Of a stretch of 64,000 nucleotides of DNA, positions 1 through 64,000 are shown piece after piece. This DNA is from Bacillota bacterium (lineage in GTDB: Bacteria; Bacillota; Desulfotomaculia; Desulfotomaculales; VENG01). Each line of letters begins with the position of its first letter. The first letter of the stretch is position 1. The translations under genes were made by a program, and so were the position numbers. The stretch is taken from contig VENG01000008.1 in NCBI GenBank assembly GCA_009711705.1, positions 99,535-163,534 of the forward strand, written 5' to 3'. The notes under the pieces were generated by a model. It searched no databases, was not told where the DNA came from, and saw only the letters and a program-made list of their open reading frames with translations.

Positions 1-632
1 ATGCTCTTTAACACCTGCTCCGTATTTGATAGGGAAGTACCGTCGCTTTTACCCAGGTTGCAGTTGATCCAGAAGGAAATGTCACGGTACTCTATTTTTC
101 GTTTCTTGGCCAGAGTGGTAAGAAAGTGTTTGTTTAATTCGTCTATTCCCCGCTGGTGGAAAAGGTATATTATTTTATCCGCCTGCAGCGCAAGCTTTTC
201 TAGTTCCGTGATATTAGATGCTGTAGAGTCTATACCAGGAGTATCTACCAGGGTGAATTTTTTCAACAGCGGGTGGTTAAGCGCTATTTCTACCTGATCA
301 AATTTTACCGATGTTTTACCGTTTATAAAGGAAAGGAATTGTCCCTTGGTTGGGAAGTAAAGGGACTTGCCACTACCGCTCGTCCGTGCAGCGAATTTCT
401 CTCCGTACTTTAGATAAAAAAAAGATGATGTTTTGGGCAGGCTGTCTTCCGGGCATAGTTGGTCGTCAATTAAATTATTTAGTAAAGTAGATTTACCGGT
501 GTTAAAGGAACCCATGACGGCCACTACGGGAGGCGGAAACGCTTCTTGTGTTGCTAACTTATCGGTCAGCGCAAGAAATTTATTAATGGTAAATGTGTCA
601 ATCGCAAATTCATTATCTGTATGGATAATTAT
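1..632 (-). CDS. dynamin-family GTPase, N-terminal part (gene continues past window start)
   Basis: Not in ORF track (open to window edge, no canonical start). Minus-strand translation gives FPPPVVAVMGSFNTGKSTLLNNLI (G1/P-loop) and KKFTLVDTPGIDS (G3). SD GGAAAAGGGGGG abuts ATA-ATT-ATC at 632..624; first canonical in-frame starts are GTG 524 and ATG 515. Confidence 0.7.
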   Translation of the reverse strand, partial: MIIHTDNEFAIDTFTINKFLALTDKLATQEAFPPPVVAVMGSFNTGKSTLLNNLIDDQLCPEDSLPKTSSFFYLKYGEKFAARTSGSGKSLYFPTKGQFLSFINGKTSVKFDQVEIALNHPLLKKFTLVDTPGIDSTASNITELEKLALQADKIIYLFHQRGIDELNKHFLTTLAKKRKIEYRDISFWINCNLGKSDGTSLSNTEQVLKS

Positions 633-826
633 CCCCCCTTTTCCAGTACTTTATAGAAAATATATTTGCTATACGGGACAATTATTACTACTCGTCCTAA
701 GCTAATGGAGAAGGTGTTATTTCCATGGAGGATTCCCAAGAGGCAACCTAGAATAGTAATTAAAGTTGGTGAGTTGGTTAGTTGGTTAGGAAAAGAAATA
801 ATGTGTTCTTTGAGGAGTGATTTTAA

Positions 827-1483
827 ATGGTTAAACAACAAGAAAATACCCAGGTGCAAATAGTTGTAGACGGAATGACCGGCGTGGGGAAGACAACTCT
901 GGTCAATGTATTGGCTGAAGAAATGGATCTGGTTTCTTTTACGGAAATATTTGAGGATGAAAATGACCTCTTACATAAGTTTTTTCACGATAGGGAACGC
1001 TGGTGTTTTCCCATGCAGATTAACTTTTTAAACCACAGGTTCCGCCAGTATAAAGAGGCCACGGAAAAAAATTGTGCCATTATGGACCGATCAATTTATT
1101 CGGATAATATATTTGCTCGTATGTACAAGGAAATAGGTTATATGACCGTAGAGGAGTATAACGTTTACCACAGTTTATTGTATAACATGCTGGAAAGTCT
1201 GGAACCGCCGCGCTTGATAATTTACCTGAGCGTCGACGCTAAAGAAGCCATTAGGCGGATCAAAAAACGGGGGCGTAAAGACGAGCTGGAAGTGGAAGAA
1301 GGGTATTGGCGCAAGCTTCACCGCTTCTATGAGGAGCAGTACCGCAACTACAAAATGGGGAATCTTCTAGTTATTAATGCCAATGATCTTGACTTTGTAA
1401 AATATAATGATCACAGGAAGCAAATATTGGACACGGTAAAGCATAAGTGGGAAGCAATTAATGAGGCTGCTGTTGCGAGGTAA
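827..1483 (+). CDS. deoxynucleoside kinase (dCK/dGK family)
   Basis: P-loop DGMTGVGKTTL, MDRSIYSD and lid RRIKKRGRKDE motifs; 218 aa; SD GAGGAG 9 nt upstream of ATG. Confidence 0.8.
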   Translation: MVKQQENTQVQIVVDGMTGVGKTTLVNVLAEEMDLVSFTEIFEDENDLLHKFFHDRERWCFPMQINFLNHRFRQYKEATEKNCAIMDRSIYSDNIFARMYKEIGYMTVEEYNVYHSLLYNMLESLEPPRLIIYLSVDAKEAIRRIKKRGRKDELEVEEGYWRKLHRFYEEQYRNYKMGNLLVINANDLDFVKYNDHRKQILDTVKHKWEAINEAAVAR

Positions 1484-1485
1484 AT

Positions 1486-1512
1486 AAAAAAGGGGGACTG
1501 TCCCCCTTTTTT
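1486..1512. terminator. bidirectional rho-independent terminator between convergent genes
   Basis: AAAAAAGGGGGAC-T-GTCCCCCTTTTTT: perfect palindrome flanked by an A-run and a T-run. Confidence 0.85.
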
Positions 1513-1517
1513 AAATG

Positions 1518-2510
1518 TTAGACTGTTTTATACCTGGTCATGGAATCATATGCGTATTTTTGTACGTCCTCACCGGACCAGTAAGACATGGCTTTGGCAC
1601 CTATATTCTTGGCCTTGGCAATGGTAATATTTTCAATTAGTTTAGCTGCTGGACCCATATCTTTGGGCCGCATGACCAAATCCTGAACTCCCACAGCAAG
1701 TAAGATGGGTATAGCTTCGGGAAGAGAGGCCAGGTTGGCCGAAACGCTGACTATCTTATTCTTTTGGGTTGCTATTTGAGCTAAATTTTGAATCTGAAAG
1801 AGGAACATCGGTTCAAATTGATGCTTTAGATGCTCTAACCCTTGCGGCGAGAAATCCGCCCCCATGGTATAGTTTCTCAGAGCCTCCCCAACCTGGAAAA
1901 AGGATACGTCATAGCAGAATTGGGTTGTGTTTACCATGACCGAAGGCAGATCAGCCATAAGGCCCAGCTCAGTTACCGGGCGGTAATTTATATGCTCATA
2001 GGCCAGTTCAGATTCAGTCTCTTTTAGTAGCTTTTTAAACTGCTTTACCTCCCGTGGTGTACTGACCATGGGTAGTAATAAATGAATGTGCCCCAATGCG
2101 TTGGCCCTCGATATGGCGCGCAGCTGGGGCTTTAATATTGCCGGGTTGGCCAGTCCCAGGCGCAGCCCTTTTAGCCCCAGATCAGGGTTTTTTTCCCATG
2201 CAGGGGTGTCTATACCGGGTATTTGGCCGGCACTAAGGCTGCATGTGCGCACGGTAACCGGCCTGATCCCGGCTTTAGAGACCGCTTCTTTATATATTGC
2301 AAATTGTTCGTCTTCTCCCGGCAGGTCATTTCTACCTATAAAGAGGAAATCCGTATCCAGGAGTCCGATGCCGTGGCACCACTTACCGGTGGACTCTTCA
2401 ATATCCTCGGCGCAGGTAACCAGTGAGGTTATGCTTACTGGATGGCCGTCAGCAGTTTTAATGCATGCATGTCCCCGGAGTCCGGGAGTAGAATTATTGG
2501 GATTTGACAC
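1518..2510 (-). CDS. PEP-utilising-enzyme TIM-barrel domain protein (stand-alone C-terminal domain)
   Basis: GIGLLDTDFLF resembles the GIGLxRTEFLF motif of PtsI/PPDK C-terminal barrels. No phosphohistidine swivel domain in the ORF. Confidence 0.6.
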   Translation of the reverse strand: MSNPNNSTPGLRGHACIKTADGHPVSITSLVTCAEDIEESTGKWCHGIGLLDTDFLFIGRNDLPGEDEQFAIYKEAVSKAGIRPVTVRTCSLSAGQIPGIDTPAWEKNPDLGLKGLRLGLANPAILKPQLRAISRANALGHIHLLLPMVSTPREVKQFKKLLKETESELAYEHINYRPVTELGLMADLPSVMVNTTQFCYDVSFFQVGEALRNYTMGADFSPQGLEHLKHQFEPMFLFQIQNLAQIATQKNKIVSVSANLASLPEAIPILLAVGVQDLVMRPKDMGPAAKLIENITIAKAKNIGAKAMSYWSGEDVQKYAYDSMTRYKTV

Positions 2511-2595
2511 TGACTCACTCCTAAGTGCGGAGATTGGATAACCTTGTATGCATTATAGCACCGGCCCGGTGATATGATCAACCGGAGGCAAAGAA

Positions 2596-3318
2596 TTAAA
2601 GATTGAGGTTGGGGGTTATTTTTTCCTGAACATATTGAAAAAAGTCTTCGATGTCGTCGGTGATCTGTTCTGTAGCACTGGAGATTAGTTTGGCCACTTC
2701 AACGGTGTTAATTTGCACTCCATGCCTGGTAGACATTTGCGTGCCGTATTTTTCGGCCAGTGTTTTCGTTGTAATTTTATGGGTTTCTATATAATGTGGA
2801 AAGGCAGCTATTCTCCGTTGTAGAAAGGAAATGCCGGGGCATATGTGGGGCAGCTTGCTGCCAAGATACCGAATAAAATCATTGTTTATACACGCCTTTT
2901 GGATGATGTCTCCATAACGGTTATCTTGGCAGACGTGAAGTTCCACTGCCATTTCCACTATGTTATGTGCCTTCCACCAGCCCATCTGCTCGGGAATGTT
3001 GCAGGCGCGCATGGTTTGATTAACCAGCGGGCGTGCTTTCTCAAAACAATAGCCGCGCTCGTATTCCAGGTACTTTTCATCCCCGAAAAAGTCCAATCCG
3101 TTTGGTTCTATGCCGTGAGTAATAACTCCCCGGATAAAGTCAAGCAGTTCCTTTTCCGTGTTTAAATGATCCATAAGCAAAGTGCCCAGGCTGTGTGCTT
3201 CCTTGTGCTGTAATTTAGGGTTAATGATCATGTCCGGAAAAATACTTCCCAGGGCAAGCTCGTCGGACATATGCCCCAATACTCTTTGGGCAAAATAAAC
3301 GTGAGTTTGAGGAAACAT
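2596..3318 (-). CDS. hypothetical soluble His-rich protein
   Basis: Intact 240-aa ORF with an ATG start. I cannot name a family with confidence. Confidence 0.4.
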   Translation of the reverse strand: MFPQTHVYFAQRVLGHMSDELALGSIFPDMIINPKLQHKEAHSLGTLLMDHLNTEKELLDFIRGVITHGIEPNGLDFFGDEKYLEYERGYCFEKARPLVNQTMRACNIPEQMGWWKAHNIVEMAVELHVCQDNRYGDIIQKACINNDFIRYLGSKLPHICPGISFLQRRIAAFPHYIETHKITTKTLAEKYGTQMSTRHGVQINTVEVAKLISSATEQITDDIEDFFQYVQEKITPNLNL

Positions 3319-3403
3319 AAATGGCTTTCCCTCCGCTTTTTTGCAGCTTCACTGGCATTGACAAATAAAGCCCAAAGGGATATTATTTGCCGGGTGACAA
3401 TCT

Positions 3404-4918
3404 ATGTCTAAGACTTTATTACGAACATCTTCTATACTTTTTGTTCTCTTTGTAGCCAGCAGGATACTGGGGTTTATAAGAGAACAGGTGGTGGCTGCGT
3501 ACCTGGGGGCGACGCCCCAGTCAGACGCCTATGTGGTGGCCGCTACCATTCCCTTTATACTATCATACATCATTGGCACTGCGGCGGGAAACTCATTTCT
3601 GCCGGTCTATACCGGTAGGTTGGGTGATAAAGATGCTAACCGTCTGGCCTCTACGGTATTTGTAATCTTTGGCGGCGCCGTGGTTTTGATTTGTGTCGGC
3701 GGTTTCCTTTTTGCCCCCTACCTGGTGGATTTATTGGCACCGGGCTTTGCCGCAGATGTACGATCCCTGGCGGTTGTGCTTACCAAAATAATGTTACCGG
3801 GACTTGCCTTTTTGACTTTGGGGTACGTGGTGAAAGCAGCGCTGAATGCCCACCGCCAATTTACGGTTCCGGCAGCGGCTCCGGCTTTGCAGAACATTGT
3901 CTTCATTATTCTGCTGCTCTTTTTTGCCCAAAAAGGGGCGGTAGGATTAGCATGGTCTATGCTTGCCGGGACAGTGGTATTTTATTTGGTGCAGCGAATT
4001 GTGGCCGGGAATTACGGCATTACCTGGCGCCCGCAATTGGATTTTAAAGATCCGGATGTGCGGCGGGTAATGGTACTGGCGGTGCCGGTAATTTTGACCA
4101 CCCTGGGTACCAAGGGGTATATCTTTCTGGACCGCTGGCTGGGCTCACAATTAAGTGGCGGCAGTATTGCCGCTTTGAACTTTGCCGACCGTATCAGGGA
4201 ACTTCCTTACGGATTGTTTGTCGCTGCTGTTTCTACTGTGCTTTTTCCCACCCTTGCTTCCGCGGCAAGCAAGCAGGATATGCAATCTCTGCGTAAAAAC
4301 ACAGCCATGGGTTTGCGCATGGTGGCCATGCTGGGTTTTCCCGCGGCGGTACTGCTGTCGTTACTGGATCGCCCGGTGGTACGACTGCTCTTTGAGCGGG
4401 GTGCCTTTGATGCTGTGGCCACTACTGCTACGGCCGGGGCCCTGGGCTTTTATGCAGTATCGGTAATTGCGCTTTGCGCCAATTCCATTATTACATATAC
4501 TTTTCTGAGCATGCAGGATGGCATAATTCCATTGAAAATAGGGGCTGCGGCCCTGGGGGTTAACCTGGCGGCTGATTTGCTGTTGGTGAACCGCATGGGC
4601 CATGTGGGGTTGGCTCTTGGTAATACCCTTGCTGCTTTTTTTGCCATGTTTTTATTTGTGTCGTTACTGAGCAGGAGGCTGGAAGGTTTTGCTTGGCAGG
4701 GACTATTGGTCTCTGTTTTTAAAATAGGTATAGCTGCCGCTGTACTGGGTGTCATAAGTGTGGGCCTTGCCCACTGGACCGGCCTTTATAATCAGAACAT
4801 TTCGTTGTTCAGCCAAATTTGGGGATTAGGATTGTCTGTAGGAGTCGGCGGCTTGGTGTACGTTGCACTTTTGTTTGTGTTTAGGATAGAGGAGACCCGC
4901 ATGTTTTCGGGAAGATGA
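3404..4918 (+). CDS. murJ: lipid II flippase MurJ/MviN
   Basis: 504 aa, about 14 TM helices. N-terminus SSILFVLFVASRILGFIREQVVAAYLGATPQSDAY is typical of MurJ. Confidence 0.85.
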   Translation: MSKTLLRTSSILFVLFVASRILGFIREQVVAAYLGATPQSDAYVVAATIPFILSYIIGTAAGNSFLPVYTGRLGDKDANRLASTVFVIFGGAVVLICVGGFLFAPYLVDLLAPGFAADVRSLAVVLTKIMLPGLAFLTLGYVVKAALNAHRQFTVPAAAPALQNIVFIILLLFFAQKGAVGLAWSMLAGTVVFYLVQRIVAGNYGITWRPQLDFKDPDVRRVMVLAVPVILTTLGTKGYIFLDRWLGSQLSGGSIAALNFADRIRELPYGLFVAAVSTVLFPTLASAASKQDMQSLRKNTAMGLRMVAMLGFPAAVLLSLLDRPVVRLLFERGAFDAVATTATAGALGFYAVSVIALCANSIITYTFLSMQDGIIPLKIGAAALGVNLAADLLLVNRMGHVGLALGNTLAAFFAMFLFVSLLSRRLEGFAWQGLLVSVFKIGIAAAVLGVISVGLAHWTGLYNQNISLFSQIWGLGLSVGVGGLVYVALLFVFRIEETRMFSGR

Positions 4919-6058
4919 GAGATTTTAGGGTCGCTGCTTAAGGGTTAAAGTTCTTTTTTCGACGGGATTAACGGGATGTGCGGGATTAGTGATGGTGCTG
5001 TTTATTATTTGTTTGCTTAAATAGATGCTTATTTTTTATCATAACAGTGCTAGTAATAAAAGAAATTTAATGGAAATATAGGTTATAAAAAATCCTGGAT
5101 AAAGAAATCTAGGGTTACTGCTTAAGGGTCAAATCTTATTAGATAGATTAGTGATAAGTACTATGTACTGTTTGTTTTCCTTAGTTGACCAACTTTTTAC
5201 TATGACAGTGAGTACTTAAAAGAGTTTTAGTTTTTAATATGTTTTTAAAAATCCTGCTATCCTGTAATCCTGTCAGAAAAGAGACCCCAAAGAATTACAT
5301 GCAAATCTTTTAGATCTTAGAAAATAAATCTTGCCTTACAATCACAGTAAATAAAGCTTTACTGACTTACGTATCTTTAAATCCCACTAATCCCGTAAAT
5401 CCCGTCAAAACTCACATGAAACATATACACAAACTAGAATGAAAATTTATTTTCGTAAAAAAAATAGCAAAGATACAAGATTGTCATTCTGAGTGCAGCG
5501 AAGAATCTGAGTATTTATGCGACTTTTAAGATTCTTCATTTCACTTCGTTTCATTCAGAAAATGACATGAATCTGGACTTTTTCAGCAGTCCCGGACGAG
5601 TCCTCTTGCTTCCTTGCTTAAAAGTATTGTTTGGGTCTTGGCTTATGGGTCTTTTTTTCTTTGACAGGATTACAGGATTTGCAGGATGCTTTGGGGTCAT
5701 TGCTTTTGGGTCTTTAAAAGCATTTTTAAATTGTTTGCTTTAGAACTTTGGACTTGTCCAAAGCTCTGTTTAGATGATAAAGGCTTTCGATTGAGTTTTT
5801 ATTTTTTAAAAAATCCTGTTGATCCTGTTAATCCTGTCTAAAAAAATTGTTTGCCTCAAAGCCCCACATGCAAAGCCTTTTATCCCGCTTATCCCATTGA
5901 TCCCGTCAAAACTCACATGAAACATATACACAAACTAGAATGAAAATTTATTTTCGTAAAAAAAATGACCCAAAAGAACTACTTGCAAATCTTTAAATCC
6001 CACTAATCCCATAAATCCCGTCAAAAAACTGACCTCAAAGAACTACATGCAAATTCTT
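4919..6058. repeat. ORF-free intergenic region filled with copies of a ~60-65-nt unit (triple 9-nt sub-repeat WWATCCYRY + GTCAAAA + GACCYCAAAGAAYTACATGCAAAT)
   Basis: Forward triples at 5249..5280, 5379..5410, 5811..5846, 5880..5911 and 5995..6027; reverse triples at 4961..4987 and 5660..5687. No ORF >=60 aa in the supplied track. Confidence 0.85.
5483..5566. repeat. 84-nt imperfect palindromic element
   Basis: GTCATTCTGA..GAAGAATCT (5483..5508) pairs with AGATTCTTC..TCAGAAAATGAC (5529..5566). Confidence 0.7.
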
Positions 6059-7012
6059 TTACACCTTAGCCAAAGCCGCACCGTTAGTGTAATTAAACAG
6101 CCGGCCCTGGTAAGTATCTTTTGCCTCCAGCAACTCCTCAATAGCCTGCCTTAACTTCCACCAGCTCACATCCCAGTTGGAGAAAAGCACCTTTTCCGCC
6201 GGGCCCTTACCCACCAGGCGCTGTACCACTATCTCAGGGTCCAAATACTCGAGGAAAGTAACAACCCTCTGCGCATACTCCTCCAGGGAAATCATGTCAA
6301 ATTCCCCCTTCCGGTACATTTCCCCCAATACAGTGTCCCTTACCACATATAAAGAATGAAACTTTACATAGTCACTGTGCAGGACCGAAATCAGCTTAGC
6401 GCCTTCTACTATATCCTCCCGGCCATCCCCAGGGAGATTGAGAATTAGGTGGGTACAAATTTCAAACCCACGTTGTTTTGTACGCAGTACCGCATCCACA
6501 TATTCTGCCAGGGAATGCCCCCTGTTTATCCTGTGCAGGGTGTGATAATTCACGGTTTGCAGGCCCAGCTCAATATTAATATTCAAATTATGCTCTTGCT
6601 GCAGCCCGTGCAAATAATCCAGGTAGGCATCTGATATGCAATCGGGCCGGGTAGATATGGAAATACCTATTATGTCCGGTTCTTCCGCTGCCGCCTGCAT
6701 GTTTGCTTTAAACTGTTCTAATGGAAGATATGTATTGGTAAATGCCTGGAAGTAAGCGATAAACTTTTGGGCCTTAAATTTCTTTTTAAAGTTGGCCTTA
6801 TTGGTTTGCAGTTGGTCCTTTACGGCCAGGCTGTTGGGCAGGGCATCAAAGCCAGAGCCTTCTTCATCACAAAATATGCATCCGCCCCTGCCCACGGTTC
6901 CGTCCCGGTTAGGGCAGGTTCCGGGCAAATTTACAGGGAGTTTGTAAACTTTACACCCGAATTTTTCTTTCAAATGTTTGGAATATGTTCTGTACCTTTC
7001 TTCAGGCTGCAT
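6059..7012 (-). CDS. radical SAM protein, YhcC/TIGR01212-like
   Basis: CPNRDGTVGRGGCIFCDEEGSG cluster motif near the N-terminus; 317 aa. Confidence 0.75.
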   Translation of the reverse strand: MQPEERYRTYSKHLKEKFGCKVYKLPVNLPGTCPNRDGTVGRGGCIFCDEEGSGFDALPNSLAVKDQLQTNKANFKKKFKAQKFIAYFQAFTNTYLPLEQFKANMQAAAEEPDIIGISISTRPDCISDAYLDYLHGLQQEHNLNINIELGLQTVNYHTLHRINRGHSLAEYVDAVLRTKQRGFEICTHLILNLPGDGREDIVEGAKLISVLHSDYVKFHSLYVVRDTVLGEMYRKGEFDMISLEEYAQRVVTFLEYLDPEIVVQRLVGKGPAEKVLFSNWDVSWWKLRQAIEELLEAKDTYQGRLFNYTNGAALAKV

Positions 7013-7038
7013 GGTAACACCTTCCTGCTTTTATATCG

Positions 7039-8274
7039 TCAGCTGTAAGTAATATAAACCGTCTTGGTATCATTATCCCATTTAATTCTTGCTCCCATGG
7101 CCTTACTGACCAACCTTAATGGTACCATGGTTCTTTTATTATATATACGTGGTGGTGTGTTCAATGAGATATCTTCGCCATTTATTGTGGCGGTGGTTGT
7201 CCCTGGTTGCAACCAAATTGAATTGCCAGTTTTGTTGATCATTACACGATTAGCTTCACTGTCCCACCGCACTTTAGCGTCTATTGACTCGGATATAATT
7301 CTTACCGGTACAAGAACCGTACCGTTGCTTAAAATCGGTGAAACATCCGTCTTTAAGGGGCGGCCGTTAAGAGTAAGATCTATTTCTATTAGTTTGTCCT
7401 GGTGATCGTAAACAATTTTTGAAACTTTTTGTATTACTTGAAAAGCCTCGTCAGTCCCCGGGGTGTTTTTACTGAATACGGCGATAATATACGGGCTCTC
7501 TATATGCTTTACCAGTGCAACGTCATTAAAAGTTCCGGTGGGAGGCCAGTTTCCGATCTTATGTGCTATTTTAGTTCTCGGTGGCAGAAGTTTGGGTATC
7601 CGGTCATTGAAAATGGTGTTTTCGAGGTCATTCATAAGCTGCCCACCCAGTTCAGGGTGTTGGGAAGTAAACTTTACCAATCTGGACATGTAAAGTGCCA
7701 TATCACGAGGGCAGGTAGTGTTATCCCAGTAGTCTATAACCTTACCACCCAGTGACGCCATATAGCCCTTAACGTTCGAATAGCCCAGGTAGGACAGCAG
7801 CATGTTAGTTGCTATATTGTCACTATATCTTATAGAATACCTGGACAATTGCTTAATGCTATAACTGCTTCCCACGGGGTCATTTTGCAGCTTACTTCCT
7901 CCGTCTTCGTAATGCTCTTGGCGATAGACCAATTCTATAGAAGGGTTAACTTTACCTTTAGCCATTTGTTCATACAAGTAAAGGTTTACGGGCAGCTTGA
8001 TTGTGCTGGCGGCATGAAAAGTTTCCAGGTGGTTTACCCCGAAGGTGTGGCCGGTATTGAGGTCTTTTACGAATACTCCGTAGGTCCCTTTCTGATTTTG
8101 TAATAACCGAGTAAGCTCCTTTTGCATTTCTTGATAATCATTGTTTTGATTTATATTGCTTTGATATTCACTGCTTCGATTTTCATTGGATGCGGCTTCA
8201 GAGACCGGGAAGGTTCCCGGGAAATAGGTTAACAGCGTTAGTATGATTACGCTGATGACTAGTCTCTTGATAAT
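7039..8274 (-). CDS. secreted class-A beta-lactamase-like serine hydrolase with two C-terminal copper-amine-oxidase-N-type repeats
   Basis: SxxK motif AASTIKLPV. Repeats VLVPVRIISESIDAKVRWD and TMVPLRLVSKAMGARIKWD. The frame stays open 5' of track ATG 8127 and encodes signal peptide IIKRLVISVIILTLLTYFPGTFPVSEAAS, with only ATT 8274 / ATC 8271 after SD GAGGGGGG. Confidence 0.7.
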   Translation of the reverse strand: MIKRLVISVIILTLLTYFPGTFPVSEAASNENRSSEYQSNINQNNDYQEMQKELTRLLQNQKGTYGVFVKDLNTGHTFGVNHLETFHAASTIKLPVNLYLYEQMAKGKVNPSIELVYRQEHYEDGGSKLQNDPVGSSYSIKQLSRYSIRYSDNIATNMLLSYLGYSNVKGYMASLGGKVIDYWDNTTCPRDMALYMSRLVKFTSQHPELGGQLMNDLENTIFNDRIPKLLPPRTKIAHKIGNWPPTGTFNDVALVKHIESPYIIAVFSKNTPGTDEAFQVIQKVSKIVYDHQDKLIEIDLTLNGRPLKTDVSPILSNGTVLVPVRIISESIDAKVRWDSEANRVMINKTGNSIWLQPGTTTATINGEDISLNTPPRIYNKRTMVPLRLVSKAMGARIKWDNDTKTVYITYS

Positions 8275-8339
8275 GGGCCCCCCTCGCTTAAAATTATTAT
8301 TTGCACCTTAATTCTTCAAACAGTTGAAGGTATTCCTGC

Positions 8340-8366
8340 AAAAAAGAGGGGACTGTCCCCCTTTTT
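8340..8366. terminator. rho-independent terminator downstream of the deacetylase gene
   Basis: AAAAAAGAGGGGAC-T-GTCCCCCTTTTT; same GGGGAC/GTCCCC core as the terminator at 1486. Confidence 0.7.
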
Positions 8367-8385
8367 CAGGCAAAGTCCCCTCTTT

Positions 8386-9324
8386 TTATGGGAGTTGATT
8401 CAGGCTGGCAAAGGTATAACCCTGTTCCTTTAACTCCTTGATAATACTGTCCAGAGCCTTGGTGTTGGATTCGGAAACCGCATGCAAAAGGATAATAGCT
8501 CCGTTATGAATGTTATTGGTAACAAAGTTAAATGCTGCTTCTTTGCCGGGCTGATCGTCCACTACCCAGTCCCGGTAGGCCATACTCCAGAAAATGGTTT
8601 TATATCCTTCCTGAGCCGCCACATCCAGTACCCGCTGGTTAAATTCTCCCCGGGGAGGGCGGAAGTAGTGTAATTCTTGGCCTGTCAGTTGTTCCACTTG
8701 TGTTTCCACTGTACCAAGCTCTTCTTTAATTTTCTCGCTACTTATGGTCGGCATACTGGGGTGCGTGTCGCTGTGATTACCTATAATGTGACCTTCTTCA
8801 GCCATCCTTTTTATCAGGTCGGGCTTGTCCTTCACATAATCGCCGGTGACAAAAAAGGCTGCCGGTACTTTATTTACTTTTAAGGTATCCAGTATTACCG
8901 GGGTGTAGCCATTTTCGTAGCCTTCGTCAAAGGTAAGGAAAATCCTTTTTTGGTTGGTATCCCCCAGGTAATACCCCTTATTTTTAAGCATTTGTAAGTA
9001 CTGTGAGTCAGTGCTAGGGGGTGAATGCTGATTGTTACGATCACGCTTAAAATACCAGCCGTAGACTTTGTTATCCACTGTGTTTATAGGTTCGGGAGGG
9101 GATTGCAAACTGTCTAATCGCTCCCGCAGCCTTTGCTTTTCCTCTTCCAGCGCAGTTGTTTGTTGCTTATATTCGGCAATGCGGCTTTGCAACTGCTCCA
9201 GCTGTGCCGCTCCTTCCTCTGTCACGTCACCCGCGGCGGGGGAGATACCAAAAGAATAGGTTCCCACCAGGTAAATATTTAGCCCCAGAGAAAGTATCAA
9301 AAGCCAAGGTAAATATTTTCGCAA
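8386..9324 (-). CDS. polysaccharide deacetylase (NodB family, PdaA-like), membrane-anchored with coiled coil
   Basis: FLTFDEGYENGYT, HIIGNHSDTHP and IILLHAV motifs. TTG 9324 follows SD AAAGGAGGAG and starts the TM helix (M)RKYLPWLLILSLGL. The track start 9432 is less likely. Confidence 0.75.
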   Translation of the reverse strand: MRKYLPWLLILSLGLNIYLVGTYSFGISPAAGDVTEEGAAQLEQLQSRIAEYKQQTTALEEEKQRLRERLDSLQSPPEPINTVDNKVYGWYFKRDRNNQHSPPSTDSQYLQMLKNKGYYLGDTNQKRIFLTFDEGYENGYTPVILDTLKVNKVPAAFFVTGDYVKDKPDLIKRMAEEGHIIGNHSDTHPSMPTISSEKIKEELGTVETQVEQLTGQELHYFRPPRGEFNQRVLDVAAQEGYKTIFWSMAYRDWVVDDQPGKEAAFNFVTNNIHNGAIILLHAVSESNTKALDSIIKELKEQGYTFASLNQLP

Positions 9325-9437
9325 TTGTACTCCTCCTTTGGAATTATTGCTATGACCAACTTGCAAGACCCAACTGCGATCAATGTTTTTCAACACAACC
9401 GGGAGGGGGTGCCTCCCGGTTTGTCCCTTCAAATTAA

Positions 9438-10526
9438 TTAACGGGGAGTATATGCAGCCGTAACACTTCGATAAAGGTTTTCATTATTTATTCCGGTCCA
9501 GGTAATTTTTTTTACCGATCCCGCTTCCCGCTTGGTTATATACATTACCAGGTCCAGTACCCGGCAGGAATAACCCCACTCGTTATCATACCAGGCCATT
9601 GTTTTTACCAGGTTGTCGTCCATGACCAGGGTGGACATGGAATCAACAATGGAAGAGTGTGCATCACCGTAATAATCTTTGGAAACCAGGGGGGCTTCGC
9701 TATAACCCAGGATCCCTTTTAAGTCACTTTCAGATGCATTGCGCAGGGTTTCGTTTACTTGTTCCGCTGAAGTTTTGCGGCCCACCACGGCCACAAAATC
9801 TACTAAGGATACGTTAGGGGTGGGCACCCGAATGGCAAATCCATTTAATTTACCCTCCATTTCAGGCATAACCAATCCCACTGCTTTAGCTGCACCCGTA
9901 GTGGTGGGGATCATAGACATATTTGCCGCCCGGGCACGCCTGAGGTCTTTATGCGGCAAATCCAGAATCTGCTGGTCATTGGTATAGGAGTGCACGGTGG
10001 TCATGACTCCCTTTTCGATACCAAAACTATCATGTATCACTTTCACCACCGGAGCCAGGCAATTGGTGGTACAGGATGCATTAGATATAACGTGGTGCCT
10101 TTCGGGATCATATTCTTGGTGGTTTACACCCATCACAATGGTGGCATCGATTTCTTTGCCCGGGGCGCTGATAACCACTTTCTTAGCCCCTGCCTGTATA
10201 TGTTTGGATGCTTCTGCTCCTTTTGTGAAACGGCCCGTTGACTCTATGACTATGTCAACTCCCAGATTACCCCAGGGAAGAGCGGATGGGTCTTTTTCAG
10301 CTAAAACTTTTACTTCTTTCCCATTTATTGAGAATTTACCTTCTTCGGCCCGTATGTCGTCGTTGAGCACACCGTGTACCGAATCGTACTTCAAAAGATG
10401 GGCCAGGGTCTTGGCATCTGTAAGATCATTAACGGCAACTATATCTACGTCGGGGTTGTCCATAGCCACCCTAAAAACATTGCGTCCTATACGTCCAAAG
10501 CCATTGATACCCACTTTGACTGCCAA
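9438..10526 (-). CDS. gap: glyceraldehyde-3-phosphate dehydrogenase
   Basis: VKVGINGFGRIGRNVFR, active site SNASCTTNCLAP, WYDNEWGYS. Likely TTG start 10526 after AAAGGAGTG. About 30 aa C-terminal extension. Confidence 0.9.
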   Translation of the reverse strand: MAVKVGINGFGRIGRNVFRVAMDNPDVDIVAVNDLTDAKTLAHLLKYDSVHGVLNDDIRAEEGKFSINGKEVKVLAEKDPSALPWGNLGVDIVIESTGRFTKGAEASKHIQAGAKKVVISAPGKEIDATIVMGVNHQEYDPERHHVISNASCTTNCLAPVVKVIHDSFGIEKGVMTTVHSYTNDQQILDLPHKDLRRARAANMSMIPTTTGAAKAVGLVMPEMEGKLNGFAIRVPTPNVSLVDFVAVVGRKTSAEQVNETLRNASESDLKGILGYSEAPLVSKDYYGDAHSSIVDSMSTLVMDDNLVKTMAWYDNEWGYSCRVLDLVMYITKREAGSVKKITWTGINNENLYRSVTAAYTPR

Positions 10527-10760
10527 AATAAACACTCCTTTCACCTTTGTATAAAGGTTGGTTTAATGATATCATCATTTTCACTGAATTATTGATAGTT
10601 TGTCTTTTTTTCTATAGGGAATCCATATAAAAGGCATGAAAATAACGGTTTAATTGACACAAAAAATCATTTAAGATTTATGTTACTAATAATGCTTGGA
10701 AAATATAGCCCAAGGATTTAAGATTATATAAGCTAATATTTTCAACAAGGTGGTGTAATT

Positions 10761-12914
10761 TTGGATAAAATAGATTTCATTGCTGGCCAAGTGGCAGCGG
10801 ACACAAAAATAAATCCCAAGCAGGTAGAAAAAGCAATTGCTCTTTTGGACGATGGTAATACTGTCCCCTTCATTGCCAGGTACCGTAAGGAAGTTACGGG
10901 TGAACTTGACGAAATTCAATTGCGTTCAATTGAAGAAAGGGTACAATACCTGCGGAACCTCTCCCAGCGCAAAGAAGAAGTATTACGTTTAATCGATGAA
11001 CAGGGCAAGCTTTCGCCAGAATTAAAAAACCAGATACTGCAGGCAAAAAAACTTACCGCGGTGGAAGATTTATACCGCCCGTATCGCCAGAAGCGGCGTA
11101 CAAGAGCCACAGTGGCGCGGGAAAAGGGCTTAGAGCCTCTAGCGCAGTATATGCTTGCCGGGCCTGCATCCGGCGATCCCAGGGACGAGGCTGCAAAGTA
11201 CGTTAACGAAGAAAAAGAAGTGTCAACCCCGGAAGATGCAATAAAAGGTGCATTGGATATCATTGCCGAAACAATAGCGGATGAACCTAATATTCGTGCT
11301 TGGTTGAGAGATTTTACCTGGAAAAAGGGTACTTTGTCAACTAAGGCCAAAGAAAAAGATGCCGAGTCTGTTTATGAAATGTATTATGATTACCGTGAAC
11401 CAATTAAAACAGTGGTGCCGCACCGGGTTTTAGCCATCAACAGGGGCGAGCGGGAGGGGATCCTGCGGGTACATATTGAGAGTGAAGAAGACACCGCCTT
11501 AGAATATTTGCATCAGCAGTGGTTACGGAAAGGCTCTGTAACAGCCGAACTGGTGGCTGAAGCACTTCAGGACGGTTATCGGCGCCTTTTGGCACCTGCT
11601 ATAGAAAGAGACGTCAGGGGAGAGCTCACGGAGAAGGCGGAAAAACAGGCCATTAGTATCTTTTCTCAAAACCTTCGCGGTCTATTACTGCAACCTCCCA
11701 TTAAAGGGGCTGTTGTATTAGGCGTAGACCCCGCGTACCGTACCGGCTGTAAATGGGCAGTGGTGGATGAAACCGGAAAACTTTTGGATGTGGGGGTGGT
11801 TTACCCCACTCCGCCACAAGAAAAAGTTAAAGCAGCAAAGGATACTTTTGAGCAGCTTTTGGACCGTTATGACTTTGATGTAATAGCCATAGGAAATGGT
11901 ACGGCATCCAGGGAAACCGAAAGTTTTGTAGCCGAGTTTATTGGTTCTATAAATAAAAAATCTTTGAAATATATTATTGTTAATGAAGCCGGGGCCAGTG
12001 TTTACTCAGCTTCAAAGGTTGCGGCACGCGAATTTCCTAAATTAGATGTTTCTGAGCGAAGCGCGGTTTCTATCGCCCGCCGCCTGCAAGACCCGCTGGC
12101 TGAACTGGTAAAAATAGAGCCCAGGTCTGTAGGCGTTGGGCAGTACCAGCATGATGTTTCCCCCAAGAAGCTGGAAGCTGAATTGGGTAAGGTTGTGGAA
12201 TCCGGTGTTAACTACGTGGGGGTGGATTTAAACACCGCTTCCGTGGAATTATTGCATTATGTTTCGGGTGTCAATACTACTGTGGCTAAAAATTTAGTTG
12301 AGCACCGCAATGCTAACGGCCGGTTTAAAAGCCGCGCGGAATTGAAAAAAGTACCACGCCTGGGTCCCAAGGCCTTTGAGCAGGCAGCAGGCTTCTTAAG
12401 ACTGCGGGATTGTAGTAATCCACTGGATAATACACCCGTCCACCCGGAATCGTATGGCGTGGCCAAAGAGCTTTTGTCCATGCTGGGCTGTTCCTTGCAA
12501 GACGTGGGTACTGCTGAGTTAAAAGCAAAATTAAATGATGTCAATGTAGAGAGAGTTGCCGCCGAAACCGGGGCCGGTATTCCTACATTGAGAGATATCA
12601 TAGAAAGTTTAAAGAAACCGGGGCGAGATCCCCGGGAAGATTTACCGGCACCAATTTTCAGAACCGATGTTTTAAAGCTGGAGGATTTGCGTGAGGGCAT
12701 GATTTTAAAAGGGACCGTGCGTAACGTGGTGGATTTCGGTGCCTTTGTAGACATTGGAGTTAAGGTGGACGGTTTGGTACATATATCTCAAATTTCTGAC
12801 CGTTATGTAAGGCACCCCATGGATGTAGTGTCTGTTGGTGATGTAGTCACGGTAAAGGTGTTGTCTGTGGATTTAAGCCGGCAGCGGGTAAGTTTAAGTA
12901 TGCTGCTGCAGTGA
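10761..12914 (+). CDS. tex: Tex transcription accessory protein (S1 RNA-binding)
   Basis: 717 aa. N-terminus VPFIARYRKEVTGELDE; C-terminal S1 domain GTVRNVVDFGAFVDIG. Confidence 0.9.
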   Translation: MDKIDFIAGQVAADTKINPKQVEKAIALLDDGNTVPFIARYRKEVTGELDEIQLRSIEERVQYLRNLSQRKEEVLRLIDEQGKLSPELKNQILQAKKLTAVEDLYRPYRQKRRTRATVAREKGLEPLAQYMLAGPASGDPRDEAAKYVNEEKEVSTPEDAIKGALDIIAETIADEPNIRAWLRDFTWKKGTLSTKAKEKDAESVYEMYYDYREPIKTVVPHRVLAINRGEREGILRVHIESEEDTALEYLHQQWLRKGSVTAELVAEALQDGYRRLLAPAIERDVRGELTEKAEKQAISIFSQNLRGLLLQPPIKGAVVLGVDPAYRTGCKWAVVDETGKLLDVGVVYPTPPQEKVKAAKDTFEQLLDRYDFDVIAIGNGTASRETESFVAEFIGSINKKSLKYIIVNEAGASVYSASKVAAREFPKLDVSERSAVSIARRLQDPLAELVKIEPRSVGVGQYQHDVSPKKLEAELGKVVESGVNYVGVDLNTASVELLHYVSGVNTTVAKNLVEHRNANGRFKSRAELKKVPRLGPKAFEQAAGFLRLRDCSNPLDNTPVHPESYGVAKELLSMLGCSLQDVGTAELKAKLNDVNVERVAAETGAGIPTLRDIIESLKKPGRDPREDLPAPIFRTDVLKLEDLREGMILKGTVRNVVDFGAFVDIGVKVDGLVHISQISDRYVRHPMDVVSVGDVVTVKVLSVDLSRQRVSLSMLLQ

Positions 12915-12982
12915 TTTATGCTTTATGGCGGATAGTTTGTTAAGTGCATTGGAATTGTTAAAAAGAAACGGAGGTATGGAAG

Positions 12983-14050
12983 GTGACCGCAGGCGGAACA
13001 GGAAATGGACCCGGGACGGGAGAATCATTTCTTAAACGAAAAAATGTAATCATTTCTGTAGACCGTTATTTAATCCAGGCGCTGGGCGCCATGGCCCTGG
13101 GTCTTTTTGCTTCACTTATTATAGGCCTTATTCTCAAAGTTACCGGGGAGCAATTATCCATTATTACCGGGGAGCAATTAACCTTTCTGATTGAGTCCGG
13201 TAAATTAGCCATGAATACACAGCTTATGGGGGCGGCTATAGGTGTCGCGGTTGCCTACGGTCTACAGGCGCCGCCTCTGGTAATGTTTGCTTCGGCCATC
13301 ACCGGTGCAGCCGGGGCTTCTTCAGGCGGCCCCGCCGGGAGTTTTGTTGCGGCTGTCCTTGGTGCCGAATTCGGCAAGTTAGTATCCAAGGAAACGCCCC
13401 TGGATATCATAGTCACCCCGGTGGTTACTATTTTGGTAGGTTTTGCTGCCGCCACCACGGTGGGGCCGGCCATTGACGCCGGCATGAAATCACTGGGTGA
13501 TCTGATTGTATGGGCTACCGAACTGCAGCCTATCCCGATGGGGATACTTGTGGCCAGTCTGATGGGGCTGGCATTGACGGCTCCCATCAGCAGTGCGGCG
13601 CTGGGTATTATGATGGGGCTTGACGGCCTTGCTGCAGGGGCGGCAACTGTAGGATGTGCGGCCCAGATGATAGGTTTTGCCGTGATTGGCTTTAGAGAAA
13701 ACGGCGTAGGAGGGTTGTTTGCCCAGGGACTTGGAACCTCCATGTTGCAAATTCCTAATATAGTCCGCAACCCCTGGATAATTTTACCCCCTACCCTCGC
13801 CGGCGCGGTGCTGGGCCCCTTCGCCACCACAGTGTTTGCCATGAAAAGCATTCCCATCGGTTCTGGAATGGGAACTGCCGGTCTAGTGGGGCAATTTGCC
13901 ACTGTTACTGCCATGGGATTTACAACCGGGGTTTTATGGAAAATAATACTATTGCATTTTGTAGCGCCTGCCGTTTTGGCTGGTGCAGCAGCTATGATGA
14001 TGCGCAAAATGGGTAAAATTAAGAGCGGTGATTTGAAACTTGATCTTTAA
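12983..14050 (+). CDS. polytopic membrane protein, PTS EIIC-like (PF13303-type)
   Basis: Gly/Ala-rich, about 10 TM. Family assignment is from recalled similarity only. Confidence 0.45.
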   Translation: MTAGGTGNGPGTGESFLKRKNVIISVDRYLIQALGAMALGLFASLIIGLILKVTGEQLSIITGEQLTFLIESGKLAMNTQLMGAAIGVAVAYGLQAPPLVMFASAITGAAGASSGGPAGSFVAAVLGAEFGKLVSKETPLDIIVTPVVTILVGFAAATTVGPAIDAGMKSLGDLIVWATELQPIPMGILVASLMGLALTAPISSAALGIMMGLDGLAAGAATVGCAAQMIGFAVIGFRENGVGGLFAQGLGTSMLQIPNIVRNPWIILPPTLAGAVLGPFATTVFAMKSIPIGSGMGTAGLVGQFATVTAMGFTTGVLWKIILLHFVAPAVLAGAAAMMMRKMGKIKSGDLKLDL

Positions 14051-14080
14051 CCCACAAACAAAAACAAAAGGAGCAATCAT

Positions 14081-14965
14081 ATGAAGTTTGAAAGTGTACT
14101 GGGTACAATAGGAAATACTCCTATGGTCGATATATCATTGTTTTCTCCCAATCCCCAGGTGAAAATATGGGCCAAGCTGGAAGGCGATAACCCAGGTGGA
14201 TCAGTTAAAGACCGTACGGCTAAATATCTTTTTGCCGAGGCCGAAAGAAAAGAGGCACTTCTTGATGAACGTATTCTACTGGAACCTACCAGTGGTAATA
14301 CGGGCATAGCTCTGGCCATGATCGCAGCCATAAAAGGGTATCGTTTTACAGCAGTGATGCCCGATAATGTGAGTTGGGAAAGGAGAAAGCTGCTGGCGGC
14401 TTACGGGGCTGAACTGATTTTGACCGAGGGAGCCAAAGGAACAAACGGTTCCATCGAGGCGGCCCGACAGATGGTTAAGGATAATCCAACTTATTATATG
14501 TTTGATCAGTTTGAAAATGATGCCAACCCCAAGGCTCACTACGAGACAACCGGGGCGGAGATAATCGCTGATGTACCCGAGATAAACGCTTTTGTGGCCG
14601 GTGTGGGCACTGGGGGAACGCTTACAGGCGCCGGCAGAAGGTTAAGGGAGTACAGCCCGTCCATAAAGCTTATCGGCCTAGAGCCGGTGCGCAACAGTGG
14701 AGTGCAGGGGCTACGCAATATGGAAGATTACAAGCCGCTTGTTTACGATGATACATTATTGGATGAAAAAATGATCATTCCGGATGAAGAATCCTTCAGG
14801 TTGGCCCGGGCACTTTTTAAACAGGCCGGCATTTCCGCAGGGATTTCTTCCGGTGCCGCATTATGGGGAGCCATAGAGTACGCAAAAATCATGAAAAAAG
14901 GAACCATAGTAACGGTTTTCCCGGACCGGGTTGATAAATACATGTCAACAAACCTTTTGGATTAG
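14081..14965 (+). CDS. cysK: cysteine synthase (O-acetylserine sulfhydrylase), PLP-dependent
   Basis: NPGGSVKDR lysine motif and TSGNTGIALA; 294 aa; SD AAAGGAG. Confidence 0.85.
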   Translation: MKFESVLGTIGNTPMVDISLFSPNPQVKIWAKLEGDNPGGSVKDRTAKYLFAEAERKEALLDERILLEPTSGNTGIALAMIAAIKGYRFTAVMPDNVSWERRKLLAAYGAELILTEGAKGTNGSIEAARQMVKDNPTYYMFDQFENDANPKAHYETTGAEIIADVPEINAFVAGVGTGGTLTGAGRRLREYSPSIKLIGLEPVRNSGVQGLRNMEDYKPLVYDDTLLDEKMIIPDEESFRLARALFKQAGISAGISSGAALWGAIEYAKIMKKGTIVTVFPDRVDKYMSTNLLD

Positions 14966-15090
14966 CTTCACCACAATCCCTATAAGATTGGTCCCAAAAA
15001 ACGAGGTGGTATAGCCTTCTCCTTGTTTGTTGCACGGTATTTGGGGCAATACTGTTTTAAACGGTAACCAATAAGTAAGGGGGAAGGGTA

Positions 15091-15453
15091 ATGGCTGTGA
15101 TGAGCCAGGAACAGTTTACAGATGTATTTAATAAAGAGTGGCTGGAAAAAGAGGCCTTTATTGTACAGTTGGGAATGGATGACGGAGAAGTCTTCCGGGC
15201 TACAGTGATTTCTCACGCAATCCAAACCACAACGGGGGTAAAGGGTGAGATAAAAAAGGCCTTTGTTCAGGAAGGATTATCAACAGACAGGCAGTTTCTG
15301 CATATTACCGCTACCAATTTAGAGACAAAAAAAGATACCCAGACTCATTTGTTGATTGAGTTGGATGAAAGTGCTGTGTATGATGGAAGGCCAAATAACA
15401 TGGTCATAATTACGGACCGAGAACTGGTAAGCTTTATGAGACCACAACAGTAA
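15091..15453 (+). CDS. hypothetical protein
   Basis: 120-aa ORF with SD AAGGGGGAAGGG before the ATG. Confidence 0.4.
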   Translation: MAVMSQEQFTDVFNKEWLEKEAFIVQLGMDDGEVFRATVISHAIQTTTGVKGEIKKAFVQEGLSTDRQFLHITATNLETKKDTQTHLLIELDESAVYDGRPNNMVIITDRELVSFMRPQQ

Positions 15454-15639
15454 ATAGATGCCCATTTATAACTGTTCAATTAATGTGACTTCCATTCAAG
15501 GTGACAATATGACCGTTCAAATGTATTTCGTTGCAGTTTGCCGGTGAAGATTATAAAATAGCACAAAAGTATTATGCGAAAATTCTTAAACTTACAGCTC
15601 GGGCAGTTTTGGCGCAACTTTTTAAGTGAGGTGCTTTAT

Positions 15640-15924
15640 ATGACAGCAAACGAAATTGTCCTTCATGTTAGAAAATTGGAAAAAGCTCTGGTAACGCATG
15701 CGGATGTGGAAGACGCAGTAGTTCTAAGTGAAGAAAACCCGGAAAGTGAGACTTTTGTACTCAAAGTCTTTGTGGAACCTTCTTCCAACGACTCAGAGAC
15801 GGAGAAGAAAATAAGAGAGTTCTGTATTAGTCAGTCCAATGCTTTGCCCACAGAAGTGATTTTCAGGGAAATTCCCCGCACCCCCTCTGGAAAGGTAGCA
15901 CGGCAGCAGCTTCTAATGGCATAG
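15640..15924 (+). CDS. stand-alone AMP-binding-enzyme C-terminal subdomain
   Basis: VEDAVVL...FVLKVFVEP...IREF...LPTEVIFREIPRTPSGKVARQQL matches the C-terminal lid of acyl-CoA synthetases. ATG 15640 follows GTGAGGTG. No N-terminal domain is nearby. Confidence 0.55.
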   Translation: MTANEIVLHVRKLEKALVTHADVEDAVVLSEENPESETFVLKVFVEPSSNDSETEKKIREFCISQSNALPTEVIFREIPRTPSGKVARQQLLMA

Positions 15925-16196
15925 TGGTTTTATAGTCTAAGCAGGTCCTGTAAAGGGCCTGTTTTATTTTACTTTAGGGTATACCTTGCCATATAAATGG
16001 CAAGGACAAAGGAAAAAAGTACTGAAAAGCGCGCGCCATGTGCCCAGAATGGGTATAAGGGAACTGATTTAGTGCGCTTTTCTTGTGCTGAGCAAAAAAA
16101 GGTGCCTGTCCCATTTTTTATTATTGACGTGAACAGTGTTATGGCCATAAAATCTAATTTAGCGTATGGACAACCATATAATCAGCGGGGGACATT

Positions 16197-16517
16197 GTGA
16201 TGAGTTTTATATTTATCTGTCTGGCTACAGGTGGCTTAATAGGTTTTTTCAGACCACCGTCGAAAGCCTTGGCCAAGTATGTCAACTTTGCTACCATGGC
16301 GGGACTGTTTATTTTGCTGGTGTCCATGGGGGCACAGCTTGGTTCCAATAAAAAGGTGGCGGCGGATCTGGGGCAAATGGGTTTCCAGGCCTTTGTTTTA
16401 GCGGGCATGAGCGTACTGGGAAGCATTTGTCTGGTACGTTTGCTTGCCGCTAGCCTAGAAAAGAGACTCTCCCTGTCAGCGACTAAGGATATTGGTAAGG
16501 CAGGTGAAAACCGTTGA
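16197..16517 (+). CDS. LysO/DUF340 family membrane protein, small subunit
   Basis: 106 aa, 3 TM. Its stop overlaps the TTG start of the next gene. Confidence 0.6.
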   Translation: MMSFIFICLATGGLIGFFRPPSKALAKYVNFATMAGLFILLVSMGAQLGSNKKVAADLGQMGFQAFVLAGMSVLGSICLVRLLAASLEKRLSLSATKDIGKAGENR

Positions 16518-17110
16518 CAGGACTGGTAGTGGGAGCGGTCGTTTTAGGTATGGTATGGGGTAGGTGGTTTTTGCCTGTATCTTTGGTCGGGCATTTGGAA
16601 CTGGTAACTAACATAGCCCTTGGTCTTATGCTGGTGGGAGTCGGTATTGAACTAGGCGGTAAGCGTTCCACATGGCGTCGTTTGCGTGTGCTGGGGTGGC
16701 GGGTCCTGCTGGTGCCGCTGGCGGTTGGTATAGGTAGTTTAGCCGGCGCGGTGGGGGCAGGGTTGATGCTGAATCTTCCGTTTAACGAATCCTCGGCTAT
16801 CGGTGCCGGGTTTGGCTGGTACAGCCTCTCCGGTGTTTTGATTGCCCAAATTTATGACGTTCAGGTGGGTGCCCTGGCTTTTCTCACCAATGTAATCAGG
16901 GAGCTTATGGCCTTTATGCTGATACCTGTTTTGGCTGTAAAAATGAGTAAATTGATGGCTGTAGCCCCTGGTGGAGCCACTACCATGGATACAACTCTGC
17001 CTGTTATTTCCAGGGCAACAGACGCTGATACCACGATCATTGCCCTGGTCAACGGGACATCTCTTTCTTTAATGGTTCCTTTGCTGGTACCATTGCTGAT
17101 CAGCCTGTAA
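16514..17110 (+). CDS. LysO/DUF340 family membrane protein, large subunit
   Basis: GFGWYSLSGVLIA...APGGATTMDTTLPVI, typical of YbjE/LysO-like exporters. Confidence 0.65.
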   Translation: MTGLVVGAVVLGMVWGRWFLPVSLVGHLELVTNIALGLMLVGVGIELGGKRSTWRRLRVLGWRVLLVPLAVGIGSLAGAVGAGLMLNLPFNESSAIGAGFGWYSLSGVLIAQIYDVQVGALAFLTNVIRELMAFMLIPVLAVKMSKLMAVAPGGATTMDTTLPVISRATDADTTIIALVNGTSLSLMVPLLVPLLISL

Positions 17111-17155
17111 TTTTACCAATAACTCAACGCCTGGTGCCTGGCACCATGTGTTGAG

Positions 17156-19066
17156 TTATTGATTGGTTAGGTCTAATTCCTGCAGCTTATCCGGCAGCGG
17201 CCTGCCTGTTTCTTGATTCCACCCGCGGGCTTTGTAATACTCCTTTAGCACTTCTGCAACTTTTTCCCGGTCCAGGGTTTTGCCTGAAGACGAAGGTTCA
17301 TCGTAAAATCGGGCTGGGAAACGGGAGTCTTCCGGCTTTTCTCCGTGACGGATATTGAAAAGCTTTTGTAAATTCCAGGTGCGTTCCCCTGCCTTGATGA
17401 TTTCTTCCGGGGTGGTATCTATGCCGGTAAGGGCGGCGTACAATTCCGAGATCAGGGTTGGTCCTACCGTATGCAGTACCGGCGGGCGAATACAAAGGCC
17501 AACTGCATTGTACAGAGATATTAAGTCTTCCGACCATTTGCTCATTTGGGGTATGTCCACGTCCCCGGTTTTGGGGTCAAAAATTCTTTCTTTCAGGATT
17601 TTAGGTATGTCCAGGGTTTGTAACATTTCATCGGGAAACGAAAATTTTTCGGTGCGGTACGGGCGGGGATTATCATTATGGCGTAGATTCTCCACCGGGT
17701 TTCTTGTACGCAGGTGGTCACCGCCCCTTATATTTGTGATGTATCCCAATGTCCATGTAGACCAGCGGGCGCGCGGGTCAATGAGCATACATTCCAAACC
17801 CTTAACGTGAACACAATATTTCTCACTACCTGCGATTTTTTCCGCTGCCCGTTTGGTGCCTTCAGCTAAGATATCGCCAAAACCTTTCCTGTGAGCAATA
17901 TTTTCAATAAGCTTGATAGTGGTTGCCTGGTTTCCCCAGTTGAGTTTGAAGCCCAGCTCAGATTCGTTAATGATCCCCTTTTGGTAGAGTTCCATGGCAA
18001 AGGCAACAGCCCCGGCGGCGGAAACCATATCCAGGCCCAAGCGCTGGCAAACTTCTGTAAGCTTGGCCACTGCAGACAGGTTGTCGATATCACAGCCGGC
18101 GCCGAAAGCAATTACCGGTGTTACTTCCATATCTTTAAGCTGCAAGCCGGCATAAGGGCCGTCTTTTATTTCCACCCAGTGTGCACACGCTATGGGACAT
18201 GCCATACAGGCCACGCCCCGCTTAGTGTAGTGATGAAGTTGTTTCCGGGTGCGGGTACTTTCCCAGCCTTCAATGGTACCGGTTTGGTAGTTGCGACCCG
18301 GTAGGATACCATGTTCCTGGTAGGGAATGGTAACCAGCATGGTACCGTATTTGCTAAAAGGCTTATAGAATGGCGAATCCATTATGGCCTGGCGGGTTTT
18401 ATTAACAGACCGCAGAAATTCATTCTTGTAAGCTACTCTGACAGCGCCGGTACCCTTTACCGCGATAGCCTTTAAGTTTTTAGAGCCCATCACGGCACCC
18501 AGCCCGGTGCGGGCCCACGCGTCGTAAGGCCCGTTTTCAATGCTGGCGTAGCGAACCATATTTTCACCGGCCTGGCCGATACAGGCTACTTGCGCTTCTG
18601 CGTTCTGTTTACTGCGTATGGCGCGAATGGTTTCCCAGGCGTCCAAACCCCAAATATTTTGAGCAGAAATGATTTTTACTTTACTGTCGTTTATCTGTAG
18701 GTATACGGGTTTTTCGGACTTTCCTTTCAAGACAATGACATCAAATCCGGCAAACTTTAACTCTCCGCCCCAATAATTACCTGAACTTGAGGTACCGAAT
18801 AAACCGGTGGCAGGCGAAAGGGAGGAAACTTCCGTTCTACATGCCGTGGGAATATTAGTCCCACAGAAAACCCCTGTGCTGAAAATAAGCACATTTTCCG
18901 GGCCGAGAGGGTCGGCGCCGGGTGGAATATTATCATACAGAATACGTGCGTTGAAGCCCGTACCGCTTAAATACATGGTCTGTAAACTTCTATCCAAAAG
19001 CTGTTCAGTTATGGTATGATCGGTTAGGTTAATAATTAGCATTTTCCCTGCGTACCCGTAAGCCAT
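17156..19066 (-). CDS. aor: aldehyde:ferredoxin oxidoreductase family (tungstopterin enzyme)
   Basis: N-terminus MAYGYAGKMLIINLTD; Cys motif GVACMACPIACAHW. ATG 19066 overlaps the upstream gene's stop (TAATG). The track start 19159 lies inside the ferredoxin gene. Confidence 0.85.
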   Translation of the reverse strand: MAYGYAGKMLIINLTDHTITEQLLDRSLQTMYLSGTGFNARILYDNIPPGADPLGPENVLIFSTGVFCGTNIPTACRTEVSSLSPATGLFGTSSSGNYWGGELKFAGFDVIVLKGKSEKPVYLQINDSKVKIISAQNIWGLDAWETIRAIRSKQNAEAQVACIGQAGENMVRYASIENGPYDAWARTGLGAVMGSKNLKAIAVKGTGAVRVAYKNEFLRSVNKTRQAIMDSPFYKPFSKYGTMLVTIPYQEHGILPGRNYQTGTIEGWESTRTRKQLHHYTKRGVACMACPIACAHWVEIKDGPYAGLQLKDMEVTPVIAFGAGCDIDNLSAVAKLTEVCQRLGLDMVSAAGAVAFAMELYQKGIINESELGFKLNWGNQATTIKLIENIAHRKGFGDILAEGTKRAAEKIAGSEKYCVHVKGLECMLIDPRARWSTWTLGYITNIRGGDHLRTRNPVENLRHNDNPRPYRTEKFSFPDEMLQTLDIPKILKERIFDPKTGDVDIPQMSKWSEDLISLYNAVGLCIRPPVLHTVGPTLISELYAALTGIDTTPEEIIKAGERTWNLQKLFNIRHGEKPEDSRFPARFYDEPSSSGKTLDREKVAEVLKEYYKARGWNQETGRPLPDKLQELDLTNQ

Positions 19067-19332
19067 TAATTGGCACCTCCTTCGGTGTGACCGGTATTGT
19101 CCGGTACATTCATACTGCGTATTGCCCCTGAGGGGCATGCTTTTGCACACTGGTGACAACTTTTGCAGCTAGACAAGAAGGATATTAGAAAAATACCCTC
19201 AAAGTCATATTTAGTGATTCTGATATGAGATTTAGCCAAATCAAATTCCCCCTGGTTAGCGAGGGAACACGTGAGGGCACATGTGGAACAGCCAATACAT
19301 TTTGCGGGGGTGATGATTAGTTCTTTTTTCAT
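19066..19332 (-). CDS. 4Fe-4S dicluster ferredoxin-like protein
   Basis: CIGCSTCALTC and CKSCHQCAKACP motifs; translationally coupled to aor. Confidence 0.75.
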   Translation of the reverse strand: MKKELIITPAKCIGCSTCALTCSLANQGEFDLAKSHIRITKYDFEGIFLISFLSSCKSCHQCAKACPSGAIRSMNVPDNTGHTEGGAN

Positions 19333-19535
19333 TACATATCACTCCGTGTTCTTGATTGTTAACTAAATTTTCTTGGTCGGGAACTACTTTCCTGCCTGGT
19401 GAGGCTGTAATATTCAACAGTTAATTTTTGAACAATATTCATTTTGGTTAAAATGTACTATAACAGGTAAATATTGTTTCGCGAGGTTGCAGGTCAATGT
19501 TATAATTTACGAGAAATATCGATTTAGGAGGGAAT

Positions 19536-20489
19536 ATGTTGAAACTTCCTCAACTTAAAATAGGTAAGCTAAGACCTAGATTTCCTATTATTCAAGGAGG
19601 CATGGCTTTACGTGTTTCTACGGCACCGTTGGCGGCAGCTGTCGCTAATGCCGGGGGAATCGGTGTGTTGGGTGCCAGCGGTATGTCCAGTGATGAATTG
19701 CGTCAGGAAATCAAAAAAGCACGCAGCCTTTCTTCCGGTCTCCTGGGAGTAAATATTATGTTTGCATTAAAGAGCTTTCCGCAACTGGTTCGTACAGCCT
19801 TTGATGAAAAAATTGACGTTATTTTTACCGGAGCCGGCTTTTCCCGGGATATCTTTAAATGGGGCAAGGATGCCGGGGTACCGGTAGTATCTATTGTCTC
19901 CACGCCAAAGCTGGCATTTTTAGCCGAAAAACTAGGTGCCTCAGCGGTAGTGGTTGAGGGAACCGAGGCAGGGGGGCATTTAGGTACGGACAAGTCTTTG
20001 GGTGAAATACTGCCGGCCGTACGTAAAGCAATTAAAATCCCTTTAATTGCTGCCGGTGGAATAGTTGACGGCATAGGAATTTCTAAAATGTTGCAGTTAG
20101 GTGCGGATGGAGTGCAAATGGCCACTCGGTTTGTCCTCAGTAAAGAATGTGCCGTTGCTGATTCCTTTAAGCAGATGTATTTAAATGCCAAAGAGGAGGA
20201 CGTAGTTTTGATTCCTAGCCCGGTGGGAATGCCTGGGCGTGCCCTGCGCAATTCCTTTACTGCCAAAATAATGGGCGGGGGTAAAGTGAAGCCCCGAAAT
20301 TGTGATAGTTGTTTAAAGAAATGCTCATCACAATACTGCATTATGGAGGCGCTGGAGAATTCTCGCATCGGAAATGTCGGCGAGGGAGTGGTTTTTGCCG
20401 GGAAAAATGTCCATCGGGTGAAGGACATCCTTTCGGTGCAGGAGATTTTTGACCGCTTAATAAGTGAAGTGCACGCTGTACCGGAATAA
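19536..20489 (+). CDS. NAD(P)H-dependent flavin oxidoreductase (nitronate monooxygenase/FabK family)
   Basis: PIIQGGMA, GGIGVLG and VVVEGTEAGGH motifs. Confidence 0.75.
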   Translation: MLKLPQLKIGKLRPRFPIIQGGMALRVSTAPLAAAVANAGGIGVLGASGMSSDELRQEIKKARSLSSGLLGVNIMFALKSFPQLVRTAFDEKIDVIFTGAGFSRDIFKWGKDAGVPVVSIVSTPKLAFLAEKLGASAVVVEGTEAGGHLGTDKSLGEILPAVRKAIKIPLIAAGGIVDGIGISKMLQLGADGVQMATRFVLSKECAVADSFKQMYLNAKEEDVVLIPSPVGMPGRALRNSFTAKIMGGGKVKPRNCDSCLKKCSSQYCIMEALENSRIGNVGEGVVFAGKNVHRVKDILSVQEIFDRLISEVHAVPE

Positions 20490-20490
20490 G

Positions 20491-20516
20491 AAAACCCGCC
20501 TATTGGCGGGTTTTTT
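20491..20516. terminator. rho-independent terminator
   Basis: AAAACCCGCC-TATT-GGCGGGTTTTTT. Confidence 0.85.
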
Positions 20517-20835
20517 AACTTAAAAAGTTAATCAAGAATAGGGCAATAACTGCTGCTCCCAGGCTTAAAGGAATTTTTCTGGTAAAATAGGCTACAACAG
20601 CTCCGGTTAATACCACGCCAATTTCCCGCAGGTGCTCAGCCACAGCTATCTGCTCGCCGCCGGTAAGCAGCGGGGGAGCGATCATACTGGCAAAAATAAC
20701 AATTGGCAGCAGTCGCAGCCACTCTTTCAATGCTGGATGCATTTTTTCACCGCTGATGATAAAAAAGGGGAGCACTCTGGGTATACAGGTTACCAAAGCC
20801 ATACCCACAATTATGATCCAGATTTCTTGGCCCAT
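20515..20835 (-). CDS. azlD: branched-chain amino acid exporter small subunit AzlD
   Basis: 106 aa, 4 TM; overlaps the azlC 3' end. Confidence 0.7.
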   Translation of the reverse strand: MGQEIWIIIVGMALVTCIPRVLPFFIISGEKMHPALKEWLRLLPIVIFASMIAPPLLTGGEQIAVAEHLREIGVVLTGAVVAYFTRKIPLSLGAAVIALFLINFLS

Positions 20836-21536
20836 TTATATACCCCCAGTCCAAGCAGAGAAGCTACCAGGCTTGCCAGCAGCACGGCCGAAGAGCTGTA
20901 TCCGTTTAAAGTAAGGGTGACAGCTATGGCCGCGGCAATTAACGCCAGAAGAATATCAGTACGTTTGGATACTGATACTACAACAATGGAAATAAACAGA
21001 GCATAAAGCGCTGCTTCAATGCCCATATCCTGCATGCCTGGAACGGCATTTCCCAGGTAGATACCGGCCAGGGTGGAAAACTGCCACTGTAGATAAAGCG
21101 ATACATTTACCCCTAAAACATACCAGGGAGACATTTTGCTGCCGGAGGTAATGCGTTGTGAGGTCAGGGCAAATCCCTCGTCGGTGACCAGTGCGCCGGT
21201 AATGATACGGTGCAATGCATTACCTTTAGGGATGGCACTGGCAATGTAAGAACTCATCAGCACGTGGCGTAAGTTAATGATCAAGGTTCCCAGTATAATG
21301 GTGCCGGTGGTAGCCCCGGTGTTGAGTAAGGTCAGGGCCAGAAATTGGCTTGCCCCGGCAAAAACCAGGGTGGACATTCCTATGGTGGATAAAGTTGAAA
21401 GGCCGGTATCGAGTGACATGGCCCCGAATAATATGCCTACCGGCAAGAATTCTATGATAAAGAAAAGCGCGGCAACCATGCCGGTGTTAAATTCTTTCAG
21501 TACTGTTTGTGGCTGTGAGTAAGCCGGGGTAGACAT
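20811..21536 (-). CDS. azlC: AzlC family branched-chain amino acid exporter
   Basis: 241 aa; ASQF and LRHVLMS motifs; paired with azlD. Confidence 0.75.
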   Translation of the reverse strand: MSTPAYSQPQTVLKEFNTGMVAALFFIIEFLPVGILFGAMSLDTGLSTLSTIGMSTLVFAGASQFLALTLLNTGATTGTIILGTLIINLRHVLMSSYIASAIPKGNALHRIITGALVTDEGFALTSQRITSGSKMSPWYVLGVNVSLYLQWQFSTLAGIYLGNAVPGMQDMGIEAALYALFISIVVVSVSKRTDILLALIAAAIAVTLTLNGYSSSAVLLASLVASLLGLGVYKWAKKSGS

Positions 21537-21682
21537 AGGTTCACCAACTTCTAACTGATAGTGTTTTAATTACTTATACAATTAATCATTTTCAGCACTA
21601 AAAGTCAATGGTGCTTATAAAACAAGTTATTATTTTTAGTTCGGCTGTAAATAATAGAATTATTAAAGATAGGAGGGTCTGT

Positions 21683-22198
21683 ATGGACACTTGGCAAGCT
21701 ATTAATGCCAGAACCTCAGTACGTGAATTTAAAATGGAGCCTGTGCCTGAGGATCATGTAGAGCAGTTAGTGCAAGCAGCTGTGCGTGCCCCCAGTGCCG
21801 GAAATATACAGCCCTGGTTTTTTTATATCGTGACCAGCGGCAGGCTTAAAAATGCTTTGGCGCAAGCAGCGCTGGGGCAGGGGTCTATTGCTTCAGCTCC
21901 TGTTGTAATAGTGGTCTGCGCTGAGCCGGAAGCAAGCGCAAAGATTTATGGTGACCGTGGTAGACATCTCTATTGTTTACAAGATACCGCTGCAGCCTTA
22001 CAGAATTTGATGTTGGCAGCCATACCGCTGGGCTTGGGAACCTGTTGGGTTGGGGCATTTGATGAAGGTAAAGTTGCCGAGCTTCTAGACATGTCCGGAG
22101 GACGGCGGCCTGTGGCTATGGTACCCGTTGGTTACCCGGAAAATATAAAAGGGGTTACCCCAAGAAAATCGTTGGGGCAAGTTATGAAATATCTTTAA
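21683..22198 (+). CDS. nitroreductase family protein
   Basis: MDTWQAINARTSVREF...PSAGNIQPW. ATG 21683 follows AGGAGGG. The track start 21608 is upstream of the SD. Confidence 0.75.
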   Translation: MDTWQAINARTSVREFKMEPVPEDHVEQLVQAAVRAPSAGNIQPWFFYIVTSGRLKNALAQAALGQGSIASAPVVIVVCAEPEASAKIYGDRGRHLYCLQDTAAALQNLMLAAIPLGLGTCWVGAFDEGKVAELLDMSGGRRPVAMVPVGYPENIKGVTPRKSLGQVMKYL

Positions 22199-22426
22199 CA
22201 AAGAAATTTAGACTGCTTGCTTGTCTGATATGTAAACTATACTTTACATATCTTTTACTAACTGGTTACATAATTAACAGGTAGACTAGAATATGAAATT
22301 GGGTTCTATCGCGGAAATCTCGTCTCTGCTTAAAAATAATGAATTTTCTAAATTTACAGGTATTATTTTTGCAACATTTTTTTATAAATTGGTAAGTTAA
22401 AAAGGAATTAGATAAGGAGGGTTTCG

Positions 22427-22942
22427 GTGAACAAGATAGATGATTTTACAAAGGAAGAGCTTTATACTTTGGTACAGGACTTTGCCAAAAGGTGGTTGGC
22501 ACACGACGGACTATGGTTTCAAGCGGTGGAGAAGGCCGGGGGAATGGATGGAGCCATTGCAGCAGACACGGCTGCTTGGGAGAAGTTTACTGTCCTTGAG
22601 GCCAAAAGAATAATGAAGTTTCTTGGCCTGGAGCCGGGCGGTGGAATCCCTGCACTGAAAAAGGCACTGCAGTTGCGCCTGTATGCATTTATTAACAAAC
22701 AGGAAATAATCGATGTTGATGAAAATACTTTTATATTCCGTATGAACGACTGCCGCGTGCAGTCTGCGCGAAATAGGAAGGATTTACCGGATTTCCCCTG
22801 TAAAAGTGTAGGAGTTGTGGAGTATAGCGGTTTTGCCAGAACCATTGACCCCCGTTTTGAAACAAAATGTATATGCTGTCCTCCTGACGAACATCCCGCA
22901 GAATATTATTGTGCTTGGGAATTTACGCTACGGAGTGAGTAG
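22427..22942 (+). CDS. cytosolic protein, ATC-hydrolase/DUF6125-like
   Basis: KRWLAHDGLWFQ motif and a C-terminal Cys cluster; family recalled, not verified. Confidence 0.4.
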   Translation: MNKIDDFTKEELYTLVQDFAKRWLAHDGLWFQAVEKAGGMDGAIAADTAAWEKFTVLEAKRIMKFLGLEPGGGIPALKKALQLRLYAFINKQEIIDVDENTFIFRMNDCRVQSARNRKDLPDFPCKSVGVVEYSGFARTIDPRFETKCICCPPDEHPAEYYCAWEFTLRSE

Positions 22943-22954
22943 GGTGGTGACCTT

Positions 22955-23122
22955 TTGAAAAGGGAAGAAGAGGCTGCAATGGCATTAAAGAAGTATATTG
23001 AGGAACATCCTGGTGAAAAACTGGCTATTTTTAAACTCTCACATAAATTAGGTTATTCTGTACTGGAGCTGAATGCCGCCCTGCGAAAATTAGCATCTGA
23101 AGGCTGGTTGAAGCAAGGTTAA
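22955..23122 (+). CDS. small winged-helix-like protein (55 aa)
   Basis: Below the track cut-off. SD GGTGGTG + TTG 22955 (or ATG 22979): ...MALKKYIEEHPGEKLAIFKLSHKLGYSVLELNAALRKLASEGWLKQG. Followed by terminator 23133..23160. Confidence 0.35.
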   Translation: MKREEEAAMALKKYIEEHPGEKLAIFKLSHKLGYSVLELNAALRKLASEGWLKQG

Positions 23123-23160
23123 AAGGGAAAGGAATTACCCTCTTGGGGGGGTAATTTTTT

Positions 23161-23257
23161 ATCAGATTTCTAAAACTCCCACTTATATAAGTGGGAGTTT
23201 GCACTTTTTTTCTTCAGGTGGAAGCCCCGATGTTCAGCATTAGCTGAACGAGTTCAC
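23161..23257 (-). repeat. modular hairpin repeat, copy A (modules R+L)
   Basis: Reverse complement matches 40785..40896 except for the absent middle hairpin. Confidence 0.85.
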
Positions 23258-23517
23258 TGTTTAGGAAAGTATACCAAAAAGGGGACCGGCTCCTTTTTCC
23301 GCGCGTGCCCCAATATTGTGGCACGTCATTTGCTTACTTCACGTTGACTTCTAGTGGAGGGTGTGCTATTTTATAAAAGTGTCGTAAATTGTCGTTGATC
23401 TTTTATCAGTTCGGTATTATACTGGATGTGAGTTGTCGAAATTTTTTGAATTGAACATTTGCGAATTAACTATTTATTATGTTAACTAATATTCGTAGAG
23501 GAAAGGGAGTGTAATCA

Positions 23518-24189
23518 GTGGAGACAATTCAATTGGAAGCGGATCCGGTATTAAATGAGTTGGAAAAAATGATTATCAGGGAAGCAGGCTCCACTGTACA
23601 TTATCCAAAGGGACAAGTTATTTTTGCCGCCGGTGACATATCCGACCGAGTTTTATTAATAGAAAGTGGATGGGTAAAAATCTTTCGGCTTTCGGCAGAC
23701 GGTAAGAGGGTTACTGTAGGGCGCATGCGTAGTCCCGGAGAAATGATGGCATTAGCGGAGACACTTTTGGAAGTGGAGCGCACATGTTTTGCAGGAGCCA
23801 TAAGTGATGTAACCATGGTTGTGTTACGAAAGACCCAGTTTGAGGAATTGATGGCCAAGCACCCATTTTTGGGTATTAAAGTATCCAAATTGTTAGCGGT
23901 GAGAATGCGCGAGGCCGAGGGAATAATACATGAGATGGTTTGCTGGCAGGCACCTGGCAGGTTAGCTTTAATGTTAATGAAAATGGGTGACCGCTGCGGC
24001 AAAGAGACCAAGAACGGTATCATCTTGGACGTGCAGCTCACGCACGAAGAGATTGCTAGTATGGTCGGTACTTCGCGCCAGACTGTAACTTCTTTATTGA
24101 ATACGTTTAAACAGGAAAAGAGCATTGCCTACGAAGGTAGAGCAATACGTATAGTGGACCCTGATAAATTGGGTAAGTGGGTAGTATGA
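23518..24189 (+). CDS. Crp/Fnr family transcriptional regulator
   Basis: cNMP-binding barrel plus C-terminal HTH EEIASMVGTSRQTVTSLLNTF. Confidence 0.85.
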   Translation: METIQLEADPVLNELEKMIIREAGSTVHYPKGQVIFAAGDISDRVLLIESGWVKIFRLSADGKRVTVGRMRSPGEMMALAETLLEVERTCFAGAISDVTMVVLRKTQFEELMAKHPFLGIKVSKLLAVRMREAEGIIHEMVCWQAPGRLALMLMKMGDRCGKETKNGIILDVQLTHEEIASMVGTSRQTVTSLLNTFKQEKSIAYEGRAIRIVDPDKLGKWVV

Positions 24190-24366
24190 TATAGTTGGTA
24201 ATTATGCCCGTTAGGTATGCCCGGAACAGAAACTGATTTAGCGCGTTTTTTTAGCGGTAAAATGACAGTTTGTTTGTCAATCACAGGACAATGTCCTGTG
24301 ATTTTTTTTGTTAGATTAAAACTATCCATTAAGCGACTTTAGGAGGCCAGCTATAGGAGGATACCA

Positions 24367-24753
24367 ATGAAAGCTAATTTAAAGGTAGTTGAATTGAAAG
24401 AATTTGAAAAAGAAATAATCCGTCAAGCCGGTAATTTGGTGAGTATACGCCGGGGAAGCAACCTTTTTGCTGCCGGAGAAACGGCGAACCGTGTGTTTCT
24501 GGTGGAAAAAGGTTGGCTAAAAATTTGCCGTGTCAATCCGGAAGGTGAACATATAGCGGTAGGAAATTTGCGTGGGCCAGGAGATTTGCTGGGGGCAGCC
24601 GAAGCGTTATGGGGTGAGCATCATAAGTATGGTGCTCATGGTGTCACCGATGGCCTGATAAGTGTTTTGTCCCGTAAAGCATTTTTGGAACTATTGGATA
24701 CAGAACCATTCCTGGCTGTTAAGTTATGCAAAACGGTAGTCTTTTTAAGCTAA
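24367..24753 (+). CDS. Crp/Fnr paralog with sensor (cNMP-binding) domain only, no HTH
   Basis: Aligns to residues ~10-135 of the upstream Crp (RVFLVEKGWLKICRV vs RVLLIESGWVKIFRL). Stops before the HTH and is followed by a hairpin + T-run at ~24810..24850. Confidence 0.6.
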   Translation: MKANLKVVELKEFEKEIIRQAGNLVSIRRGSNLFAAGETANRVFLVEKGWLKICRVNPEGEHIAVGNLRGPGDLLGAAEALWGEHHKYGAHGVTDGLISVLSRKAFLELLDTEPFLAVKLCKTVVFLS

Positions 24754-24995
24754 TTCCGAAGAAAAGAAAGTAGGCAAAGAGTCATCTTGACAACGCTTTC
24801 CAGTCATTTTTCGACAGGAATGTGTCGTTAAGATGACTTTTTTTTGTCACCTGCCAGACAAAAAAGATAGATTAAATTTGATAATCTTATTCATAAGTTA
24901 AAGTTAATCTTGAGGTCGAAATACAGTCGCGGTAGTTATTATGGTCTGTATGGTTGCAGTATCAAGTGCTGCCTTATAAAAAGAGGAGGGGAATC

Positions 24996-25802
24996 ATGCT
25001 ACTAAATGTGAAGGAACTGGCACTAAAGGATAGCTTGAGCTATCAAGAAATGCAGGACGCTCTGGAATACTTGTTTAGGTTGGATTATCATCCCGTCGCC
25101 ATTAAGTTTTTCTTTGACCAGGCTGAGTACGACAGTTACCAGGCGGAAAAGGTGCCGGGTCCAAAAATGACTTATTGTCAAATTGCATTAGCATCACGTT
25201 TTAATAGTTTTACCGTTAAAGCTTCTGTAGATAACTTGTTATGTGGTAATGCCAAGACTGTATTTGGTTTTCGGGAAGCTGACGATGCAGAGGTTGACGG
25301 GCATGTTAAGTATACAGCTGATTGGGATGCGGCTAAAAAATGCCTACTTAGTAAGCCAAAACTGCCACTGGGAGAATTGAAAGGTTTTGCCACTGCGCCG
25401 CTGGGAAAAGCTGATTTTGAACCCAGTGTGGTATTTTTTGTAGTTAACCCTCTGCAGGCCTATCATATCGCCAATGATTACATCGGGGCTTTCGGAGAGC
25501 ACCCCCTTACCTATAAACATACAGTTAATTCCGCGGTTTGCGCCGGCAGCGTTGTTTCTTACCTGGATAATGCCATAAATATGACTACCATGTGCGCAGG
25601 TAGTTTTACTTCCGGGAAAACAGAAAAAGGTGAGGTTAATCTGTTTATTCCAGGCAGCAAAATAGGTGGGGTAGCTGCACAGCTGATTCACCGCACCAAT
25701 AAATACGGCGGCCCTTCCATGTTGGGGACACCAGGACAGGAATTCCCGGGCATGGATGCTTGTAAAAAATGTCCCATGATCAAGTTTAAGGATGCCAAAT
25801 AA
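24996..25802 (+). CDS. DUF169 (COG2043) family protein
   Basis: HPVAIKFF...MTYCQ motif region. ATG 24996 follows AGAGGAGGGG. Confidence 0.55.
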   Translation: MLLNVKELALKDSLSYQEMQDALEYLFRLDYHPVAIKFFFDQAEYDSYQAEKVPGPKMTYCQIALASRFNSFTVKASVDNLLCGNAKTVFGFREADDAEVDGHVKYTADWDAAKKCLLSKPKLPLGELKGFATAPLGKADFEPSVVFFVVNPLQAYHIANDYIGAFGEHPLTYKHTVNSAVCAGSVVSYLDNAINMTTMCAGSFTSGKTEKGEVNLFIPGSKIGGVAAQLIHRTNKYGGPSMLGTPGQEFPGMDACKKCPMIKFKDAK

Positions 25803-25953
25803 CAACGGGGTTACGCCCCAGAGTTTATAGATAAAACAGTGATTATATGATTTTTCAGGGGGGTGATAAGGTAGGTCGGCTTTTATTGTTGGAGAGAGTT
25901 GGGTTTGTTCAGGAGTGTAGGTAAATACTGAAAGGGAAAAGGAGGACTTATCC

Positions 25954-26949
25954 ATGGATTTTGCCATTTCTGGAATTCATGCTAACCCCATTTGGATTAT
26001 TGTTTGGGGCATTTTAACCGGATATGTTTTTTCTACCGTTGGTGCTGCGGGTGCTGTTTTGACCCTTATTGGACAGGTTTCACTGTTTAAGATTGATAAA
26101 ATCATGCCCAAACACTTGATGGCACAGGGTATGGGTGAGGCGGCAGCTACTGCACAAGCCAAAAATACAATCAAGGTACACAACTTGATGGCTGTTATAT
26201 TGTCACCGATCATCGCGGTACCCAAGTACTTTAAGGAAAAGCGGGTGGCCATCCCACTGGCCTTATGTGTTGCAGCCGGTGTTGTATTCGGTGCCCTTAT
26301 TGGACCACAAATCCCCATGTCCTTAAAGGCGTACAAGTTTGGTTTTGGGGTTATTACTTTCATAATTGGTTTACGTCTTGCATATGAGACTACAGGTATC
26401 TACCGCTCGAAGAAACAGAAGCTAAATGAAGTTTCCAAGGCCTTTGAATCCAAGGTAAAAGAAATGAAACAAAGTGGTAACTGGGATGCCCTGGCTACGG
26501 AAGGTTTTAAGGTTAACAACTTCAGCATTAAAGGATTAAACTTTACTTTCTGGGGACAGGAATTTTCCATTAACCCCATCATAGCAGCAGTTGGCGGTTT
26601 CTTCATTGCTATTATTGCATCCATGTTTGGTCTGGGCGGCGGCTTCATGTTGGTTCCATACTTGTCTTCCATCTTCGTACTGCCCATGTTCATGGTTTCC
26701 GGTACTTCCATTCTCATCGTGCTTGTGAACTCAGTGGTTGCTATTGGGAGTTACGTGGCCAAGGGTGCTACTCCTGACTTCCTGTACATTGGATTTTTCC
26801 TGGTCGGTGTTGCCGGTGGATCGTATCTTGGACCGGTTTTCTCCAAGTTTTACAAGGAAAAGTACTTGCGGTGGCTTTTGGCATCAATACTTCTGTTCTA
26901 CGGTCTGAGGTTTATGGGTGTTTGGCAAGCCCTTGGATTAGGCATCTAA
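25954..26949 (+). CDS. TauE/SafE (DUF81) family anion exporter
   Basis: Two 4-TM halves with a long charged central loop; VGAAGAVLTL and GLGGGFMLVP motifs. Confidence 0.7.
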   Translation: MDFAISGIHANPIWIIVWGILTGYVFSTVGAAGAVLTLIGQVSLFKIDKIMPKHLMAQGMGEAAATAQAKNTIKVHNLMAVILSPIIAVPKYFKEKRVAIPLALCVAAGVVFGALIGPQIPMSLKAYKFGFGVITFIIGLRLAYETTGIYRSKKQKLNEVSKAFESKVKEMKQSGNWDALATEGFKVNNFSIKGLNFTFWGQEFSINPIIAAVGGFFIAIIASMFGLGGGFMLVPYLSSIFVLPMFMVSGTSILIVLVNSVVAIGSYVAKGATPDFLYIGFFLVGVAGGSYLGPVFSKFYKEKYLRWLLASILLFYGLRFMGVWQALGLGI

Positions 26950-27052
26950 AGTTGCTATAATACTTTTAAATACTTTATTTCTTAATTAACGGGTGGGTTC
27001 GGTAGTGGCCGAACCCACCCCACAACTATTTAAAGAGAGTGGTGGTTTAGTT

Positions 27053-27496
27053 ATGGAACCGGCTTTTGTGGTATTATTGACCGCGTGTGGGGTAACAACG
27101 TTGTCCGCCATTCTTTCTAAGCGTTTAGGAAAAGAAAAGGAAATGGATAAATGGTCGGGGGAAATGAAGCGGTGTAGTGACCTTTCCACCGATGCTGAAG
27201 AGGCCGGCAGAAAAGATATTTACAGTGCCTTTCAAAAAAAAGGCAATGAAGCTATGCATAAATATTTTGCCGCGCTATACCTGGAGGCAGTTGTTGAGCT
27301 TTCTCCCCACGTGTTGGTCTTAGGGGTGTTGCAGCGCTATTATACTCAGGATGTACTGCATTTTGGTTTTAGTTTTTGGCCATTCGGTTCAGGCATAGGA
27401 TTCTTTGGTGTGTATTTAGTTAGCGCGCTGGTTTTCCATTTTGCCGTGTTGAAAAAATTGAAAAAGAAACTTCCCATATTTGGGACTGCAAAGTAA
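27053..27496 (+). CDS. small 3-TM membrane protein (DUF106/EMC3-like architecture)
   Basis: ATG 27053, downstream of hairpin 26991..27020. TM1, charged helix, TM2, then FGFSFWPFGSGIGFFGVYLVSALVF and a basic tail. Confidence 0.45.
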   Translation: MEPAFVVLLTACGVTTLSAILSKRLGKEKEMDKWSGEMKRCSDLSTDAEEAGRKDIYSAFQKKGNEAMHKYFAALYLEAVVELSPHVLVLGVLQRYYTQDVLHFGFSFWPFGSGIGFFGVYLVSALVFHFAVLKKLKKKLPIFGTAK

Positions 27497-27509
27497 ACGA
27501 TATACCCAT

Positions 27510-28751
27510 TTAAATAAACGAAAACAAAACTACAGATATTGCAGCGCCGGCGAGAACCAGCCAGAGAGTATCAAGTTTTGTATAGCGTTGGGCGGCAACA
27601 GCCCCCAGGGCCATTAGCCATGTAGGTATATCCACCAGGATGTCGTTAGTTAATCTAATAACCACGGCCCACAAAGTTCCGATAAATGCAGCTACCACTC
27701 CGCGTACCACCAAGCGGATACTGGGTACCTGCCCGGCCCGGCGGTATAAATCGGCGGTAAGGTTGATAATGCAAAAAGTGGGAATGTAAATATTTATTGT
27801 GGCCACCAGTGCCCCTGTTAAACCTGCTGCTTTGTAACCGATAAAAGTGGCAATTTTGGTTAATGGGCCCGGGGTTACTAAACTCAAGGCCAGAGCTGTA
27901 GTGAATTGCTGCGTGGTGATCCATTGATAATGATTGACGGCTTCTTCCTGGATAAAGGGCAACATGGCGTATCCGCTGCCAAAAACCAGGCCGCCTAATT
28001 CCATGAACGTAGTGCCCAAGTTCGTAAAGACTTTTGTGGTGCTGATTAAGGCAATATCTGCAGTCACCAGGGCGGCAACCAGGCCCACAGTATAACCCAG
28101 CTTTTTCCTGTCAATTGGTTTAATTTGGGTTTTTTCAATGTTCTGCTCTTTGGTGAGCCCGGCCATTTTTTCTGCCCACCAGGGAGAGCGCCGGCCTAAT
28201 ATGACAAAGGTGATGCTGAACAAGGTAGCCAGCAGGAGAATCCAGTAGATACTTAAATTCAGCCAGTAAATTAATACAAAACCTCCAATGGCCAGAACCC
28301 AATTCTGCTTATTGGTCACCCCTGATTTCCACAGGTTAAGAACAGTGTTGATAACCAGCCCCACCACCAGTGCCCCCAACCCTTTAAACAAGTTGGATAC
28401 TATAGACAGGTCACGGTATTCAGTATAAAGATAAGTAAAAACAACCATAAATACAAATGCCGGTAGCAGATAAGCTATAGCGGCGCAGGCTGAACCCCAG
28501 AAGCCGCGCAGTCGTTGTCCCAGGTATATCATTAGACTTACCGCCGGTGCACCTGGTAGAATTTGTGAGAAACCAACCCCCTGCAGGTATTCTTCATCAG
28601 TAAACCACTTCTTCTCTTTTACCAGCCAATTTTTTGCTTCCCCCAGAGCGGCTAGACTAAAGGATACAGCCCCAATTCGTAAAAAGGTAAGGCAAATTTC
28701 CGGCAACGAGGCGGTTTTTATATTGTCCCGGGGAGTTGTTTTTTCTGACAT
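27510..28751 (-). CDS. chrA: chromate transporter ChrA (two fused CHR halves)
   Basis: FLRIGAVSFS...ILPGAPAVS in half 1 and GGLVFGSGYAMLPFI in half 2. ATG 28751 follows AAGGAGAGG. Confidence 0.8.
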   Translation of the reverse strand: MSEKTTPRDNIKTASLPEICLTFLRIGAVSFSLAALGEAKNWLVKEKKWFTDEEYLQGVGFSQILPGAPAVSLMIYLGQRLRGFWGSACAAIAYLLPAFVFMVVFTYLYTEYRDLSIVSNLFKGLGALVVGLVINTVLNLWKSGVTNKQNWVLAIGGFVLIYWLNLSIYWILLLATLFSITFVILGRRSPWWAEKMAGLTKEQNIEKTQIKPIDRKKLGYTVGLVAALVTADIALISTTKVFTNLGTTFMELGGLVFGSGYAMLPFIQEEAVNHYQWITTQQFTTALALSLVTPGPLTKIATFIGYKAAGLTGALVATINIYIPTFCIINLTADLYRRAGQVPSIRLVVRGVVAAFIGTLWAVVIRLTNDILVDIPTWLMALGAVAAQRYTKLDTLWLVLAGAAISVVLFSFI

Positions 28752-28863
28752 AGTGTCCTCTCCTTGGTAATGAGCTTTCTTGACAGGGTAGCAGGCCATA
28801 ATAATCTGCCAGGCGCGGGTAGATTAATTTGATCTGGGTCCAAAGGTATTTTTATCGAGGTAT

Positions 28864-28882
28864 TAAGTGCACAGTGCACTTA
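28864..28882. promoter_or_regulatory. 8-3-8 palindromic operator TAAGTGCA-CAG-TGCACTTA upstream of chrA
   Basis: Perfect inverted repeat ~113 nt 5' of the chrA start. Same arms occur at 38996..39014. Confidence 0.6.
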
Positions 28883-28944
28883 TGTAATTTTAAGATATAG
28901 TATCATTACAATCTAATTAAAGCAATACTTTTTCCTAAATCAAA

Positions 28945-28972
28945 ACAGGGAATCCTATATAGGATTCCCTGT
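28945..28972. terminator. perfect 28-bp palindrome, terminator of the small minus-strand ORF
   Basis: ACAGGGAATCCTAT|ATAGGATTCCCTGT, followed by TTTTG on the minus strand. Confidence 0.6.
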
Positions 28973-29006
28973 TAACGAATCAAGATAGAACATAATTCAA
29001 AGTGTC

Positions 29007-29150
29007 TCAATCAGGGCTGGGCTCAACTTCATCATATGATAATTGGGTTACCCTGGTGAACTCTCCCGTCTTTTTTTCCTTACGGGTTGCTTTCTCCTCC
29101 AAATAATCATCATCCCCGGGTGCGGCAACTGGCTTTCTTCTTTCTTCCAT
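29007..29150 (-). CDS. small acidic hypothetical protein (47 aa)
   Basis: Below the track cut-off. ATG 29150 follows AAAGGGG: MEERRKPVAAPGDDDYLEEKATRKEKKTGEFTRVTQLSYDEVEPSPD. A terminator follows. Confidence 0.3.
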   Translation of the reverse strand: MEERRKPVAAPGDDDYLEEKATRKEKKTGEFTRVTQLSYDEVEPSPD

Positions 29151-29255
29151 TGTGATTAACCCCTTTTGTGATTGTTAAAACTAAATTATTTCCTATAGCA
29201 GGTTATATTATAAGGCCAGTCGAAGTGTTAATTAAAGTCAGTATTGGTAAGGTAA

Positions 29256-30122
29256 TTAAGCAAGGCCTTTGGCGCTGGCAATGGCCAGCACCTGCCTGGC
29301 ACGGTTAACAATGGGGTATTCCACCATTTTACCGTCTACCTGAATTACACCGGTGCCCTTGGTTTCTGCTTCTTCAAAGGCTGCCACAATTTTGCGGGCG
29401 TTTTTGATTTCTTCTTCCGAGGGGCTGAATATTGTATTGACCGGCCCGATCTGATTGGGGTGAATCACCATTTTACCCTGGAAGCCCAAACGTTGCGCTC
29501 TTTTGGCATCTTCCTGCAATGAGTCGGTATCCTTAATAAATGGGCAAACTGTATCTAAGGGAGCTTCGATACCGGCGGCCCGTGATGCAACTACCAGCCG
29601 GGAACGAGCATAAAAAAATTCGTCTCCGGTGGTGGAGTAAGGAGTTCCGATGTCTGTAGTGAAGTCATTGCCACCTAAGGCGAGCCTTTTTACTCTGGGG
29701 CAGGCGCACGCTATGTCATAGGCTTTTTCTACGCCCAGTGAAGTTTCCAGGAAAGGTACCAGCTCAAGTTTCTGTTTTTCCGGTACCTGTTCACCTTCCA
29801 AGAGCGAAAGCAGCCAGTCAACGTGCCTTACCTCTTCGGCGGATTCAGTTTTAGCAAGGAAAATTCCGGTAATGGGTTTGCCGGCAGCAGCCTGTAAATC
29901 GGCCAATATAAAAGGTGTTTTAGCATCGTTGACACGGACAAAGGTAGGTTTTGCCGGGGGGGAGCCCAAGAATTCTTCAACCTGTTCCCTGGCCGAGGCT
30001 TTTTGGCTGTAAGCCACGGCGTCCTCAAGATCGAGAATTATTGCATCCGCCTCCAGGCCATAGGCTTTGTTCATTTTTTTGCTGTCACTGCCCGGGGCAA
30101 AAAGCATAGAACGATAAAGCAC
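29256..30122 (-). CDS. CitE/HpcH-family CoA-ester lyase (citrate lyase beta-like)
   Basis: RSMLFAPG...DAIILDLEDAV...IHPNQI motifs. Confidence 0.8.
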   Translation of the reverse strand: MLYRSMLFAPGSDSKKMNKAYGLEADAIILDLEDAVAYSQKASAREQVEEFLGSPPAKPTFVRVNDAKTPFILADLQAAAGKPITGIFLAKTESAEEVRHVDWLLSLLEGEQVPEKQKLELVPFLETSLGVEKAYDIACACPRVKRLALGGNDFTTDIGTPYSTTGDEFFYARSRLVVASRAAGIEAPLDTVCPFIKDTDSLQEDAKRAQRLGFQGKMVIHPNQIGPVNTIFSPSEEEIKNARKIVAAFEEAETKGTGVIQVDGKMVEYPIVNRARQVLAIASAKGLA

Positions 30123-30241
30123 GGTGATGAACCTCCTTTAGTTCGAACATTATTTGTGACTATAATCATTTTTTCGACAGTAGTTAAATTTTTCCCTTCA
30201 AGTGAGCAATCCCATCAATTGAATCTAACGGAAGGAGTGGA

Positions 30242-30736
30242 ATGTTGACTCAAATATATGCACCGGATTTTGTAGGTAAGTCGGACCAAGCTGTTGTGTT
30301 TCTGGTTTCTTCTTTAAATCAGGAATTGGAAAGTGTTATGGAACGTGTTCACCGTGGAGAACAGGTTGTTTACCGTTTTGAGTGGAACCTTGCCAAAGAC
30401 AGTGAACAAAAGGATATGATTGTATTTGCTTTGGAGTTTGCCGACGAGGAAAATGTGTCTATTGGGCTGGCACCCCAATATTGGGAATGTTTACCCTCGG
30501 TTATTTCTCTCGGCTACATCGTTATTATGACCGACCCCGGCCTGATCAATGAGGAAAACCGGGCTACGGTGGGTGAAGAGCCCAGGGCATTAGTCATCCA
30601 CAGTGCTTTTAATGGCCTCGATGGATTAGCCGACCAGGCTAACCATCGAATACAGGCCGGAGAAAGAGGGAACTTAGACTTTTTGCTCAGGCTGCTTTCC
30701 GAGGGGACTGAGCCGGATGAAAAACCGCACCACTGA
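30242..30736 (+). CDS. hypothetical protein
   Basis: 164-aa ORF, SD GGAAGGAGTGG. Terminator AAAACCGCACCACTG-AATTT-CAGTGGTGCGGTTTT at 30721..30755. Confidence 0.45.
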   Translation: MLTQIYAPDFVGKSDQAVVFLVSSLNQELESVMERVHRGEQVVYRFEWNLAKDSEQKDMIVFALEFADEENVSIGLAPQYWECLPSVISLGYIVIMTDPGLINEENRATVGEEPRALVIHSAFNGLDGLADQANHRIQAGERGNLDFLLRLLSEGTEPDEKPHH

Positions 30737-30882
30737 ATTTCAGTGGTGCGGTTTTGTATTTGAGGTATTAATTTTCCCCAGTGTGATAGATTATTAGTTG
30801 TGTTTGGATACTTTTTTCAGCATTTTATCCCGGTAACTGTGGGTACAGGTAAGAGTCTGAGTGTTTACTGGAGACGAAATAT

Positions 30883-31590
30883 ATGTTAGCAATTGTGCTG
30901 AGAACCATTCTAATCTACTTTATCATGCTGGCGGTAGTCCGGCTGATGGGAAAAAGGGAGATAGGCCAGTTATCACCCTTTGATTTTGTGGTGGCCATTA
31001 TGATGGCTGAGTTGGCTGTATTACCCATGGAGTCACCTGACATTCCATTATGGCATGGCATAATACCTTTAGTGATATTAGTCTGCTTAGAAATAGGCAT
31101 TTCCTATATGGCCTTACACAGTCATACAGTGCGGGGCTTTTTAGACGGAAAGCCTCAAATTATCATTGAAAACGGCAGAATTCTCAAAAAGGAAATGCGA
31201 AAGAGCCGTTATAACCTTAATGATCTGATGGCCCAGTTAAGGGAAAAGGGGGTTCCCAATATAGAGGATGTGGAGTTTGGGATTTTGGAAACGTCGGGAA
31301 GGCTCAGCATTATTCCCAGATCTCAAAAACGTCCCATAACGCCTGCGGATTTGGGTATCCAGACCAAATACGAAGGTATGCCTTTGGCACTGGTTATGGA
31401 CGGGGTGGTTATGCACACTAATCTTGATATGTGCGGTCTGAATGAGAAATGGCTGTTTGAAAAGCTAAACGAAACCGGTATGGCCCTGGCCGATATTTTT
31501 CTGGCCATGCTGGATACCCAGGGGGAGCTTTATGTTGTTCCTAAAGATAATTTTAAAGATAATTTCCATGTACAGAAAAAGAAGGAATAA
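30883..31590 (+). CDS. DUF421 (YetF-like) membrane protein
   Basis: VRLMGKREIGQLSPFDFVVAIMMAE motif and a C-terminal soluble domain. Confidence 0.75.
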   Translation: MLAIVLRTILIYFIMLAVVRLMGKREIGQLSPFDFVVAIMMAELAVLPMESPDIPLWHGIIPLVILVCLEIGISYMALHSHTVRGFLDGKPQIIIENGRILKKEMRKSRYNLNDLMAQLREKGVPNIEDVEFGILETSGRLSIIPRSQKRPITPADLGIQTKYEGMPLALVMDGVVMHTNLDMCGLNEKWLFEKLNETGMALADIFLAMLDTQGELYVVPKDNFKDNFHVQKKKE

Positions 31591-31638
31591 ATGCCCTAAC
31601 AGTCGAATGAAAGTTTTTTAAGGCAAGGGGGTGGTTTT

Positions 31639-32334
31639 ATATACCAGCTGGAAAGAAAGCATTTAACAATACTTTTAATAGTAGCTGCCTTGGTGCTTTT
31701 GGGCGGCGGGTACAAGTTAGTATCACTATCGCAGGCGGAAAACAATAAAGGACAAGATGTATTAATAGATGCAAATTCCACAGGGCAGGAAATGAATTCC
31801 TTGAAATCGACGGAAAATTCCGGTAATGAAGAACAAACAGAAGAAGCAAAAGAAATATATGTCCATGTGGTAGGAGCAGTTGAAAGACCCGGTGTTTACA
31901 GGCTTCCTGAGGGGTCAAGGGTAGTGGATGCCATTAATAAGGCTGTTGCTGCCCCGGAAGCCCGACTGGATCTTATCAATTTAGCGGCACCGTTGCCTGA
32001 TGGCGTACAGGTTACGGTTTTATCAGAAGAAGAGTATCAAGAATCATTGTCCACTGCTGCAGGCAGTGTGGATGTGACGGCGCCCGTTCAAGGCTTTACC
32101 GGTACATCTTTTAAGCAGAGCAGCGGCGGCAATTCCGGTCAGGGACTGGTAAACATAAATACCGCCGGCCAGGGCGAACTGGAGACGCTTTCCGGCATTG
32201 GGCCGGCCTTGGCCGGGAGAATCATCGATTACAGAGAGAATACAAGATTTTTGTCCCCGGAGGATATTCGAAACGTTTCGGGGATCGGGGAAAAACGGTT
32301 TGAACAGATTAAGGATAAGATTACAGTTAACTGA
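31639..32334 (+). CDS. comEA: competence protein ComEA (membrane-anchored DNA receptor)
   Basis: SLBB-like IYVHVVGAVERPGVYRLPEGSRVVDAI and HhH VNINTAGQGELETLSGIGPALAGRIIDYRE. The TM anchor is encoded only if translation starts at ATA 31639 (SD AAGGGGGTGG). The track TTG 31690 lies inside the helix. Confidence 0.75.
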   Translation: MYQLERKHLTILLIVAALVLLGGGYKLVSLSQAENNKGQDVLIDANSTGQEMNSLKSTENSGNEEQTEEAKEIYVHVVGAVERPGVYRLPEGSRVVDAINKAVAAPEARLDLINLAAPLPDGVQVTVLSEEEYQESLSTAAGSVDVTAPVQGFTGTSFKQSSGGNSGQGLVNINTAGQGELETLSGIGPALAGRIIDYRENTRFLSPEDIRNVSGIGEKRFEQIKDKITVN

Positions 32335-32812
32335 TTTAAAAGTAAAGCATTACTTTGGGGTCATAATTATTTTTACGAAAATGCCCGGGATATATGGGAT
32401 TTTTGCATGCGTTCTTACTGTTTTTTGATATAAAAACATCTTAGGTATTCCTTTGGGGTCGTTTTCTGACAGGATTAACAGGATTTGCAGGATTTTTTTT
32501 TGAGCAGGATCATTACTTTGAGAGCGTAGATACTTCATGGTTTTAAAAGAGCACCATTAATTTAAAACAATGACTTATATTTATGAGATAGAATCGAAAT
32601 GAAAGTATTTATTAATAATTCCATTGCAGATAAACTTCATTGCTTATCCTGTTAATCCTGTAAATCCTGTCAAAATGTTTTTCTTTGTCTTTATTTTTTG
32701 ATTTTATCCCTATCCTTAATCCTATACCATGTCTTAATCCCTTTCCTTTTTCTTTTCTTTACGGAAATAGTTTGAAGGAAATAACTGTTTCCCGGTCGAA
32801 AATTTTCTTATT
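32335..32812. repeat. second locus of the triple-9-nt repeat family, between comEA and comEC
   Basis: Reverse triple 32466..32494 and forward triple 32644..32675 match in 24 of 29 positions as inverted repeats. Tail fragments at 32355..32420; degenerate copies at 32700..32745. Confidence 0.8.
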
Positions 32813-35233
32813 ATGAAACGTATAGCAATCATTGCAATAAAACAAATAATTAACGGAAGCAACGCTGTGAGCCGACCTCTTTTAGTGCTGGTACTGGCAT
32901 TCACTGTTGGTATTTTGGTGTCCGGTCTTTTAGAGCCCGGGCTCTTTTTGATTTTCGGATTATGCTTACTAGTTTTTTTGGTGGCCGTTTATAGTTTCTT
33001 TGTTGGTCGCAGAGGCACCGGGCTGTTAGTAGCCTTGCTGGCGCTTTTGTTAGGTTTATTGACAGGCGGTTTAGCCTGGCAGGGAATAGATCAAAGTATA
33101 CTTAAATATTGTGATCACTACGTAATTATAGGAGGGACAGTGAGACAGGCTCCCGAATACCGTCTTGACTCCATAGAGTACGTCATGGATGTTGAAACAG
33201 TGCGGGTAAACGGTAAGATGTATGCAAATTCCGGGGGCGTACTGGTAAGGGTAAAGGGAAAGCAAGGAAAGTTTGGTTACGGTGACAGGCTTCAGGTCGA
33301 GGGTGTTTTATACAGGCCTTCCACGCCAGGAAACCCAGGTTCGTTCAATTATCGCAAATACCTTGCCCGGCAAAATATTGTGGCTTTAACCACAGTAGAG
33401 CCTGACCATGTGCAAAGGCTGGCTAAGGGGGCACCGGGATTGCTCGGTGCTGCCGCAGTAATGCGGGAAAAAATGATGCAAATTGCCAGGGATACTCTTT
33501 CACCCACCCACGCGGCCATGTTGAACGGAATGATGTTTGGCTCCAGGGGAGAAATCCCACGTGATTTGCAGCAAGCATTTTCCCAATCCGGGCTGGCCCA
33601 TGTACTTTGCGTCAGTGGACTACATGTAGGCTTGGTGCTGGGAGGGCTTTTAATAGTATTGAGGATGATAGGTACTCCCGTTTCCTGGCTGCCCGCCGTG
33701 ATCACACCGATACTATTGTTTTATGGGGCTATGACAGGGTTTGGCCCGGCGGTATTACGTGCCACCGTAATGGCACTGATGCTTTTATGGGGGCACCGCC
33801 TGGGGAGAGAAAGAGACTGGCCCACCACGCTGGCGCTGGCTGCCTTAATCATCCTGGCTTTAAATCCTCTGCAGCTTTATGAAGTAGGTTTTCAGCTTTC
33901 CTTTGCCGCCACATGGGGCATTTTATATCTGGGGCCCTGGCTGCAATCAAAAATGGAACAGTGGCGGCTGCCCAGTTGGATAAAATCTATTCTCCAGGTT
34001 ACGGTCTCTGCCCAGCTGGGTACCCTACCCATAGTAATACAATACTTTAATCTGGTGTCCGCCGCTTCCATAATAAGCAACCTGGTGGCATTGCCACTGA
34101 CGGGTATTATCCTTTTAATGGGGTTTGCGGCAGGGGTAACGGGTCTTATCATACCCTTGGCTGCGCAGGTTATTAATGCGGGAACAGACATTTTATTAAG
34201 CATCTATGAATGGCTGGTTTTGACCATTAGAAATATCCCGGTAGCTTCACATTACACTGCCCCCTTGCCCTGGTGGGGAATCGCTGCCTGGTATGCGGGG
34301 CTGGTCACCGTGGTGGAATGGTGCCGGGTGCGGCCATTAATACCCATTTCGGGCTCTCGTAAGTCCTGGGCGGCAATAAGTGTTACCTGCCTGGTGGCCC
34401 TGGCAATTTGGCACGGTAGTAAAGGAAATAATTTGGAAGTTCACTTTATCGATGTGGGGCAGGGAGACAGTATACTGGTACGCCTGCCCGGCGGAAAGGA
34501 CATGCTGGTGGATACCGGGGGCTGGTTCGGAGACTTTGACGGTGAACCGGGTGTGGGCGACTACGTGGTGGTTCCCTATTTGCGCAGGTTGGGTATAAAT
34601 AAGCTTGACGCCGTGGTTTTATCCCACTTTCATGAAGATCATGCCGGTGGATTAAGAGCGGTTATGAAGGCTATAAACGTAGCTGTGTTGATTGTCCCAC
34701 CGCTGGATACGGAATTAGATGCCAACACCGGTGTTCAAGAAATTTTTGCCGTGGCCAGCCAAAAAAATATCCCTGTCCGTTTTGGCAATTACGGTGACAA
34801 ACTGTTCCCGGACAGCCCGGTTAAAATCTCTTGTTTGGGCCCTTTACAAGAACCTCTTGACGGGACCAGATCTGACCTTAACAATAATTCCCTGGTATTG
34901 TTTGTGGATTACAAGAATACCGAATTCTTATTGTCCGGCGATATTGAAGAAGAAATGCAGGAGAAACTGGTAGAAATGGGAGTGCTACAGGCAGTGGAAG
35001 TACTAAAAGTGGCCCATCACGGAAGCAGGTATGCCTCACCTGCCTTTTTGGAACAAACTGTACCAAGGGTAGCGATAATTTCAGTGGGGGAGGGGAATAG
35101 GTTTAATTTACCCAGTCAGGAAATAATTTCCCTTTTAGAAACCATGCAGGTGACAATATACCGCACTGACCGGGACGGCGCGGTGATAGTAAGTTCCAAC
35201 GGTAAGGGACTTACTATCAAAACCGGCCGCTAA
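32813..35233 (+). CDS. comEC: DNA internalisation competence protein ComEC/Rec2
   Basis: 806 aa; polytopic competence domain plus C-terminal metallo-beta-lactamase (HFHEDHAGG). Confidence 0.9.
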   Translation: MKRIAIIAIKQIINGSNAVSRPLLVLVLAFTVGILVSGLLEPGLFLIFGLCLLVFLVAVYSFFVGRRGTGLLVALLALLLGLLTGGLAWQGIDQSILKYCDHYVIIGGTVRQAPEYRLDSIEYVMDVETVRVNGKMYANSGGVLVRVKGKQGKFGYGDRLQVEGVLYRPSTPGNPGSFNYRKYLARQNIVALTTVEPDHVQRLAKGAPGLLGAAAVMREKMMQIARDTLSPTHAAMLNGMMFGSRGEIPRDLQQAFSQSGLAHVLCVSGLHVGLVLGGLLIVLRMIGTPVSWLPAVITPILLFYGAMTGFGPAVLRATVMALMLLWGHRLGRERDWPTTLALAALIILALNPLQLYEVGFQLSFAATWGILYLGPWLQSKMEQWRLPSWIKSILQVTVSAQLGTLPIVIQYFNLVSAASIISNLVALPLTGIILLMGFAAGVTGLIIPLAAQVINAGTDILLSIYEWLVLTIRNIPVASHYTAPLPWWGIAAWYAGLVTVVEWCRVRPLIPISGSRKSWAAISVTCLVALAIWHGSKGNNLEVHFIDVGQGDSILVRLPGGKDMLVDTGGWFGDFDGEPGVGDYVVVPYLRRLGINKLDAVVLSHFHEDHAGGLRAVMKAINVAVLIVPPLDTELDANTGVQEIFAVASQKNIPVRFGNYGDKLFPDSPVKISCLGPLQEPLDGTRSDLNNNSLVLFVDYKNTEFLLSGDIEEEMQEKLVEMGVLQAVEVLKVAHHGSRYASPAFLEQTVPRVAIISVGEGNRFNLPSQEIISLLETMQVTIYRTDRDGAVIVSSNGKGLTIKTGR

Positions 35234-35290
35234 AGGTCTAAGGAGTGGGAAAAAACACTTATTGCTTTTCATAAGCGGTGTTGCTCTCTC

Positions 35291-36448
35291 TTACACAGCT
35301 ATTATTTTGCGCTTAAGCAGTTCTTGCAGCGCGATGCCGGCTAAGAAACCTGCTCCCATATTCCACATCCCAAATCCAGCCGTAACGAGAAGGATATAAA
35401 AGTCTTCTTTCTCTCTACCCACATCTCTGGCACTTACCGCTAGCTCAAGACCGGCAAATAAAAGAATTACACCCAGTATGCACTCGGGAAAGATTTTAAA
35501 GATAAGGGCTACTGAGTTGCTAAAGAAAAGAGCCAATACAAGTAGTATGCAACCAAGTATTACAAGGGATCCGCCGGTTCTAGCCCCGAACCTGACGTGA
35601 CCGGCCATACCGCCCGCCCCGTGACACATGGGGGTGCCGCCGAAAATAGGTGATACCAGGTTCATTATGCCCTGCGAAACGGCAATTTTCTTTTCGGTTA
35701 CCGGCCTGTCCGGAAAGAGCCTATTATTTTCAGCAGTGATAGCAATGACGGCGTTCCCCAGTGTGAGTGGTATTTGAGGTATACCGAGTATTAGTGTCCC
35801 TTTGACAAAGTCCTGCCATGTTACACTGGCCACGGCCAGTTCAGGCATTCTAAAACCTATTTTAATTTGTGCCAGCTGACCAAATAGAGTAGGATCACGG
35901 AAAATGGCTACTGCTACGCCCACAACGAGAAGAACAAACATAGCCGGAACCTTTTTACCCTTGAGCAAGAAAAATGTAAGCAGCAAGGCAAATATGGCAA
36001 TTGCCAAATCACTCTGCATCTTTTGTATACCATCTTTAACGAACAAAAGCCCCAGGCCAAGTACAATACCTCTTATCACCGGCTTGGTTGCTATTTTGGA
36101 AATGTGATTTAGCATTCCCGTTAACCCCATAATAAGCCAGAAAAAACCGGTGAAAATTCCTGCCCCTAACACCATACTTGGTGTCAATGCCCCGGCACTG
36201 GTAATGGCTGCACCGCCTATAGCCTTCATGGGCTGGATGGGCAGTGGAGTCTTATAATACGAGCCCCCGATAATCATTAAGATACCAAACATAAACAATA
36301 CCCCGAGCGGGTCCATCTTCATTACCGTTATGTAGCCAACTATAAAAGGTATAAGGGTGCCCAGGTCACCAAAGGCACCGGCCCACTCCATGCGGTCAAA
36401 TTTGTTTTTAAGCTTTGTTGGTGCGGTTGGTTCCGTTTGAGTTTTCAT
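35291..36448 (-). CDS. MOT1/SulP-related putative molybdate/sulfate-type oxyanion permease
   Basis: WAGAFGDLGTLIPFIVGY and PIQPMKAIGGAAI resemble plant/algal MOT1 motifs (GDLGTxIP, PxQPMK). Confidence 0.6.
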   Translation of the reverse strand: MKTQTEPTAPTKLKNKFDRMEWAGAFGDLGTLIPFIVGYITVMKMDPLGVLFMFGILMIIGGSYYKTPLPIQPMKAIGGAAITSAGALTPSMVLGAGIFTGFFWLIMGLTGMLNHISKIATKPVIRGIVLGLGLLFVKDGIQKMQSDLAIAIFALLLTFFLLKGKKVPAMFVLLVVGVAVAIFRDPTLFGQLAQIKIGFRMPELAVASVTWQDFVKGTLILGIPQIPLTLGNAVIAITAENNRLFPDRPVTEKKIAVSQGIMNLVSPIFGGTPMCHGAGGMAGHVRFGARTGGSLVILGCILLVLALFFSNSVALIFKIFPECILGVILLFAGLELAVSARDVGREKEDFYILLVTAGFGMWNMGAGFLAGIALQELLKRKIIAV

Positions 36449-36452
36449 TCTG

Positions 36453-37238
36453 TCACCTCAACTTATATGTTGCTGAAATAAACTTTTTCTGTAACTCCAG
36501 ACCATAGGGGATTACTTTTTCCGGTTTTATTTTAAACCTTTTGCCATCGTCCAGATCGATAAAAAAGTTTATTAGCTTGTTAATTACAGTATCACTAGTG
36601 CCAAGGGTTAAAAGCTTTTTCGTAAATTTGTCATCAACAGGCTTAGTCTTAAAGATTCTGCAGCAATGGGGGTTCTCATAATATTGTCTTATCCTGTCCA
36701 GATTTTTCTCAAGGGCATCAATAAGTTCGTCCAAAACAGAACCGGTGGTTTCAACAACAACCGATGCCTGAACTAAAAAGCAATAAATAAACCTTTTTAT
36801 TTCAAATCCGCTTACTTTCAGAGGGCTGTTGTGCCGGTATAATTTTATTTCCGCTAAAGATTGTTTTTTGTCACCTGAAATAATTGTATGATCAGTTAGC
36901 CTGATACCAAGTAATGCCAGTTGCCACTTTAAAAATTCGGTGGAAACAACATCATTATCTGACGGGATAATTTCTCCGTGCCATGGAACTTGGGGGTGGT
37001 TATGCACGACTATGGCCTCTTGAAAGCATATTTTTGTTTGGCTTAGCCACTGAATTAAAACATTTACAGGTGGCATAATAGCCCATGTTTCCTGGCAGTT
37101 ATCACCACATAAAACTTTTAATTTGTTACTTCCACTGCCGAATACCAGTACTGCCTGTTCATATTTTTTTGTGGAAATGGCTTTTATTTCTTCGATACTA
37201 AGAATATCCACTGCTATGTAGGAAGTAGGTAGGGACAT
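36453..37238 (-). CDS. RadC-like JAB/MPN domain protein with ~125-aa unknown C-terminal region
   Basis: VVHNHPQVPWHGEIIPSDNDVVST...GIRLTDHTIIS fits HxH...SxxD with a 4-residue insertion relative to canonical RadC. ATG 37238 follows AGGAGGGG. Confidence 0.6.
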   Translation of the reverse strand: MSLPTSYIAVDILSIEEIKAISTKKYEQAVLVFGSGSNKLKVLCGDNCQETWAIMPPVNVLIQWLSQTKICFQEAIVVHNHPQVPWHGEIIPSDNDVVSTEFLKWQLALLGIRLTDHTIISGDKKQSLAEIKLYRHNSPLKVSGFEIKRFIYCFLVQASVVVETTGSVLDELIDALEKNLDRIRQYYENPHCCRIFKTKPVDDKFTKKLLTLGTSDTVINKLINFFIDLDDGKRFKIKPEKVIPYGLELQKKFISATYKLR

Positions 37239-37254
37239 TAAAGAACCCCTCCTG

Positions 37255-37686
37255 TCAATTTGACATATGCAGCTCATCTTCCAGGGCTTGAATAAAACTT
37301 TTTAATGAATAAGATCTAATGTTAAATAATATTAAGCCCAGGGCTACCATAATACACACAAAGTAGAACTGTGGAATCTGAATTCCCAGTACGGTGGGGA
37401 TCCCGTCAATAGTACGGAGGGCTTCATTTTTTTCTTTTGTCCAGGCTATCACTTTAGGTTCCGCATCCACGTCATTTGTCCGCGCCGGAATCATTTCAAC
37501 TGCTAAGTCGCCAAGTGCGGGATTGTAAAGAACGTCTAAAAAAATAACATTAAAAATAACCTGGTAGGCTAATATCCCACTGATTATAAAGACCAGTAAG
37601 AGGTGCCAGGAGACCTTCTTTTCGTAGTCATTGATTTTTCTTGTTAATTCTTTCTCGTTTAGCTTTGAGTTAGCCATTTTAACCAC
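37255..37686 (-). CDS. 2-TM hypothetical membrane protein
   Basis: 143 aa; TM helices WHLLLVFIISGILAYQVIFNVIF and FYFVCIMVALGLILFNI; tightly packed in the operon. Confidence 0.5.
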   Translation of the reverse strand: MVKMANSKLNEKELTRKINDYEKKVSWHLLLVFIISGILAYQVIFNVIFLDVLYNPALGDLAVEMIPARTNDVDAEPKVIAWTKEKNEALRTIDGIPTVLGIQIPQFYFVCIMVALGLILFNIRSYSLKSFIQALEDELHMSN

Positions 37687-37690
37687 GCCC

Positions 37691-38512
37691 CTAGCAAGGA
37701 ATTAAACCATTCTGCTCCAGTATTTCCTCTCCACGGGAACCGGTCAATATATCAATAAACTCCTGGGCTAGTTCCTTTTGATTCGATTCTTTTGGAATGG
37801 CGATGGCAAACTCAATGGGAGTACCGGTGATTTCGGTATCCAGGCCGGGATAACTTCCGTCAACTACAACTTTGGCCCGGGCATAATAATCAGCCAGGCG
37901 CGGGTCGCTTAAATTAATCTCAGGGGGGAATACTATGTGCTTTAGGTTTAATTGTTTGGCCACTGAAAGATATTCAAAGCCGTAATCAACCTGGCCCTGT
38001 AGAAGGGCACAAGCCAAATCAAAGGATTTGGGGTAGACATTACTCCAATTATCTTCCAATGCTTTAAACAGGCCCGGCCGGTTATAAAATTTCTCTGCCA
38101 GCTGCCACAACATCAATGTTCTGTACCCGCAGGGATCACGGTGATGGTCTGAACGACCGTATTTAATCTGGCTATTATTTAATAAAACATCCATCCAGTT
38201 GTCCTCGTTAATAATTTCACTATGCGTGGAAAACTCATCAAAGGCCAAAACCATTTGGTCGGTGGCAAAAGCAAAGGAGGTATCTACAAAGCGGGGAATT
38301 AGAATATCTTCAAATACCTTATAATCCGCCAGCGCAATTAAATCCACTATCTTTCCCCCCGCCACCGCCCGGGCACAGGCCCTTGACCCTGCATAATCCA
38401 ATTCTACTTTTAAATCAGGGTATCTTTCCCATAATATGTGAATGCACTCTTTCATGGGTTTACGCAGCGCCCCGGCATGAAGTACTTTAAAACAATTAGG
38501 ATTATTTTTCAT
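37691..38512 (-). CDS. WtpA/ModA-like tungstate/molybdate-binding protein lacking a signal peptide
   Basis: FKVLHAGALRKPM, HRDPCGYRTLMLWQLAE and VDYGFEYLSVAKQ match remembered WtpA class motifs (HAGSL, DPCGYR). Only 8 residues precede the first beta-strand. The start overlaps the padR stop. Confidence 0.6.
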   Translation of the reverse strand: MKNNPNCFKVLHAGALRKPMKECIHILWERYPDLKVELDYAGSRACARAVAGGKIVDLIALADYKVFEDILIPRFVDTSFAFATDQMVLAFDEFSTHSEIINEDNWMDVLLNNSQIKYGRSDHHRDPCGYRTLMLWQLAEKFYNRPGLFKALEDNWSNVYPKSFDLACALLQGQVDYGFEYLSVAKQLNLKHIVFPPEINLSDPRLADYYARAKVVVDGSYPGLDTEITGTPIEFAIAIPKESNQKELAQEFIDILTGSRGEEILEQNGLIPC

Positions 38513-38876
38513 CAGCGCTTCCCCCTTGCTCTTTTTGTTCTCGGTATAGACTAAGAAATTGTTCGACTTGAAGTTTTTGCTTCTCTACCTTTGCAGCAGC
38601 TTCGTCCAAAACGTTGATACCTTTTTCAGTTATTTCGTATAACCTGCGGGCAGGGCCCGATTCCGAGGTCTGCCAGCTGGATGTTAAAAGCCCGTTCTTC
38701 TCCATCCGTCTCAAGTTCCTGTATATGGTGCCCGGTTCTACTTCTTCCGTAGATTGCAATTTATTATAGTTTTGAATTAATTCATAGCCGTGCGAGGGCT
38801 TCATATAAACAAATAAAAGTAAGCCCGGCTGAATCAATTTATCCAGGGAAATATCCTCTCCGTTTTTTACCGCCAT
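38502..38876 (-). CDS. PadR family transcriptional regulator
   Basis: KPSHGYELIQ...GTIYRNLRRMEKNGLLTSSW...RRLYEITEKG. ATG 38876 follows ACGGAGG. Confidence 0.85.
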   Translation of the reverse strand: MAVKNGEDISLDKLIQPGLLLFVYMKPSHGYELIQNYNKLQSTEEVEPGTIYRNLRRMEKNGLLTSSWQTSESGPARRLYEITEKGINVLDEAAAKVEKQKLQVEQFLSLYREQKEQGGSADEK

Positions 38877-38995
38877 TATAAACCTCCGTATCAAGCGATT
38901 TCACAGAAATAATCAAGAGCACAGCCTTGTTCTAAAAATCTGTATCTTCATGGCATTACCTCCATTTAAATTGGCAAGCAAGTGCATTATAATTT

Positions 38996-39014
38996 TAAGT
39001 GCACCATGCACTTA
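38996..39014. promoter_or_regulatory. 8-3-8 palindromic operator TAAGTGCA-CCA-TGCACTTA between divergent padR genes
   Basis: Same arms as 28864..28882; an extra half-site AAGTGCA at 38979..38985. Confidence 0.6.
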
Positions 39015-39157
39015 GGTAATTGAAAATATATTAACACTATAATTTTATTTACACAATACATTTTTTCCAAATTTACCTTGCCATAAATATGAACTAATGT
39101 TAATATGATTGACAAATAACTCTATAGGCATATTGCACATAAGGGAGGTTTCCATAA

Positions 39158-39544
39158 ATGTGCCAAGACCAAGGTTCTCATCATGAAAGTAGTTGCAGCT
39201 GTTCTGGTATGCCAATGAGACGCTTTCTGCAGCCCTGTCTTTTACTGCTGCTTCACCGCCGGTCAACTCACGGGTACGATTTGATTCAAAATCTTGGAGA
39301 GTTCGGTTTTTCTTCCGGTGAAACAGACCCGGGCACTGTATACAGGCACCTGCGTAAGATGGAAGAGGAAAAATTAGTAACTTCCGCCTGGGATACAGAT
39401 CAAGGTGGGCCGGCTAAAAGGCTGTACCAAATAACCGGTGAGGGTGAGGAAATTTTACACGCCTGGGCCGTTACCCTGAATGGGAATAAACAGAGGATAG
39501 AAGACTTTTTGGTTAAATATAAAACCCAATTTCCGGGACAGTAG
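39158..39544 (+). CDS. PadR family regulator with Cys/His-rich N-terminal extension
   Basis: N-terminus MCQDQGSHHESSCSCSG, then the PadR core STHGYDLIQ...GTVYRHLRKMEEEKLVTSAW...KRLYQITGEG. Confidence 0.8.
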   Translation: MCQDQGSHHESSCSCSGMPMRRFLQPCLLLLLHRRSTHGYDLIQNLGEFGFSSGETDPGTVYRHLRKMEEEKLVTSAWDTDQGGPAKRLYQITGEGEEILHAWAVTLNGNKQRIEDFLVKYKTQFPGQ

Positions 39545-39772
39545 TATGCATTATAACTATAAAGAAGACTTGGTTCAGGTTGGGTTTTTACCCCATCTGA
39601 ACCTTAGTCGCACTTATTTCGAGCTTACAGCCTGTTAATCCTATTAGTTGGGGACATTCCTGTCCCCAGAGAAATACCCAAGCTTCAGCAGGTGTGTCCC
39701 CTTTCCTTATGCGAGGCCGGGGTCTTACAGGCTGTGCGAAGATAAAAACAGTTCTTAAGCGGGGGAACAAAA
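39545..39772 (+). other. 228-nt structured leader / repeat mosaic upstream of the split permease
   Basis: Hairpin 39572..39603. GGGGACA (39650..39656) can pair with TGTCCCC at 39661..39667 or 39695..39701. ACAGCCTGT 39627..39635 is complementary to ACAGGCTGT 39727..39735. Confidence 0.5.
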
Positions 39773-40249
39773 ATGTTTAATATCATCCTTTTTGTATCGG
39801 CTGCCATTGGATTTATAATATCCAATCAGAAAGACAAAGTAAAAACTAAGCAGGCCCTCAAAAAAGCCGTAAATTCCTTTATCAATTTATTGCCCAGCTT
39901 ACTGGGGATCATTGGCCTCATCGGTTTAATGTTGGCGCTGGTGCCCCGGGAATTAATTGCGGGGTTTTTCGGCGATAACAGCCCGGCAGGTATTGCCGTC
40001 ATTTCGGCCATCGGTTCCATTACACTGCTGCCGGCATTTGTTGCTTTTCCCCTGGCCTCATCGTTCCTTGATGCCGGGGCCAGTATCGTTGCCGTGGCCT
40101 GTTTTATCACCACTTTGCTGATGGTGGGGGTCATAACCGCTCCCATGGAAATAGAGTATTTCGGGAAGAAATTTACCCTTTGGCGTAATTTATCTGCACT
40201 GGTACTGGCAGTTATCATCGGTCCCTTGATTGGGGTGATGGTGCGGTGA
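39773..40249 (+). CDS. permease, half-size (DUF318/ArsP-superfamily-like), part A
   Basis: 158 aa, 4-5 TM; overlaps the next gene by 4 nt. Confidence 0.55.
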   Translation: MFNIILFVSAAIGFIISNQKDKVKTKQALKKAVNSFINLLPSLLGIIGLIGLMLALVPRELIAGFFGDNSPAGIAVISAIGSITLLPAFVAFPLASSFLDAGASIVAVACFITTLLMVGVITAPMEIEYFGKKFTLWRNLSALVLAVIIGPLIGVMVR

Positions 40250-40782
40250 AGAGTAAAATTAAAAAGTATAATCTTTTTTTCCTGGTTGTTTTAGTTGATC
40301 TTATTTTGTGGTTCTACTGGCCGGATAAGGGAACAACGGCAGTTATAAGTACCGGTGATTATCTAGTTGAGATGCTGCTGTTCATTCCACCTATTTTTAT
40401 ATTAATCGGTCTATTAGATGTTTGGGTACCCAGAGAAATTGTGGAAAAGAACGTAGGTTCCGAGTCAGGGGTAAAGGGTGTTGTTATATCCATTTTGGTG
40501 GCCACTGCTGCAGCCGGTCCCCTTTACGCGGGCTTCCCGGTAGCCTACACTCTGATGGAAAAAGGCTGCCGCATGGCAAATGTGGTGATCTTTCTCGGTA
40601 CCTGGGCAACAATAAAAGTTCCCATGCTGATGATGGAGATAAAATTTTTGGGAATGGAATTTGCGGCAGCCAGGTTGCTATTAACTCTTCCGGCAATTAT
40701 CCTTTCCGGTTACCTGGTAGAAAGATTGTTAGCCGGTGCAAAGAAAGCCGGTAAACCTAAAGCTAACAAACTTACCGGTTAA
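40246..40782 (+). CDS. permease, half-size (DUF318/ArsP-superfamily-like), part B
   Basis: 178 aa; LDVWVPRE...AAAGPLYAGFP...TWATIKVPMLMME. Confidence 0.55.
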   Translation: MKSKIKKYNLFFLVVLVDLILWFYWPDKGTTAVISTGDYLVEMLLFIPPIFILIGLLDVWVPREIVEKNVGSESGVKGVVISILVATAAAGPLYAGFPVAYTLMEKGCRMANVVIFLGTWATIKVPMLMMEIKFLGMEFAAARLLLTLPAIILSGYLVERLLAGAKKAGKPKANKLTG

Positions 40783-40784
40783 AA

Positions 40785-40896
40785 GTGAACTCGTTCAGCT
40801 AAAGCTGAACATCGGGGCTTCGAGTGGGGATTCAACCCCACCTGAAGAAAAAAAGTGCAAACTCCCACTTATAGAAGTGGGAGTCTTAGAAATCAG
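40785..40896 (+). repeat. modular hairpin repeat, copy B (modules L+M+R)
   Basis: L: GTGAACTCGTTCAGCTAAAGCTGAACATCGGGGCTT. M: GTGGGGATTCAACCCCAC. R: AAGTGCAAACTCCCACTTATAGAAGTGGGAGTCTTAGAAATCAG. Starts 2 nt after the permease stop. Confidence 0.85.
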
Positions 40897-40950
40897 CTAA
40901 ATATTACCTCAATTAGTTTTTGCGAAAGGGGGGTAGAACGGGGAGAAAAG

Positions 40951-41079
40951 ATGTGTAACTGTAACTGTGACCATCCCGATAAGTTGAAAGGGAAAAAGCC
41001 TGGTGAGTGCACCACGGAGCAAGTCAAGGAATGTCACGGGGATGAAAAGAATCATCCCTGCACTAAGGAAAAAGAATAG
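40951..41079 (+). CDS. Cys/His-rich mini-protein (42 aa)
   Basis: MCNCNCDHPDKLKGKKPGECTTEQVKECHGDEKNHPCTKEKE. ATG 40951 follows GGGGAGAAAAG. The track start 40855 lies inside the repeat. Confidence 0.5.
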   Translation: MCNCNCDHPDKLKGKKPGECTTEQVKECHGDEKNHPCTKEKE

Positions 41080-41411
41080 CAGCAGCAATACCGCAGTCAG
41101 ATGACATCCCAGTTTACCGATGAACAGCTGGTTGAAATGGGCAAAAACGGTGGCTGCGGCTTCCGTGGAGGTCATGGCTTCGGCGGCGGTTTTGTCGGGC
41201 GTTGAGTACTCATAGAGAATTATCAGGGTGAGGTTTTTAAAACCTCACCCTTTGTCTAGTTTAGGGAACTAGAAAACCCCCCCCGGAGAAGAGGTGTGAA
41301 GACGGTAGCCCCGGATTCGGCCAGAAGAGTATGGTAAGATAGAATGGCTGGGAAAGGTTACCTGCTGGAAGAAGGAAATAGGTAAAAAAACGGTAAAGGG
41401 GAATAAAAACC

Positions 41412-42101
41412 ATGGCCAACCATACTATTTTGGTGGTGGAAGACGAAGAGCGAGTACAGCAGCTGGTAGAACTGTATTTAAAGAAAGAGGGTTTTACCGT
41501 AGATATGGCTTTTGACGGAGAGGAAGCTGTGAAAAAGGCCAGGGCCGGTCTGCCTGATCTAATTTTACTGGACATTATGCTGCCTGAGATGGATGGCTGG
41601 GAGGTTTGTAAAGAGCTGAGGAAGACCATGTCCACACCCATTATCATGCTTACCGCCAGGGGAGATGAATTCGACCGGGTAATGGGGCTGGAACTTGGTG
41701 CGGATGATTATATAGCCAAGCCTTTCAGCCCTCGGGAAATGGTGGCCCGGGTGAAGGCTGTGCTTCGACGCACAGCCGCCGGAGCACAGAATGGTTCGAA
41801 GGTGCTTGATTTTAACGAGTTGTGTATTAACTACACCAGCAGGACAGTAGAGATTAAGGGTAATATAATAGAAATGCCGCCCAAAGAATTTGAACTTTTA
41901 TGGTTTCTGGCCGGTCACTGCGGCCAGGTTTTTTCCAGGGAACAATTGCTGCACAGTATTTGGGGGTATAGCTATGTCGGTGACCCCCGCACAGTGGACA
42001 CGCATATTAAGCGGCTGCGGGAAAAGTTGGCCCAGGCCCGGGAAGTTTGCTCGATAAAAACCGTTTGGGGATACGGGTATAAATTCGAGGTTGTGGGTTA
42101 A
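41412..42101 (+). CDS. OmpR-family response regulator
   Basis: Receiver domain (DLILLDIMLPEMDG) plus winged-helix output (RTVDTHIKRLREKL). Confidence 0.9.
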   Translation: MANHTILVVEDEERVQQLVELYLKKEGFTVDMAFDGEEAVKKARAGLPDLILLDIMLPEMDGWEVCKELRKTMSTPIIMLTARGDEFDRVMGLELGADDYIAKPFSPREMVARVKAVLRRTAAGAQNGSKVLDFNELCINYTSRTVEIKGNIIEMPPKEFELLWFLAGHCGQVFSREQLLHSIWGYSYVGDPRTVDTHIKRLREKLAQAREVCSIKTVWGYGYKFEVVG

Positions 42102-43864
42102 TGTTTAAAAGCCTTTTTAGTAAATTAATGTCCTCATATCTATTGGTTGTATTAGCTACACTGTTGGTTTTAGGTATACTTATCTCCCACCTTTTTTCCA
42201 ATTACTACTATTCATCCAGTGAACAAGAGTTAAAAGATAAGGGACTGGAAATGGCCGGTCTGATGAGTGACTATATGGAGCAGGGACGGCCCGTGGAAGA
42301 AGTCTTGGCTGTCACGGGCAGCATGGTGGATGCTCGAGTGTTCTGGGTGCAGCGGCAGGCGCTTGATTTTGCGCAGCGCGGGCGCATACACGGGCTGAGG
42401 TTGGATCGTGTTGAAGTAGAGCAAATTTTAAAGGGCGAAATAATAACCAAACAGGCATTTATGTACCGTTTTAACCAGGCTATGATCTCGGTAGCCGTTC
42501 CCGTGAGAGTTAATAGTAGTATCGCCGGTGCGTTATTCCTTTTTACGCCTGTTGCCGATATTACAGATACCATATCGGCAGTGCGCAAGCTAATATTTTG
42601 GGCCGCCCTCCCCACCATACTTTTTGCTGTTATTATCGCCTATTTCTTATCCCGCTCCGTTTCCCGCCCGCTACAAGATATGAGTTTGGCCAGCCGGGCC
42701 ATGGCGGAAGGTGACTTTCAGCAGCGGATTAATACGTCCTCCCGGGACGAAGTGGGGCAACTGGCCCAGAGTTTCAACCACCTGGCAGGGGCTTTGAATA
42801 ATACCATTAATGATCTGTCTATGGAAAAGGAAAAAATGGAAAGTGTGTTGGGCAACATGGCCGAAGGGGTTATAGCCATTGACCCCGGTTGCAGGGTTAT
42901 TGCCGCAAACCGGCAGGCTATTGAAACTTTCGGCTTTGATCAAAGTACTTTAAGCCAGGTGCTGGCGGAAACTTCTCTACCGGATGAAGTACAGGTACTA
43001 TTTAATCAAGTATTAGAATCAGGGGAAACAAAAAGTATTGAAATTACTTTAAACAACGGTAAAATATTTCTTCTCGCCCATGTATCACCGCTGCGAGAAA
43101 CCGGTGCCGGCGTATTTGGCGCGGTGGGTGTTTTCCATGACATTACCGATATCCGGCGCCTGGAACAAATGCGCCGGGATCTGGTGGCCAATGTTTCCCA
43201 CGAACTGCGAACGCCCTTAACTTCTGTGCAGGGGTTTGTTGAGGCCATGCTGGACGGTACTATAGAGGGCGAAGAGGATAAATCAATTTATCTTAACATT
43301 ATCCACCAGGAAACTATACGGCTTAACCGGCTTATTCATGATCTGTTGGACCTGGCCTCCATGGAATCCGGGAAGACATCCTGGGAAATAAACGCGGTAG
43401 ATGTAAGTGAATTAATAAGCCGGGTAGTGGCCAGGCTACAGCCGCAGCTTAAGCGCCGGCTGCTTACTGTTAAAAGAGAAATCCCTGCCGCTTTACCCTT
43501 GTTGTTGGCCAACGAAGACCGGGCGGAACAAGTCCTAACCAATCTAATTGGTAACGCCGTTCAGTTTTCTCCTGAAGGCGAAAGTATTACGATTGAGGTG
43601 CAGGCCGTACAGGGTGAAATAACAATAAGTGTAGTTGATCGTGGCCCCGGCATTGCGGTAGAAGAGTTGCCATATATCTGGGAGCGATTCCACCGGGTGG
43701 ATAAATCACGTTCCCGGGCCCTGGGCGGTACCGGCCTGGGCCTTGCCATAACCAAACAAATTATAGAGGCCCACGGCGGAAGAGTGGGAGTCCGGAGCGA
43801 ATCAGGCCGGGGTTCCGTTTTTAGCTTTACCCTGCCGGCGGTGCCGGGGGAAGAACCAGAGTAA
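42101..43864 (+). CDS. sensor histidine kinase (TM-HAMP-PAS-HisKA-HATPase)
   Basis: H-box SHELRTPLTS, G-boxes DRGPGI and GGTGLGLAI. Its start overlaps the response-regulator stop. Confidence 0.9.
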   Translation: MFKSLFSKLMSSYLLVVLATLLVLGILISHLFSNYYYSSSEQELKDKGLEMAGLMSDYMEQGRPVEEVLAVTGSMVDARVFWVQRQALDFAQRGRIHGLRLDRVEVEQILKGEIITKQAFMYRFNQAMISVAVPVRVNSSIAGALFLFTPVADITDTISAVRKLIFWAALPTILFAVIIAYFLSRSVSRPLQDMSLASRAMAEGDFQQRINTSSRDEVGQLAQSFNHLAGALNNTINDLSMEKEKMESVLGNMAEGVIAIDPGCRVIAANRQAIETFGFDQSTLSQVLAETSLPDEVQVLFNQVLESGETKSIEITLNNGKIFLLAHVSPLRETGAGVFGAVGVFHDITDIRRLEQMRRDLVANVSHELRTPLTSVQGFVEAMLDGTIEGEEDKSIYLNIIHQETIRLNRLIHDLLDLASMESGKTSWEINAVDVSELISRVVARLQPQLKRRLLTVKREIPAALPLLLANEDRAEQVLTNLIGNAVQFSPEGESITIEVQAVQGEITISVVDRGPGIAVEELPYIWERFHRVDKSRSRALGGTGLGLAITKQIIEAHGGRVGVRSESGRGSVFSFTLPAVPGEEPE

Positions 43865-43869
43865 TTTTT

Positions 43870-44397
43870 TCAAACCAATACAACCACCATTTCCTTTAAA
43901 GACTCCAACAAATCCTCGTTCCCCGGTTCCCAAATGACAGGGCATTCCTCCAGCTTTTTCCCCCCATTGACCATTTGGGCGGCAAAAGCCAAACAGGTTT
44001 GCTCGCCGCACCGGCGGCAGCCGGATTTTTGGGGCAGCCAGCCGTAAAGCACAAGGGGAGTGGGCCTGGAGCGCCTTTCATAAACAGGCTCAATGGTTTC
44101 CCTGTCAACATATGTTTTATTTATTAAGTCTTTCACCCAGGCAGCGGTTTCATCTGCATCCTCTTCGCTCAGCGCCTTGGCCACTGTTACTTCCCAGGGG
44201 TAAAGGGTAATCAATCTTTCGTCCTTGGTCATAGAGAGTACCTTGCCTTCATGATTATATACTGCATTTTTTTGGACCGCATTAAGATACGGCATTAAGC
44301 TGGTAATGTCATCAGAAAAAATGGCTCTGAATCTTATTCGATTGGGCACCACTATACATGGTGCTACGCTTGTAATCTTAATATCTTTTAAAAACAT
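43870..44397 (-). CDS. Fe-S-binding protein (RnfB/CFeSP N-terminal-type cluster domain)
   Basis: CRRCGEQTCLAFAAQMVNGGKKLEECP. ATG 44397 follows TAAGGAGG. Confidence 0.55.
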   Translation of the reverse strand: MFLKDIKITSVAPCIVVPNRIRFRAIFSDDITSLMPYLNAVQKNAVYNHEGKVLSMTKDERLITLYPWEVTVAKALSEEDADETAAWVKDLINKTYVDRETIEPVYERRSRPTPLVLYGWLPQKSGCRRCGEQTCLAFAAQMVNGGKKLEECPVIWEPGNEDLLESLKEMVVVLV

Positions 44398-44772
44398 AAG
44401 TTTTACCTCCTTAAGAAACACCTGCGACTATTCAATCTGTTATACCGCACGGGCGTTATCAGATTAACCTTCACTTGCGCCTTTTTTTATCTTATTTTCT
44501 GCCAAAAGCAACAATCTTTCCGGTTCCATGGTTTTCTCGTCTTTAAATAACGGCTGCATGAAATAAATACAATTTTTAATAGCCTGTTATTTTCCGGCTC
44601 TGTTTTTCTACCCGTAACAAAACACCTGTTGTTAACACTTAGCCCGCACTGCCCACAGCCCTGAATAGTAACACCCCCCTATTTTTTATTTTGGACTTCC
44701 GTTAATAAATCAATAGTTATATAATTATAGTATAAAAGTAAATGCCTGCCAACTATTTATAGTAAACACCCA

Positions 44773-44801
44773 TTGACAATATTCAAACATAAGGATATTA
44801 T
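44773..44801 (+). promoter_or_regulatory. sigma-A-type promoter of the arsR-trx-permease operon
   Basis: TTGACA (44773..44778), 17-nt spacer, TATTAT (44796..44801). Confidence 0.6.
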
Positions 44802-44811
44802 TATATAAATC

Positions 44812-45231
44812 ATGACTAATAAGGAGATGAGAAAGATGAGTATAGATAATTACGTCAAGATTTTTAAAGCTTTGGGTGAGCCCTCGCGATTACGAATGTT
44901 AAAAATATTGTCGGTAAGACCCATGTACGTGTGTGAGCTGGAGAAAGTGCTGCAAATGAGCCAGCCGAGAATATCCCAGCACCTGCGGGTAATGAAGCAT
45001 GCCGGGCTGGTAACAGAGCGCAAGGAGGCCCAGCGTACCTTTTACGCCCTTAAAATTGATTATCTTGATGAACAGTTTAAAGAATTGCTGGAATTCTTCC
45101 ATGCAGATTTGGAAAGCCTGCCGCTTTTTATCGAGGAATACCAGCGGCATAAAGAGCTGGAGGAGGATTCCGGAGTGGCACAATGTAAGGAAGGGAAAAC
45201 AGAGGCGGTAAAATTGGAGCAGGAGGCATAA
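44812..45231 (+). CDS. ArsR/SmtB family metalloregulator
   Basis: LGEPSRLRMLKIL...VCELEKVLQMSQPRISQHLRVMKHAGLV. The likelier start is ATG 44836, 9 nt after AAGGAG. Confidence 0.85.
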   Translation: MTNKEMRKMSIDNYVKIFKALGEPSRLRMLKILSVRPMYVCELEKVLQMSQPRISQHLRVMKHAGLVTERKEAQRTFYALKIDYLDEQFKELLEFFHADLESLPLFIEEYQRHKELEEDSGVAQCKEGKTEAVKLEQEA

Positions 45232-45409
45232 ATTAAATAGAACTGTTATGATCATTGCCATTAAGCCGTTAATTAGGTGATCTTCATGGCCGGTTTTTAC
45301 AGGTTGAGCCCCCGTTTTCAAAAAGTGTGGCATTTTAAGGAAGCCTTTTCTTCCGGTTAAGGCAAGGCCGGAACATATTTAAATAAATAACAATAAGGAG
45401 ATGGTATTA

Positions 45410-45649
45410 ATGGAAATCAAAGTACTGGGAACTGGCTGCAAGAAGTGCAAAGAAACTGAAAAAGCCGTGCAAAAGGCAGTGGAAGAGCTCGGTATTCAGG
45501 CTGATGTGGAAAAGGTGGAAGAAATGGACAAAATAGCTGACTATAATGTTTTAATGACCCCGGGCCTAGTGATTAACGGAAAGGTAAAGGTAACCGGGCG
45601 GGTACCCAAGCACAAGGACATTCTTAAGTACATTAAGGATGAAATGTAA
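45410..45649 (+). CDS. thioredoxin-fold redox-active disulfide protein 2 type
   Basis: MEIKVLGTGCKKCKE...MTPGLVINGKV; CxxC motif. ATG 45410 is better spaced from AAGGAG than track start 45401. Confidence 0.75.
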   Translation: MEIKVLGTGCKKCKETEKAVQKAVEELGIQADVEKVEEMDKIADYNVLMTPGLVINGKVKVTGRVPKHKDILKYIKDEM

Positions 45650-45750
45650 AATAAAAAAACCATGAATTTGATTTGCCCGAGAAGACTCTTCACCGTGATA
45701 GCAAGTAGTTAACTATATAGAGATAAACATGGCAGTTGGGAGATGACAAT

Positions 45751-46806
45751 ATGACCTTGATGGGTGTGCTGCAGAGCGGGTTTAATGAGCTTCTGGAGTA
45801 CCTGTCGGCTCACGTACTTACTTGCCTGGTGCCGGCGTTCTTTATTGCCGGCGGCATAGCCGCGGTGGTGTCCACCGGGGCGGTGCTTAAATATTTCGGG
45901 CCCCGGGCGCCAAAGCACATGTCCTATGGTGTAGCTTCGGTGTCGGGAGCAATACTTGCTGTTTGTTCCTGCACCGTGCTACCCCTTTTTGCCGGTATTC
46001 ATAAAAAGGGGGCCGGTCTGGGCCCGGCGGTGACATTTCTTTTTTCCGGCCCGGCCGTTAATATATTGGCCATAGTGCTTACCGCCAGAAAAATGGGCTG
46101 GGAACTGGGCGTGGCCCGGGCCATAGGCGCAGTAGTGTTTTCCATAGTAATCGGACTTTTAATGGCCTTGATTTTTAAAAAGGAAGAAGATAAAAAACAG
46201 GCCGAAAAAGGTGACGACGGCGGTATGTTTGACGGGGAAGACGGTAAACCCGTGGGTCACCTGCTTGCCTTCTTTGGTGCTATGGTGGCCATCCTCATTT
46301 TCGGCACCGCATCCATACCGCTTTGGAGTAAAATAGCCATTGTAATGGCGCTCTTAAGTTTCTTGGCCACAGTGCTCATCGCCTGGTATGACCGGGATGA
46401 AGTGCAGGATTGGCTGGTGGAAACATGGAAGTTTGTCAAATTGATTTTCCCCATCCTGCTGGTGGGTGTGTTTGTGGCCGGAGTATTAAAGGCCGTAATT
46501 CCCGAGCAGTGGATATCGGCTTCGGTAGGCGGTAACAGCCTCTCATCCAACGTAGTGGCATCCGTGATTGGTGCACTGATGTATTTCTCCACCTTGACCG
46601 AAGTGCCCATCGTAAAGGCTTTGTTGGACATGGGCATGGGGCAGGGCCCGGCCTTGGCGCTACTTCTGGCAGGCCCGTCCTTAAGTTTGCCCAACATGCT
46701 GGTGGTCAGAAATGTTATGGGTACTAAGAGAACTATCGTATATGTTGTTATTGTAGTTGTAATGGCAACGTTTACGGGCCTGATCTTCGGAAACATTGTG
46801 ACTTAA
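45751..46806 (+). CDS. DUF318/ArsP-type permease
   Basis: AVCSCTVLPLFAGIHKKGAGLGPAVTFLFSGPAVN motif region. ATG 45751 follows GGGAG. Confidence 0.7.
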   Translation: MTLMGVLQSGFNELLEYLSAHVLTCLVPAFFIAGGIAAVVSTGAVLKYFGPRAPKHMSYGVASVSGAILAVCSCTVLPLFAGIHKKGAGLGPAVTFLFSGPAVNILAIVLTARKMGWELGVARAIGAVVFSIVIGLLMALIFKKEEDKKQAEKGDDGGMFDGEDGKPVGHLLAFFGAMVAILIFGTASIPLWSKIAIVMALLSFLATVLIAWYDRDEVQDWLVETWKFVKLIFPILLVGVFVAGVLKAVIPEQWISASVGGNSLSSNVVASVIGALMYFSTLTEVPIVKALLDMGMGQGPALALLLAGPSLSLPNMLVVRNVMGTKRTIVYVVIVVVMATFTGLIFGNIVT

Positions 46807-46813
46807 TTTTAAC

Positions 46814-46867
46814 GCAAGTGGGGACGGTTCTTGCTTGCCCGGGCAAGCAAGAACCGTCCCCACTTGC
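46814..46867. terminator. perfect 54-bp palindrome between convergent permease genes
   Basis: GCAAGTGGGGACGGTTCTTGCTTGCCC|GGGCAAGCAAGAACCGTCCCCACTTGC; 27-nt arms, no mismatch. Confidence 0.8.
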
Positions 46868-46877
46868 ACATTTGTAT

Positions 46878-47843
46878 CTAGACAACCCACGGCCCTATGG
46901 CATTAAAAACATAGCCGGTAAATATAATGGCCAGGGCTACCACGGCAATAAAGACACCGATCAGTTGGGGCTTAAGGACCTTGCGTAGGATAATCATCTC
47001 GGGAAAGGACAGCGCCGTTATGGACATCATAAAGGCCAGTGCCGTTCCTATGGCGATTCCCTTGCCTAAAAGAGCCTGGATGACCGGTATTGTTCCCACC
47101 GCGTTGGAATAAAGGGGAACACCCAGCAGCACCGCAATGGGTATGGCAAATAGGTTACCCGGCCCAGCCCACCTGGTGATAAGGTCTTCCGGCGCGTAGC
47201 CGTGAATGCCTGCTCCAACGGCTATACCGATAACAACGTAAATCCAGATCCGACCCACAATGTCTTTGACATTGTCCCAGGCGTACTCCACCCGGTCTCG
47301 CCAGGTCATTTCAGGCAGTTCAGCACCCGCTACGCCTACTCTCTTTTTAAATACATAATCCTCAACATAGCTTTCCATCTTTAGCTTACCAATTATTATA
47401 CCGCCGATTACGGCGATTATTACCCCGCTGACCGCGTAAATGGCGGCCAGTTTCCAGCCCAGTGCGGCTATAAGCAACACCACCGAAACTTCGTTAACGA
47501 TAGGTGAGCTGATAAGAAATGAAAAGGTAATTCCCAATGGAATGCCCGACTCAACAAAGCCTATAAATATAGGCACGGAAGAGCAAGATCAGAAGGGGGT
47601 AACCGTGCCCAGCACGGCAGCGGCGGCGTGCCCGGTGTATAAACTGTAGCCGCTTAGTAATTGCCGGGTTCTCTCCGGTGGAAAAAAACTGCGTACTATG
47701 CTGATAATAAATATCATTACAGAAAGAAGGATAATTATTTTAATGGTATCGTAAACAAAAAAGTTTATAGATTCACCCAGGCGGGTGTGTGGAGCAAGCC
47801 CCAGCAAAGTATATACAACATAATCAGCAAAGTTTTGAATCAC
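46878..47843 (-). CDS. DUF318/ArsP-type permease interrupted by a single in-frame TGA (47591..47589)
   Basis: Track ORFs 47589..47843 and 46878..47576 share one frame. Joined: ...GTVTPF-TGA-SCSSVPIFIGFVESGIPLG. GTG 47843 lies 8 nt after AGGAGG. Confidence 0.65.
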
Positions 47844-47986
47844 TTGGACAACCTCCTTCTAAGTATATAATGGCCGTTACAAGTTAATTTAATCATTGAT
47901 TAACATAACAAAAGAACACAACTGAAGTGAGGAAATGCTGCACTGGTGTGGAATTACATGTGTAGTTTTGGTATTGAATTTACTTA

Positions 47987-48010
47987 ATATATAAATTAGA
48001 ATTTATATAT
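47987..48010. promoter_or_regulatory. 9-6-9 palindromic operator ATATATAAA-TTAGAA-TTTATATAT (site 1)
   Basis: Located in the divergent promoter region between the TGA-permease and the radical SAM gene. Arms identical to site 3. Confidence 0.55.
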
Positions 48011-48108
48011 CTTCACCTATTTATTTACGTTCCGGAATGAAACAACTTCTGGTTTATTTTAATACAAAGCGCGTATTTTTTTAGAACAGTTAATCGAGGA
48101 GGTTGTAT

Positions 48109-49254
48109 ATGACCGGCAATAAAAAGACCTTTACCGAAACCAGTTTTAAAACTCAAGGCCCGGAGGATGCTCTGATCATTAAGTGCGAGGACGGCTGGCA
48201 CGTAATTCCCAGGGTTCCCGATACCCAAAAATTATATATTGAAGCAACTACACACTGTAATTTTTCCTGCACCACCTGCATCCGCAATTCATGGCAGGAC
48301 GACTTGTCACATATGGAGTGGCCTGTTTTTGAGCGCATTTTAGACAGCATCCCACATTTGCCTCAACTGGAGCGCGTGCACTTTGGAGGTTTTGGCGAGC
48401 CTTTCAGCCACCCGCGTATTCTGGAAATGTTAGCGATGGTTAAAGAACGTAGAGTGAAAATAGAAGCAATTACCAACGGTTCTTTGCTCACGGAAAAAGT
48501 AATTAATAAACTGGTTGACATACAGATGGATAAAATATTTATATCCCTGGACGGCCCCGACGAGGAAGAATACTGCAACATAAGGCAGGGAGCTAATTTT
48601 TCCGGAGTTCTGGATAACATTAGAATATTAAACAAGATCAAAGAACGTAAAGGTGTCCGTTTACCTGAACTGGGAATAGAGTTTGTGGCCACCAAAGACA
48701 ATTACCATAAAATGCCGCAAATGGCGTCCCTGGCCTCGAAACTGGGGGCCCGTCAATTAATTATTACCAATGTACTCCCGTATAATGAAGAAATGAAAGA
48801 TCAAATTCTGTATGATATGGATGATACAGATATAACCTTTGGGCATAATTCACCCCTTTTGCTGATGCAGGCACATTTGCCATATATGAAGCTGCGTACC
48901 GAACGCTACTGCAAGTTTGTCGAGGACAAGGCCATGGCAGTTAACCACAAAGGGTTTATCTCACCCTGTTACGCTTTTATGCACAGGTACAGTTGCTTCA
49001 TTTACGACCGGGAGAAAGAAATATACCCATTTTATATGGGTGATGCAAGTGAAAAGCCTTTGAATGAAATATGGACCAGCCTTACTTATATTAATTTTAG
49101 GCGGGAAGTAAAGGATTTCCGTTTCCCTTCCTGTACGGACTGCAAATTCCTGGACGGGTGTTCTTATACAGAAACCAATGAAGGCGACTGCTGGGGTAAT
49201 ACACCTTCCTGTGCCGACTGCCTTTGGGCCAGGCAGATAATCACCTGTCCATAA
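48109..49254 (+). CDS. radical SAM / SPASM-domain enzyme
   Basis: CNFSCTTC (CxxxCxxC) and a C-terminal Cys-rich SPASM-like region (CTDCKFLDGC...CWGNTPSCADC). ATG 48109 lies 7 nt after GAGGAGG. Confidence 0.75.
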   Translation: MTGNKKTFTETSFKTQGPEDALIIKCEDGWHVIPRVPDTQKLYIEATTHCNFSCTTCIRNSWQDDLSHMEWPVFERILDSIPHLPQLERVHFGGFGEPFSHPRILEMLAMVKERRVKIEAITNGSLLTEKVINKLVDIQMDKIFISLDGPDEEEYCNIRQGANFSGVLDNIRILNKIKERKGVRLPELGIEFVATKDNYHKMPQMASLASKLGARQLIITNVLPYNEEMKDQILYDMDDTDITFGHNSPLLLMQAHLPYMKLRTERYCKFVEDKAMAVNHKGFISPCYAFMHRYSCFIYDREKEIYPFYMGDASEKPLNEIWTSLTYINFRREVKDFRFPSCTDCKFLDGCSYTETNEGDCWGNTPSCADCLWARQIITCP

Positions 49255-49291
49255 GAATATTGTAATTGACAAAGGGTTATTGTTAATATTA

Positions 49292-49315
49292 TTATATAAG
49301 CAACAATTTATTTAT
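49292..49315. promoter_or_regulatory. degenerate 9-6-9 operator TTATATAAG-CAACAA-TTTATTTAT (site 2)
   Basis: 15 of 18 arm positions match sites 1/3. Overlaps the putative -10 downstream of TTGACA 49266..49271. Confidence 0.4.
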
Positions 49316-49340
49316 GTATAATAGGGAGTGTTATTAAGAA

Positions 49341-49586
49341 ATGGCAAATTGTTGCGACCCAAAAGCACCAAGAGTTTTTCAAATCCAAGTGGGAGACGGG
49401 CCGGTCGGCATTACAGGACTTGACCGTGCAATATCGGAAGTAAAGGCCATGGAGCCATTATCTGAAGAAAAGGTCAAGGAAGAACTATTTAAGAAAATAA
49501 AGGCACATAACTATATTCCTGACTCAGCCAGGGAAAAGTATTGTGTGGCTTTGTTTAGAGAATATCAAAAAGCTAAAAAAAGTTAA
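49341..49586 (+). CDS. 81-aa hypothetical protein with N-terminal vicinal Cys pair
   Basis: MANCCDPKAPRVFQIQVGDGPVGITGLDRAI...; weakly spaced SD. Confidence 0.5.
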   Translation: MANCCDPKAPRVFQIQVGDGPVGITGLDRAISEVKAMEPLSEEKVKEELFKKIKAHNYIPDSAREKYCVALFREYQKAKKS

Positions 49587-49633
49587 AGCAAACTTCAATG
49601 TATCAACAAATGAGGTTAAAAAATTTTTTTAAT

Positions 49634-49657
49634 ATATATAAAAATATATTTATATAT
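49634..49657. promoter_or_regulatory. 9-6-9 palindromic operator ATATATAAA-AATATA-TTTATATAT (site 3)
   Basis: Abuts the acr3 SD (AGGAGG). Confidence 0.55.
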
Positions 49658-49671
49658 TAGGAGGCTAAAAG

Positions 49672-50736
49672 ATGACGGAAACAGTTACCCGTAAACTCCC
49701 TTTTTTAGAAAGATATTTAACTGTATGGATATTCCTAGCCATGGCAGTTGGTGTGGGTGGAGGATATATTTATCCCTCTGTCGCGGAATTCTGGGGTAAA
49801 TTCCAGGTGGGAACCACAAATATACCCATTGCCATTGGTCTCATTATTATGATGTACCCTCCGCTGGCCAAGGTGAAATACGAAGAAATTGGTAAAGCTT
49901 TTAACAATACTAAAGTAATGGGACTTAGCCTTTTTCAAAACTGGATTGTGGGCCCCATCTTGATGTTTATATTGGCTGTGGTTTTTCTTAAGGATTTCCC
50001 TGAATACATGGTGGGTGTGATCCTGATCGGTCTGGCCCGCTGCATTGCCATGGTCATCGTGTGGAATGTACTGGCCAAGGGTGACACAGAATATGCCGCC
50101 GCTTTGGTAGCATTAAACTCCGTTTTTCAGGTACTCCTTTTTTCTGTTTACGCCTACATTTTTATTACCGTGCTTCCACAATGGCTTGGCCTCAAATCCT
50201 TGGAAATAGATATTTCCATGGCGGAAGTGGCCAAAAGTGTATTCATCTACCTGGGCATCCCCTTCATTGCCGGCATTATAACCCGTTTCACGCTCATGCC
50301 GGCCAAAGGTAAGGAGTGGTATGAAAATAAGTTTATTCCCAAAATCAGCCCCCTCACCCTGGTAGCGTTGCTCTTTACCATCGTGGTGATGTTTTCACTA
50401 AAGGGGAGCTATATAGTAGCTTTGCCCATGGATGTATTGAGGATAGCGGTTCCACTAGTAGCCTATTTCCTTATCATGTTCTTCTTCTCATTCTTCATCA
50501 GTAAAAAGGCCGGGGTAAACTACGAGCAGGCCACCACTTTGTCCTTTACTGCCTCCAGCAATAATTTCGAGCTGGCCATTGCAGTGGCTGTGGCGGTATT
50601 CGGCATAAATTCCGGGCAGGCACTGGCCGCGGTTGTCGGTCCCCTTATCGAAGTGCCCATAATGATCGGGCTGGTTAATGTTGCCCTGGGCTTCAAGCGT
50701 AAATATTTCGGTGACCAATTGGCAAACGCTAAATAG
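49672..50736 (+). CDS. acr3: ACR3-family arsenite efflux transporter
   Basis: [17 protein letters not shown]...[18 protein letters not shown]...[11 protein letters not shown]; 354 aa. Confidence 0.85.
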
Positions 50737-50802
50737 TAGCAAAAAATAAGCCGGGAGTGGTCAATTTACTCTCCCGGCATTATAATTACCGGAGTGAAAA
50801 GT

Positions 50803-51165
50803 ATGAAGGAATTTCTTCGTTTCTTAAAAATCATTGCCGATGACACCAGGCTGAAAATAATCGATATGCTTTCTCACCATGATATGTGTGTATGCGAAAT
50901 TATGCACCGGCTGAATATGTCCCAGCCCGCCGTATCTCATCACTTGAGGGTGCTGAAAAAAGAGAAAATAGTTTTAGACGATAAGGACGGCCGCTGGGTT
51001 TTTTACTCCCTGAATAAAGAAGCATTTTTCAATCAAGTGGAACATCTAAACACTGAGTTGTTTAACAGCATGCGGGAGAACCTTCGATGTCGTACCACTA
51101 CACGTGACTACGAGGCATGTAAAAGGATTGAGAATACTTTATGCTCACATAAAACAGCCAGGTGA
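50803..51165 (+). CDS. ArsR/SmtB family metalloregulator
   Basis: IADDTRLKIIDML...MCVCEIMHRLNMSQPAVSHHLRVLKKEKIV. ATG 50803 lies 8 nt after GGAG. Confidence 0.85.
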   Translation: MKEFLRFLKIIADDTRLKIIDMLSHHDMCVCEIMHRLNMSQPAVSHHLRVLKKEKIVLDDKDGRWVFYSLNKEAFFNQVEHLNTELFNSMRENLRCRTTTRDYEACKRIENTLCSHKTAR

Positions 51166-51250
51166 ACTCGTTCAGCTAAAGCTGAACACCGGGGCTACAG
51201 ATGGGGAGTCCACCCCATCTGTAGTAAAAAGAGGAACTCCCACTTTATCC
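51162..51250 (+). repeat. modular hairpin repeat, copy C (L + variant M + truncated R)
   Basis: Starts inside the arsR stop codon. M variant is CAGATGGGGAGTCCACCCCATCTG. R is truncated before the SD of the next gene. Confidence 0.8.
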
Positions 51251-51266
51251 AAAGGAGATAATAACT

Positions 51267-51989
51267 TTGAAGATTGCAGTTCTGTCCGATATACATGGAA
51301 ATAAACATGCCCTGGACACAGTTTTGGCTGATATACACAGCCGCGAACCAGACATGGTTGTTTGTCTGGGTGACCTGGTAGGTTACGGGGCATTTCCTGA
51401 TCAGGTGGTGCAAACCATTAAAGCAGCAGGTATTCCCACGGTTATGGGGAACTATGATGATGGCATCGCTAACCAGCGCATGGTCTGCGGCTGTGACTAT
51501 AAAGATGAAAAGGCCGCTGAATTGGGTGTTAGATCTATTACCTGGACACTGGAAAATACCGGTAAAGAAAGCAAGGACTTCATGCGGTCTTTGCCGGAAA
51601 AGATGATTGAGAAGATAGGTGATTATAAAATATTGTTTGTTCACGGCAGTCCCCGCAGGTTAAATGAATATCTTTTCGAAGACGTGCCTGCCGGAGAGAT
51701 TACTTCCATGATGGAAGATGCCGGGGTCAATGTACTGGTTTGCGGCCATACCCATATCCCTTACCATCGCGTGTTGGAATCCGGCGCTCATATAATAAAT
51801 GCCGGTAGTACGGGCAAGCCCAAGCACGGTGACCCGAAGGCGGTATTTGCTCTGGTAGAGGTGGATAAGGATATTGAGGTTACCTTTCTAAAAGTTCCGT
51901 ATGATTACGAGGTTGCCGCCGGTGCCGTGGAAAAAGCCGGGTTGCCGGTGGAATTTGCAAATATCATAAGGACAGGTAAAGACGATTAA
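51267..51989 (+). CDS. metallophosphoesterase (YfcE/MJ0936-like)
   Basis: DIHGN, GDLVGYG, GNYD and GHTH motifs; TTG start after AAAGGAG. Confidence 0.8.
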   Translation: MKIAVLSDIHGNKHALDTVLADIHSREPDMVVCLGDLVGYGAFPDQVVQTIKAAGIPTVMGNYDDGIANQRMVCGCDYKDEKAAELGVRSITWTLENTGKESKDFMRSLPEKMIEKIGDYKILFVHGSPRRLNEYLFEDVPAGEITSMMEDAGVNVLVCGHTHIPYHRVLESGAHIINAGSTGKPKHGDPKAVFALVEVDKDIEVTFLKVPYDYEVAAGAVEKAGLPVEFANIIRTGKDD

Positions 51990-52007
51990 AAAAGGAGACC
52001 GGTACAA

Positions 52008-52382
52008 TTGCATTTCCAGGTTATTAAATCATATGTACTATTCTTTTTCGCCGGATTGGCTGAAGTTGCCGGAGGGTATTTTATATGGTTGTGGCTGAGA
52101 GAAGAAGCCCCGCTTTATTTTGGTATATTAGGCGGCATTATTCTTGTTGCCTACGGAGTTATTCCCACGCTGCAGCATTTCCCGGATTTTGGACGTATTT
52201 ATGCCGCCTACGGCGGTATTTTCATTATCATGGCCCTTTTTTGGGGATGGTGGATAGATGGGAAACAACCGGATTTTTTTGATTGGACGGGGATGCTGGT
52301 GGCACTTTTGGGCACCACAATCATACTCTGGGCACCCCGAAAAGAAAGGGAAGATGATATACGGGAGGCCGACCAATGCTAA
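52008..52382 (+). CDS. ynfA: YnfA (UPF0060) family 4-TM protein, copy 1
   Basis: AGLAEVAGGYFIWLWLRE...FGRIYAAYGGIFI. Confidence 0.75.
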   Translation: MHFQVIKSYVLFFFAGLAEVAGGYFIWLWLREEAPLYFGILGGIILVAYGVIPTLQHFPDFGRIYAAYGGIFIIMALFWGWWIDGKQPDFFDWTGMLVALLGTTIILWAPRKEREDDIREADQC

Positions 52383-52699
52383 AATCAGCGCTGCTCTTTG
52401 TAGTGGCCGGCCTGGCAGAAATAGGCGGCGGCTACCTGGTCTGGCTGTGGCTGCGGGAAAAGAAGGGAATCATGCTAGGAGTCATGGGGGCGGTAGTTTT
52501 GGTTACCTACGGCATTATACCTACGCTCCAGGATTATCCAAACTTCGGGAGGATTTACGCAGCGTACGGTGGCATATTTATCGTCCTTTCCCTGCTTTGG
52601 GGTTGGTTTGTGGACCGCAAAAAACCGGACCGCTGGGATTGGATTGGAAGTTTTATCTGCTTAATCGGAGCGGCTATAATCATCTGGTTTCCCAGGTAA
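52376..52699 (+). CDS. ynfA: YnfA (UPF0060) family 4-TM protein, copy 2
   Basis: AGLAEIGGGYLVWLWLRE...FGRIYAAYGGIFI; overlaps copy 1 by 7 nt. Confidence 0.8.
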   Translation: MLKSALLFVVAGLAEIGGGYLVWLWLREKKGIMLGVMGAVVLVTYGIIPTLQDYPNFGRIYAAYGGIFIVLSLLWGWFVDRKKPDRWDWIGSFICLIGAAIIIWFPR

Positions 52700-52753
52700 G
52701 AAATTTTAATGGTTTTGAACATTAAAGTTTTACTGCCGGAATCAACCGTACGA

Positions 52754-52787
52754 TAATAAACCCGGTGTCAGTACCCGGGTTTATTAT
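52754..52787 (+). terminator. rho-independent terminator
   Basis: ATAATAAACCCGG-TGTCAGTA-CCCGGGTTTATTAT. Confidence 0.75.
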
Positions 52788-52835
52788 CATCAATATTAAA
52801 ATCATATTACTCAAATTAGTCTAATCCTATTCTAA

Positions 52836-53063
52836 TTAACTCGCCTGTCGTGAAACAGTCTGTTTAGTTATAATTAAATAAATCCAATCCCTAAGATTTT
52901 TGAGACCTTTGTGAGAATTCTCAAATTGCAAAGGTCGGCATATTTCAATTCCATGATGGTCATAAAATTGTGCAATATTTTCATTTTCCATATTATTGTC
53001 TTTACTGATAATTAATGTCTTATCGTATATTTGCAGTGTTGTTTCGTAGTGTTTTATTTTCAT
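52836..53063 (-). CDS. hypothetical protein (75 aa) in an AT-rich islet
   Basis: Strong SD CAGGAGGAAAAAAATAATG; no recognisable motif. Confidence 0.4.
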   Translation of the reverse strand: MKIKHYETTLQIYDKTLIISKDNNMENENIAQFYDHHGIEICRPLQFENSHKGLKNLRDWIYLIITKQTVSRQAS

Positions 53064-53495
53064 TATTTTTTTCCTCCTGTGATAGTTATTATTTTATTGA
53101 ATTAGTTAATAAGTGTGCCAACTTTATTTAATTTTAATTTTAGTTTTAAATAACTTGTTGCCGCTAATGCTGCAATCATAAATATATTCGAAAATGGCCC
53201 ACCTTTTTAGGTGGGTAATATAAAAAACGACAACTATCATATTTTGCCATGCTTTTCACAGAGTGCCTTTCATCCATCCCAAGGCTCTTATGATGCCAGC
53301 ATAAACCCACATATACCCCTTCAAGGATCTTGTAATCACAACTGCGCAGGAAAACAAAATAGCGTATCAATTGGAAGTTATGGCCAGTGGTACGAATGCC
53401 GGTAAGGCCATAGCTTGCATAAATCAGTTATCCAATATACAATTTACTTATCTGTTCTTATCAGCAGTTACAAAATTACTTTTGGAGTGATTTCG

Positions 53496-53684
53496 GTGTC
53501 TGAAGATAATGAGATTATGACAATTGGCCAGGTGGCCAAATACCTCCAAATAAGTGAGATTACCACATATCGCTTGGTTCAAGATGGAAAAATCCCAGCT
53601 TTTAAGGTTGGCCGCGGTTGGAGGATCAAAAGGGAAGATCTTAACCAATTTATTGAAAAACAAAAATGTGGAGAGAGTTTTTAG
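53496..53684 (+). CDS. excisionase/MerR-type helix-turn-helix protein
   Basis: MTIGQVAKYLQISEITTYRLVQDGKIPAFKVGRGWRIKREDL. GTG 53496 lies 8 nt after GGAG; ATG 53517 is an alternative. Confidence 0.65.
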   Translation: MSEDNEIMTIGQVAKYLQISEITTYRLVQDGKIPAFKVGRGWRIKREDLNQFIEKQKCGESF

Positions 53685-53762
53685 TAAGCAAACTAAAAAA
53701 TAAAGCGGTGATACATTATTCATAGCATACCCTGCAAGCTATGCGGAGAAATTACCGGCAAA

Positions 53763-54377
53763 ATGGACAGTGTTACGTCTGCAGTTTACCACCACTGTCC
53801 CCATTGTGACTTTATATTTTTAGATGAGGAATATCTTATCGATGAACAAGAGGAACATTACCGGTATAAACAACATAATAACTCGATAGAGAACAAGGGT
53901 TATGTTAATAACTTTAATAAGTTTATAAAAACTGCTGGCATAGATACGTCTAAGGATGTAGAAATGGCTTTGGACTTTGGCTGTGGGCCGGGGCCGGTAT
54001 TAAAGGTTCTGTTGAATAGGCTGGGTATAGATGTTGATATATACGATCCGTTTTTTTTCCCGGAGAAGGTTTTCGTGAACAAACAATATGATCTAATAAC
54101 CTGTACAGAAGTATTTGAACACCTTAAAAATCCTTTAGAGGTTTTAACATTGTTAGAATCTTTGTTAAGGGAAAATGGGACTTTAGCTATCAACACTTTG
54201 TTCCATACTACCAGCGATAACTTTAATCTATGGTGGTACCGTAAAGACACTACACATATCTGTTTTTACAGTCCGAAAACCTTTAAGTGGATAGAAAATA
54301 ACTTTAATCTTACTATTGACGTTATGGACAACCATAGTATATGTGTTTTACACAAGACAAACAAGAGTACACTCTAA
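53763..54377 (+). CDS. class I SAM-dependent methyltransferase
   Basis: LDFGCGPG motif I and an N-terminal CPHC zinc-ribbon-like pair. Confidence 0.7.
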   Translation: MDSVTSAVYHHCPHCDFIFLDEEYLIDEQEEHYRYKQHNNSIENKGYVNNFNKFIKTAGIDTSKDVEMALDFGCGPGPVLKVLLNRLGIDVDIYDPFFFPEKVFVNKQYDLITCTEVFEHLKNPLEVLTLLESLLRENGTLAINTLFHTTSDNFNLWWYRKDTTHICFYSPKTFKWIENNFNLTIDVMDNHSICVLHKTNKSTL

Positions 54378-54479
54378 GCAGTTGGTTCAAGGTTCCAAGC
54401 AGCTTGATAGGCACGAGAATTGGGTAGACTTTGAATGTGCCTAATAAAAAATGTCAGGACAGGTGGGTAACATTTTAAA

Positions 54480-56096
54480 ATGAATCAAGTAGAACTACTC
54501 AGCGAGGCTAAGAGACGAAGGACATTTGCCATTATTTCGCACCCGGATGCCGGTAAAACCACATTAACGGAAAAATTATTGTTGTACGGAGGGGCTGTAC
54601 GCCTGGCGGGCAATGTAAAATCCCGCAAATCAAAACAATATGCCATGTCTGATTGGATGGAGTTGGAACAGAAAAGAGGTATTTCGGTAACCTCAAGTGT
54701 TTTACAGTTCGAGTACCACCAATTGAAAATAAACATACTGGATACTCCGGGACACCAGGATTTCAGTGAAGATACCTACCGTACGCTAATGGCTGCCGAC
54801 AGTGTGGTTATGTTGATTGATGCAGCCAAAGGGGTGGAGGAGCAAACAAAAAAGTTATTCCGGGTGTGCAGGGACCGGGGCATACCTATCTTTACCTTTA
54901 TTAACAAGATGGACAGGCATGGAAGAGAACCTTTGGACCTGTTGGACGAAATAGAGAAAACGTTTCATATAAAATCCTTTCCCATGAATTGGCCGGTGGG
55001 CAGGGGAAGTGAATTCACCGGCATCTATGACCGGCAATCTGCCCAAATAGAACTTTTTACCGGCAACAGGCAGGGCCGGACTGTAGTTCCCACCAAGGTG
55101 GGTAACTTGTCTGATTCGGATATTGCCGGTGCACTGCCCGAACCGGTATACGACCAGTTAAAGGAAGATATAGAACTACTGGACTTAGCCGGAGACCATT
55201 TTGATTTAAAATTAATCGCTCGAGGGGAATTAACACCGGTTTATTTCGGCAGTGCCTTGACCAATTTTGGGGTTCGTTCTTTTCTGGACTCATTCATTGA
55301 ACTGGCTCCGCCACCGCGCGAAAAAACAACGGGGAAAGGTACCATAAGCCCCGAAAATGAAGAATTTTCAGGGTTTGTCTTCAAAATTCAGGCCAATATG
55401 AATCCTGCCCACCGGGATAGAGTTGCCTTTGTTCGCATTTGCTCGGGCAGTTTCACTCGGGGGATGCTCGTAAAGCATGTTCCCACCGGCAAAACCCTAC
55501 GTTTATCACAATCCAGGCAGTTTATGGCCCAGAGTACAGCTACTGTAGATGAAGCATATCCCGGGGACATCGTGGGTATTTTTGATCCGGGTATATTTCG
55601 CATCGGCGATACACTAACGGAAAAAAGCAGCTTTGACTTCGAGGCCTTTCCGCTCTTCCAGCCGGAGATGTTCGCCAGGGTACACCTACGGGATGTTATG
55701 AAAAGAAAGCAGTTCATGAAAGGGATGAACCAGCTGGCTGAAGAAGGGGCTATACAAAAGTTTCAGCTGCCGGATATTGGCCTGGAGTCCCCGGTAATAG
55801 GGGCGGTGGGGGTGCTTCAGTTTGAAGTGCTGGAACACAGGTTGACCCATGAATATGGCCTGGATATATATCTTGAGCAACTTCCTTACAGTGTTGCACG
55901 GTGGGTCACGGGACAAGATTTGAATCCAAAATCGCTCAAGGGCAGGGGAAACCTGGTGGTACAAGACGATGAAGGTAATTATGTGGTATTATTCAGAAAC
56001 GAATGGGCTCTAAACTGGGATGCCAAAAATAATACTAAAGTAAAATACCTTGAACATCCTCCTCGGGAAGAATTGAGAAGGGAAAGGCTTAGGTGA
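54480..56096 (+). CDS. prfC: peptide chain release factor 3
   Basis: RRTFAIISHPDAGKTTLTEKLLL, DTPGHQDF, FINKMDR. Confidence 0.9.
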   Translation: MNQVELLSEAKRRRTFAIISHPDAGKTTLTEKLLLYGGAVRLAGNVKSRKSKQYAMSDWMELEQKRGISVTSSVLQFEYHQLKINILDTPGHQDFSEDTYRTLMAADSVVMLIDAAKGVEEQTKKLFRVCRDRGIPIFTFINKMDRHGREPLDLLDEIEKTFHIKSFPMNWPVGRGSEFTGIYDRQSAQIELFTGNRQGRTVVPTKVGNLSDSDIAGALPEPVYDQLKEDIELLDLAGDHFDLKLIARGELTPVYFGSALTNFGVRSFLDSFIELAPPPREKTTGKGTISPENEEFSGFVFKIQANMNPAHRDRVAFVRICSGSFTRGMLVKHVPTGKTLRLSQSRQFMAQSTATVDEAYPGDIVGIFDPGIFRIGDTLTEKSSFDFEAFPLFQPEMFARVHLRDVMKRKQFMKGMNQLAEEGAIQKFQLPDIGLESPVIGAVGVLQFEVLEHRLTHEYGLDIYLEQLPYSVARWVTGQDLNPKSLKGRGNLVVQDDEGNYVVLFRNEWALNWDAKNNTKVKYLEHPPREELRRERLR

Positions 56097-57814
56097 ATAT
56101 GGTTAGAACGAGAAAAAACTCGCTGGCATTGATGCCGCTGGGCGGTATTGCGGAAATAGGCAAGAATATGCTGGCTATGGAATGTAATAACGATATTATT
56201 GTAATCGACTCGGGACTAAAATTTCCTACGGAAGAATTGCCCGGTGTCGACTTGGTGATTCCTGACATCGGTTATTTAAAAAATAATCTGCAAAAAATAA
56301 AGGGTATTATTCTTACCCACGGGCATGAAGATCATGTGGGCGCTTTACCATTTGTTTTAAATGAAATTAATGTTCCCGTATACGGCACTTCTTTAACGGT
56401 GGGGATTGCCGGTAGGAAGTTATTGGACCGGGATAGTCGAAGTAAAGGTAAGATTAATGAATTTTCTTTAAATGTTATCACGCCTGCGGATAAACTGAAA
56501 CTAGGATGCTTTAAGATAAATTTCTTCCGAGTTAACCACAGCATTCCCGATGGCGTGGGGCTAGCTATAGAAACCCCTGCCGGGCTGGTTGTCCATTCCG
56601 GGGATTTTAAGATTGATCAAACTCCCATTGACGGTCATGTAATGGAACTGGGGAAGTTGGCCCAGTGGGGGGAGCGGGGAGTTCTCCTTTTTCTTTGCGA
56701 TACCACCAATGCCGACAGAGAAGGATATACCCCTTCTGAAAAAGTGGTGGGTGAAACGCTTCTGCACTATTTTGCGCAGGCTAAACAACGTATAATTGTT
56801 ACTACCTTTGCTTCCAACGTTCACCGTATACAGCAAATTGTTAACGCCGCTGTACTGTTTAACCGCAAGATAGCCCTTGCCGGCCGGAGTATGATTAACG
56901 TGGTTGAGGTCGCTACTGATTTGGGTTATCTACATATCCCTGACCATACCCTTATCGAAATTAATGAGGCCAATAAACTGCCGGGTGAGGATGTTGTAAT
57001 TATTACCACCGGTAGCCAGGGTGAACCAATGGCGGCTTTAACCAAGATGGCTCAACAATCACACCGGCAGGTGGTAATAAAGCCCGGTGATACTGTAATC
57101 ATTTCCGCCAATCCCATTCCAGGGAACCAAAAATTAGTAGCCCGGACCATTGATAACCTTTTCCGTATTGGTGCACAAGTGGTATACAAGGTAGATGGTA
57201 CAGTGCACGTTTCAGGACATGCTGCTCAAGAAGAGATTAAAACTCTGGTTAACATTTTAAAGCCCAAGTATTTTATGCCGTTCCATGGTGAATACAGGCA
57301 TAAAATTAAATTTGCACAGCTGGTTGAGGCGATGGGTATTCCCAAAAGTAATGTTATCTTTGCTGAGTGCGGTGACCGGTGGGAATTTAATAAGCAGCAG
57401 GCCAGTTTAAATGGTAAGGTAACTCACGGGGACATTATGGTCGACGGGTTGGGCGTGGGTGATGTAGGCAATATAGTTCTACATGACCGCCAGAGTCTAT
57501 CCACTGAGGGCATCATTGTGGTGGTAATGGTAATTGATAAAAAATATGGTACGCTTCTTGCCGGACCGGACATTATTTCCAGGGGATTTGTTTATATGCG
57601 GGAAAGCACTGAATTGTTGGATGAAGCTAAAAAACGTATTACCAAAGAGTTGAATGATTTGCCTTCAGCCCGACTTAAAGAATGGTCAACTGTCAAAGGT
57701 ATTATCATAAGGTCATTGTCCTCTTTTCTTTATAAACATATTGGGCGCAGGCCGGTTATTTTACCTGTCATAACGGAGTGCGTTCCCGTCACTGATCACC
57801 CATGGCCTTTATAG
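56093..57814 (+). CDS. rnj: ribonuclease J
   Basis: Beta-CASP metallo-beta-lactamase: ILTHGHEDHVGALP, HVSGHA. The start may be GTG 56093 or ATG 56099. Confidence 0.9.
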   Translation: MNMVRTRKNSLALMPLGGIAEIGKNMLAMECNNDIIVIDSGLKFPTEELPGVDLVIPDIGYLKNNLQKIKGIILTHGHEDHVGALPFVLNEINVPVYGTSLTVGIAGRKLLDRDSRSKGKINEFSLNVITPADKLKLGCFKINFFRVNHSIPDGVGLAIETPAGLVVHSGDFKIDQTPIDGHVMELGKLAQWGERGVLLFLCDTTNADREGYTPSEKVVGETLLHYFAQAKQRIIVTTFASNVHRIQQIVNAAVLFNRKIALAGRSMINVVEVATDLGYLHIPDHTLIEINEANKLPGEDVVIITTGSQGEPMAALTKMAQQSHRQVVIKPGDTVIISANPIPGNQKLVARTIDNLFRIGAQVVYKVDGTVHVSGHAAQEEIKTLVNILKPKYFMPFHGEYRHKIKFAQLVEAMGIPKSNVIFAECGDRWEFNKQQASLNGKVTHGDIMVDGLGVGDVGNIVLHDRQSLSTEGIIVVVMVIDKKYGTLLAGPDIISRGFVYMRESTELLDEAKKRITKELNDLPSARLKEWSTVKGIIIRSLSSFLYKHIGRRPVILPVITECVPVTDHPWPL

Positions 57815-57819
57815 ATTTT

Positions 57820-57974
57820 ATCTGATTTCTAAGACTCCCACTTCTATAAGTGGGAGTTTGCACTTTTTTTCTTCAGGTGGGGTTGAATCCCACCAGTTGG
57901 GGACATTCCTCCGCAGGAGGTGTGTCCCCTTTCCTCTTAAGCCCCGATGTTCAGCTTTAGCTGAACGAGTTCAC
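57820..57974 (-). repeat. modular hairpin repeat, copy D (R+M+X+L, longest)
   Basis: Same modules as copy B in reverse, plus module X (AGTTGGGGACATTCCTCCGCAGGAGGTGTGTCCCCTTTCCT), which is shared with 39646..39707. Confidence 0.85.
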
Positions 57975-58111
57975 TCCCGGGATCTCACTATTCTTCTTTG
58001 ACGGTGCTCCTTTTTTCGAGGAGCGCTTGTTTTTTTAATAACACTTTTCAACTTCAATACATAATATAAGATGAAAGTTGAATTATTCTATTGCTGAAGG
58101 GAGGATCATTT

Positions 58112-58225
58112 ATGGCTTATGGTTCTGGTTCTGGTGGAGGCGGATTAATTCTTTTCTTAATCCTAATCCTGTTAGTGTTTGGAATGGGTTTCGGTGGCGG
58201 TATTTGTCAAGTGGAAGATAAATAA
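58112..58225 (+). CDS. tiny Gly-rich single-TM protein (YjcZ-like), copy 1
   Basis: Below the track cut-off. SD GAAGGGAGG: MAYGSGSGGGGLILFLILILLVFGMGFGGGICQVEDK. Confidence 0.6.
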   Translation: MAYGSGSGGGGLILFLILILLVFGMGFGGGICQVEDK

Positions 58226-58256
58226 ACAGAATAATATCACAAAGGAGGGATATTAA

Positions 58257-58373
58257 ATGGCATATGGTGGCGGTACAACTGGTGCAGCTGGATTTGACGG
58301 TAGTTTTATACTGTTCCTGATCCTCATATTGTTGGTATTTGGTATGATGCCGTTCTTCGGCGGAGTTTGTTAG
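58257..58373 (+). CDS. tiny Gly-rich single-TM protein (YjcZ-like), copy 2
   Basis: SD AAAGGAGGG: MAYGGGTTGAAGFDGSFILFLILILLVFGMMPFFGGVC. Terminator at 58414..58445. Confidence 0.6.
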   Translation: MAYGGGTTGAAGFDGSFILFLILILLVFGMMPFFGGVC

Positions 58374-58590
58374 TCGGAACCACTAACAAAAGAAGTTACC
58401 TCTCAAAAATTACCCCTTTATATAAAGGGGTAATTTTATTTTGGCAAGCAGGGACGGGCAAGTGAGAACCGTCCTAACTTGCCAAACAACTTGGTAAGTT
58501 GGTTTGAGTTGCAGGAATCGACAATTTAATTGAGAATTTATAAATATAAGGATTTTTCGAAGAACTTCTACAAAAGGAGAGTGTCAATCA

Positions 58591-59370
58591 GTGGCAATGA
58601 CAGGTAAAGAGACACGTCGCGTCTATGACGCTTGGAGTAATGATTATGATCATTACATTTCGGAAGAAGAGAAAAACAAAAAGGAAGCCCTTTATTATGC
58701 AGGCTTGTTCAAAGAACACGGAGCGAAAAAGGTGTTAGATGCTGCATGCGGCACCGGTCGTCATGCAATTTATCTTGCACAGCAAGGGTTAGATGTTGCG
58801 GGTTTTGATATCAGTGAAGGTATGCTGGATATTGCACGCGAGCGCGCCGGCGATAATAATCTGGACATCGATTTTTGCCAGGCCTCTTTTACGGAGCTTA
58901 CAGAAAAATTCGGGCCGGCATCTTTTGACGGATTTGTATGCGCAGGTGGTGGGGTGGCCCACATGATCGACGATAAAGAATTTGAACAGGGTTTAAAAGC
59001 AATATATGATTTATTAAAGCCCGGTGGTCTGGCCGTCTTTGAAAACCGCGATTATGATATTTTCAAGGAAGATAAACTAAATTTCGGTCCTCTTACGGTG
59101 GCACAGGAAAATGGCAGTAAGGTGATGTATCTGAGGCTGCTGGACTACGAAGATAAATCGGTTCGCTATAACTTGCTTACAATCAGAGAGCAGGAGGATA
59201 ATCCTACATACGATGTATTGACCTTTGAGCTGCGCTTGAACATAACCAGTGAGCTGGAGGAGATATTGCCCCGTATAGGTTTTTCCCAGGTGGAAGCTCG
59301 CAGGCGCTTTAAAATGACAGGAGACACTGATAATTTGGGGGAAAAGGATTTAGTTTTTGCAGTTAAGTAG
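58591..59370 (+). CDS. class I SAM-dependent methyltransferase
   Basis: VLDAACGTGRH motif I; 259 aa. Confidence 0.75.
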   Translation: MAMTGKETRRVYDAWSNDYDHYISEEEKNKKEALYYAGLFKEHGAKKVLDAACGTGRHAIYLAQQGLDVAGFDISEGMLDIARERAGDNNLDIDFCQASFTELTEKFGPASFDGFVCAGGGVAHMIDDKEFEQGLKAIYDLLKPGGLAVFENRDYDIFKEDKLNFGPLTVAQENGSKVMYLRLLDYEDKSVRYNLLTIREQEDNPTYDVLTFELRLNITSELEEILPRIGFSQVEARRRFKMTGDTDNLGEKDLVFAVK

Positions 59371-59526
59371 ATAAAAAATACCTGTAATGAGGGGCAAGCA
59401 AGAACCGTCCCCACTTGCGGGGTATTTTTTCCAAAAGGATTTTTAGAGAATTTATTGAACTTTTACACTAAGTAGCATGCTGGTCATACCAGCAGCCAAT
59501 TTTCTTCTTGGTAAGGAGGACTATCC

Positions 59527-60540
59527 ATGGATCTTAACCAGATTCGTGATCAAGCACGAGAAAAACTTAAAGGTTATTGCAGGGTCTGTCCTGTTTGTGA
59601 CGGGCGGGCCTGTTCAGGGGAAGTGCCCGGCATGGGCGGTTCGGGAACGGGAAGTGCTTTTCGGGTTAACTTAGAGGCTCTACAAGGTTATAGCCTTAAC
59701 ATGCGCACTCTGCATAATGCTAAAAACCCGGTTACGGATTGTGAATTATTCGGCGTTTCCTTAAAAACTCCGGTTTTGGCCGCCCCCATGACCGGCACCT
59801 CTTACAATATGGGAGGGGCCATATCTGAGCGTGATTTTATCGGCATGATTATGTCCGGCAGTAAGGCTGCCGGAAGTATGGGCTTTTCCGGTGACGGAGC
59901 CGACCCGGCCATGTATGATTCCGGTTTGGAAGCAGTGGCAGTGGAAAATGGATGGGGAATACCGGTAATCAAACCCCGGGAACAAGAAGAAGTGATAGAA
60001 AGGATACGCCGGGCGGAATCAGCCGGTGCGGTAGCCGTAGGTATGGATATTGACGGCGCCGGATTGGTAACCATGGCTCTGAAAGGACAGCCTGTTGGTC
60101 CCAAAACACGCACTGAATTGGAGGAAATCATTGCTTCTACCAAACTTCCCTTTATTGTTAAGGGTATAATGACCCTTGATGAGGCTGTAACGTGTGCTGA
60201 AGCCGGTGCAGCGGCCATTGTGATTTCCAACCACGGAGGGCGTATCCTTGATTATACCCCGGGTGCGGCGGATGTACTGCCGGAAATCGCTTCTGAGGTT
60301 AAAGGGAAAGTAACTATCTTTGCAGACGGCGGAGTTAGGACAGGGGTTGACGTTATTAAACTTTTAGCTTTAGGTGCTGACGCTGTTCTCGTGGGACGCC
60401 CATTGGTTGTGGGAGCGTTTGGAGGCGGCGTAGAAGGAGTTCAGTTTTTCATTGAGAAAATGACAGCAGAACTGAGCCAGGCCATGATCCTTACCGGCTG
60501 TGCTTCGTTGCATGACATTACTGATCAAATAGTTTACTAA
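59527..60540 (+). CDS. FMN-dependent alpha-hydroxy-acid dehydrogenase/oxidase family protein
   Basis: ISNHGGR and DGGVRTGVDV motifs. N-terminal CRVCPVCDGRAC cluster. Confidence 0.75.
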   Translation: MDLNQIRDQAREKLKGYCRVCPVCDGRACSGEVPGMGGSGTGSAFRVNLEALQGYSLNMRTLHNAKNPVTDCELFGVSLKTPVLAAPMTGTSYNMGGAISERDFIGMIMSGSKAAGSMGFSGDGADPAMYDSGLEAVAVENGWGIPVIKPREQEEVIERIRRAESAGAVAVGMDIDGAGLVTMALKGQPVGPKTRTELEEIIASTKLPFIVKGIMTLDEAVTCAEAGAAAIVISNHGGRILDYTPGAADVLPEIASEVKGKVTIFADGGVRTGVDVIKLLALGADAVLVGRPLVVGAFGGGVEGVQFFIEKMTAELSQAMILTGCASLHDITDQIVY

Positions 60541-60655
60541 AAAAAGTTTAAAATAAGATAAGGGGCCGGGTTTTGAACCAGGCCCCGCATTTAAACAGAT
60601 AGTGGTCTGACCATCAGGGTGCATGAACAGTGGTAAAGAGGAGGGTAATTCTTTT

Positions 60656-62338
60656 ATGGGAATTGTAGGACTGGCGGTAGTTGCTTTCATACCTATATTA
60701 TTTACCGTAGTTATGATGACAGTTTTTTCGTGGCCGGCAAAAAGGGTGATGCCCTTTGCATGGGGTATAGCAGTAGTGGTTGCTTTAACTGTGTGGGGCA
60801 TGGAGTTAATACGCGTAGTTGCTTCCACTGTCTATGGATTTTTGTCAGCGTTTAATATTTTAATTATTATCTTTGGTGCCATTCTTATTTTAAATACTCT
60901 GAAGAAAAGTGGGGCCATGTCCACCATTAACCGGGGCTTTTACGGCATTACGCCGGACCGCAGAATCCAGGCCATCATTATTGGCTGGATGTTCGGTTCC
61001 TTCATTGAAGGAGCGGCCGGGTTCGGTACGCCGGCTGCACTGGCCGGCCCGTTAATGGTGGGGCTGGGCTTTCCTCCCCTGGCTGCTGCTATGGTGGCTC
61101 TTATATTTGACAGTACTGCTGTAAGTTTCGGGGCAGTGGGCACGCCGGTTATAGGCGGTGTAGGGGCTGTGATGAAAGCCACTGTGGTAGAGAGGTTAGG
61201 AGAAGGAGCTTATATTCCCTTCCTGAAATCAGTCGGTTTTTGGAGTGCGCTGCCTCACGCTATTGTGGGTACTTTTATTCCCCTGTTGGCCATTTGCATG
61301 TTAACGGCTTTCTTTGGCCCCAGCGAAAAGCGTTCTATTAAATACGGCTTAGCAGCGGCGCCCTTTGCTATCTTTGCGGGGCTTTGCTTTACTGTCCCCT
61401 ACATGTTGACCGCCACCCTGTTAGGCCCGGAGTTTCCTGCCCTGGTAGGTGCTCTAATCGGGCTGCCTATTGTTTTGTTGGCCGCGTCTAAAGGGTTCCT
61501 GGTGCCCAAAGATCAATGGGAATTTCCTACAAAAGATAAATGGGAAGGAAACTGGAAGGGCATGGTGGAAACAGGTTCAGATGAGGAAAGCAATATGCCG
61601 CTTTGGCTGGCCTGGACACCTTATGTTTTAATTGCTGTGGTCCTTGTGGTAACGAGGATTCCCGAATTTGGTTTGAAGACATGGTTAGCCGCTCAGGTTA
61701 TAGCGTGGGACAATATACTGGGGTCGGGCATTAATTATTCACTTAAATATTTATATCTTCCCGGCACCATACCCTTTGTTTTGGTGGCCATAATCACCAT
61801 CTTCCTGCACCGCATGCCTGGTGAAAAAGTAAAAGAAGCCTGGGGTGCCACTCTGAAGCAAATAGTGAGCCCTGCCATTGCATTGTTTTTTGCCGTGGCC
61901 ATGGTTCAGGTGATGGTTAATTCTTCGACAAATGTTAAGGACATTGACGGCATGATGCTCACCATGTCCAAGGCGACAGCCATGGTAGTGGGCGGCGCGT
62001 GGCCCCTGGTGTCTCCCTTTGTGGGTGTTTTGGGAGCCTTTATGTCCGGTTCAAATACTGTTTCCAATATTCTTTTCTCCCAGTTTCAGTTCGGTGTGGC
62101 AGGACAGTTGGGACACCCCGGAGTGGTTACTCTGGCCATGCAAAATATAGGCGGTGCAGTGGGCAATATGGTTTGTGTGCATAATGTTGTTGCTGCGTGT
62201 GCTACGGTAGGACTTACCGGTGTTGAGGGAATCATTATCCGCAGGAACCTTATTCCCATGTTTGTTTACGGATTAGCCGTGGGCATTGTGGGACTGGTTA
62301 TTATATACGGCGGTTTTGCCGCGGGTATTTTGTTATAA
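60656..62338 (+). CDS. L-lactate permease (LctP family)
   Basis: About 14 TM; [15 protein letters not shown] motif. ATG 60656 follows AAGAGGAGGG. The track start 60623 is possible. Confidence 0.8.
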
Positions 62339-62371
62339 TTTTTTGGGCAGCTATCCGAAGGAGGATGCTTC

Positions 62372-63772
62372 GTGTTGCAAAAGGAGATAATTAACGAACT
62401 GGTTAAAATAATAGGTAAGGAAAATGTAATCACAGGCCGGGAGGATTTACTTTGTTATTCTTATGATGCCACCCCCGATGTGCCTGACCCGCTTCCTGAT
62501 GTAGTGGTTACGCCTTCAAATACCGGGCAGGTATCGCAGTTAGTAAAAATCGCCCGGCGGTTCAAAGTCCCTCTCTACCCCAGGGGTTCAGGTACCAACT
62601 TAAGCGGAGGTACGGTGCCGCTTAAGGGTGGTATAGTACTGTCGTTACTAAAAATGGCAGATATTGTGGAAGTGGATGCGGAAAATTTAACAGCCACCAC
62701 ACAGCCCGGGGTAATTATACAAGATTTAAATAACGCTGTAGCACCGCACGGGCTTTTGTATCCCCCTGATCCCGGTACCGTGGCCACAGCCACCATGGGC
62801 GGCAGTGTAGCTGAGTGTTCAGGCGGGTTGCGGGGATTGAAATACGGGGTAACCAAGCACTATGTGATGGGGCTTGAAGTGGTACTGGCGGACGGGCAGG
62901 TGGCCCGTTTCGGAGGTAAGACCGTAAAAAATGTTACCGCCCTGGACATGGTGAAACTTTTTACCGGCTCCGAGGGGACATTAGGTATTATTACAGAAAT
63001 AATTGTGCGTTTAATCCCGGCTCCGGAATCCCGCAAGACAATGTTTGCAGCCTTTAACGATCTGTCCGATGCCGGTAATGCAGTTATATCCATCGTTAAG
63101 AATAAAGTAATTCCGGCCACGCTGGAGATAATGGATCAAGTTACCATAAAAACCGTGGAAAATTTCTCTAAAATAGGACTTCCCACAGATGCCAGAGCCA
63201 TTTTGCTTATAGAAGTGGATGGGATTCCGGAAGTGGTAGAGCGGGAAGCGGATACGGTCTTAGAAGTAATTAAGAATAATAACGGTAAGGTACAGATGGC
63301 ACGAGACGACAAAGAGCGGGACGGCCTTTGGGCGGCCCGCCGGACTGCACTGCCGGCTCTGGCCCAGGTTAAGCCCACTACAGTCTTGGAGGACGCTACC
63401 GTGCCGCGCAGCAAAATAACCGAGATGTTGTTGGCGTTGGAGGAAATTGCCCGGAAATATAATTTGCAGATCGGTACCTTCGGGCACGCCGGAGACGGTA
63501 ACCTGCACCCCACCATCCTTACCGACGAGCGGGATAAAGAGGAAATGGAAAGGGTCCACGCCGCGGTAAAGGAAATATTTGAAAAAGCCCTGGCCCTGGG
63601 CGGTACGCTGAGCGGTGAGCATGGCATAGGCATGGCCAAATCCGGTTTCCTGGAATGGGAACTGGGTGCCGGTGGTGTGGGCGTGCTGCATAAGATTAAA
63701 AATGCCCTGGACCCGGAAGGAATTTTAAACCCCGGTAAGATGGGTTTTAACGGGGGGACCGGGCATGAGTAA
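62372..63772 (+). CDS. glcD: FAD-linked oxidase (GlcD / D-lactate dehydrogenase type)
   Basis: FAD-binding PCMH domain (PRGSGTNLSGG) and C-terminal GTLSGEHGIG. Confidence 0.85.
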   Translation: MLQKEIINELVKIIGKENVITGREDLLCYSYDATPDVPDPLPDVVVTPSNTGQVSQLVKIARRFKVPLYPRGSGTNLSGGTVPLKGGIVLSLLKMADIVEVDAENLTATTQPGVIIQDLNNAVAPHGLLYPPDPGTVATATMGGSVAECSGGLRGLKYGVTKHYVMGLEVVLADGQVARFGGKTVKNVTALDMVKLFTGSEGTLGIITEIIVRLIPAPESRKTMFAAFNDLSDAGNAVISIVKNKVIPATLEIMDQVTIKTVENFSKIGLPTDARAILLIEVDGIPEVVEREADTVLEVIKNNNGKVQMARDDKERDGLWAARRTALPALAQVKPTTVLEDATVPRSKITEMLLALEEIARKYNLQIGTFGHAGDGNLHPTILTDERDKEEMERVHAAVKEIFEKALALGGTLSGEHGIGMAKSGFLEWELGAGGVGVLHKIKNALDPEGILNPGKMGFNGGTGHE

Positions 63773-64000
63773 CCGGCTTAAATCCATTGAACATGAAATT
63801 ATAAAATGTATGAAATGCGGCAACTGCCAGGCGGTCTGCCCTCTGTACAAAGAAACAAGAGCCGAGAATGCGGTGGCCCGGGGGAAAGTGCAGCTGGCGG
63901 CAGCAGTCCTTAGCGGCAAACTGGACTATACAGCTGAGCTGGCCCACCGTTTTGACCTGTGCCTTACCTGTATGGCCTGTGTGAGCAACTGTCCTTGCGG
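63765..64000 (+). CDS. Fe-S subunit (GlcF/HdrD-like), N-terminal part, runs off window
   Basis: Not in the track. ATG 63765 overlaps the glcD stop: MSNRLKSIEHEIIKCMKCGNCQAVCP...CLTCMACVSNCP. Confidence 0.7.
   Translation, partial: MSNRLKSIEHEIIKCMKCGNCQAVCPLYKETRAENAVARGKVQLAAAVLSGKLDYTAELAHRFDLCLTCMACVSNCPC

Follow-up and report, generated by a model that had tools for sequence, protein, structure and literature searches.

The gap between murJ and a convergent radical-SAM gene in this Firmicutes lineage is probably a pile-up of gene-less copies, both solo arms and inverted pairs, of a widespread repeat. In its full form, this repeat brackets a gene for a predicted nuclease of the GxxExxY family. 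The window refers to the whole stretch of DNA that was analysed (64,000 nt).

Layout of the murJ/radical-SAM gap

The ORF listing contained no ORF of at least 60 aa between murJ (3404–4918, +) and the radical-SAM gene (6059–7012, −), as an earlier sequence-only reading had stated, and all frames of the gap (4919–6058) carry stop codons. The identity of MurJ is backed by Pfam and homologues, and that of the radical-SAM gene is based on syntenic orthologues.

The gap is built on an arm of three ATCC(T/C)GT heptamers at 9-bp spacing, ending in GTC-N-AAAA; the window arms were tested and fit this form. Three consecutive units of ATCCYRY-nn were found seven times in the 64-kb window (five times in 4919–6058 and twice at 32469–32670) and never in 100 shuffles, which bears out the earlier claim of a structured triple 9-nt motif. 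The two-unit version occurred 15 times, compared with 0.02 expected. Direct reading of the sequence yielded two more arms with one 8-nt period (5251–5274, +, and 5663–5687, −). Including these, there are seven arms in the gap and two near 32.5 kb. The arms at 5813–5838 and 32646–32671 have no mismatches to the consensus given below, and the others have one to three. The elements of the gap and of the second locus are:

4925–4960, −: lineage-specific tail TAGGGTCGCTGCTTAAGGGTTAAAG with a T-run, on the outer side of reverse arm 1; read from the sequence, repeated at 5110–5133 with 88% identity (family D6)
4961–4986, −: reverse arm 1, ATCCCGCACATCCCGTTAATCCCGTC, 43 nt past the murJ stop; one mismatch to the consensus; same position in the relatives L124 and L125
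5078–5133, no strand: truncated forward-arm start AAAAAATCCTG (5078–5097), then a tail-only fragment (5110–5133); families D4 and D6
5251–5306, +: forward arm with 8-nt periods (5251–5274), A-rich linker and tail GACCCCAAAGAATTACATGCAAAT (5283–5306); from the sequence and the consensus scan; inverted repeat with 5657–5678 at 91% complementarity (I5)
5381–5465, +: forward arm (5381–5406), CAAAA and the 55-nt segment CTCACATG...AAAAAAAAT; family D2, pattern and consensus scans
5625–5720, −: reverse arm with 8- and 9-nt periods (5663–5687), tail (5625–5661) and an adjoining tail-only fragment (5688–5720); D5, I5 and I6
5813–5881, +: forward arm with the exact cross-phylum consensus (5813–5838), TAAAAAAA and a diverged tail
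5882–5990, +: forward arm (5882–5907), CAAAA, second copy of the 55-nt segment (5912–5966) and tail (5967–5990); D2 and D3
5997–6058, +: forward arm (5997–6022), CAAAAAA and tail (6031–6054), up to the radical-SAM stop codon (6059–6061); pattern and consensus scans
32349–32493, −: second locus, in a comEA-like/comEC-like interval; degenerate reverse copy (about 32349–32397) and reverse arm (32468–32493) with tail CCTTTGGGGTC
32646–32675, +: forward arm with an exact consensus match and CAAAA, 140 nt upstream of an 806-aa ORF

The tail GACCYCAAAGAAYTACATGCAAAT is present in three copies (5283–5306, 5967–5990 and 6031–6054), and a looser tail core, GACCCNWAAG, follows most window arms. The 55-nt segment between arm and tail is duplicated (5411–5465 = 5912–5966; 94% over 85 nt). 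What had been described as nested copies are real repeats, partly produced by local segmental duplication, which lies behind several families of the gap (D2, D3 and D6). The coordinates given earlier for the forward and reverse copies, the tail and the tail-only fragments proved accurate on re-reading and in a repeat search. The same repeat had also been noted 27 kb away (32335–32812); the reverse arm at 32468–32493 and the forward arm at 32646–32671 are located there, as an outward-facing pair 152 nt apart. The window has three outward-facing inverted pairs (4961/5251, 5663/5813 and 32468/32646), with gaps of 125–264 nt, above the usual 11–75 nt (see the following section).

The number of arms at the orthologous murJ/radical-SAM spacer differs between relatives. 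The synteny around murJ is kept, and spacer lengths span 38–1140 nt, with arm counts of 0–7:

L126: MurJ identity to the window 69%; spacer 175 nt; no arms, a GC-rich hairpin instead
L125: MurJ identity to the window 73%; spacer 38 nt; one reverse arm
L124: MurJ identity to the window 82%; spacer 336 nt; two reverse arms and one forward arm
Window: spacer 1140 nt; seven arms

Three of the four genomes (window, L124 and L125) have a reverse arm adjoining murJ on its 3' side. The single arm of L125 is the sole element between two convergent genes. In L124, a forward arm with GACCCGAAAG is found at the place matching the window arm at 5997–6058.

Consensus, spread and arrangement of the arms

One genome per prokaryotic species was scanned with the pattern ATCCYRYnnATCCYRYnnATCCYGTC, giving at least 120 stretches, from which 142 arm matches were listed. 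In the listed matches, the degenerate positions were overwhelmingly T, G and T, which leads to the consensus heptamer ATCCTGT and to the arm consensus nnATCCTGT-nn-ATCCTGT-nn-ATCCTGTC-N-AAAA. The heptamer positions carried 1.4–2.0 bits, the A-run was conserved and nothing was conserved further out. As conservation does not extend past C-N-AAAA, the 24-nt tail of the window, which is also present in the relative L124, is a feature of this lineage only. Of the unit of ~60–65 nt proposed by the sequence-only reading, the arm plus C-N-AAAA is therefore the widely conserved part, and the tail is limited to this lineage.

Bacterial hosts among the matches listed were Verrucomicrobiota, Planctomycetota, Lentisphaerota, Kiritimatiellia and Chlamydiota, and further Chloroflexota, Desulfobacterota, Acidobacteriota, Gemmatimonadota, Bacteroidota and beta- and gammaproteobacteria. 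Several Methanoperedens and Methanosarcinales genomes represent the archaea in this list. The window itself belongs to a Firmicutes metagenome-assembled genome with Desulfoscipio and Desulfallas as relatives. The arm is found in cultured isolates (Gemmata algarum, Botrimarina colliarenosi and Thiobaca trueperi) and on plasmids of Spirosoma, Thiodictyon and Rhizobium. Complete genomes with the arm include, besides these isolates, Spirosoma oryzicola and Methanoperedens BLZ2. With many phyla and archaea among its hosts, the unit is clearly not confined to the two loci of the window, an outcome that would have spoken against the earlier proposal of a repeat family. Phage records held no real match, and none was found in 5,426 E. 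coli genomes. Collagen-like Gly-X-Y genes also fit the search pattern and make up many of the viral-contig matches (L128, L132, L195 and L197); for the window, this origin was ruled out by the stops in all frames.

The 9-mers resemble DnaA boxes (TTATCCACA vs TTATCCCGC), start with (T/A)(T/A)ATCC and lie on both strands of a 1.1-kb AT-rich gap. It is nevertheless scarcely conceivable that the gap serves as an origin of replication or titrates DnaA. In place of ACA, the conserved 3' half reads TGT or CGT; the neighbours are murJ and the radical-SAM gene, not dnaA or dnaN; and the arms are dispersed in many copies, archaea included. The cumulative GC skew climbs steadily through the gap with no inversion, and this, together with the box sequence, effectively refutes an oriC or a cluster of TTATCCACA-type boxes.

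Among the matches listed, the arms were mostly intergenic and showed no orientation bias with respect to the flanking genes. The 89 adjacent arm pairs in this list were predominantly reverse-then-forward, with the GTC ends pointing outward (56 vs 13, 12 and 8 in the other arrangements). The gaps of these 56 pairs cluster: 46 measured 11–75 nt and four 374–473 nt. The typical element is a palindrome of about 70 nt, and the T-run and the A-run belong to the inverted repeat. The Methanoperedens copies have their boundaries at the GAC...GTC ends and a loop sequence in common, which indicates that they have arisen by copying. Target-site duplications, for which the sequence-only reading had suggested a check, were absent from the flanks of the Methanoperedens copies and of compact full-length cassettes. 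No transposase lay between the arms of pairs 1.2–3.9 kb apart; junk repeats, toxin-antitoxin genes and a lipoprotein were all that was present there.

Rfam covariance models gave no match at the gathering score in the window or in six perfect-palindrome loci, with only chance-level hits at E up to 5, so the Rfam search did not lead to a known element. A search of the accessible literature for the triple and two neighbouring repeat families by exact sequence returned primer coincidences only. The earlier statement that no described family has a triple ATCCYGT signature agrees with this absence from Rfam and the searchable literature.

The arms are direct triple repeats without self-complementarity, and single units folded no better than shuffles. 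Folding z-scores of six window segments ranged from −2.95 to +1.40, and only an unrelated hairpin (5477–5570) was significant. The gap held two promoter-like sites (vs 4.4 in shuffles) and one terminator-like site (vs 1.2), i.e. no excess. These results tell against small RNA genes, one of the readings offered earlier. On the reverse strand, the triple ACAGGAU could be compared with the GGA repeats of CsrB/RsmZ, which bind CsrA: the repeated CAGGAU is similar to the motifs that CsrA binds, and units 1 and 3 lie at a distance of 18 nt. Small RNA genes or a sponge RNA of this kind are still a very improbable reading of the units. The units showed neither significant folding of their own nor a strand bias, the site counts did not point to a discrete transcription unit and Rfam gave no match even at a relaxed threshold. 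Moreover, the arm is present in archaea and Bacteroidota, which to our knowledge lack CsrA.

The 2-nt spacers of paired arms were compared in two registers. In the straight register, their likeness was 0.39 vs 0.35 by chance, with no co-variation. In the register slipped by one unit, the match was 0.49 vs 0.357 (sd 0.032), a value reached in 0 of 5000 permutations. The slipped-register match means that two alternative perfect 16-bp stems are possible, with one heptamer unpaired in each. This fits either a slipped hairpin as substrate of a single-strand nuclease or pairing within RNA, with the ribosome-binding unit left unpaired.

In the heptamers, it is the sequence itself that is conserved, as would be expected for recognition by a protein. 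The protein-binding array considered by the sequence-only reading is compatible with near-invariant heptamers whose spacers do not co-vary in the straight register, and it is probably part of the same answer as the inverted-repeat elements. A different matter is whether the arrays are sites of a host DNA-binding protein (for instance nucleoid-associated or of ribbon-helix-helix type, reading tandem 7–9-bp boxes) with a regulatory or architectural role unrelated to mobility. The triple of near-invariant heptamers, always 9 bp apart and with 2-nt spacers that are free to vary, would suit such a protein, as would its direct and inverted arrangement. The heptamers resemble the heptad and octad operators of ribbon-helix-helix proteins, namely the WATCACW heptads of the omega repressor and the met-boxes of MetJ, which are contiguous 7–9-bp boxes in two to five direct or inverted repeats, each read sequence-specifically. 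Those arrays, however, lie at promoters of defined regulons, beside or controlled by the repressor gene, and the arms have no such gene or regulon. An all-against-all BLAST of 836 ORFs from at least 120 loci (GxxExxY genes excluded by the ORF filter) revealed no shared neighbour gene or regulator near the arms, and no transposase enrichment. We know of no single DNA-binding factor common to the patchy cross-domain hosts. As the copy number is also unstable at orthologous sites, and as the arms have a specific association with a single gene family, of predicted nucleases (see the following section), we consider a host-protein array improbable.

Association with GxxExxY genes

All four reverse-then-forward pairs 374–473 nt apart (L001, L007, L040 and L104) enclose one ORF of ~125 aa with the motifs GFLESVY, ...VELK... 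and LLNFG. It scored 145 bits with NCBIfam TIGR04256 (GxxExxY protein) and 139 bits with Pfam PF13366 (PDDEXK_3). In L040, an in-frame stop makes the ORF a pseudogene.

The association between arm and gene holds in both directions. For the reverse test, 80 metagenome loci were picked solely by GxxExxY protein similarity and scanned for arms with ≤5 mismatches. A reverse arm was present ≤200 nt upstream of 46 of the 78 evaluable genes and a forward arm ≤200 nt downstream of 53 of 77; 35 genes had arms on both sides. The chance level at ≤5 mismatches was 0.4 matches in the shuffled 64-kb window, both strands together, or about 7e-4 per gene side. About 40% of the sampled genes had no canonical arms, and the more distant members often lacked them. 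A Fusobacteria plasmid copy was flanked by direct repeats of about 50 nt, and a Persicobacter copy by degenerate forward AATCC arrays. The searchable literature on GxxExxY/PF13366 contained nothing on flanking repeats or mobility.

The GxxExxY/PDDEXK_3 family comprises 33,003 clusters (50% identity) at E up to 0.001 and 11,980 at 1e-10. Some of its proteins, of 250–295 aa, contain two domain copies. The PD-(D/E)XK active-site residues D66, E76 and K78 are invariant, as is E27. No solved structure of a relative was detectable by sequence. An AlphaFold model from 46 sequences (mean pLDDT 88.7) predicts a minimal PD-(D/E)XK fold for the protein. Among solved structures, Cas4 (SSO0001), LHK-Exo, lambda exonuclease and the AdnAB nuclease domain came nearest to the model, with modest TM-scores of 0.4–0.55. 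The one functional statement retrieved from the literature gives the function of GxxExxY proteins as unknown and mentions repeated transfers and clades in which Bacteria and Archaea are mixed (PMC3424549). This patchy cross-domain spread matches that of the arm.

Neither the 64-kb window nor the four related loci contained a GxxExxY homologue or remnant (tblastn and six-frame profile search). The best reading of the window copies, judged from their sequence, is that they are gene-less relatives of the GxxExxY cassette arms.

Cassettes had two layouts, with the gene either inside a single palindrome or between two whole palindromes. They were also found within operons, with spacers of only 2–50 nt. 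A full cassette is present or absent at an orthologous ABC-transporter site, by either gain or loss: the operon reads ATPase-arm-GxxExxY-arm-binding protein in L305 and L335/L336, and ATPase-62 nt-binding protein in L334, with no cassette and an 83% identical binding protein. Three exact GxxExxY proteins each had one genomic context across many samples, meaning that any mobility is slow and that the elements are not moving fast; no recent transposition was found via these proteins.

In compact copies, the upstream arm ends 0–8 nt before the start codon, giving ACAGGAT-(5–8 nt)-ATG, as in ACAGGATgggttATG, ACAGGATgcagatATG and ACAGGATG. The last ACAGGAT is thereby positioned like a Shine-Dalgarno sequence, and for this position of the arm, a role at the RNA level fits equally well. 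The arms could then act mainly in the expression unit of the GxxExxY gene, the upstream arm as ribosome-binding site and the downstream arm as its pairing partner in the transcript. Such pairing might protect the mRNA ends, mask the ribosome-binding site or, by forming an RNase III site, insulate the cassette against the surrounding host operon. The slipped-register spacer match suggests selection for pairing, and the short spacers of the operon cassettes also speak for an RNA-level role. Gene-less copies would be leftovers, or hairpins kept because they give adjacent genes more stable 3' ends, a role also proposed for REP sequences. The arm immediately 3' of murJ in the window, L124 and L125, which is alone between convergent genes in L125, would suit such a role.

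As the main function of the arms, this is nonetheless rather unlikely. Gene-less copies have no orientation bias with respect to the flanking genes, single arms have no structure, and heptamer conservation is far stricter than pairing alone needs. Deletion of the gene between inverted repeats gives no clean short-loop palindrome. The short-loop palindromes share their loops within a genus, so they replicate as units.

Proposed origin of the copies and relation to known systems

Our preferred explanation remains the accumulation of gene-less copies of the nuclease-bracketing repeat. The full element would be an outward-facing inverted arm pair around one small PD-(D/E)XK GxxExxY gene. By analogy with REPIN/RAYT (PMC3733652), we infer that the nuclease may recognise the heptamers and drive the spread of the arms. 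The heptamer arrays would be its recognition sites, and cleavage would take place at or close to the arms, possibly with a slipped hairpin or a cruciform as substrate. Arms would then be duplicated, preferably beside existing ones, by repair or recombination. Palindromes with no gene, comparable to REPINs or MITEs, would result, as would pile-ups like the murJ/radical-SAM gap. In this Firmicutes lineage, the arm has gained its own outer extension (GACCCNAAAG...), the cluster has been enlarged by local segmental duplication and copies would have accumulated at a permissive convergent spacer.

Several observations stand against a nuclease-driven spread. The window and the four related loci have no GxxExxY gene, so the nuclease would need to act in trans. 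Target-site duplications are lacking, genomic contexts are stable and ~40% of the sampled genes have no canonical arms. In addition, we know of no PD-(D/E)XK nuclease of this size that mobilises DNA by itself.

REP/REPIN-RAYT is among the closest parallels: its short intergenic repeats are multicopy and mostly form inverted doublets separated by a short spacer, inverted copies flank a small nuclease gene, and target-site duplications are absent. Some REP super-families are common to several phyla (PMC3733652). REP units, however, are small hairpins with a GTAG or CGTC tag, while the arm consists of three tandem heptamers without self-complementarity (definitions in PMC3733652). The arm does end in CGTC or TGTC, and identity with CGTC-tagged REPs was considered; their definition of an 8–9-bp stem and a 4–5-nt loop (PMC3733652) does not fit. 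The REP enzyme is an HUH/Y1 transposase, usually in one copy, and the arm-flanked gene encodes a predicted PD-(D/E)XK nuclease (PDDEXK_3/GxxExxY). Unlike REPs, the arm is nearly identical in sequence across domains of life.

The elements resemble MITEs in being multicopy, dispersed and intergenic, with terminal inverted repeats around a short non-coding core, longer relatives with a gene and presence or absence at orthologous sites. They differ in that no target-site duplication was seen, half of the arm copies are solo and tandem sub-repeats make up the inverted repeat itself. Moreover, no DDE transposase partner was found; the longer gene-carrying relatives encode a predicted PD-(D/E)XK nuclease and not a known transposase. 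Of the readings first suggested from the sequence, inverted repeats of small non-autonomous elements fit best (46 of the 89 listed adjacent pairs are reverse-forward at 11–75 nt, longer pairs enclose the nuclease gene and the spacer varies). Target-site duplications and a DDE transposase, the classic hallmarks of MITEs, were not found.

Free-standing homing endonuclease genes, including the PD-(D/E)XK type I-Ssp6803I, likewise place a minimal nuclease gene as a self-contained cassette between host genes, even in operons. They lack flanking repeat arrays and gene-less multicopy derivatives, whereas the GxxExxY cassette has both; no homing site was identified at GxxExxY cassettes. Intervening sequences of 23S rRNA genes carry a small ORF in the loop of a long inverted repeat and are patchy and multi-copy in similar kinds of genomes. 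They share this layout and spread with the GxxExxY cassette and differ in their rRNA-helix location, four-helix-bundle protein and other stem sequences, and in that RNase III processing is shown for them.

As a kind of element, selfish palindromic repeats with a dedicated nuclease gene are already known. Judged by Rfam and the searchable literature, three features appear to be undescribed: the arm of three tandem heptamers, the PD-(D/E)XK partner in place of an HUH transposase and the near-identical arm sequence from Firmicutes to Methanoperedens. For sequence analysis, the arm is a marker for intergenic DNA of a class that still has no name in annotation pipelines or Rfam. It accounts for recurrent spurious ORFs reading NPVNPVNPV or DRINRINRI and explains assembly breaks, as a Logan contig ends 354 nt past murJ.

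More tentatively, and with somewhat less than even likelihood, GxxExxY proteins may be the dedicated enzymes of an unrecognised class of selfish elements in Bacteria and Archaea, spreading their own cassette and gene-less palindromes via ATCCTGT arrays. Such a class would parallel RAYT/REPIN in function but differ from it in the fold of the nuclease and in the type of repeat. The specific DNA motif tied to the GxxExxY gene is a first functional lead on a very large uncharacterised family and suggests, as a hypothesis, that these proteins bind and cleave ATCCTGT arrays. Should the nuclease prove to drive the repeats, the REPIN/RAYT lifestyle would have been reached a second time and independently, in a form common to Bacteria and Archaea.

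Spacer register of paired arms

The repeat arms consist of three tandem ATCC(T/C)GT heptamers at 9-bp spacing, ending in C-N-AAAA, and often form outward-facing inverted pairs. The spacer dinucleotides were compared in 74 arm pairs (loci L001–L120 and L225–L304 from other genomes and samples). The spacers of paired arms matched at a slip of one unit (0.49 vs 0.357; 0 of 5000 permutations); in the straight register, the spacers of the same 74 pairs were no more alike than chance.

Some candidates of the arm search were rejected. In the viral contigs L128, L132, L139, L195, L197 and L203, as well as in L111, the pattern is fitted by coding repeats of the collagen-like Gly-X-Y type that lie on the other strand; these hits are false positives.

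Further elements in the window

Besides the arms, the following features were found:

5411–5465 and 5912–5966: duplicated 55-nt segment, each copy directly after an arm
5477–5570: imperfect hairpin element, TGTCATTCTGAGTGCAGCGAAGAATC...CAGAAAATGACA, unrelated to the arms
32690–32760: run of degenerate units, TTATCCCTATCCTTAATCCTATACC...TTAATCCCTTTCC, 3' of a forward arm

The two copies of the 55-nt segment were 94% identical, as measured across the 85-nt direct repeat D2. Each contained one sigma-70-like match (CTCACA-18-TAGAAT, 9/12), and within the ORF-free gap between murJ and the radical-SAM gene, this match occurred only there. The hairpin had a folding energy of -26.8 kcal/mol (z = -2.95). 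Sequence of this type also occurs across many phyla, where it is read as spurious ORFs with SEAKNL or LRMT, and a GC-rich version of the element adjoins the arms of a Chloroflexota locus (L003). The degenerate run at 32690–32760 was located just 5' of an 806-aa comEC-like ORF.

Neighbouring repeats and GxxExxY genes in other genomes

Another repeat shared across phyla has a period of 9 nt (two to three CGTGnnCTT units, ending in CGTGGTGAA) and was found immediately outside ATCCTGT arms (L041, L052, L049, L032; L122, 3140–3290). In L052, the inverted symmetry of the arms extended into this repeat, resulting in composite palindromes. In some genomes and viral contigs, the heptamer unit has grown to long microsatellite-like arrays, ATCCTGTCC or ATCCCGTCA, of 6 to >15 units (L144, L168, L201, L205, L193, L073, L004).

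The gene for GxxExxY, a small PD-(D/E)XK nuclease family, was found in several settings, and on two plasmids its flanks differ from the usual arms. On a Fusobacteria plasmid (pZRK30-1, L331), it lies between direct repeats of ~50 nt, each ending in CAGATTTAATCCGTGTACCTAT(T/C)AAAA, and on a Persicobacter plasmid (L333), degenerate forward AATCC arrays are present on either side. One GxxExxY cassette (L315–L322) was located within an apparent defence island, where the gene order was DUF1156, AAA_15/DUF3696, a 166-aa ORF, GxxExxY and then HEPN_Swt1/DUF499. Moreover, a tandem double GxxExxY domain was present in proteins of 250–295 aa (P0361, P0365, P0368, P0369 and ~20 more).

Repeats and assembly

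The organism of the window has also been assembled independently, and that contig (L123, Logan contig SRR9198947_221) stopped 354 nt past murJ, within the repeat cluster. This end point is consistent with short-read assemblies breaking at repeats.

Follow-up and report, generated by a model that had tools for sequence, protein, structure and literature searches.

A conserved palindrome at the chrA and padR1 promoters of a Desulfotomaculia genome, a putative PadR operator

The question raised by this locus is what reads a palindrome that occurs twice in the 64-kb stretch of DNA analysed here (henceforth the window), once as TAAGTGCACAGTGCACTTA at 28864-28882 (site 1), in front of the transporter gene chrA, and once as TAAGTGCACCATGCACTTA at 38996-39014 (site 2), between two divergent padR genes, padR1 and padR2. 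A sequence-only reading of the window had pointed to the pair; its coordinates for both palindromes and its distances to the starts of chrA (28751), padR1 (38876) and padR2 (39158) proved correct. A search of the 64 kb with TAAGTGCANNNTGCACTTA, allowing up to 3 mismatches, returned sites 1 and 2 as the sole matches, both with 0 mismatches, where the shuffled window gave a chance expectation of 0.26 matches. By simple arithmetic, a second exact copy of a pattern with 16 specified bases is expected ~1.5e-5 times in 64 kb. A PWM derived from 13 orthologous sites (see below) scored the two at 29.0 and 32.6 bits, against a maximum of 15.6 bits over 20 shuffles of the window.

Some details of the initial description had to be adjusted. 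These are indeed the only strong copies, by pattern and by PWM, but there is also a weak hybrid copy, TATAGGCATATTGCACATA at 39123-39141 (17.1 bits), just 5' of the padR2 ribosome-binding site. The arms and spacing of the 8-3-8 palindrome are common to both sites (site 2 reads TAAGTGCA-CCA-TGCACTTA), but site 1 proves to be a perfect 9-1-9 palindrome, TAAGTGCAC-A-GTGCACTTA. An extra half-site, AAGTGCA, had been placed at 38979-38985, off by one base; it is partly kept in the closest relative (L011, as TGCACTA) and absent from the other orthologues.

Two palindromes in two predicted promoters

The features to which the argument refers are the following.

27510..28751, minus strand: chrA, CHR-family transporter, 413 aa, ATG at 28751, AGGAG ribosome-binding site
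28864..28882, no strand: candidate operator copy 1, in the chrA leader, 14 nt downstream of the predicted -10 (29.0 bits)
28897..28925, minus strand: predicted chrA promoter, -35 TTGCTT (28920-28925), 17-nt spacer, -10 TACTAT (28897-28902), 14 nt to the palindrome
28944..28973, minus strand: terminator-like hairpin of an upstream small ORF (~29005-29150), 13-bp stem then a T run, conserved in L011
35291-36448, minus strand: MOT1-like anion transporter, padR1 operon
36453-37277, minus strand: RadC-like JAB protein, padR1 operon
37255-37686, minus strand: 143-aa membrane protein, padR1 operon
37691..38512, minus strand: signal-less WtpA homologue (SBP_bac_11), 273 aa, 11-nt overlap with the padR1 stop codon
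38502..38876, minus strand: padR1, 124-aa PadR-family protein (PF03551), proposed binder of the palindrome
38980-38986, no strand: extra half-site AAGTGCA, 9 nt promoter-distal of operator copy 2
38996..39014, no strand: candidate operator copy 2, in the padR1 leader, 13 nt downstream of the predicted -10 (32.6 bits)
39028..39056, minus strand: predicted padR1 promoter, -35 TTGTGT (39051-39056), 17-nt spacer, -10 TAATAT (39028-39033), 13 nt to the palindrome
39078-39106: predicted padR2 promoter, based on TTGCCA-17-TAATAT
39123..39141, no strand: weak hybrid TATAGGCA-TAT-TGCACATA, 16 nt after the predicted padR2 -10
39158-39544, plus strand: padR2, divergent from padR1, product a paralogue of PadR1 (both PhaQ-like)
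plus strand, with padR2: a split ArsP_1-type permease and a Cys-rich mini-ORF
41412-42101: OmpR-type response regulator, near padR1

The product of chrA belongs to the CHR family, with two Chromate_transp domains (PF02417, E 7.5e-72, matching in two stretches) and a TIGR00937 score of 256.3 bits against a cut-off of 171.7. The same minus strand carries, 5' of chrA, a CitE/HpcH-like gene and a 47-aa ORF, followed by a strong terminator-like hairpin (28944-28973) that sets chrA apart as its own transcription unit. PadR1 is a PadR-family protein (PF03551, 72.0 bits, cut-off 27, E 4e-20, residues 20-91) with ~30 residues after the PadR domain. Its gene heads an operon whose gene order is the same in the window, in L011 and in L013.

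The resemblance of the two regions is not confined to the palindrome: their alignment runs on for ~60 nt to the right on the plus strand. Read on the minus strand, this additional similarity has the form of a sigma-70-type promoter, and both regions share one layout: -35 TTGyxx, 17 nt, -10 TAnTAT, 13-14 nt, TA[A/G]GTGCA-N3-TGCAC[A/T]TA. The combined pattern GTGCANNNTGCACYTA-N13-14-ATANTA has 2 matches in the window and 0 in 100 shuffles. The -35 and -10 boxes and the transcription starts of chrA and padR1 are predictions from the sequence and from the layout common to orthologous cassettes; on these predictions, one cassette drives chrA and the other drives padR1. Counted from the predicted starts, the palindrome would span roughly +7 to +25, which is where a classical repressor binds; its half-sites are centred 11 bp apart. 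We also considered a promoter on the plus strand, using TATAAT at 38988-38993 or aimed at padR2, and rejected it, since of the two only the minus-strand promoter is conserved in orthologues without padR2.

The palindrome across genomes

Conservation was followed at 13 padR1 loci (the window, L011, L013, L015, L006, L017, L018, L019, L063, L068, L076, L115 and L141). At PadR1 identities of at least 57%, all 13 (from ~11 lineages) carry the palindrome, with an unchanged offset from a -10 box. Identity to the PadR1 of the window is 94% in the syntenic L011, 84% in L013/L014, 75% in L015/L016 and 66% in L019; the remaining site-bearing loci come from the cultured D. geothermicus (L006) and Desulfoscipio gibsoniae (CP003273; L017, with the site at 9688-9706 of that locus), from D. 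arcticus (L018) and D. alcoholivorax (L063), from two MAGs (L068, L076) and from two metagenome contigs (L115, L141). The neighbours upstream differ completely from locus to locus, which indicates that the palindrome travels with padR1, and its co-occurrence with padR1 and the WtpA-like gene is exclusive. Of the 13 site-bearing orthologues, 12 share the PadR1 recognition helix EPGTIYRNLRRME unchanged, and L019 has EPGTIYRHLRKME. A more distant PadR/WtpA-like pair, from D. ruminis, has 50% identity and a nearly identical recognition helix, but no palindrome of this kind precedes it, so that the link between protein and motif holds within one clade only.

We scanned the cassette pattern over one genome per species (596 Gb). 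This gave 32 matches; eight of them lie at padR1 or at the chrA gene of a padR1-bearing genome, and the others occur singly, scattered over unrelated phyla. In the assembly of the closest relative (the MAG Soudan_19, from which L011 comes) there are exactly two matches, at padR1 and chrA; a single match was found for each of D. geothermicus, D. arcticus and D. alcoholivorax. Metagenomes contributed three more padR1 sites and one orphaned cassette (L136), besides unrelated matches that include eukaryote-like repeat families without bacterial ORFs (L092/L104/L106 and others, L088/L095/L119 and others, L097/L110). The promoter-plus-operator pattern revealed no regulon member beyond the padR1 operon and chrA in either genomes or metagenomes. 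As judged from these scans, the regulon would consist of two promoters, with the padR1 operon as the sole target found outside the lineage of the window.

The PWM tells the same sites apart from their surroundings. True sites score 26.5-34 bits. In ~250 kb of related loci, including the region 5' of the AFOR gene of L015, the only secondary sites at or above 12 bits were the padR2-proximal hybrid (17 bits), two marginal ones, in L009 (12.8 bits) and L084 (14.2 bits), and a 21.6-bit palindrome in L059, a locus selected by the pattern and with no link to padR1. Viral-contig loci, likewise chosen by the motif itself, are for this reason invalid as PWM background.

Further support for a link with chrA comes from two relatives. 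L011 retains the chrA copy of the cassette, with TAGGTGCACTGTGCACTTA upstream of chrA. In L019 (MAG JAIPEW) the operon consists of a small gene, padR1, the WtpA-like gene and chrA itself, and this ChrA is 70% identical to that of the window. The presence of chrA either within the PadR1 operon or under a copy of its promoter-operator is good evidence, at the level of comparative genomics, that chrA is co-regulated with the padR1 operon. In other genomes the transporter slot of the operon is filled by TauE (five lineages), MOT1-like proteins (three), ChrA (L019) or AzlCD (L015), the last followed by a ferredoxin and a tungsten-type aldehyde:ferredoxin oxidoreductase.

Alignment of 15 sites gave the consensus TA[A/G]GTGCA-N3-TGCAC[A/T]TA, in which the arms are invariant at 13 of their 16 positions and the spacer and flanks are free to vary. 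It can be written with PadR-type cores, as A[A/G/T]GT-N9-AC[A/T]T, and it stands in padR1's own promoter region. The canonical PadR operator is an ATGT-N8-10-ACAT inverted repeat (PMC3506622). The cores in the window (AAGT/ACTT) agree with it in three of four bases each and an exact ACAT arm is present in seven of the 15 sites, and the motif looks like a close variant of the canonical form.

Taken with the company that it keeps, the palindrome is probably an autoregulatory operator of PadR1 (38502-38876), to which PadR1 would bind and through which it would also control chrA. The sequence-only reading had proposed that a single regulator, most simply one of the adjacent PadR proteins, controls both chrA and 35291-38876. 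Site conservation and the links to chrA support the single regulator, and co-occurrence narrows the choice to PadR1, leaving padR2 aside.

An unlinked transcription factor of the clade, either a global regulator or the OmpR-type protein encoded at 41412-42101, might bind the palindrome instead, PadR1 being a mere target. The grounds for naming PadR1 as the binder are indirect and comparative, and a response-regulator/kinase pair does lie near padR1 in the window, L011 and L015. Nevertheless, that pair is absent from most padR1 loci, and OmpR-type regulators recognise direct repeats rather than palindromes. In the 596-Gb scan the site accompanies padR1, and a single site per genome, placed at the promoter of padR1, is the pattern expected of an autoregulator; the motif, moreover, fits the operator pattern of PadR proteins. 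We regard an unlinked factor as unlikely.

Protein site, RNA hairpin or second PadR

Given the predicted promoters, the palindrome would be transcribed near the 5' end of both mRNAs, where it could form an 8-bp hairpin in each leader, and a scanner flagged site 1 as terminator-like on the plus strand. Such a 5'-proximal stem-loop might stabilise the transcripts or modulate their translation with no repressor involved. The alignment of the 15 sites argues otherwise. It contains no compensatory change: six of the eight pairs never vary, and at the freely varying one (9-23), where the two sides change independently, the bases are unpaired in six of the 15 sites. Invariant pairs are in themselves neutral evidence, but the primary sequence of both arms is invariant and the loop is free, and sequence-specific arms around a free spacer look like the site of a dimeric protein. 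The leaders are of ordinary stability (z -0.19 and -0.93), and Rfam covariance models, including that of the Moco riboswitch, gave no relevant match at E <= 1 over 27000-41500. As for a terminator at site 1, there is no plus-strand gene for the hairpin to terminate. The absent covariation, the lack of an Rfam match and the ordinary leader stability led us to reject the hairpin and terminator readings, and a role at the RNA level appears very unlikely; because the arms are invariant in sequence, the spacer is free and compensatory changes are missing, the palindrome fits a protein operator.

If a protein operator is accepted, PadR2 (39158-39544) has a claim by proximity. It is encoded 144 nt from site 2, it is a paralogue of PadR1, and its promoter carries the weak hybrid site with one identical arm, so that it might bind the palindrome and control chrA, the padR1 operon and itself. 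The distribution of the two genes speaks clearly against this. Five loci have padR2 only (L003-L005, L009-L010) and none carries the palindrome; in L003-L005 padR2 is 85% identical and the permease genes are present with the padR1 operon absent, and L009 is Desulfofundulus salinus. Conversely, at least eight padR1 loci keep the site without padR2, among them L013/L014, L015/L016, L017-L019, L063 and L068. In addition, padR2 is served by a promoter and a conserved element of its own: a sequence related to the hybrid, whose conserved form is TATAGGCA-N3-T.CA.ATA, persists at padR2 in padR2-only loci, and the counterpart of the hybrid in L011 scores 16.9 bits. The hybrid at 39123-39141 is for that reason more likely PadR2's own operator. 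On co-occurrence we rejected padR2 as the regulator of the palindrome, and it is very unlikely to play this part.

That the two copies are mere traces of a duplicated promoter segment, devoid of regulatory function, would agree with the ~60 nt of similarity beyond the palindrome, as expected of segmental duplication, yet in distant orthologues the flanks have diverged and the arms are invariant at a fixed offset from the -10, which makes this extremely improbable.

The WtpA-like partner and known systems

The putative molybdate/tungstate uptake operon of the initial description is not supported on closer scrutiny of the gene overlapping padR1. Its product is a full-length homologue of A. fulgidus ModA/WtpA (PDB 3cij/2onk, E 5e-50) that misses the NCBIfam equivalog cut-offs for WtpA (NF003196, 229.8 vs 355; TIGR03730, 207.9 vs 242.75), and its alignment begins at profile position 30. 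Even the maximal ORF (273 aa, starting MKNNPNCFKVLHAG) leaves no room for a signal peptide and has no lipobox, and all 13 orthologues start alike, signal-less. A genuine WtpA in the homologue list (P0240), by comparison, starts MKRWLAVLFVFALALTAC and has a lipoprotein signal peptide. No gene for an ABC permease or ATPase (wtpBC) was found in the padR1 operon of any locus examined. The ~120 best database homologues are 270-275 aa long and come from Desulfotomaculia/Peptococcia. In all 13 loci padR1 and the WtpA-like gene overlap by 4 or 11 nt (translational coupling), and in two database proteins PadR is fused to a WtpA-like domain (P0233, of 417 aa including a 35-residue linker, and P0137, of 397 aa), from which, by the Rosetta-stone argument, the two proteins would act together. 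The missing signal peptide, the missing permease and ATPase, and the coupling or fusion to PadR speak against a role in uptake. Being signal-less, overlapping the padR1 stop in every locus and occurring fused to PadR, the WtpA-like protein is more likely a cytoplasmic oxyanion sensor partner than an uptake component.

The WtpA-like protein keeps the Asp of the DPCGYR motif. The residue aligned to the Glu of the A. fulgidus SMEME motif appears to be an Asp (KSFD), here and in the paralogues, on a tentative mapping to the A. fulgidus numbering. In P. furiosus WtpA, the metal-coordinating carboxylates are those of Asp160 and Glu218 (PMC10221389), and ModA/WtpA-type proteins bind molybdate, tungstate and chromate (PMC11350598). 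A group-6 oxyanion is a plausible ligand for the system in view of the homology to WtpA, this published binding of Mo, W and Cr, and the oxyanion-type transporters in the operon.

The mechanism that we propose would run as follows. A PadR1 dimer on the palindrome would block RNA polymerase. At site 2 this would amount to autoregulation of the operon of padR1, the WtpA-like gene and the genes for the membrane, RadC-like and MOT1-like proteins; at site 1 it would place chrA under PadR1 control in trans. PadR1 would not sense alone: the co-translated WtpA homologue would bind a tetrahedral oxyanion in the cytoplasm, the likely ligands being tungstate or molybdate and possibly chromate, and would modulate PadR1. 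Binding of the oxyanion would then release PadR1, and the induced anion transporters would remove sulfate-analogue oxyanions that are toxic to sulfate reducers.

The sulfate analogues molybdate, tungstate and chromate are classic inhibitors of sulfate-reducing bacteria, which also depend on Mo or W for key enzymes. Release on binding of the effector is typical of PadR repressors, and ChrA, TauE and AzlCD are exporter-type families. We prefer ligand-induced release on account of this habit of PadR repressors, of the chromate induction of chrI-chrA1 (see below), of the exporter-type transporters and of the sulfate-reducing hosts, for which group-6 oxyanions are toxic sulfate analogues. MOT1-type transporters, on the other hand, are usually importers, and for these a ModE-like logic, in which a co-repressor controls importers, would fit better than induction.

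As a tentative wider model, which we hold to be possible rather than probable, PadR1 and its signal-less WtpA paralogue would form a two-protein, sometimes fused, cytoplasmic sensor-repressor of group-6 oxyanions in Gram-positive sulfate reducers; the oxyanion would free the operator, and interchangeable transporters (ChrA, TauE, MOT1-like, AzlCD) would clear the molybdate, tungstate or chromate that poisons sulfate activation. Should the ligand be unrelated to oxyanions, there would remain an ordinary PadR autoregulatory operator with one extra target. As a candidate for oxyanion regulation the locus is testable, with a putative 19-bp operator, a named candidate repressor, a likely sensor with solved homologues and a small regulon, and operator and repressor together might find use in oxyanion biosensors.

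Much of this has precedents. PadR autoregulation through an inverted repeat, linkage of a PadR-family gene to chrA (ChrI) and oxyanion-responsive repressors (ModE, TunR) are already known. The operator sequence, the obligatory pairing or fusion of PadR with a cytoplasmic WtpA paralogue and the interchangeable anion-transporter cargo were not found described in the literature searched, in which searches for PadR with tungstate, WtpA or molybdate yielded nothing relevant and no oxyanion regulator is described for Gram-positive sulfate reducers (Desulfotomaculia).

The nearest system in gene context is that of Bacillus cereus SJ1, where chromate induces the PadR-family gene chrI together with the co-transcribed chrA1 (PMC2936356). 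There, as here, a small PadR-family protein is genetically coupled to a CHR-family transporter, a likeness of family and gene context, and chromate induction of that operon fits a ligand-released autorepressor. The differences are that ChrI has neither a WtpA-like partner nor a defined operator, and that here chrA lies in trans under a duplicated cassette (in cis only in L019), with other anion transporters in the operon.

PadR proteins of subfamily 2 have ~110 aa and one C-terminal dimerisation helix after the wHTH (PMC3506622). PadR1 resembles PadR, LmrR and bcPadR1/2 (PMC3506622) in its winged-helix PF03551 domain, its subfamily-2-like size (124 aa), its putative autoregulation and the inverted-repeat geometry of its candidate operator. 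It departs from canonical PadR in the longer conserved arms (TA[A/G]GTGCA), in the AAGT/ACTT cores of the window and in that the effector would be sensed by a separate binding protein and not by the PadR dimer.

In the proposed cytoplasmic sensing of molybdate/tungstate and the palindromic operator at oxyanion transporter promoters, the system would be comparable to ModE of E. coli and to TunR of Desulfovibrio, the latter reportedly described by Kazakov and colleagues in 2013. In ModE and TunR, however, Mop/TOBE domains do the sensing and ModE-type or XerD-like domains contact the DNA, parts unrelated to the PadR winged helix and the periplasmic-binding-protein fold (WtpA class) found here. 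Pfam and NCBIfam searches for Mop/TOBE and ModE-type/XerD-like domains detected only PadR and SBP_bac_11/WtpA-like ones, and the system is not a member of the ModE/TunR group.

With WtpA of the WtpABC transporter (PDB 2onk, 3cij, 3cg1) the WtpA-like protein shares homology over its full length and the DPCGYR motif with its metal-binding Asp. Unlike WtpA, it has no signal peptide or lipobox, no WtpBC genes beside it, NCBIfam scores below cut-off and an apparent Asp in place of the Glu, and its gene is always coupled or fused to a PadR gene. If the proposed role is true, the substrate-binding protein of an ABC importer would have found a second use, in the cytoplasm, as the subunit through which a transcription factor senses its signal.

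Genes within and beside the padR1 operon

Comparison with orthologous loci exposed a small-gene remnant in front of padR1, and two further gene pairs lie in the operon and just beyond chrA.

Features of the padR1 operon and chrA neighbourhood (window coordinates)
24954-26949, plus strand: DUF169-type protein and TauE-like permease, just beyond chrA
36453-37686, minus strand: RadC-like JAB-domain protein and 143-aa membrane protein, flanked by the WtpA-like gene on one side and the transporter on the other
38891-38951, minus strand: small-gene remnant

At the orthologous loci a protein of 61-76 aa, judged HMA-like by eye, without a Pfam match and ending in ...DYFC(N/E)(V/I)A, is encoded between the operator and padR1. 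In the window, in its closest relative (L011) and in L013, which carries padR1 without padR2, this gene has been reduced to the ribosome-binding site, the start and the final ~40 nt, leaving a 12-codon ORF. The arrangement of the RadC-like and membrane proteins recurs in L011, L013 and D. geothermicus; the 143-aa protein matched no family. For the pair beyond chrA, the names are borrowed from the Pfam matches of the syntenic genes of L015 (also padR1 without padR2); the NCBIfam search of the window proteins returned no match. The TauE-like protein shares only ~24% identity with the TauE of the D. gibsoniae operon. There is no palindrome in front of these two genes.

The putative padR2 module and its own element

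The divergent paralogue is accompanied by its own predicted promoter and by a short set of downstream genes.

Features around padR2 (window coordinates)
39078-39143, plus-strand gene: predicted padR2 promoter, TTGCCA-17-TAATAT, then 16 nt, then the element TATAGGCA-TAT-TGCACATA
Downstream of padR2: split ArsP_1-type permease, then a 42-aa Cys/His-rich ORF, MCNCNCDHP... (40951-41079)

The element has its layout and one arm in common with the PadR1 operator, while the other arm differs, and loci with padR2 only keep a related form, TATAGGCA-N3-T.CA.ATA. It is probably the operator of PadR2 itself, with cross-talk by PadR1 possible. PadR2 (39158-39544) carries a Cys-rich N-terminus, SSCSCSG, and its gene is conserved together with the permease and the Cys/His-rich ORF in L011 and in the padR2-only locus L003; the three look like a separate module, thiol- or metal-related. 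At L136 (9268-9303) an orphaned promoter-operator cassette adjoins a padR2 gene, and the padR1 operon is missing downstream; it appears to have been deleted here.

Chance matches in metagenomes

The promoter plus operator pattern is also matched by repeats that recur in metagenome contigs and fall into three families.

Metagenome contigs by repeat family
Family 1: L092, L094, L104, L106, L114, L129, L131, L133, L134, L140
Family 2: L088, L095, L112, L119, L120, L132
Family 3: L097, L110

They are devoid of bacterial-type ORFs, contain TGCA-rich microsatellite-like DNA and the palindrome GGTTAGGTGCA-CTC-TGCACCTAACC, and look eukaryotic. Their fit to the pattern is a matter of chance and bears no relation to the PadR system.

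The PadR/WtpA-like pair in other genomes

Desulforamulus ruminis (L143, 5900-7200) has a more distant pair, at 50% identity and with hardly any change in the recognition helix, whose two genes do not overlap. The palindrome is absent from its 91-nt upstream region and from all 12 kb examined; the operator, if any, would be different or placed elsewhere. Natural fusions of a PadR domain to a signal-less WtpA-like domain also exist (P0233, 417 aa; P0137, 397 aa). In one lineage (L015, 12480-14647), azlCD comes next after the padR1/WtpA-like pair, and then genes for a ferredoxin and for an aldehyde:ferredoxin oxidoreductase of the tungsten type (AFOR_N/AFOR_C); none of these has an operator of its own in front. 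This gene order provides a further hint of tungstate or molybdate as the signal.

Follow-up and report, generated by a model that had tools for sequence, protein, structure and literature searches.

Several cytoplasmic transcription factors, namely ModE, TunR and TaoR (Desulfovibrio), sense molybdate or tungstate and govern Mo/W transport or enzymes. TaoR is tungstate-dependent in vivo, and TunR is a tungstate-responsive regulator family of sulfate reducers. TunR combines an HTH with a PF12727/COG1910-type PBP-like domain in a single polypeptide, and in LysR and LacI proteins a periplasmic-binding-protein fold acts inside the cell as the effector domain, sensing the ligand for the DNA-binding part. 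Operators of PadR regulators are of the ATGT-N8-ACAT type, and their typical targets are efflux or detoxification genes. As for transport, a survey of 2018 listed only ModABC, WtpABC and TupABC as prokaryotic systems, and WtpA was shown to ligate W via Asp160 and Glu218 (PMC4139814, PMC10221389).

The window considered here is the whole analysed stretch of DNA, 64,000 nucleotides in length. Five open reading frames, all present, lie on its minus strand in the following order: padR (38502..38876), encoding a PadR-family winged-helix regulator of 124 aa with an ATG start and GGAGG 7 nt ahead of it; the gene of a leaderless WtpA-class binding protein (SBP), a predicted cytoplasmic oxyanion receptor of 273 aa (37691..38512); the gene of a small 2-TM protein of no known family (37255..37677, 140 aa); that of a RadC-like JAB protein (36453..37238, 261 aa); and, as the last gene of the operon, that of a MOT1-type (SulP-related) secondary carrier of 385 aa, a putative molybdate/tungstate carrier (35291..36448). 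The tight packing and the gene identities given in the preliminary description were borne out by the sequence, domain calls and motifs: padR and the SBP gene overlap by 11 nt, and the gaps SBP/TM, TM/JAB and JAB/MOT1 are 13, 16 and 4 nt, respectively. PadR belongs to PF03551 (E 5e-20, 71.8 bits versus the Pfam cutoff of 27). Purifying selection acts on all five genes, with pN/pS of 0.08–0.54 relative to a 96–98% identical relative and 0.08 for MOT1. The locus sits in an arsenic-type resistance neighbourhood. A scan of reference genomes gave 80 species loci for comparison, 76 from Bacillota and 4 from Chloroflexota.

The five genes had earlier been treated as a unit; the TM and JAB genes, however, are outside any conserved five-gene system, and judging by their distribution they are passengers inserted in this lineage. 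The TM protein contains two hydrophobic segments and has no match in Pfam, NCBIfam, PHROG or PADLOC; its homologues occur only in close relatives of the window and, as a disrupted copy, in one further locus (L014). The JAB protein matches PF04002 (E 3e-10; 40.6 bits versus the cutoff of 22.1) over the C-terminal half of the profile only, and its metal motif HNHP..PS..D is invariant. Its N-terminal half has the fold of RadC 2QLC, while its uncharacterised helical C-terminal half gave no fold match. Assignment to RadC orthologues was rejected, the protein being far under the full-length RadC cutoffs of NCBIfam. It forms only 15 clusters in the database, with distant members outside PadR-SBP operons. 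Comparison of upstream regions also revealed a relic at 38891..38947 on the minus strand, comprising the last ~18 codons (ending in ..LEQGCALDYFCEIA and a stop) of a small operon gene that belongs to no Pfam family and has an intact homologue of 60–90 aa in 17 of the 80 species loci.

The SBP was identified in the family scan as SBP_bac_11 (E 3e-33), with PF13531 and PF01547 as its only Pfam matches. WtpA models are its best NCBIfam matches, the alignment beginning at profile position 30, and the scores fall below the equivalog cutoffs (NF003196, 229.8 bits versus 355; TIGR03730, 207.9 versus 242.75). In a phmmer search of PDB, the nearest sequences came from archaeal WtpA/ModA proteins, among them AF_0094 (E 5e-50). 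In the AF2 model (pLDDT 93.7) the first core strand starts from residue 6, and the top Foldseek matches are the closed, W/Mo-bound WtpA/ModA structures 3CIJ, 3CFX and 2ONK (TM 0.91–0.92), with TM 0.92 and rmsd 1.6 Å for tungstate-bound 3CIJ and just 0.74 for the open form of WtpA. Sulfate-binding proteins are far poorer matches (E about 1e-11, TM 0.64–0.71). On the strength of these sequence and structure matches, the SBP may be confidently assigned to the type II binding-protein fold and the WtpA/archaeal ModA subclass, and the predicted structure resembles closed, ligand-bound WtpA. The motifs HAGAL (residue 12), DPCGYR (126) and DYGFEYLS (176), recognised earlier, are all in place.

No ATG, GTG or TTG codon lies upstream of the ATG of the SBP gene before the in-frame stop TAG at 38587, 24 codons away, and this stretch falls inside padR. 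The peak 19-residue hydropathy across the whole protein is 1.23, and about 118 homologues begin 5–12 residues ahead of the first core strand. Neither a lipobox nor a hydrophobic N-terminus is present in any of the 76 Bacillota SBPs, the N-terminal hydropathy being at most 1.24 even on the longest possible open reading frame. Lacking both an upstream start and a hydrophobic N-terminus, the SBP of the window has no room for a signal peptide, in agreement with the preliminary description, and it is predicted to have lost its export signal and hence to stay in the cytoplasm.

A leaderless, HAGAL-bearing SBP was found in all 76 Bacillota loci. In 74 of them the gene immediately preceding it on the same strand is padR, in the other 2 padR is fused to it in frame, and in most related loci the SBP gene overlaps the padR stop. 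The four Chloroflexota loci, serving as controls, encode canonical WtpA with HAGSL, a lipobox, an ABC neighbour and no padR. In the control metagenome scan, a signal peptide was found in 71 of 80 WtpA-like genes and a padR neighbour in none of the 80. The SBP family is almost restricted to Gram-positive sulfate reducers. The fusion is considered genuine because its 417-aa form is retained in two MAG species differing by 4.3% in DNA; a third one (P0016, 397 aa) is known from a single short contig, and a frameshift error may have produced it. Adjacency to a regulator would be equally expected of a co-regulated cargo protein, and only the fusions would argue for physical coupling. Emphasis had been placed earlier on the coupling of the SBP with MOT1, with co-occurrence as a check. 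The PadR-SBP-MOT1 arrangement does recur in 7 of the 76 species loci and in Desulforamulus ferrireducens, but the invariant partner is PadR (76/76), and the carrier is swapped or missing, so that, on comparative evidence, the conserved pairing is that of the SBP with PadR and not with MOT1.

The carriers encoded beside PadR-SBP in the 76 Bacillota loci belong to TauE/TSUP (51 loci), CHR (13) and MOT1 (7), and about 6 loci have none. MOT1 turns up in three separate SBP subclades, and in two Desulfosporosinus species PadR-SBP-MOT1-ChrA stand in tandem. The carrier is interchangeable, being of three unrelated folds or absent. In the window, the last gene of the operon is indeed of MOT1 type and not an ABC permease gene, as was proposed from GDLGTLIP and PIQPMK, both found in its translation; it matches MFS_MOT1 (PF16983, E 2e-52; 176.4 bits versus the cutoff of 30, in 2 stretches). 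The translation contains the two signature regions of MOT1, ..PIQPMK.. and ..CHGAGG..FGARTG. More than 7,600 homologues are known from bacteria, where NCBI gives them the name 'putative sulfate/molybdate transporter'; many MOT1 genes are solitary, and no characterised bacterial member was found in the searched literature. SulP-type homologues of sulfate reducers were previously proposed as molybdate carriers (PMC5840216). The ABC genes wtpB and wtpC were found neither in the 64-kb window (ABC seeds) nor in the 76 operons.

The intergenic region ahead of padR, which also serves a divergent second padR (39158..39544), contains a perfect palindrome TAAGTGCA-N3-TGCACTTA (38996..39014; inverted repeat, 8+8 nt, 100% complementary), which is a predicted PadR operator, and a candidate third half-site AAGTGCAT (38980..38987), an inverted repeat, adjoins it. 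The palindrome is predicted to belong to the SBP-linked PadR rather than to the second one, because it is present in loci without the second padR. An identical copy, perfectly matched, occurs at 28864..28882 in the promoter region of chrA, 65–83 nt upstream of its start and downstream of a strong terminator (28973-28944), the chance expectation for 16 specified bases being about 1.5e-5 per 64 kb. The chrA gene (27510..28799, minus strand, 429 aa) is unlinked, 10 kb from the padR palindrome, and encodes a CHR-family (chromate transporter) carrier (PF02417, E 9e-72; 241 bits versus the cutoff of 28.6, in 2 stretches). The carrier shares 70% identity with the ChrA that locus L018 encodes within a PadR-SBP-ChrA operon, and its gene is a predicted unlinked member of the PadR-SBP regulon. 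The 16-base motif occurs near promoters in about 34 related loci, compared with 0.36 hits per 64 kb in the shuffled background; nearly all of its positions are promoter-proximal, among them sites ahead of tauE where this gene opens the operon and sites that separate the SBP gene from a tauE located downstream of it, and a relaxed form of the motif shows 7-fold enrichment ahead of the operons. No copy was detected in about 40 of the 76 loci, the entire Desulfosporosinus CHR clade among them. The gene of a tungsten-type AOR, previously placed at 17156..19066 and taken as a sign of demand for W, was confirmed by AFOR_N and AFOR_C with an extent of 17156..19159; no operator precedes it, and its connection with the operon is circumstantial.

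In the columns of the WtpA carboxylate pair (Asp160/Glu218 in P. furiosus numbering), the SBP has D126 and D165. The former, the Asp of DPCGYR, is invariant across related loci, and the latter (PKSxD) replaces the Glu of WtpA in all but one of the 76 loci. Fixed departures of the pocket from WtpA include HAGSL to HAGAL, Glu to Asp and HSD to RSD. The ligand could differ from that of WtpA, since these changes are fixed and the WtpA models stay below cutoff. At the same time, the pocket residues are constant while the neighbouring carrier family varies.

In our opinion, PadR and the cytoplasmic receptor probably form a two-protein switch for group-6 oxyanions that controls secondary carriers. 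The PadR winged-helix repressor would bind the 19-bp palindrome at its own operon and at the unlinked chrA. The leaderless cytoplasmic SBP, translationally coupled to padR, would take up tungstate or molybdate, possibly chromate, in its WtpA-type pocket, with the carboxylates of Asp126 and Asp165 ligating the metal directly, and, having closed on the ligand, would alter the grip of PadR on the operator via direct contact. The output would be expression of a secondary oxyanion carrier, MOT1 in the operon and CHR elsewhere in this genome, and a TauE/TSUP permease in most relatives. Which ligand is bound, the contact between PadR and the receptor, whether control is positive or negative, and in which direction the carriers work are our inferences. 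MOT1 and ChrA in one predicted regulon would be hard to fit into a simple import-only or export-only story; we lean slightly towards induction of efflux or detoxification of sulfate analogues over repression of uptake. Among the roles of the SBP listed in the preliminary description, that of a sensor is favoured by the pairing with PadR in 76 of 76 loci, 2 of which have the fusion. If so, a binding protein of the exported type has been reused in Gram-positive sulfate reducers as an internal sensor over several unrelated anion carriers.

Other explanations should be weighed against such a switch. The SBP might serve inside the cell as acceptor, sink or chaperone of the molybdate/tungstate that MOT1 imports, with PadR merely regulating the operon. 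Its cytoplasmic location, WtpA-type pocket and place in an operon with a putative Mo/W carrier (an arrangement repeated in the 7 species and D. ferrireducens), as well as the AOR in the window, agree with this, and buffering could go alongside sensing. Such a role is nevertheless improbable in our view, as only about 9% of loci have MOT1 for a partner, many MOT1 genes occur by themselves, the pocket is unchanged across three carrier folds or none, and the sole invariant partner is PadR, translationally coupled and even fused in frame, whereas joining a storage or chaperone protein to a DNA-binding domain would make little sense.

A switch of the same construction might respond instead to sulfate, sulfite, thiosulfate, selenate, arsenate or phosphate and regulate the traffic of sulfur oxyanions. 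For the TauE/TSUP, SulP and CHR proteins of sulfate reducers, a role as sulfur-oxyanion carriers has been discussed (PMC5840216). The near restriction of the family to such bacteria, the fixed pocket departures with WtpA models below cutoff and the arsenic-type resistance neighbourhood point in the same direction. We nonetheless hold this reading to be unlikely, because the pocket keeps two invariant carboxylates whose WtpA counterparts bond W or Mo directly, the closest solved structures are all W/Mo-bound WtpA/ModA, with sulfate-binding proteins far behind, and MOT1 is the sole partner family with a molybdate-specific annotation. By the rules of coordination chemistry, carboxylates of this kind are expected to repel sulfate and phosphate, which are unable to expand their coordination, and this argues against these ligands. 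It was also considered that the SBP is exported through a non-canonical start or an unrecognised signal and takes part in extracytoplasmic uptake by TRAP/TTT-like secondary transport, because SBP-dependent secondary carriers occur in other families. The in-frame stop inside padR with no start codon after it, the short N-termini of the homologues, the longest possible reading frames of 76 species without a hydrophobic segment or lipobox, and the natural fusions that put the SBP domain behind a DNA-binding domain effectively refute export, whose probability is negligible.

In comparison with WtpA of the WtpABC importer (P. furiosus; AF_0094; 3CIJ, 2ONK, 3CG1), the SBP has the same fold and subclass, the metal-ligating Asp of DPxGYR and the AGS, [RH]SD and DYxFxY motifs, but differs in the lack of a signal peptide or lipobox and of wtpB/wtpC, in the constant pairing with PadR, in a deletion of about 18 residues past residue 158, in Asp for Glu218 and in HAGAL for HAGSL. 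The MOT1 of the operon shares a strong PF16983 match and signature regions with plant and algal MOT1. B. subtilis PadR and L. lactis LmrR have, as here, a winged-helix PadR domain, an autoregulatory position at the operon head and a palindromic operator, that of the window resembling the ATGT-N8-ACAT type; known PadR proteins, however, bind small-molecule effectors themselves, whereas in this case sensing is apparently delegated to a separate or fused module. ModE senses through its Mop/TOBE domains, and here the sensor would be a separate WtpA-class PF13531 protein and the DNA-binding part PadR; the predicted targets are secondary carriers and not ABC importers. PF12727 gave no hit in the SBP at E 0.01 or better, and from its domain composition PadR-SBP is a functional analogue of TunR and not a member of that family. 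Finally, the LysR and LacI sensors are ancient, always fused and belong to their own PBP subfamilies; unlike them, the SBP is a recent offshoot of ABC-transporter binding proteins, mostly a separate polypeptide, and is paired with PadR.

The preliminary description had placed five tightly packed minus-strand genes in 35291-38876, and this organization was borne out. padR (38502..38876) overlaps the gene of the WtpA-class binding protein (37691..38512) by 11 nt, and gaps of 13, 16 and 4 nt separate the genes that follow, which encode a protein with two transmembrane segments (2-TM, 37255..37677), a RadC-like JAB protein (36453..37238) and a MOT1 carrier (35291..36448). These are the best-supported starts, and a recognisable Shine-Dalgarno sequence precedes all five. 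Profile scans with Pfam and NCBIfam confirmed PadR, the WtpA-class binding protein, a partial RadC-like JAB domain and MFS_MOT1, and gave zero family matches for the 2-TM protein. The binding protein scored under both WtpA equivalog cutoffs of NCBIfam, with the alignment beginning at profile position 30. The tungsten-type AOR gene named earlier was also confirmed in the window. A riboswitch or another RNA element at the locus was ruled out, as an Rfam scan of the whole 64-kb window found no family at gathering score.

The claim that the binding protein has no signal peptide was upheld as well, since neither an upstream start nor a hydrophobic stretch in the protein was found. An in-frame stop is located 24 codons before the start, with no start codon between them; thus, the protein cannot carry a leader. 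In a protein search, about 118 close homologues were obtained, all of 268-287 aa and all beginning 5-12 residues ahead of the LHAGALR motif, and the first canonical WtpA matches in this search bear lipoprotein signals. After clustering at 50%, the leaderless clade was reduced to two representatives, which scored 283 and 268 bits, well apart from exported WtpA (216 bits or less). In the AF2 model (pLDDT 93.7), the first beta-strand starts from residue 6. A hidden upstream start or signal peptide is ruled out by the window ORF, the starts of the homologues and the 76 Bacillota loci considered below.

The closest solved sequence relatives of this protein are archaeal WtpA/ModA (A. fulgidus AF_0094, E 5e-50). 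The AF2 model matches the closed tungstate- and molybdate-bound forms with TM-scores of 0.91-0.92 (rmsd 1.6 A to 3CIJ) and fits the open form more weakly (0.74). In WtpA-class proteins, tungsten is liganded by a pair of carboxylates, those of Asp160 and Glu218 (P. furiosus numbering), and selectivity for it is set by Asp160 (PMC4139814, PMC10221389). The equivalent of Asp160 is kept in the window protein as D126 (DPCGYR), and the Glu218 column is occupied by Asp, D165 (PKSFD); with one exception, both positions are invariant through the leaderless family. Fixed changes from exported WtpA to this family include HAGSL to HAGAL, HSD to RSD and PIxY to PIEF. Unlike WtpA, the protein has neither an export signal nor ABC partners, and it scores under the model cutoffs; on these three counts it falls outside WtpA. 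The name given by NCBI to the leaderless proteins, 'extracellular solute-binding protein', is misleading.

In a reference scan restricted to a single genome for each species, 80 loci were obtained, 76 from Bacillota and 4 from Chloroflexota; besides the loci analysed here, about 270 more were confirmed by tblastn. The leaderless form was found in all 76 Bacillota loci, belonging to Desulfallas, Desulfoscipio, Desulfotruncus, Desulfofundulus, Desulfovirgula, Desulfosporosinus, Desulforamulus, Desulforudis and related MAGs; Desulfoscipio gibsoniae, Desulfofarcimen acetoxidans, Desulfosporosinus meridiei and Desulforamulus ruminis are cultured carriers of the system. A same-strand padR stands immediately 5' of the binding protein gene in 74 of these loci, mostly overlapping it or spaced by a few nucleotides, and in the other two the genes form an in-frame padR-binding protein fusion of 417 aa. 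Despite a 4.3% difference in DNA between these two genes, the frame is kept in both, so the fusion is real; a third (P0016), known from a single short contig, may be erroneous. All four Chloroflexota loci contain ordinary WtpA with a lipobox, ABC neighbours and no padR. In a control scan of metagenomes, a signal peptide was present in 71 of 80 WtpA-like genes and a padR neighbour in none of the 80.

No other DNA-binding fusions were found among more distant WtpA relatives, whose N-terminal extensions are extracellular modules (LysM, Cu_amine_oxidN1 or tandem PBP). Several distant proteins of the HAGSL type (P0265, P0266, P0283, P0294, P0304, P0322, P0329, P0334, P0347, P0356 and P0379) also appear to have no signal peptide, which may extend the range of cytoplasmic WtpA-like proteins beyond the PadR-paired clade. 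When metagenomes were scanned for other leaderless clades, nearly all matches were canonical exported WtpA, and the single leaderless locus (L171, 3983-4870) had no adjoining regulator.

The pairing of the binding protein with MOT1, emphasized in the preliminary description, does exist and recurs, although it is one among several carriers beside an invariant PadR-receptor pair. A same-strand TauE/TSUP permease adjoins this pair in 51 of 76 loci, a CHR-family chromate transporter in 13, MOT1 in 7 and no carrier in about 6; since the carrier varies in this way, MOT1 represents one option. One further operon with padR, the binding protein gene and MOT1 occurs in D. ferrireducens, and other MOT1 genes stand alone. 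MOT1 is spread over three separate subclades of the binding protein, and the pocket residues do not follow carrier type. For bacterial MOT1 homologues in sulfate reducers, earlier work went no further than calling them putative molybdate carriers (PMC5840216).

A perfect palindrome, TAAGTGCA-N3-TGCACTTA, lies upstream of padR at 38996-39014 with a third half-site adjoining it, and is the predicted operator. A relaxed 12-base motif was enriched 7-fold in the 1.5 kb 5' of padR across the 76 loci. Scanning about 1 Mb of locus DNA with a 16-base motif (up to 3 mismatches) gave about 36 matches, about 34 of them promoter-proximal, the shuffled background being 0.36 matches per 64 kb. The sites precede padR in PadR-first operons and tauE in TauE-PadR-receptor operons, and in three loci they fall between the receptor gene and a downstream tauE. 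The motif is missing from about 40 loci, among them those of the Desulfosporosinus CHR clade. A divergent second padR (39158-39544, plus strand) shares the intergenic region; the palindrome was assigned to the PadR linked with the binding protein because some loci have the motif and no second padR.

The only other perfect copy in the window (28864-28882) is positioned in the chrA promoter region, after a strong terminator and before the start of this unlinked CHR-family gene (27510..28799), whose product is 70% identical to ChrA inside the PadR-receptor operon of another locus (L018). This copy provides independent within-genome evidence for an oxyanion-carrier regulon defined by the palindrome. 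Two further matches in the window, with 2 mismatches each, are at chance level and outside promoters, and no operator was found ahead of the AOR gene in the window scan. A TauE/TSUP gene adjoining chrA (25954-26949, plus strand) was rejected as a regulon member owing to its 24-26% identity to operon-linked TauE and the absence of an operator.

The 2-TM and JAB genes were rejected as integral parts of the system, because the pair occurs in just 2 of 76 species loci and JAB is found alone elsewhere. The pair is limited to the nearest relative of the window and Desulfoscipio geothermicus (L014), where it stands ahead of TauE and the 2-TM gene is disrupted. The JAB family comprises 15 clusters in 5.8 billion sequences, its distant members having unrelated gene contexts. 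The JAMM-type HNHP..PS..D motif is intact; the N-terminal half is RadC-like, and the helical C-terminal half, confidently modelled, has no match among solved structures. A phage or defence cassette was likewise rejected, PADLOC giving no match and PHROG a generic RadC only. Both genes are under purifying selection and, hence, functional; no tie to the oxyanion system was found in the loci and family contexts surveyed.

Just 5' of padR lies the remnant (38891-38947, minus strand) of a small gene of the operon, of which the last ~18 codons are kept. The intact protein has 60-90 aa, no Pfam match and the C-terminus ..DYFC(E/N)(I/V)A, and is optional, in 17/80 species (L011-L015, L018, L037-L039, L042, L047, L049, L023, L025, L026, L029, L001 and L005). 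A 12-codon ORF, MKIQIFRTRLCS (38913-38951, minus strand), placed between operator and padR with a strong GGAGG ribosome-binding site, was considered as a leader peptide; it is probably no gene, since its ATG is lost in a 96% identical relative. The product of the second padR has a Cys-rich N-terminus (HHESSCSCSG), and 3' of it an ArsP_1-type permease is split into overlapping plus-strand genes (39773-40249 and 40246-40782). This divergent unit adjoins PadR-receptor operons in L014, L020 and L064, and in L053 and L063 the ArsP halves lie 2.5 kb upstream. The region 41412-50736 is of metalloid-resistance type and encodes a response regulator, a PAS histidine kinase, ArsR, a radical SAM/SPASM protein, an ACR3-like SBF carrier and ArsP_1 permeases, one full-length and one truncated. 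In Desulfosporosinus meridiei (L005), a similar ArsR-SBF-ArsP-thioredoxin cluster flanks the pair.

In the mechanism proposed here as the simplest account, PadR would repress its own operon and chrA via the palindrome, the leaderless protein would serve as its cytoplasmic ligand receptor, and tungstate or molybdate (possibly chromate) bound to the latter would alter DNA binding by PadR. The partnership is supported by the invariant adjacency, translational coupling and fusions; a group-6 metal oxyanion as ligand is supported by the fold and the two carboxylates. Overall, we regard it as a real possibility, held with some reserve, that a free-standing ABC-type binding protein was recruited as a detachable cytoplasmic PadR sensor, forming an undescribed W/Mo(/Cr) switch widespread in Gram-positive sulfate reducers.

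As to the output of this switch, we lean slightly to an efflux or detoxification response, because PadR proteins usually act by ligand-induced derepression of such genes, the prototype ChrA and TauE proteins are exporters, the neighbouring island is of arsenic-resistance type, and the leaderless family is nearly confined to Gram-positive sulfate reducers, in which molybdate, tungstate and chromate act as toxic analogues of sulfate and classically inhibit its reduction. Repression of uptake is a live alternative, since the prototype MOT1 proteins are importers and AOR creates a need for W in the cell. In two Desulfosporosinus species (L058, 6830-9333; L078, 6789-9420), MOT1 and ChrA follow the pair in tandem and, therefore, are co-expressed rather than alternatives, which makes a simple import-only or export-only model harder.

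If the proposed switch is real, Mo/W(/Cr) oxyanion transport could be assigned to specific TauE/TSUP, CHR and bacterial MOT1 subfamilies, so that substrates could be predicted and tested for three families that are poorly understood, and group-6 oxyanion homeostasis, or defence against sulfate analogues, would have a non-ABC route. A new sensor architecture, PadR with a leaderless WtpA-like receptor, split or fused, would be added together with a concrete operator and regulon. For the carrier organisms, molybdate, tungstate and chromate are cofactor sources as well as inhibitors. The system is directly testable because it is present in cultured strains, and a soluble, naturally cytoplasmic W/Mo receptor with its repressor would be a ready-made biosensor part.

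Prokaryotic Mo/W import is described as three ABC importers, ModABC, WtpABC and TupABC, and for about 7% of Mo-using bacteria no transporter is known (PMC6147048). Our literature search found no paper connecting PadR to tungstate or molybdate sensing and no description of a PadR and leaderless WtpA-like system. Known Mo/W regulators are of ModE or TunR type, the latter reportedly being a tungstate-responsive regulator of Desulfovibrio. TaoR is a Desulfovibrio tungstate regulator (PMC12327845). The PadR-receptor pair has a functional likeness to ModE, TunR and TaoR and a general one to LysR and LacI, in which a binding-protein fold is the effector domain. In contrast to all of these, DNA binding here falls to PadR, the predicted targets are secondary carriers, and the putative sensor branched recently from the WtpA transporter clade and is mostly a polypeptide of its own; the system belongs to none of the ModE, TunR/TaoR and LysR/LacI families.

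Follow-up and report, generated by a model that had tools for sequence, protein, structure and literature searches.

The four hairpin-rich repeats present in the analysed window, a stretch of 64,000 nt, are likely to be copies of a non-autonomous IS200/IS605-family element, that is, a palindrome-associated transposable element (PATE). This assignment is carried by features read directly from the DNA, namely the anatomy, the ends, the target motif, one clean empty site, the spread of deletion derivatives and a wide host range, while the responsible enzyme and its action on single-stranded DNA would follow by analogy. The first-pass annotation had likened the repeats to pneumococcal BOX or enterobacterial BIME elements, assembled by mix-and-match from modules named L, M, R and X. 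As a dispersed, modular and hairpin-rich family at gene 3' ends they had been described correctly. The BOX/BIME classification fails. The modules cannot be exchanged like boxes. When the complement of the annotated strand is read, module R is the left end and module L the right end of an IS200/IS605-type element. Module M is a dispensable interior in which deletions and insertions occur, and X is an unrelated hairpin nested in one copy. The likeness to BOX and BIME is one of look only, and superficial. Below, the strand of the annotation is called the reading strand, the opposite one the top strand, and a slash marks a boundary between element and flank.

The window belongs to an uncultured Bacillota MAG and is chromosomal DNA of an ordinary kind. 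The RNase J encoded there matches, at 100% identity, a protein recorded as 'MAG: Firmicutes bacterium' (NCBI), and the next relative is 86% identical; GC content lies at 42-50%, GC skew is positive nearly throughout, and no tRNA genes are present. The genes that flank the copies are housekeeping or regulatory ones, namely ArsP-like permease halves, ArsR, a metallophosphoesterase, RNase J, a methyltransferase and a CRP-family regulator.

All four copies were recovered at the places where they had been annotated, against a chance expectation of 0 (Table 1). Module L has four matches in the window at ≤2 mismatches and module R three at ≤3 mismatches, and neither gave any match in 100 shuffles. 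Over the parts that they have in common, copies B and D show 99-100% identity; A and B are about 94-95% identical, and C reaches 86%. The annotated limits essentially hold, except that the last 'AT' of A and D is part of the flanking target motif and that C stops already at ~51244. The interior had to be corrected as well: M, taken to be absent from A, keeps the base of its stem there and has lost the apex alone, and the M hairpin of D, taken to equal that of B, is one G shorter. Copy D is located between the stop codon of RNase J (57812-57814) and a + strand terminator at 58003-58036, and on the + strand its P3 followed by GCACTTTTTT scores as terminator-like.

Table 1. Copies of the element, their parts and flanking motifs in the window, with the hairpins of module X
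Feature	Position	Strand	Length	Remark
Copy A	23163..23257	- (top strand = window +)	95 nt	Apex of central hairpin deleted
TTTAT target-adjacent motif of copy A	23158..23162	+		Directly 5' of the left end
Copy B	40785..40896	+ (reading strand; top strand = -)	112 nt	Full short form
Copy B, right end = module L	40785-40820			GTGAA (complement of the TEM), then hairpin P1
Copy B, central hairpin P2	40817-40848
Copy B, left-end hairpin P3	40859-40884			Last base of the element is G at 40896
Copy B, flank CTAAA (top strand TTTAG)	40897..40901	+		One-base variant of the ATNAA/TTNAT motif
Copy C	51162..~51244	+ (top strand -)		Right end, variant central hairpin and 5' arm of P3 only
Copy D	57822..57974	- (top strand = window +)	153 nt	Full element plus nested foreign hairpin
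TTTAT target-adjacent motif of copy D	57817..57821	+		Directly 5' of the left end
Module X	57899..57929	+		Hairpin GGGGACATTCCTCCGCAGGAGGTGTGTCCCC, then TTTCC; nested in the interior of copy D, outside the family consensus
X-like hairpin	39650..39701	+		Arms GGGGACATTCCT...AGGTGTGTCCCC, different 28-nt loop
Top-strand termini				TTTAT/C...P3 (left) and P1-GAGTTCAC/ (right)

On the reading strand, the element has a sharp 5' limit at GTGAAC, and on the other side conservation stops after G/ATNAA. The base before GTGAAC is A (T on the top strand, outside the right end) in 96% of 140 distinct flanks, and farther upstream the sequence is random. The far-side flank was read in 80 copies by anchoring on the subfamily-specific last base of the element; the five nucleotides beyond this anchor are ATNAA in 62/80 and ATAAA in 47/80, and randomness sets in from position 6. 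Because N varies among otherwise near-identical copies, ATNAA is flank and not element, and such a conserved motif flanks one side only. No terminal inverted repeats were found, the ends GTGAAC... and ...CAG or ...TTG (reading strand) not being complementary. A search for target duplications likewise returned none, with suffix/prefix matches of 2-10 nt, in several boundary registers, not above those of shuffles. Three copies with flanking direct repeats of 5, 6 and 10 nt are exceptions that the model does not explain.

A classical DDE-transposase MITE, or a BOX-like modular element, might be suggested by the small size, the intergenic position and the modular length variants. However, the lack of terminal inverted repeats and target duplications, the asymmetric ends with a motif on one side only, and a length variation that arises through deletion or insertion of unrelated hairpins, with no tandem middle unit, make such an origin highly improbable. 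Pneumococcal BOX elements also vary in length by modules, form stable hairpins and occur as intergenic copies near genes, but they belong to unrelated hosts and have a different insertion signature, and neither the boxA-(boxB)n-boxC grammar nor complementarity between the end modules is present here. Integron attC sites, group II intron ends and core sites of tyrosine or serine recombinases were dismissed on sequence inspection, as the end motifs do not fit. SINE-like target-primed reverse transcription, considered for the A-rich 3' flank and the few variable flank repeats, became unnecessary once the match to a known pair of transposon motifs (TAM/TEM, see below) had been found.

A clean empty site is provided by the JGI contig L203, which comes from a close relative (metallophosphoesterase 96% identical, flanks 94-99% identical) and is devoid of copy C. 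Its junction reads ...AACAGCCAG/ATAAAT... (CCAG/ATAAA), against ...AACAGCCAG/GTGAACTCG... in the window, and therefore the element starts at the G of GTGAAC and ATAAA pre-existed at the junction. The same site rules out AGTGAAC as a 7-nt insertion target, given that start and the position of ATAAA on the opposite side. Over its whole length, the window arrangement ...CATAAAACAGCCAG/GTGAACTCG...CTCCCACT/TTATCCAAAGGAG corresponds to ...CATAAAACAGCCAG/ATAAATATAGG...(46 nt).../TTATCCAAAGGAG in L203. Copy C ends inside module R, the left end and about 46 nt of native spacer having been lost after insertion.

Other loci were compared in the same way. At the HtpG locus, 22 metagenomic orthologues without the element end in ...ERALG, with GGA-TAA often followed by A (GGATAAA), whereas three alleles with the element end in ...K, with AAG-TGA-AC. 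The pair L061/L040 is compatible with the same reading of filled and empty sites, and at the copy D locus the synteny around RNase J orthologues differs from that of the window. Compared with window positions 50721-51022, L203 has a deletion of the 5' 300 nt of the arsR-family gene; compared with 57780-58032, it carries a 2.3-kb segment (Lactamase_B and PaaX genes) in place of the copy D region, and the RNase J C-termini differ. These differences mark the neighbourhood as a rearrangement hotspot.

On the top strand, the anatomy of the family can be written as TTNAT (mostly TTTAT)/C-(8-12 nt)-RAG-P3...P2 (dispensable)...P1-GAG-TTCAC/. According to a previous study (PMC7290912, Halanaerobium IS605), IS200/IS605 elements in general insert 3' of a specific pentanucleotide, have subterminal hairpins and lack both inverted repeats and duplications. 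ISGst2 of Geobacillus stearothermophilus has the TAM TTTAT and the TEM TTCAC, which differ at positions 3 and 5; in the ISGst family a DNA 'guide' adjoining the left-end hairpin recognises the TAM, and gene-less PATEs mobilised in trans were described in the same work (Meers et al. 2023, doi 10.1101/2023.03.14.532601). The terminus TTCAC and the flank TTTAT of the present family are exactly this TEM/TAM pair. Subterminal hairpins, missing inverted repeats and duplications, gene-less derivatives and a TAM that co-varies with an internal guide base are further points in common. The present repeats depart from ISGst2 and its PATEs in several respects. Most of their hosts are anaerobes of the Desulfitobacteriia, Desulfotomaculia, Halanaerobiia and similar groups. 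The search for a linked tnpA, tnpB or iscB gave none, and one subfamily has a relaxed base in the middle of the TAM. The likeness to ISGst2 is thus one of TAM/TEM and layout.

The putative guide base is the third base before P3 on the top strand. Where it is A, TAM position 3 is T in 44/48 copies and another base in the remaining 4; where it is G, this position is T in 10, C in 8, A in 7 and G in 1 copy (n=26). The association of guide base with T or non-T has a Fisher p of 1.8e-6, but it is a correlation only, the guide base being fixed per subfamily and host effects being possible. The conserved T outside the right end was not predicted by the PATE model, and copy C together with the C-terminal codons described below argues that it is derived from the target.

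IS608 and ISDra2 are the paradigm of IS200/IS605 single-strand 'peel and paste' transposition. They share with the present family the order target, ~12-19 nt, left hairpin and then right hairpin, ~8-10 nt ending in a conserved motif, as well as strand-specific insertion 3' of a 4-5-nt target. They differ in that the target here is TTNAT instead of TTAC or TTGAT, that the left and right hairpins here are unlike each other, and that the replication-strand bias is only weak. The top strand is on the locally G-rich (leading-sequence) strand in 89 copies and not in 62, a weak tendency confounded with gene orientation; its direction is that predicted for insertion into the lagging-strand template, with GC skew as a proxy, and the four copies of the window split 2:2.

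By analogy with IS608 and ISGst2, a Y1 HUH transposase (TnpA) made elsewhere in the genome would bind both subterminal hairpins on single-stranded DNA and cut on the 3' side of TTTAT in the flank (TAM) and of TTCAC at the terminus (TEM). A single-stranded circle would thereby be released and pasted 3' of another TTNAT, leaving no duplication. Motif screens of the window and of ~1 Mb of copy-bearing loci detected neither tnpA nor tnpB, and the ORFs between or beside copies included no full-length element bounded by these ends. An autonomous partner was also sought between distant L...R pairs and beside orphan L modules, where the genes are ordinary metabolic or regulatory ones.

In an alignment of 39 short copies from many genomes, three hairpins are present, P1 (GTTCAGC/GCTGAAC), P2 (the M stem) and P3 (the R stem), with 97.8% of cells paired. 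P2 and P3 are supported by compensatory changes, since nine pairs are altered on both sides, a number that 0/500 shuffles reach, and slid controls collapse. P1 never varies, but it was fixed by the search pattern, so that its invariance is partly a matter of ascertainment. Both end hairpins are subterminal, the distance to the boundary being ~12 nt for P3 on the left and 8 nt for P1 on the right, and they differ from each other. The 170-180-nt form possesses two extra hairpins, whose pairing is maintained between subfamilies by compensatory changes.

One subfamily has GTAAAC, not GTGAAC, at the right end (L047, L052 and L103, also L022, L028 and L120). In 3/3 of its members having P2 (L047, L052 and L103), the P2 loop is AGTTTAC, exactly complementary to the GTAAAC end. 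A general pairing of the 5' GTGAAC end with the P2 loop was considered and set aside, because the GTAAAC/AGTTTAC cases represent a single lineage and may reflect linkage.

Conserved structure raises the question of whether the repeats are primarily a functional RNA, for instance a 3'-UTR stabiliser, terminator or small RNA, with dispersal being secondary. Compensatory changes in three hairpins, extra covarying hairpins in the long form, the terminator-like P3 plus T-run on the top strand of window copies, and copies placed directly after stop codons would be expected of such an RNA. However, the copies have no preferred orientation to co-directional neighbours (42 sense vs 40 antisense), and the counts of G-U and A-C (28 vs 35) show no clear strand asymmetry. 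Presence and absence differ between close relatives, deletion variants without P2 have multiplied, no Rfam match was obtained, and the position at stop codons is accounted for by the target motif, all of which renders a primary RNA function quite improbable. UGA recoding or a SECIS was rejected too, as no frame is conserved beyond the TGA and the copies are found in either orientation. IS200 carries a terminator-like hairpin at its left end. Insertion into the T-tract of terminators was tried as a general rule, and few cases fit, copy A among them.

The location of the copies near stop codons, already reported in the annotation, was borne out in every case. Copy B lies 2 nt after a TAA, copy C itself provides a TGA, copy D ends 7 nt after a TGA, and copy A lies 40 nt past the stop of a 55-aa ORF (22955-23122), beyond its terminator, whose T-tract forms the TTTAT of this copy. 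Across the family, the GTGA of the element itself is the stop codon of the gene in 18/65 sense copies that follow a gene, and in a further 10/65 the stop is ≤3 nt upstream of the element. For instance, the GTGA of copy C provides the TGA stop (51163-51165) of the arsR-family gene 50794-51165, where AGA-TAA became AGG-TGA and the protein end ...HKTAR was left unchanged. All 18 proteins that stop in the element end in K, E or Q (R in copy C), and a FakA-like protein stopping there extends exactly to the end of its Pfam C-terminal profile (216/216).

This position follows from the target, because ATAAA contains TAA and the right end GTGAA turns NA/A-TAA-A into NA/G-TGA-A. Since the change from NAA to NAG is synonymous and the stop comes at once after it, insertions at NAA-TAA-A are silent and persist. 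The location at gene ends is explained by target choice (TTTAT/ATAAA) together with selection, copies accumulating in AT-rich gene-distal DNA, and a role as terminator or mRNA stabiliser is therefore not required. According to crude gene calls, 21 free A/ATAAA sites lie over an in-frame stop vs 490 that are intergenic (4%), and 12-15% of occupied sites lie over a stop, ~3-fold above free sites on the same crude calls. The excess at stop sites fits a better survival of silent insertions.

The family is not confined to the window, a possibility that the annotation had considered. A scan of species-representative genomes with a degenerate 25-base L pattern matched at least 120 stretches in many genomes, where copies occur genome-wide. 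Hosts among the matches listed include several Desulfosporosinus species (many copies per genome), Desulfotruncus arcticus, Thermincola, Dethiobacter, a Halanaerobiales MAG, Clostridiales MAGs and Paenibacillus mesophilus. Genomes rich in copies include those of Desulfosporosinus acididurans M1 and Desulfotruncus arcticus DSM 17038. When the 8-kb loci around the matches were searched with profiles, the number of L modules rose to at least 161 in all. Copies fall into size classes of ~110 nt (L+M+R) and ~170-180 nt (two extra hairpins inside M), and shorter deletion forms are also present, such as a 71-nt form in which L is fused directly to R, with an identical junction at at least three non-orthologous loci, and several minimal forms with L followed directly by GATAAA. 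The shared L-R junction at non-orthologous loci and the minimal forms imply that derivatives retaining both termini have multiplied, which is the behaviour of a mobile element whose ends matter.

The conservation of module L bears on another Y1-related possibility, in which the L hairpin would be a REP-like site of a single-copy domesticated Y1 transposase (RAYT) and the family, like BIMEs, would be kept for host functions. REPs are HUH-Y1 substrates as well, no autonomous IS was found around the copies, and L is invariant across distant Bacillota while the remainder drifts by subfamily, although this invariance is partly an artefact of the search pattern. REP/BIME and REPIN-RAYT systems also resemble the present family as high-copy extragenic hairpins at gene ends that are probably handled by a Y1 HUH enzyme. 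In contrast, a REP consists of one palindrome of 20-40 nt that carries a GTAG/CGTC tag, whereas the present elements measure 70-180 nt, differ between their two ends, combine a TAM in the flank with a TEM at the terminus, and show neither the tag nor inverted doublets, the copies being single and in either orientation. A REP/RAYT-type origin consequently has little probability, and an IS200/IS605-type PATE is the reading we retain.

Viral contigs, phage records and plasmids yielded no copies, save for an isolated P3-like hairpin in plasmids of Clostridium estertheticum. In plasmid pCF005-A (L207:3001-3028) and 5 similar plasmids, this lone hairpin (AACTCCCACTTATAGAAGTGGGAGTCTT) is 93-100% identical to P3 and sits between convergent genes, without the remainder of the element. 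The annotation had not recognised the sequence, and neither strand of L was meaningfully matched in a literature search. At gathering thresholds, Rfam gave nothing across the window, with the IS605-orfB and HEARO omega-RNA motifs included, and in E-value mode the four copies produced chance-level matches only, well under the gathering score of each family. The family is thus uncatalogued, yet of a well-known type.

Several contigs (L026, L043, L070, L091, L096, L116 from the DeMMO5_3 MAG and the Logan contig L121) terminate within the element or at its very edge. Short-read assemblies are therefore interrupted by the repeat, and under-counting in MAGs is to be expected. At L035:4396-4467, a left-end half (3' arm of P3, tail and ATAAA) is joined to its exact reverse complement as a ~70-nt perfect palindrome; centred on the P3 loop, this is a fold-back rearrangement of one element end.

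Other repeats were noticed in passing. Module X had also been annotated at 39646..39707; its two arms do recur there, but the loop differs and the sequence is not a fragment of the main element. One instance of X is nested in copy D, another stands by itself upstream of the permease genes, and a third follows htpG in an unrelated metagenome contig (L170:3360-3418); together they form a second small hairpin family with conserved arms GGGGACATTCCT...AGGTGTGTCCCC, variable loops and TTTCC after the hairpin. X could represent a terminator-like hairpin with mobility. Between convergent genes at 46814-46867 lies a perfect 27+27-nt palindrome (GCAAGTGGGGACGGTTCTTGCTTGCCC plus its complement), and single arms of it recur after two other genes (58456-58482 and 59392-59419); it looks like another REP-like repeat family. 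As well, triple-heptad clusters (ATCCYGT x3, e.g. AATCCCGTAAATCCCGTCAAAA) occur in both orientations at 5265-6060 and 32447-32675, where the heptads at 5381-5465 and 5882-5966 are embedded in 85-nt repeats that are 94% identical.

The interior hairpins (P2 and the extra two) keep their pairing although TnpA should not need them, which leaves room for an omega-RNA-like role, and the element may not be just a passive remnant reduced to its ends. The interior, together with P1 and the TTCAC end, may encode a top-strand omega-RNA scaffold, and TAM and TEM may be tuned for protein-silent insertion at stops; we put this forward as a speculation that is rather unlikely to hold. The guide of such a scaffold would be the DNA beyond the right end, so that each copy would direct a TnpB or IscB nuclease produced elsewhere to cleave the empty site of that copy, amounting to trans-acting homing of a gene-less element. 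Under tuned TAM and TEM, NAA-TAA-A stop codons would serve as a safe harbour for insertion.

The assignment gives a name and a mechanism to a repeat that clutters intergenic regions and breaks assemblies in many anaerobic Bacillota, and the ends together with the target motif constitute a search model for annotation. It further suggests that an ISGst-like TnpA is active in these lineages or was so recently. Most interesting is that TAA stop codons are occupied in a protein-silent manner, from which a rule can be drawn: TTTAT/TTCAC ends mirror TAA/TGA on the other strand, so that an IS200/IS605 element can settle on a stop codon and leave the protein unaltered. If an omega-RNA is indeed encoded in the interior, guide scaffolds for TnpB or IscB would have a compact natural source in this family.
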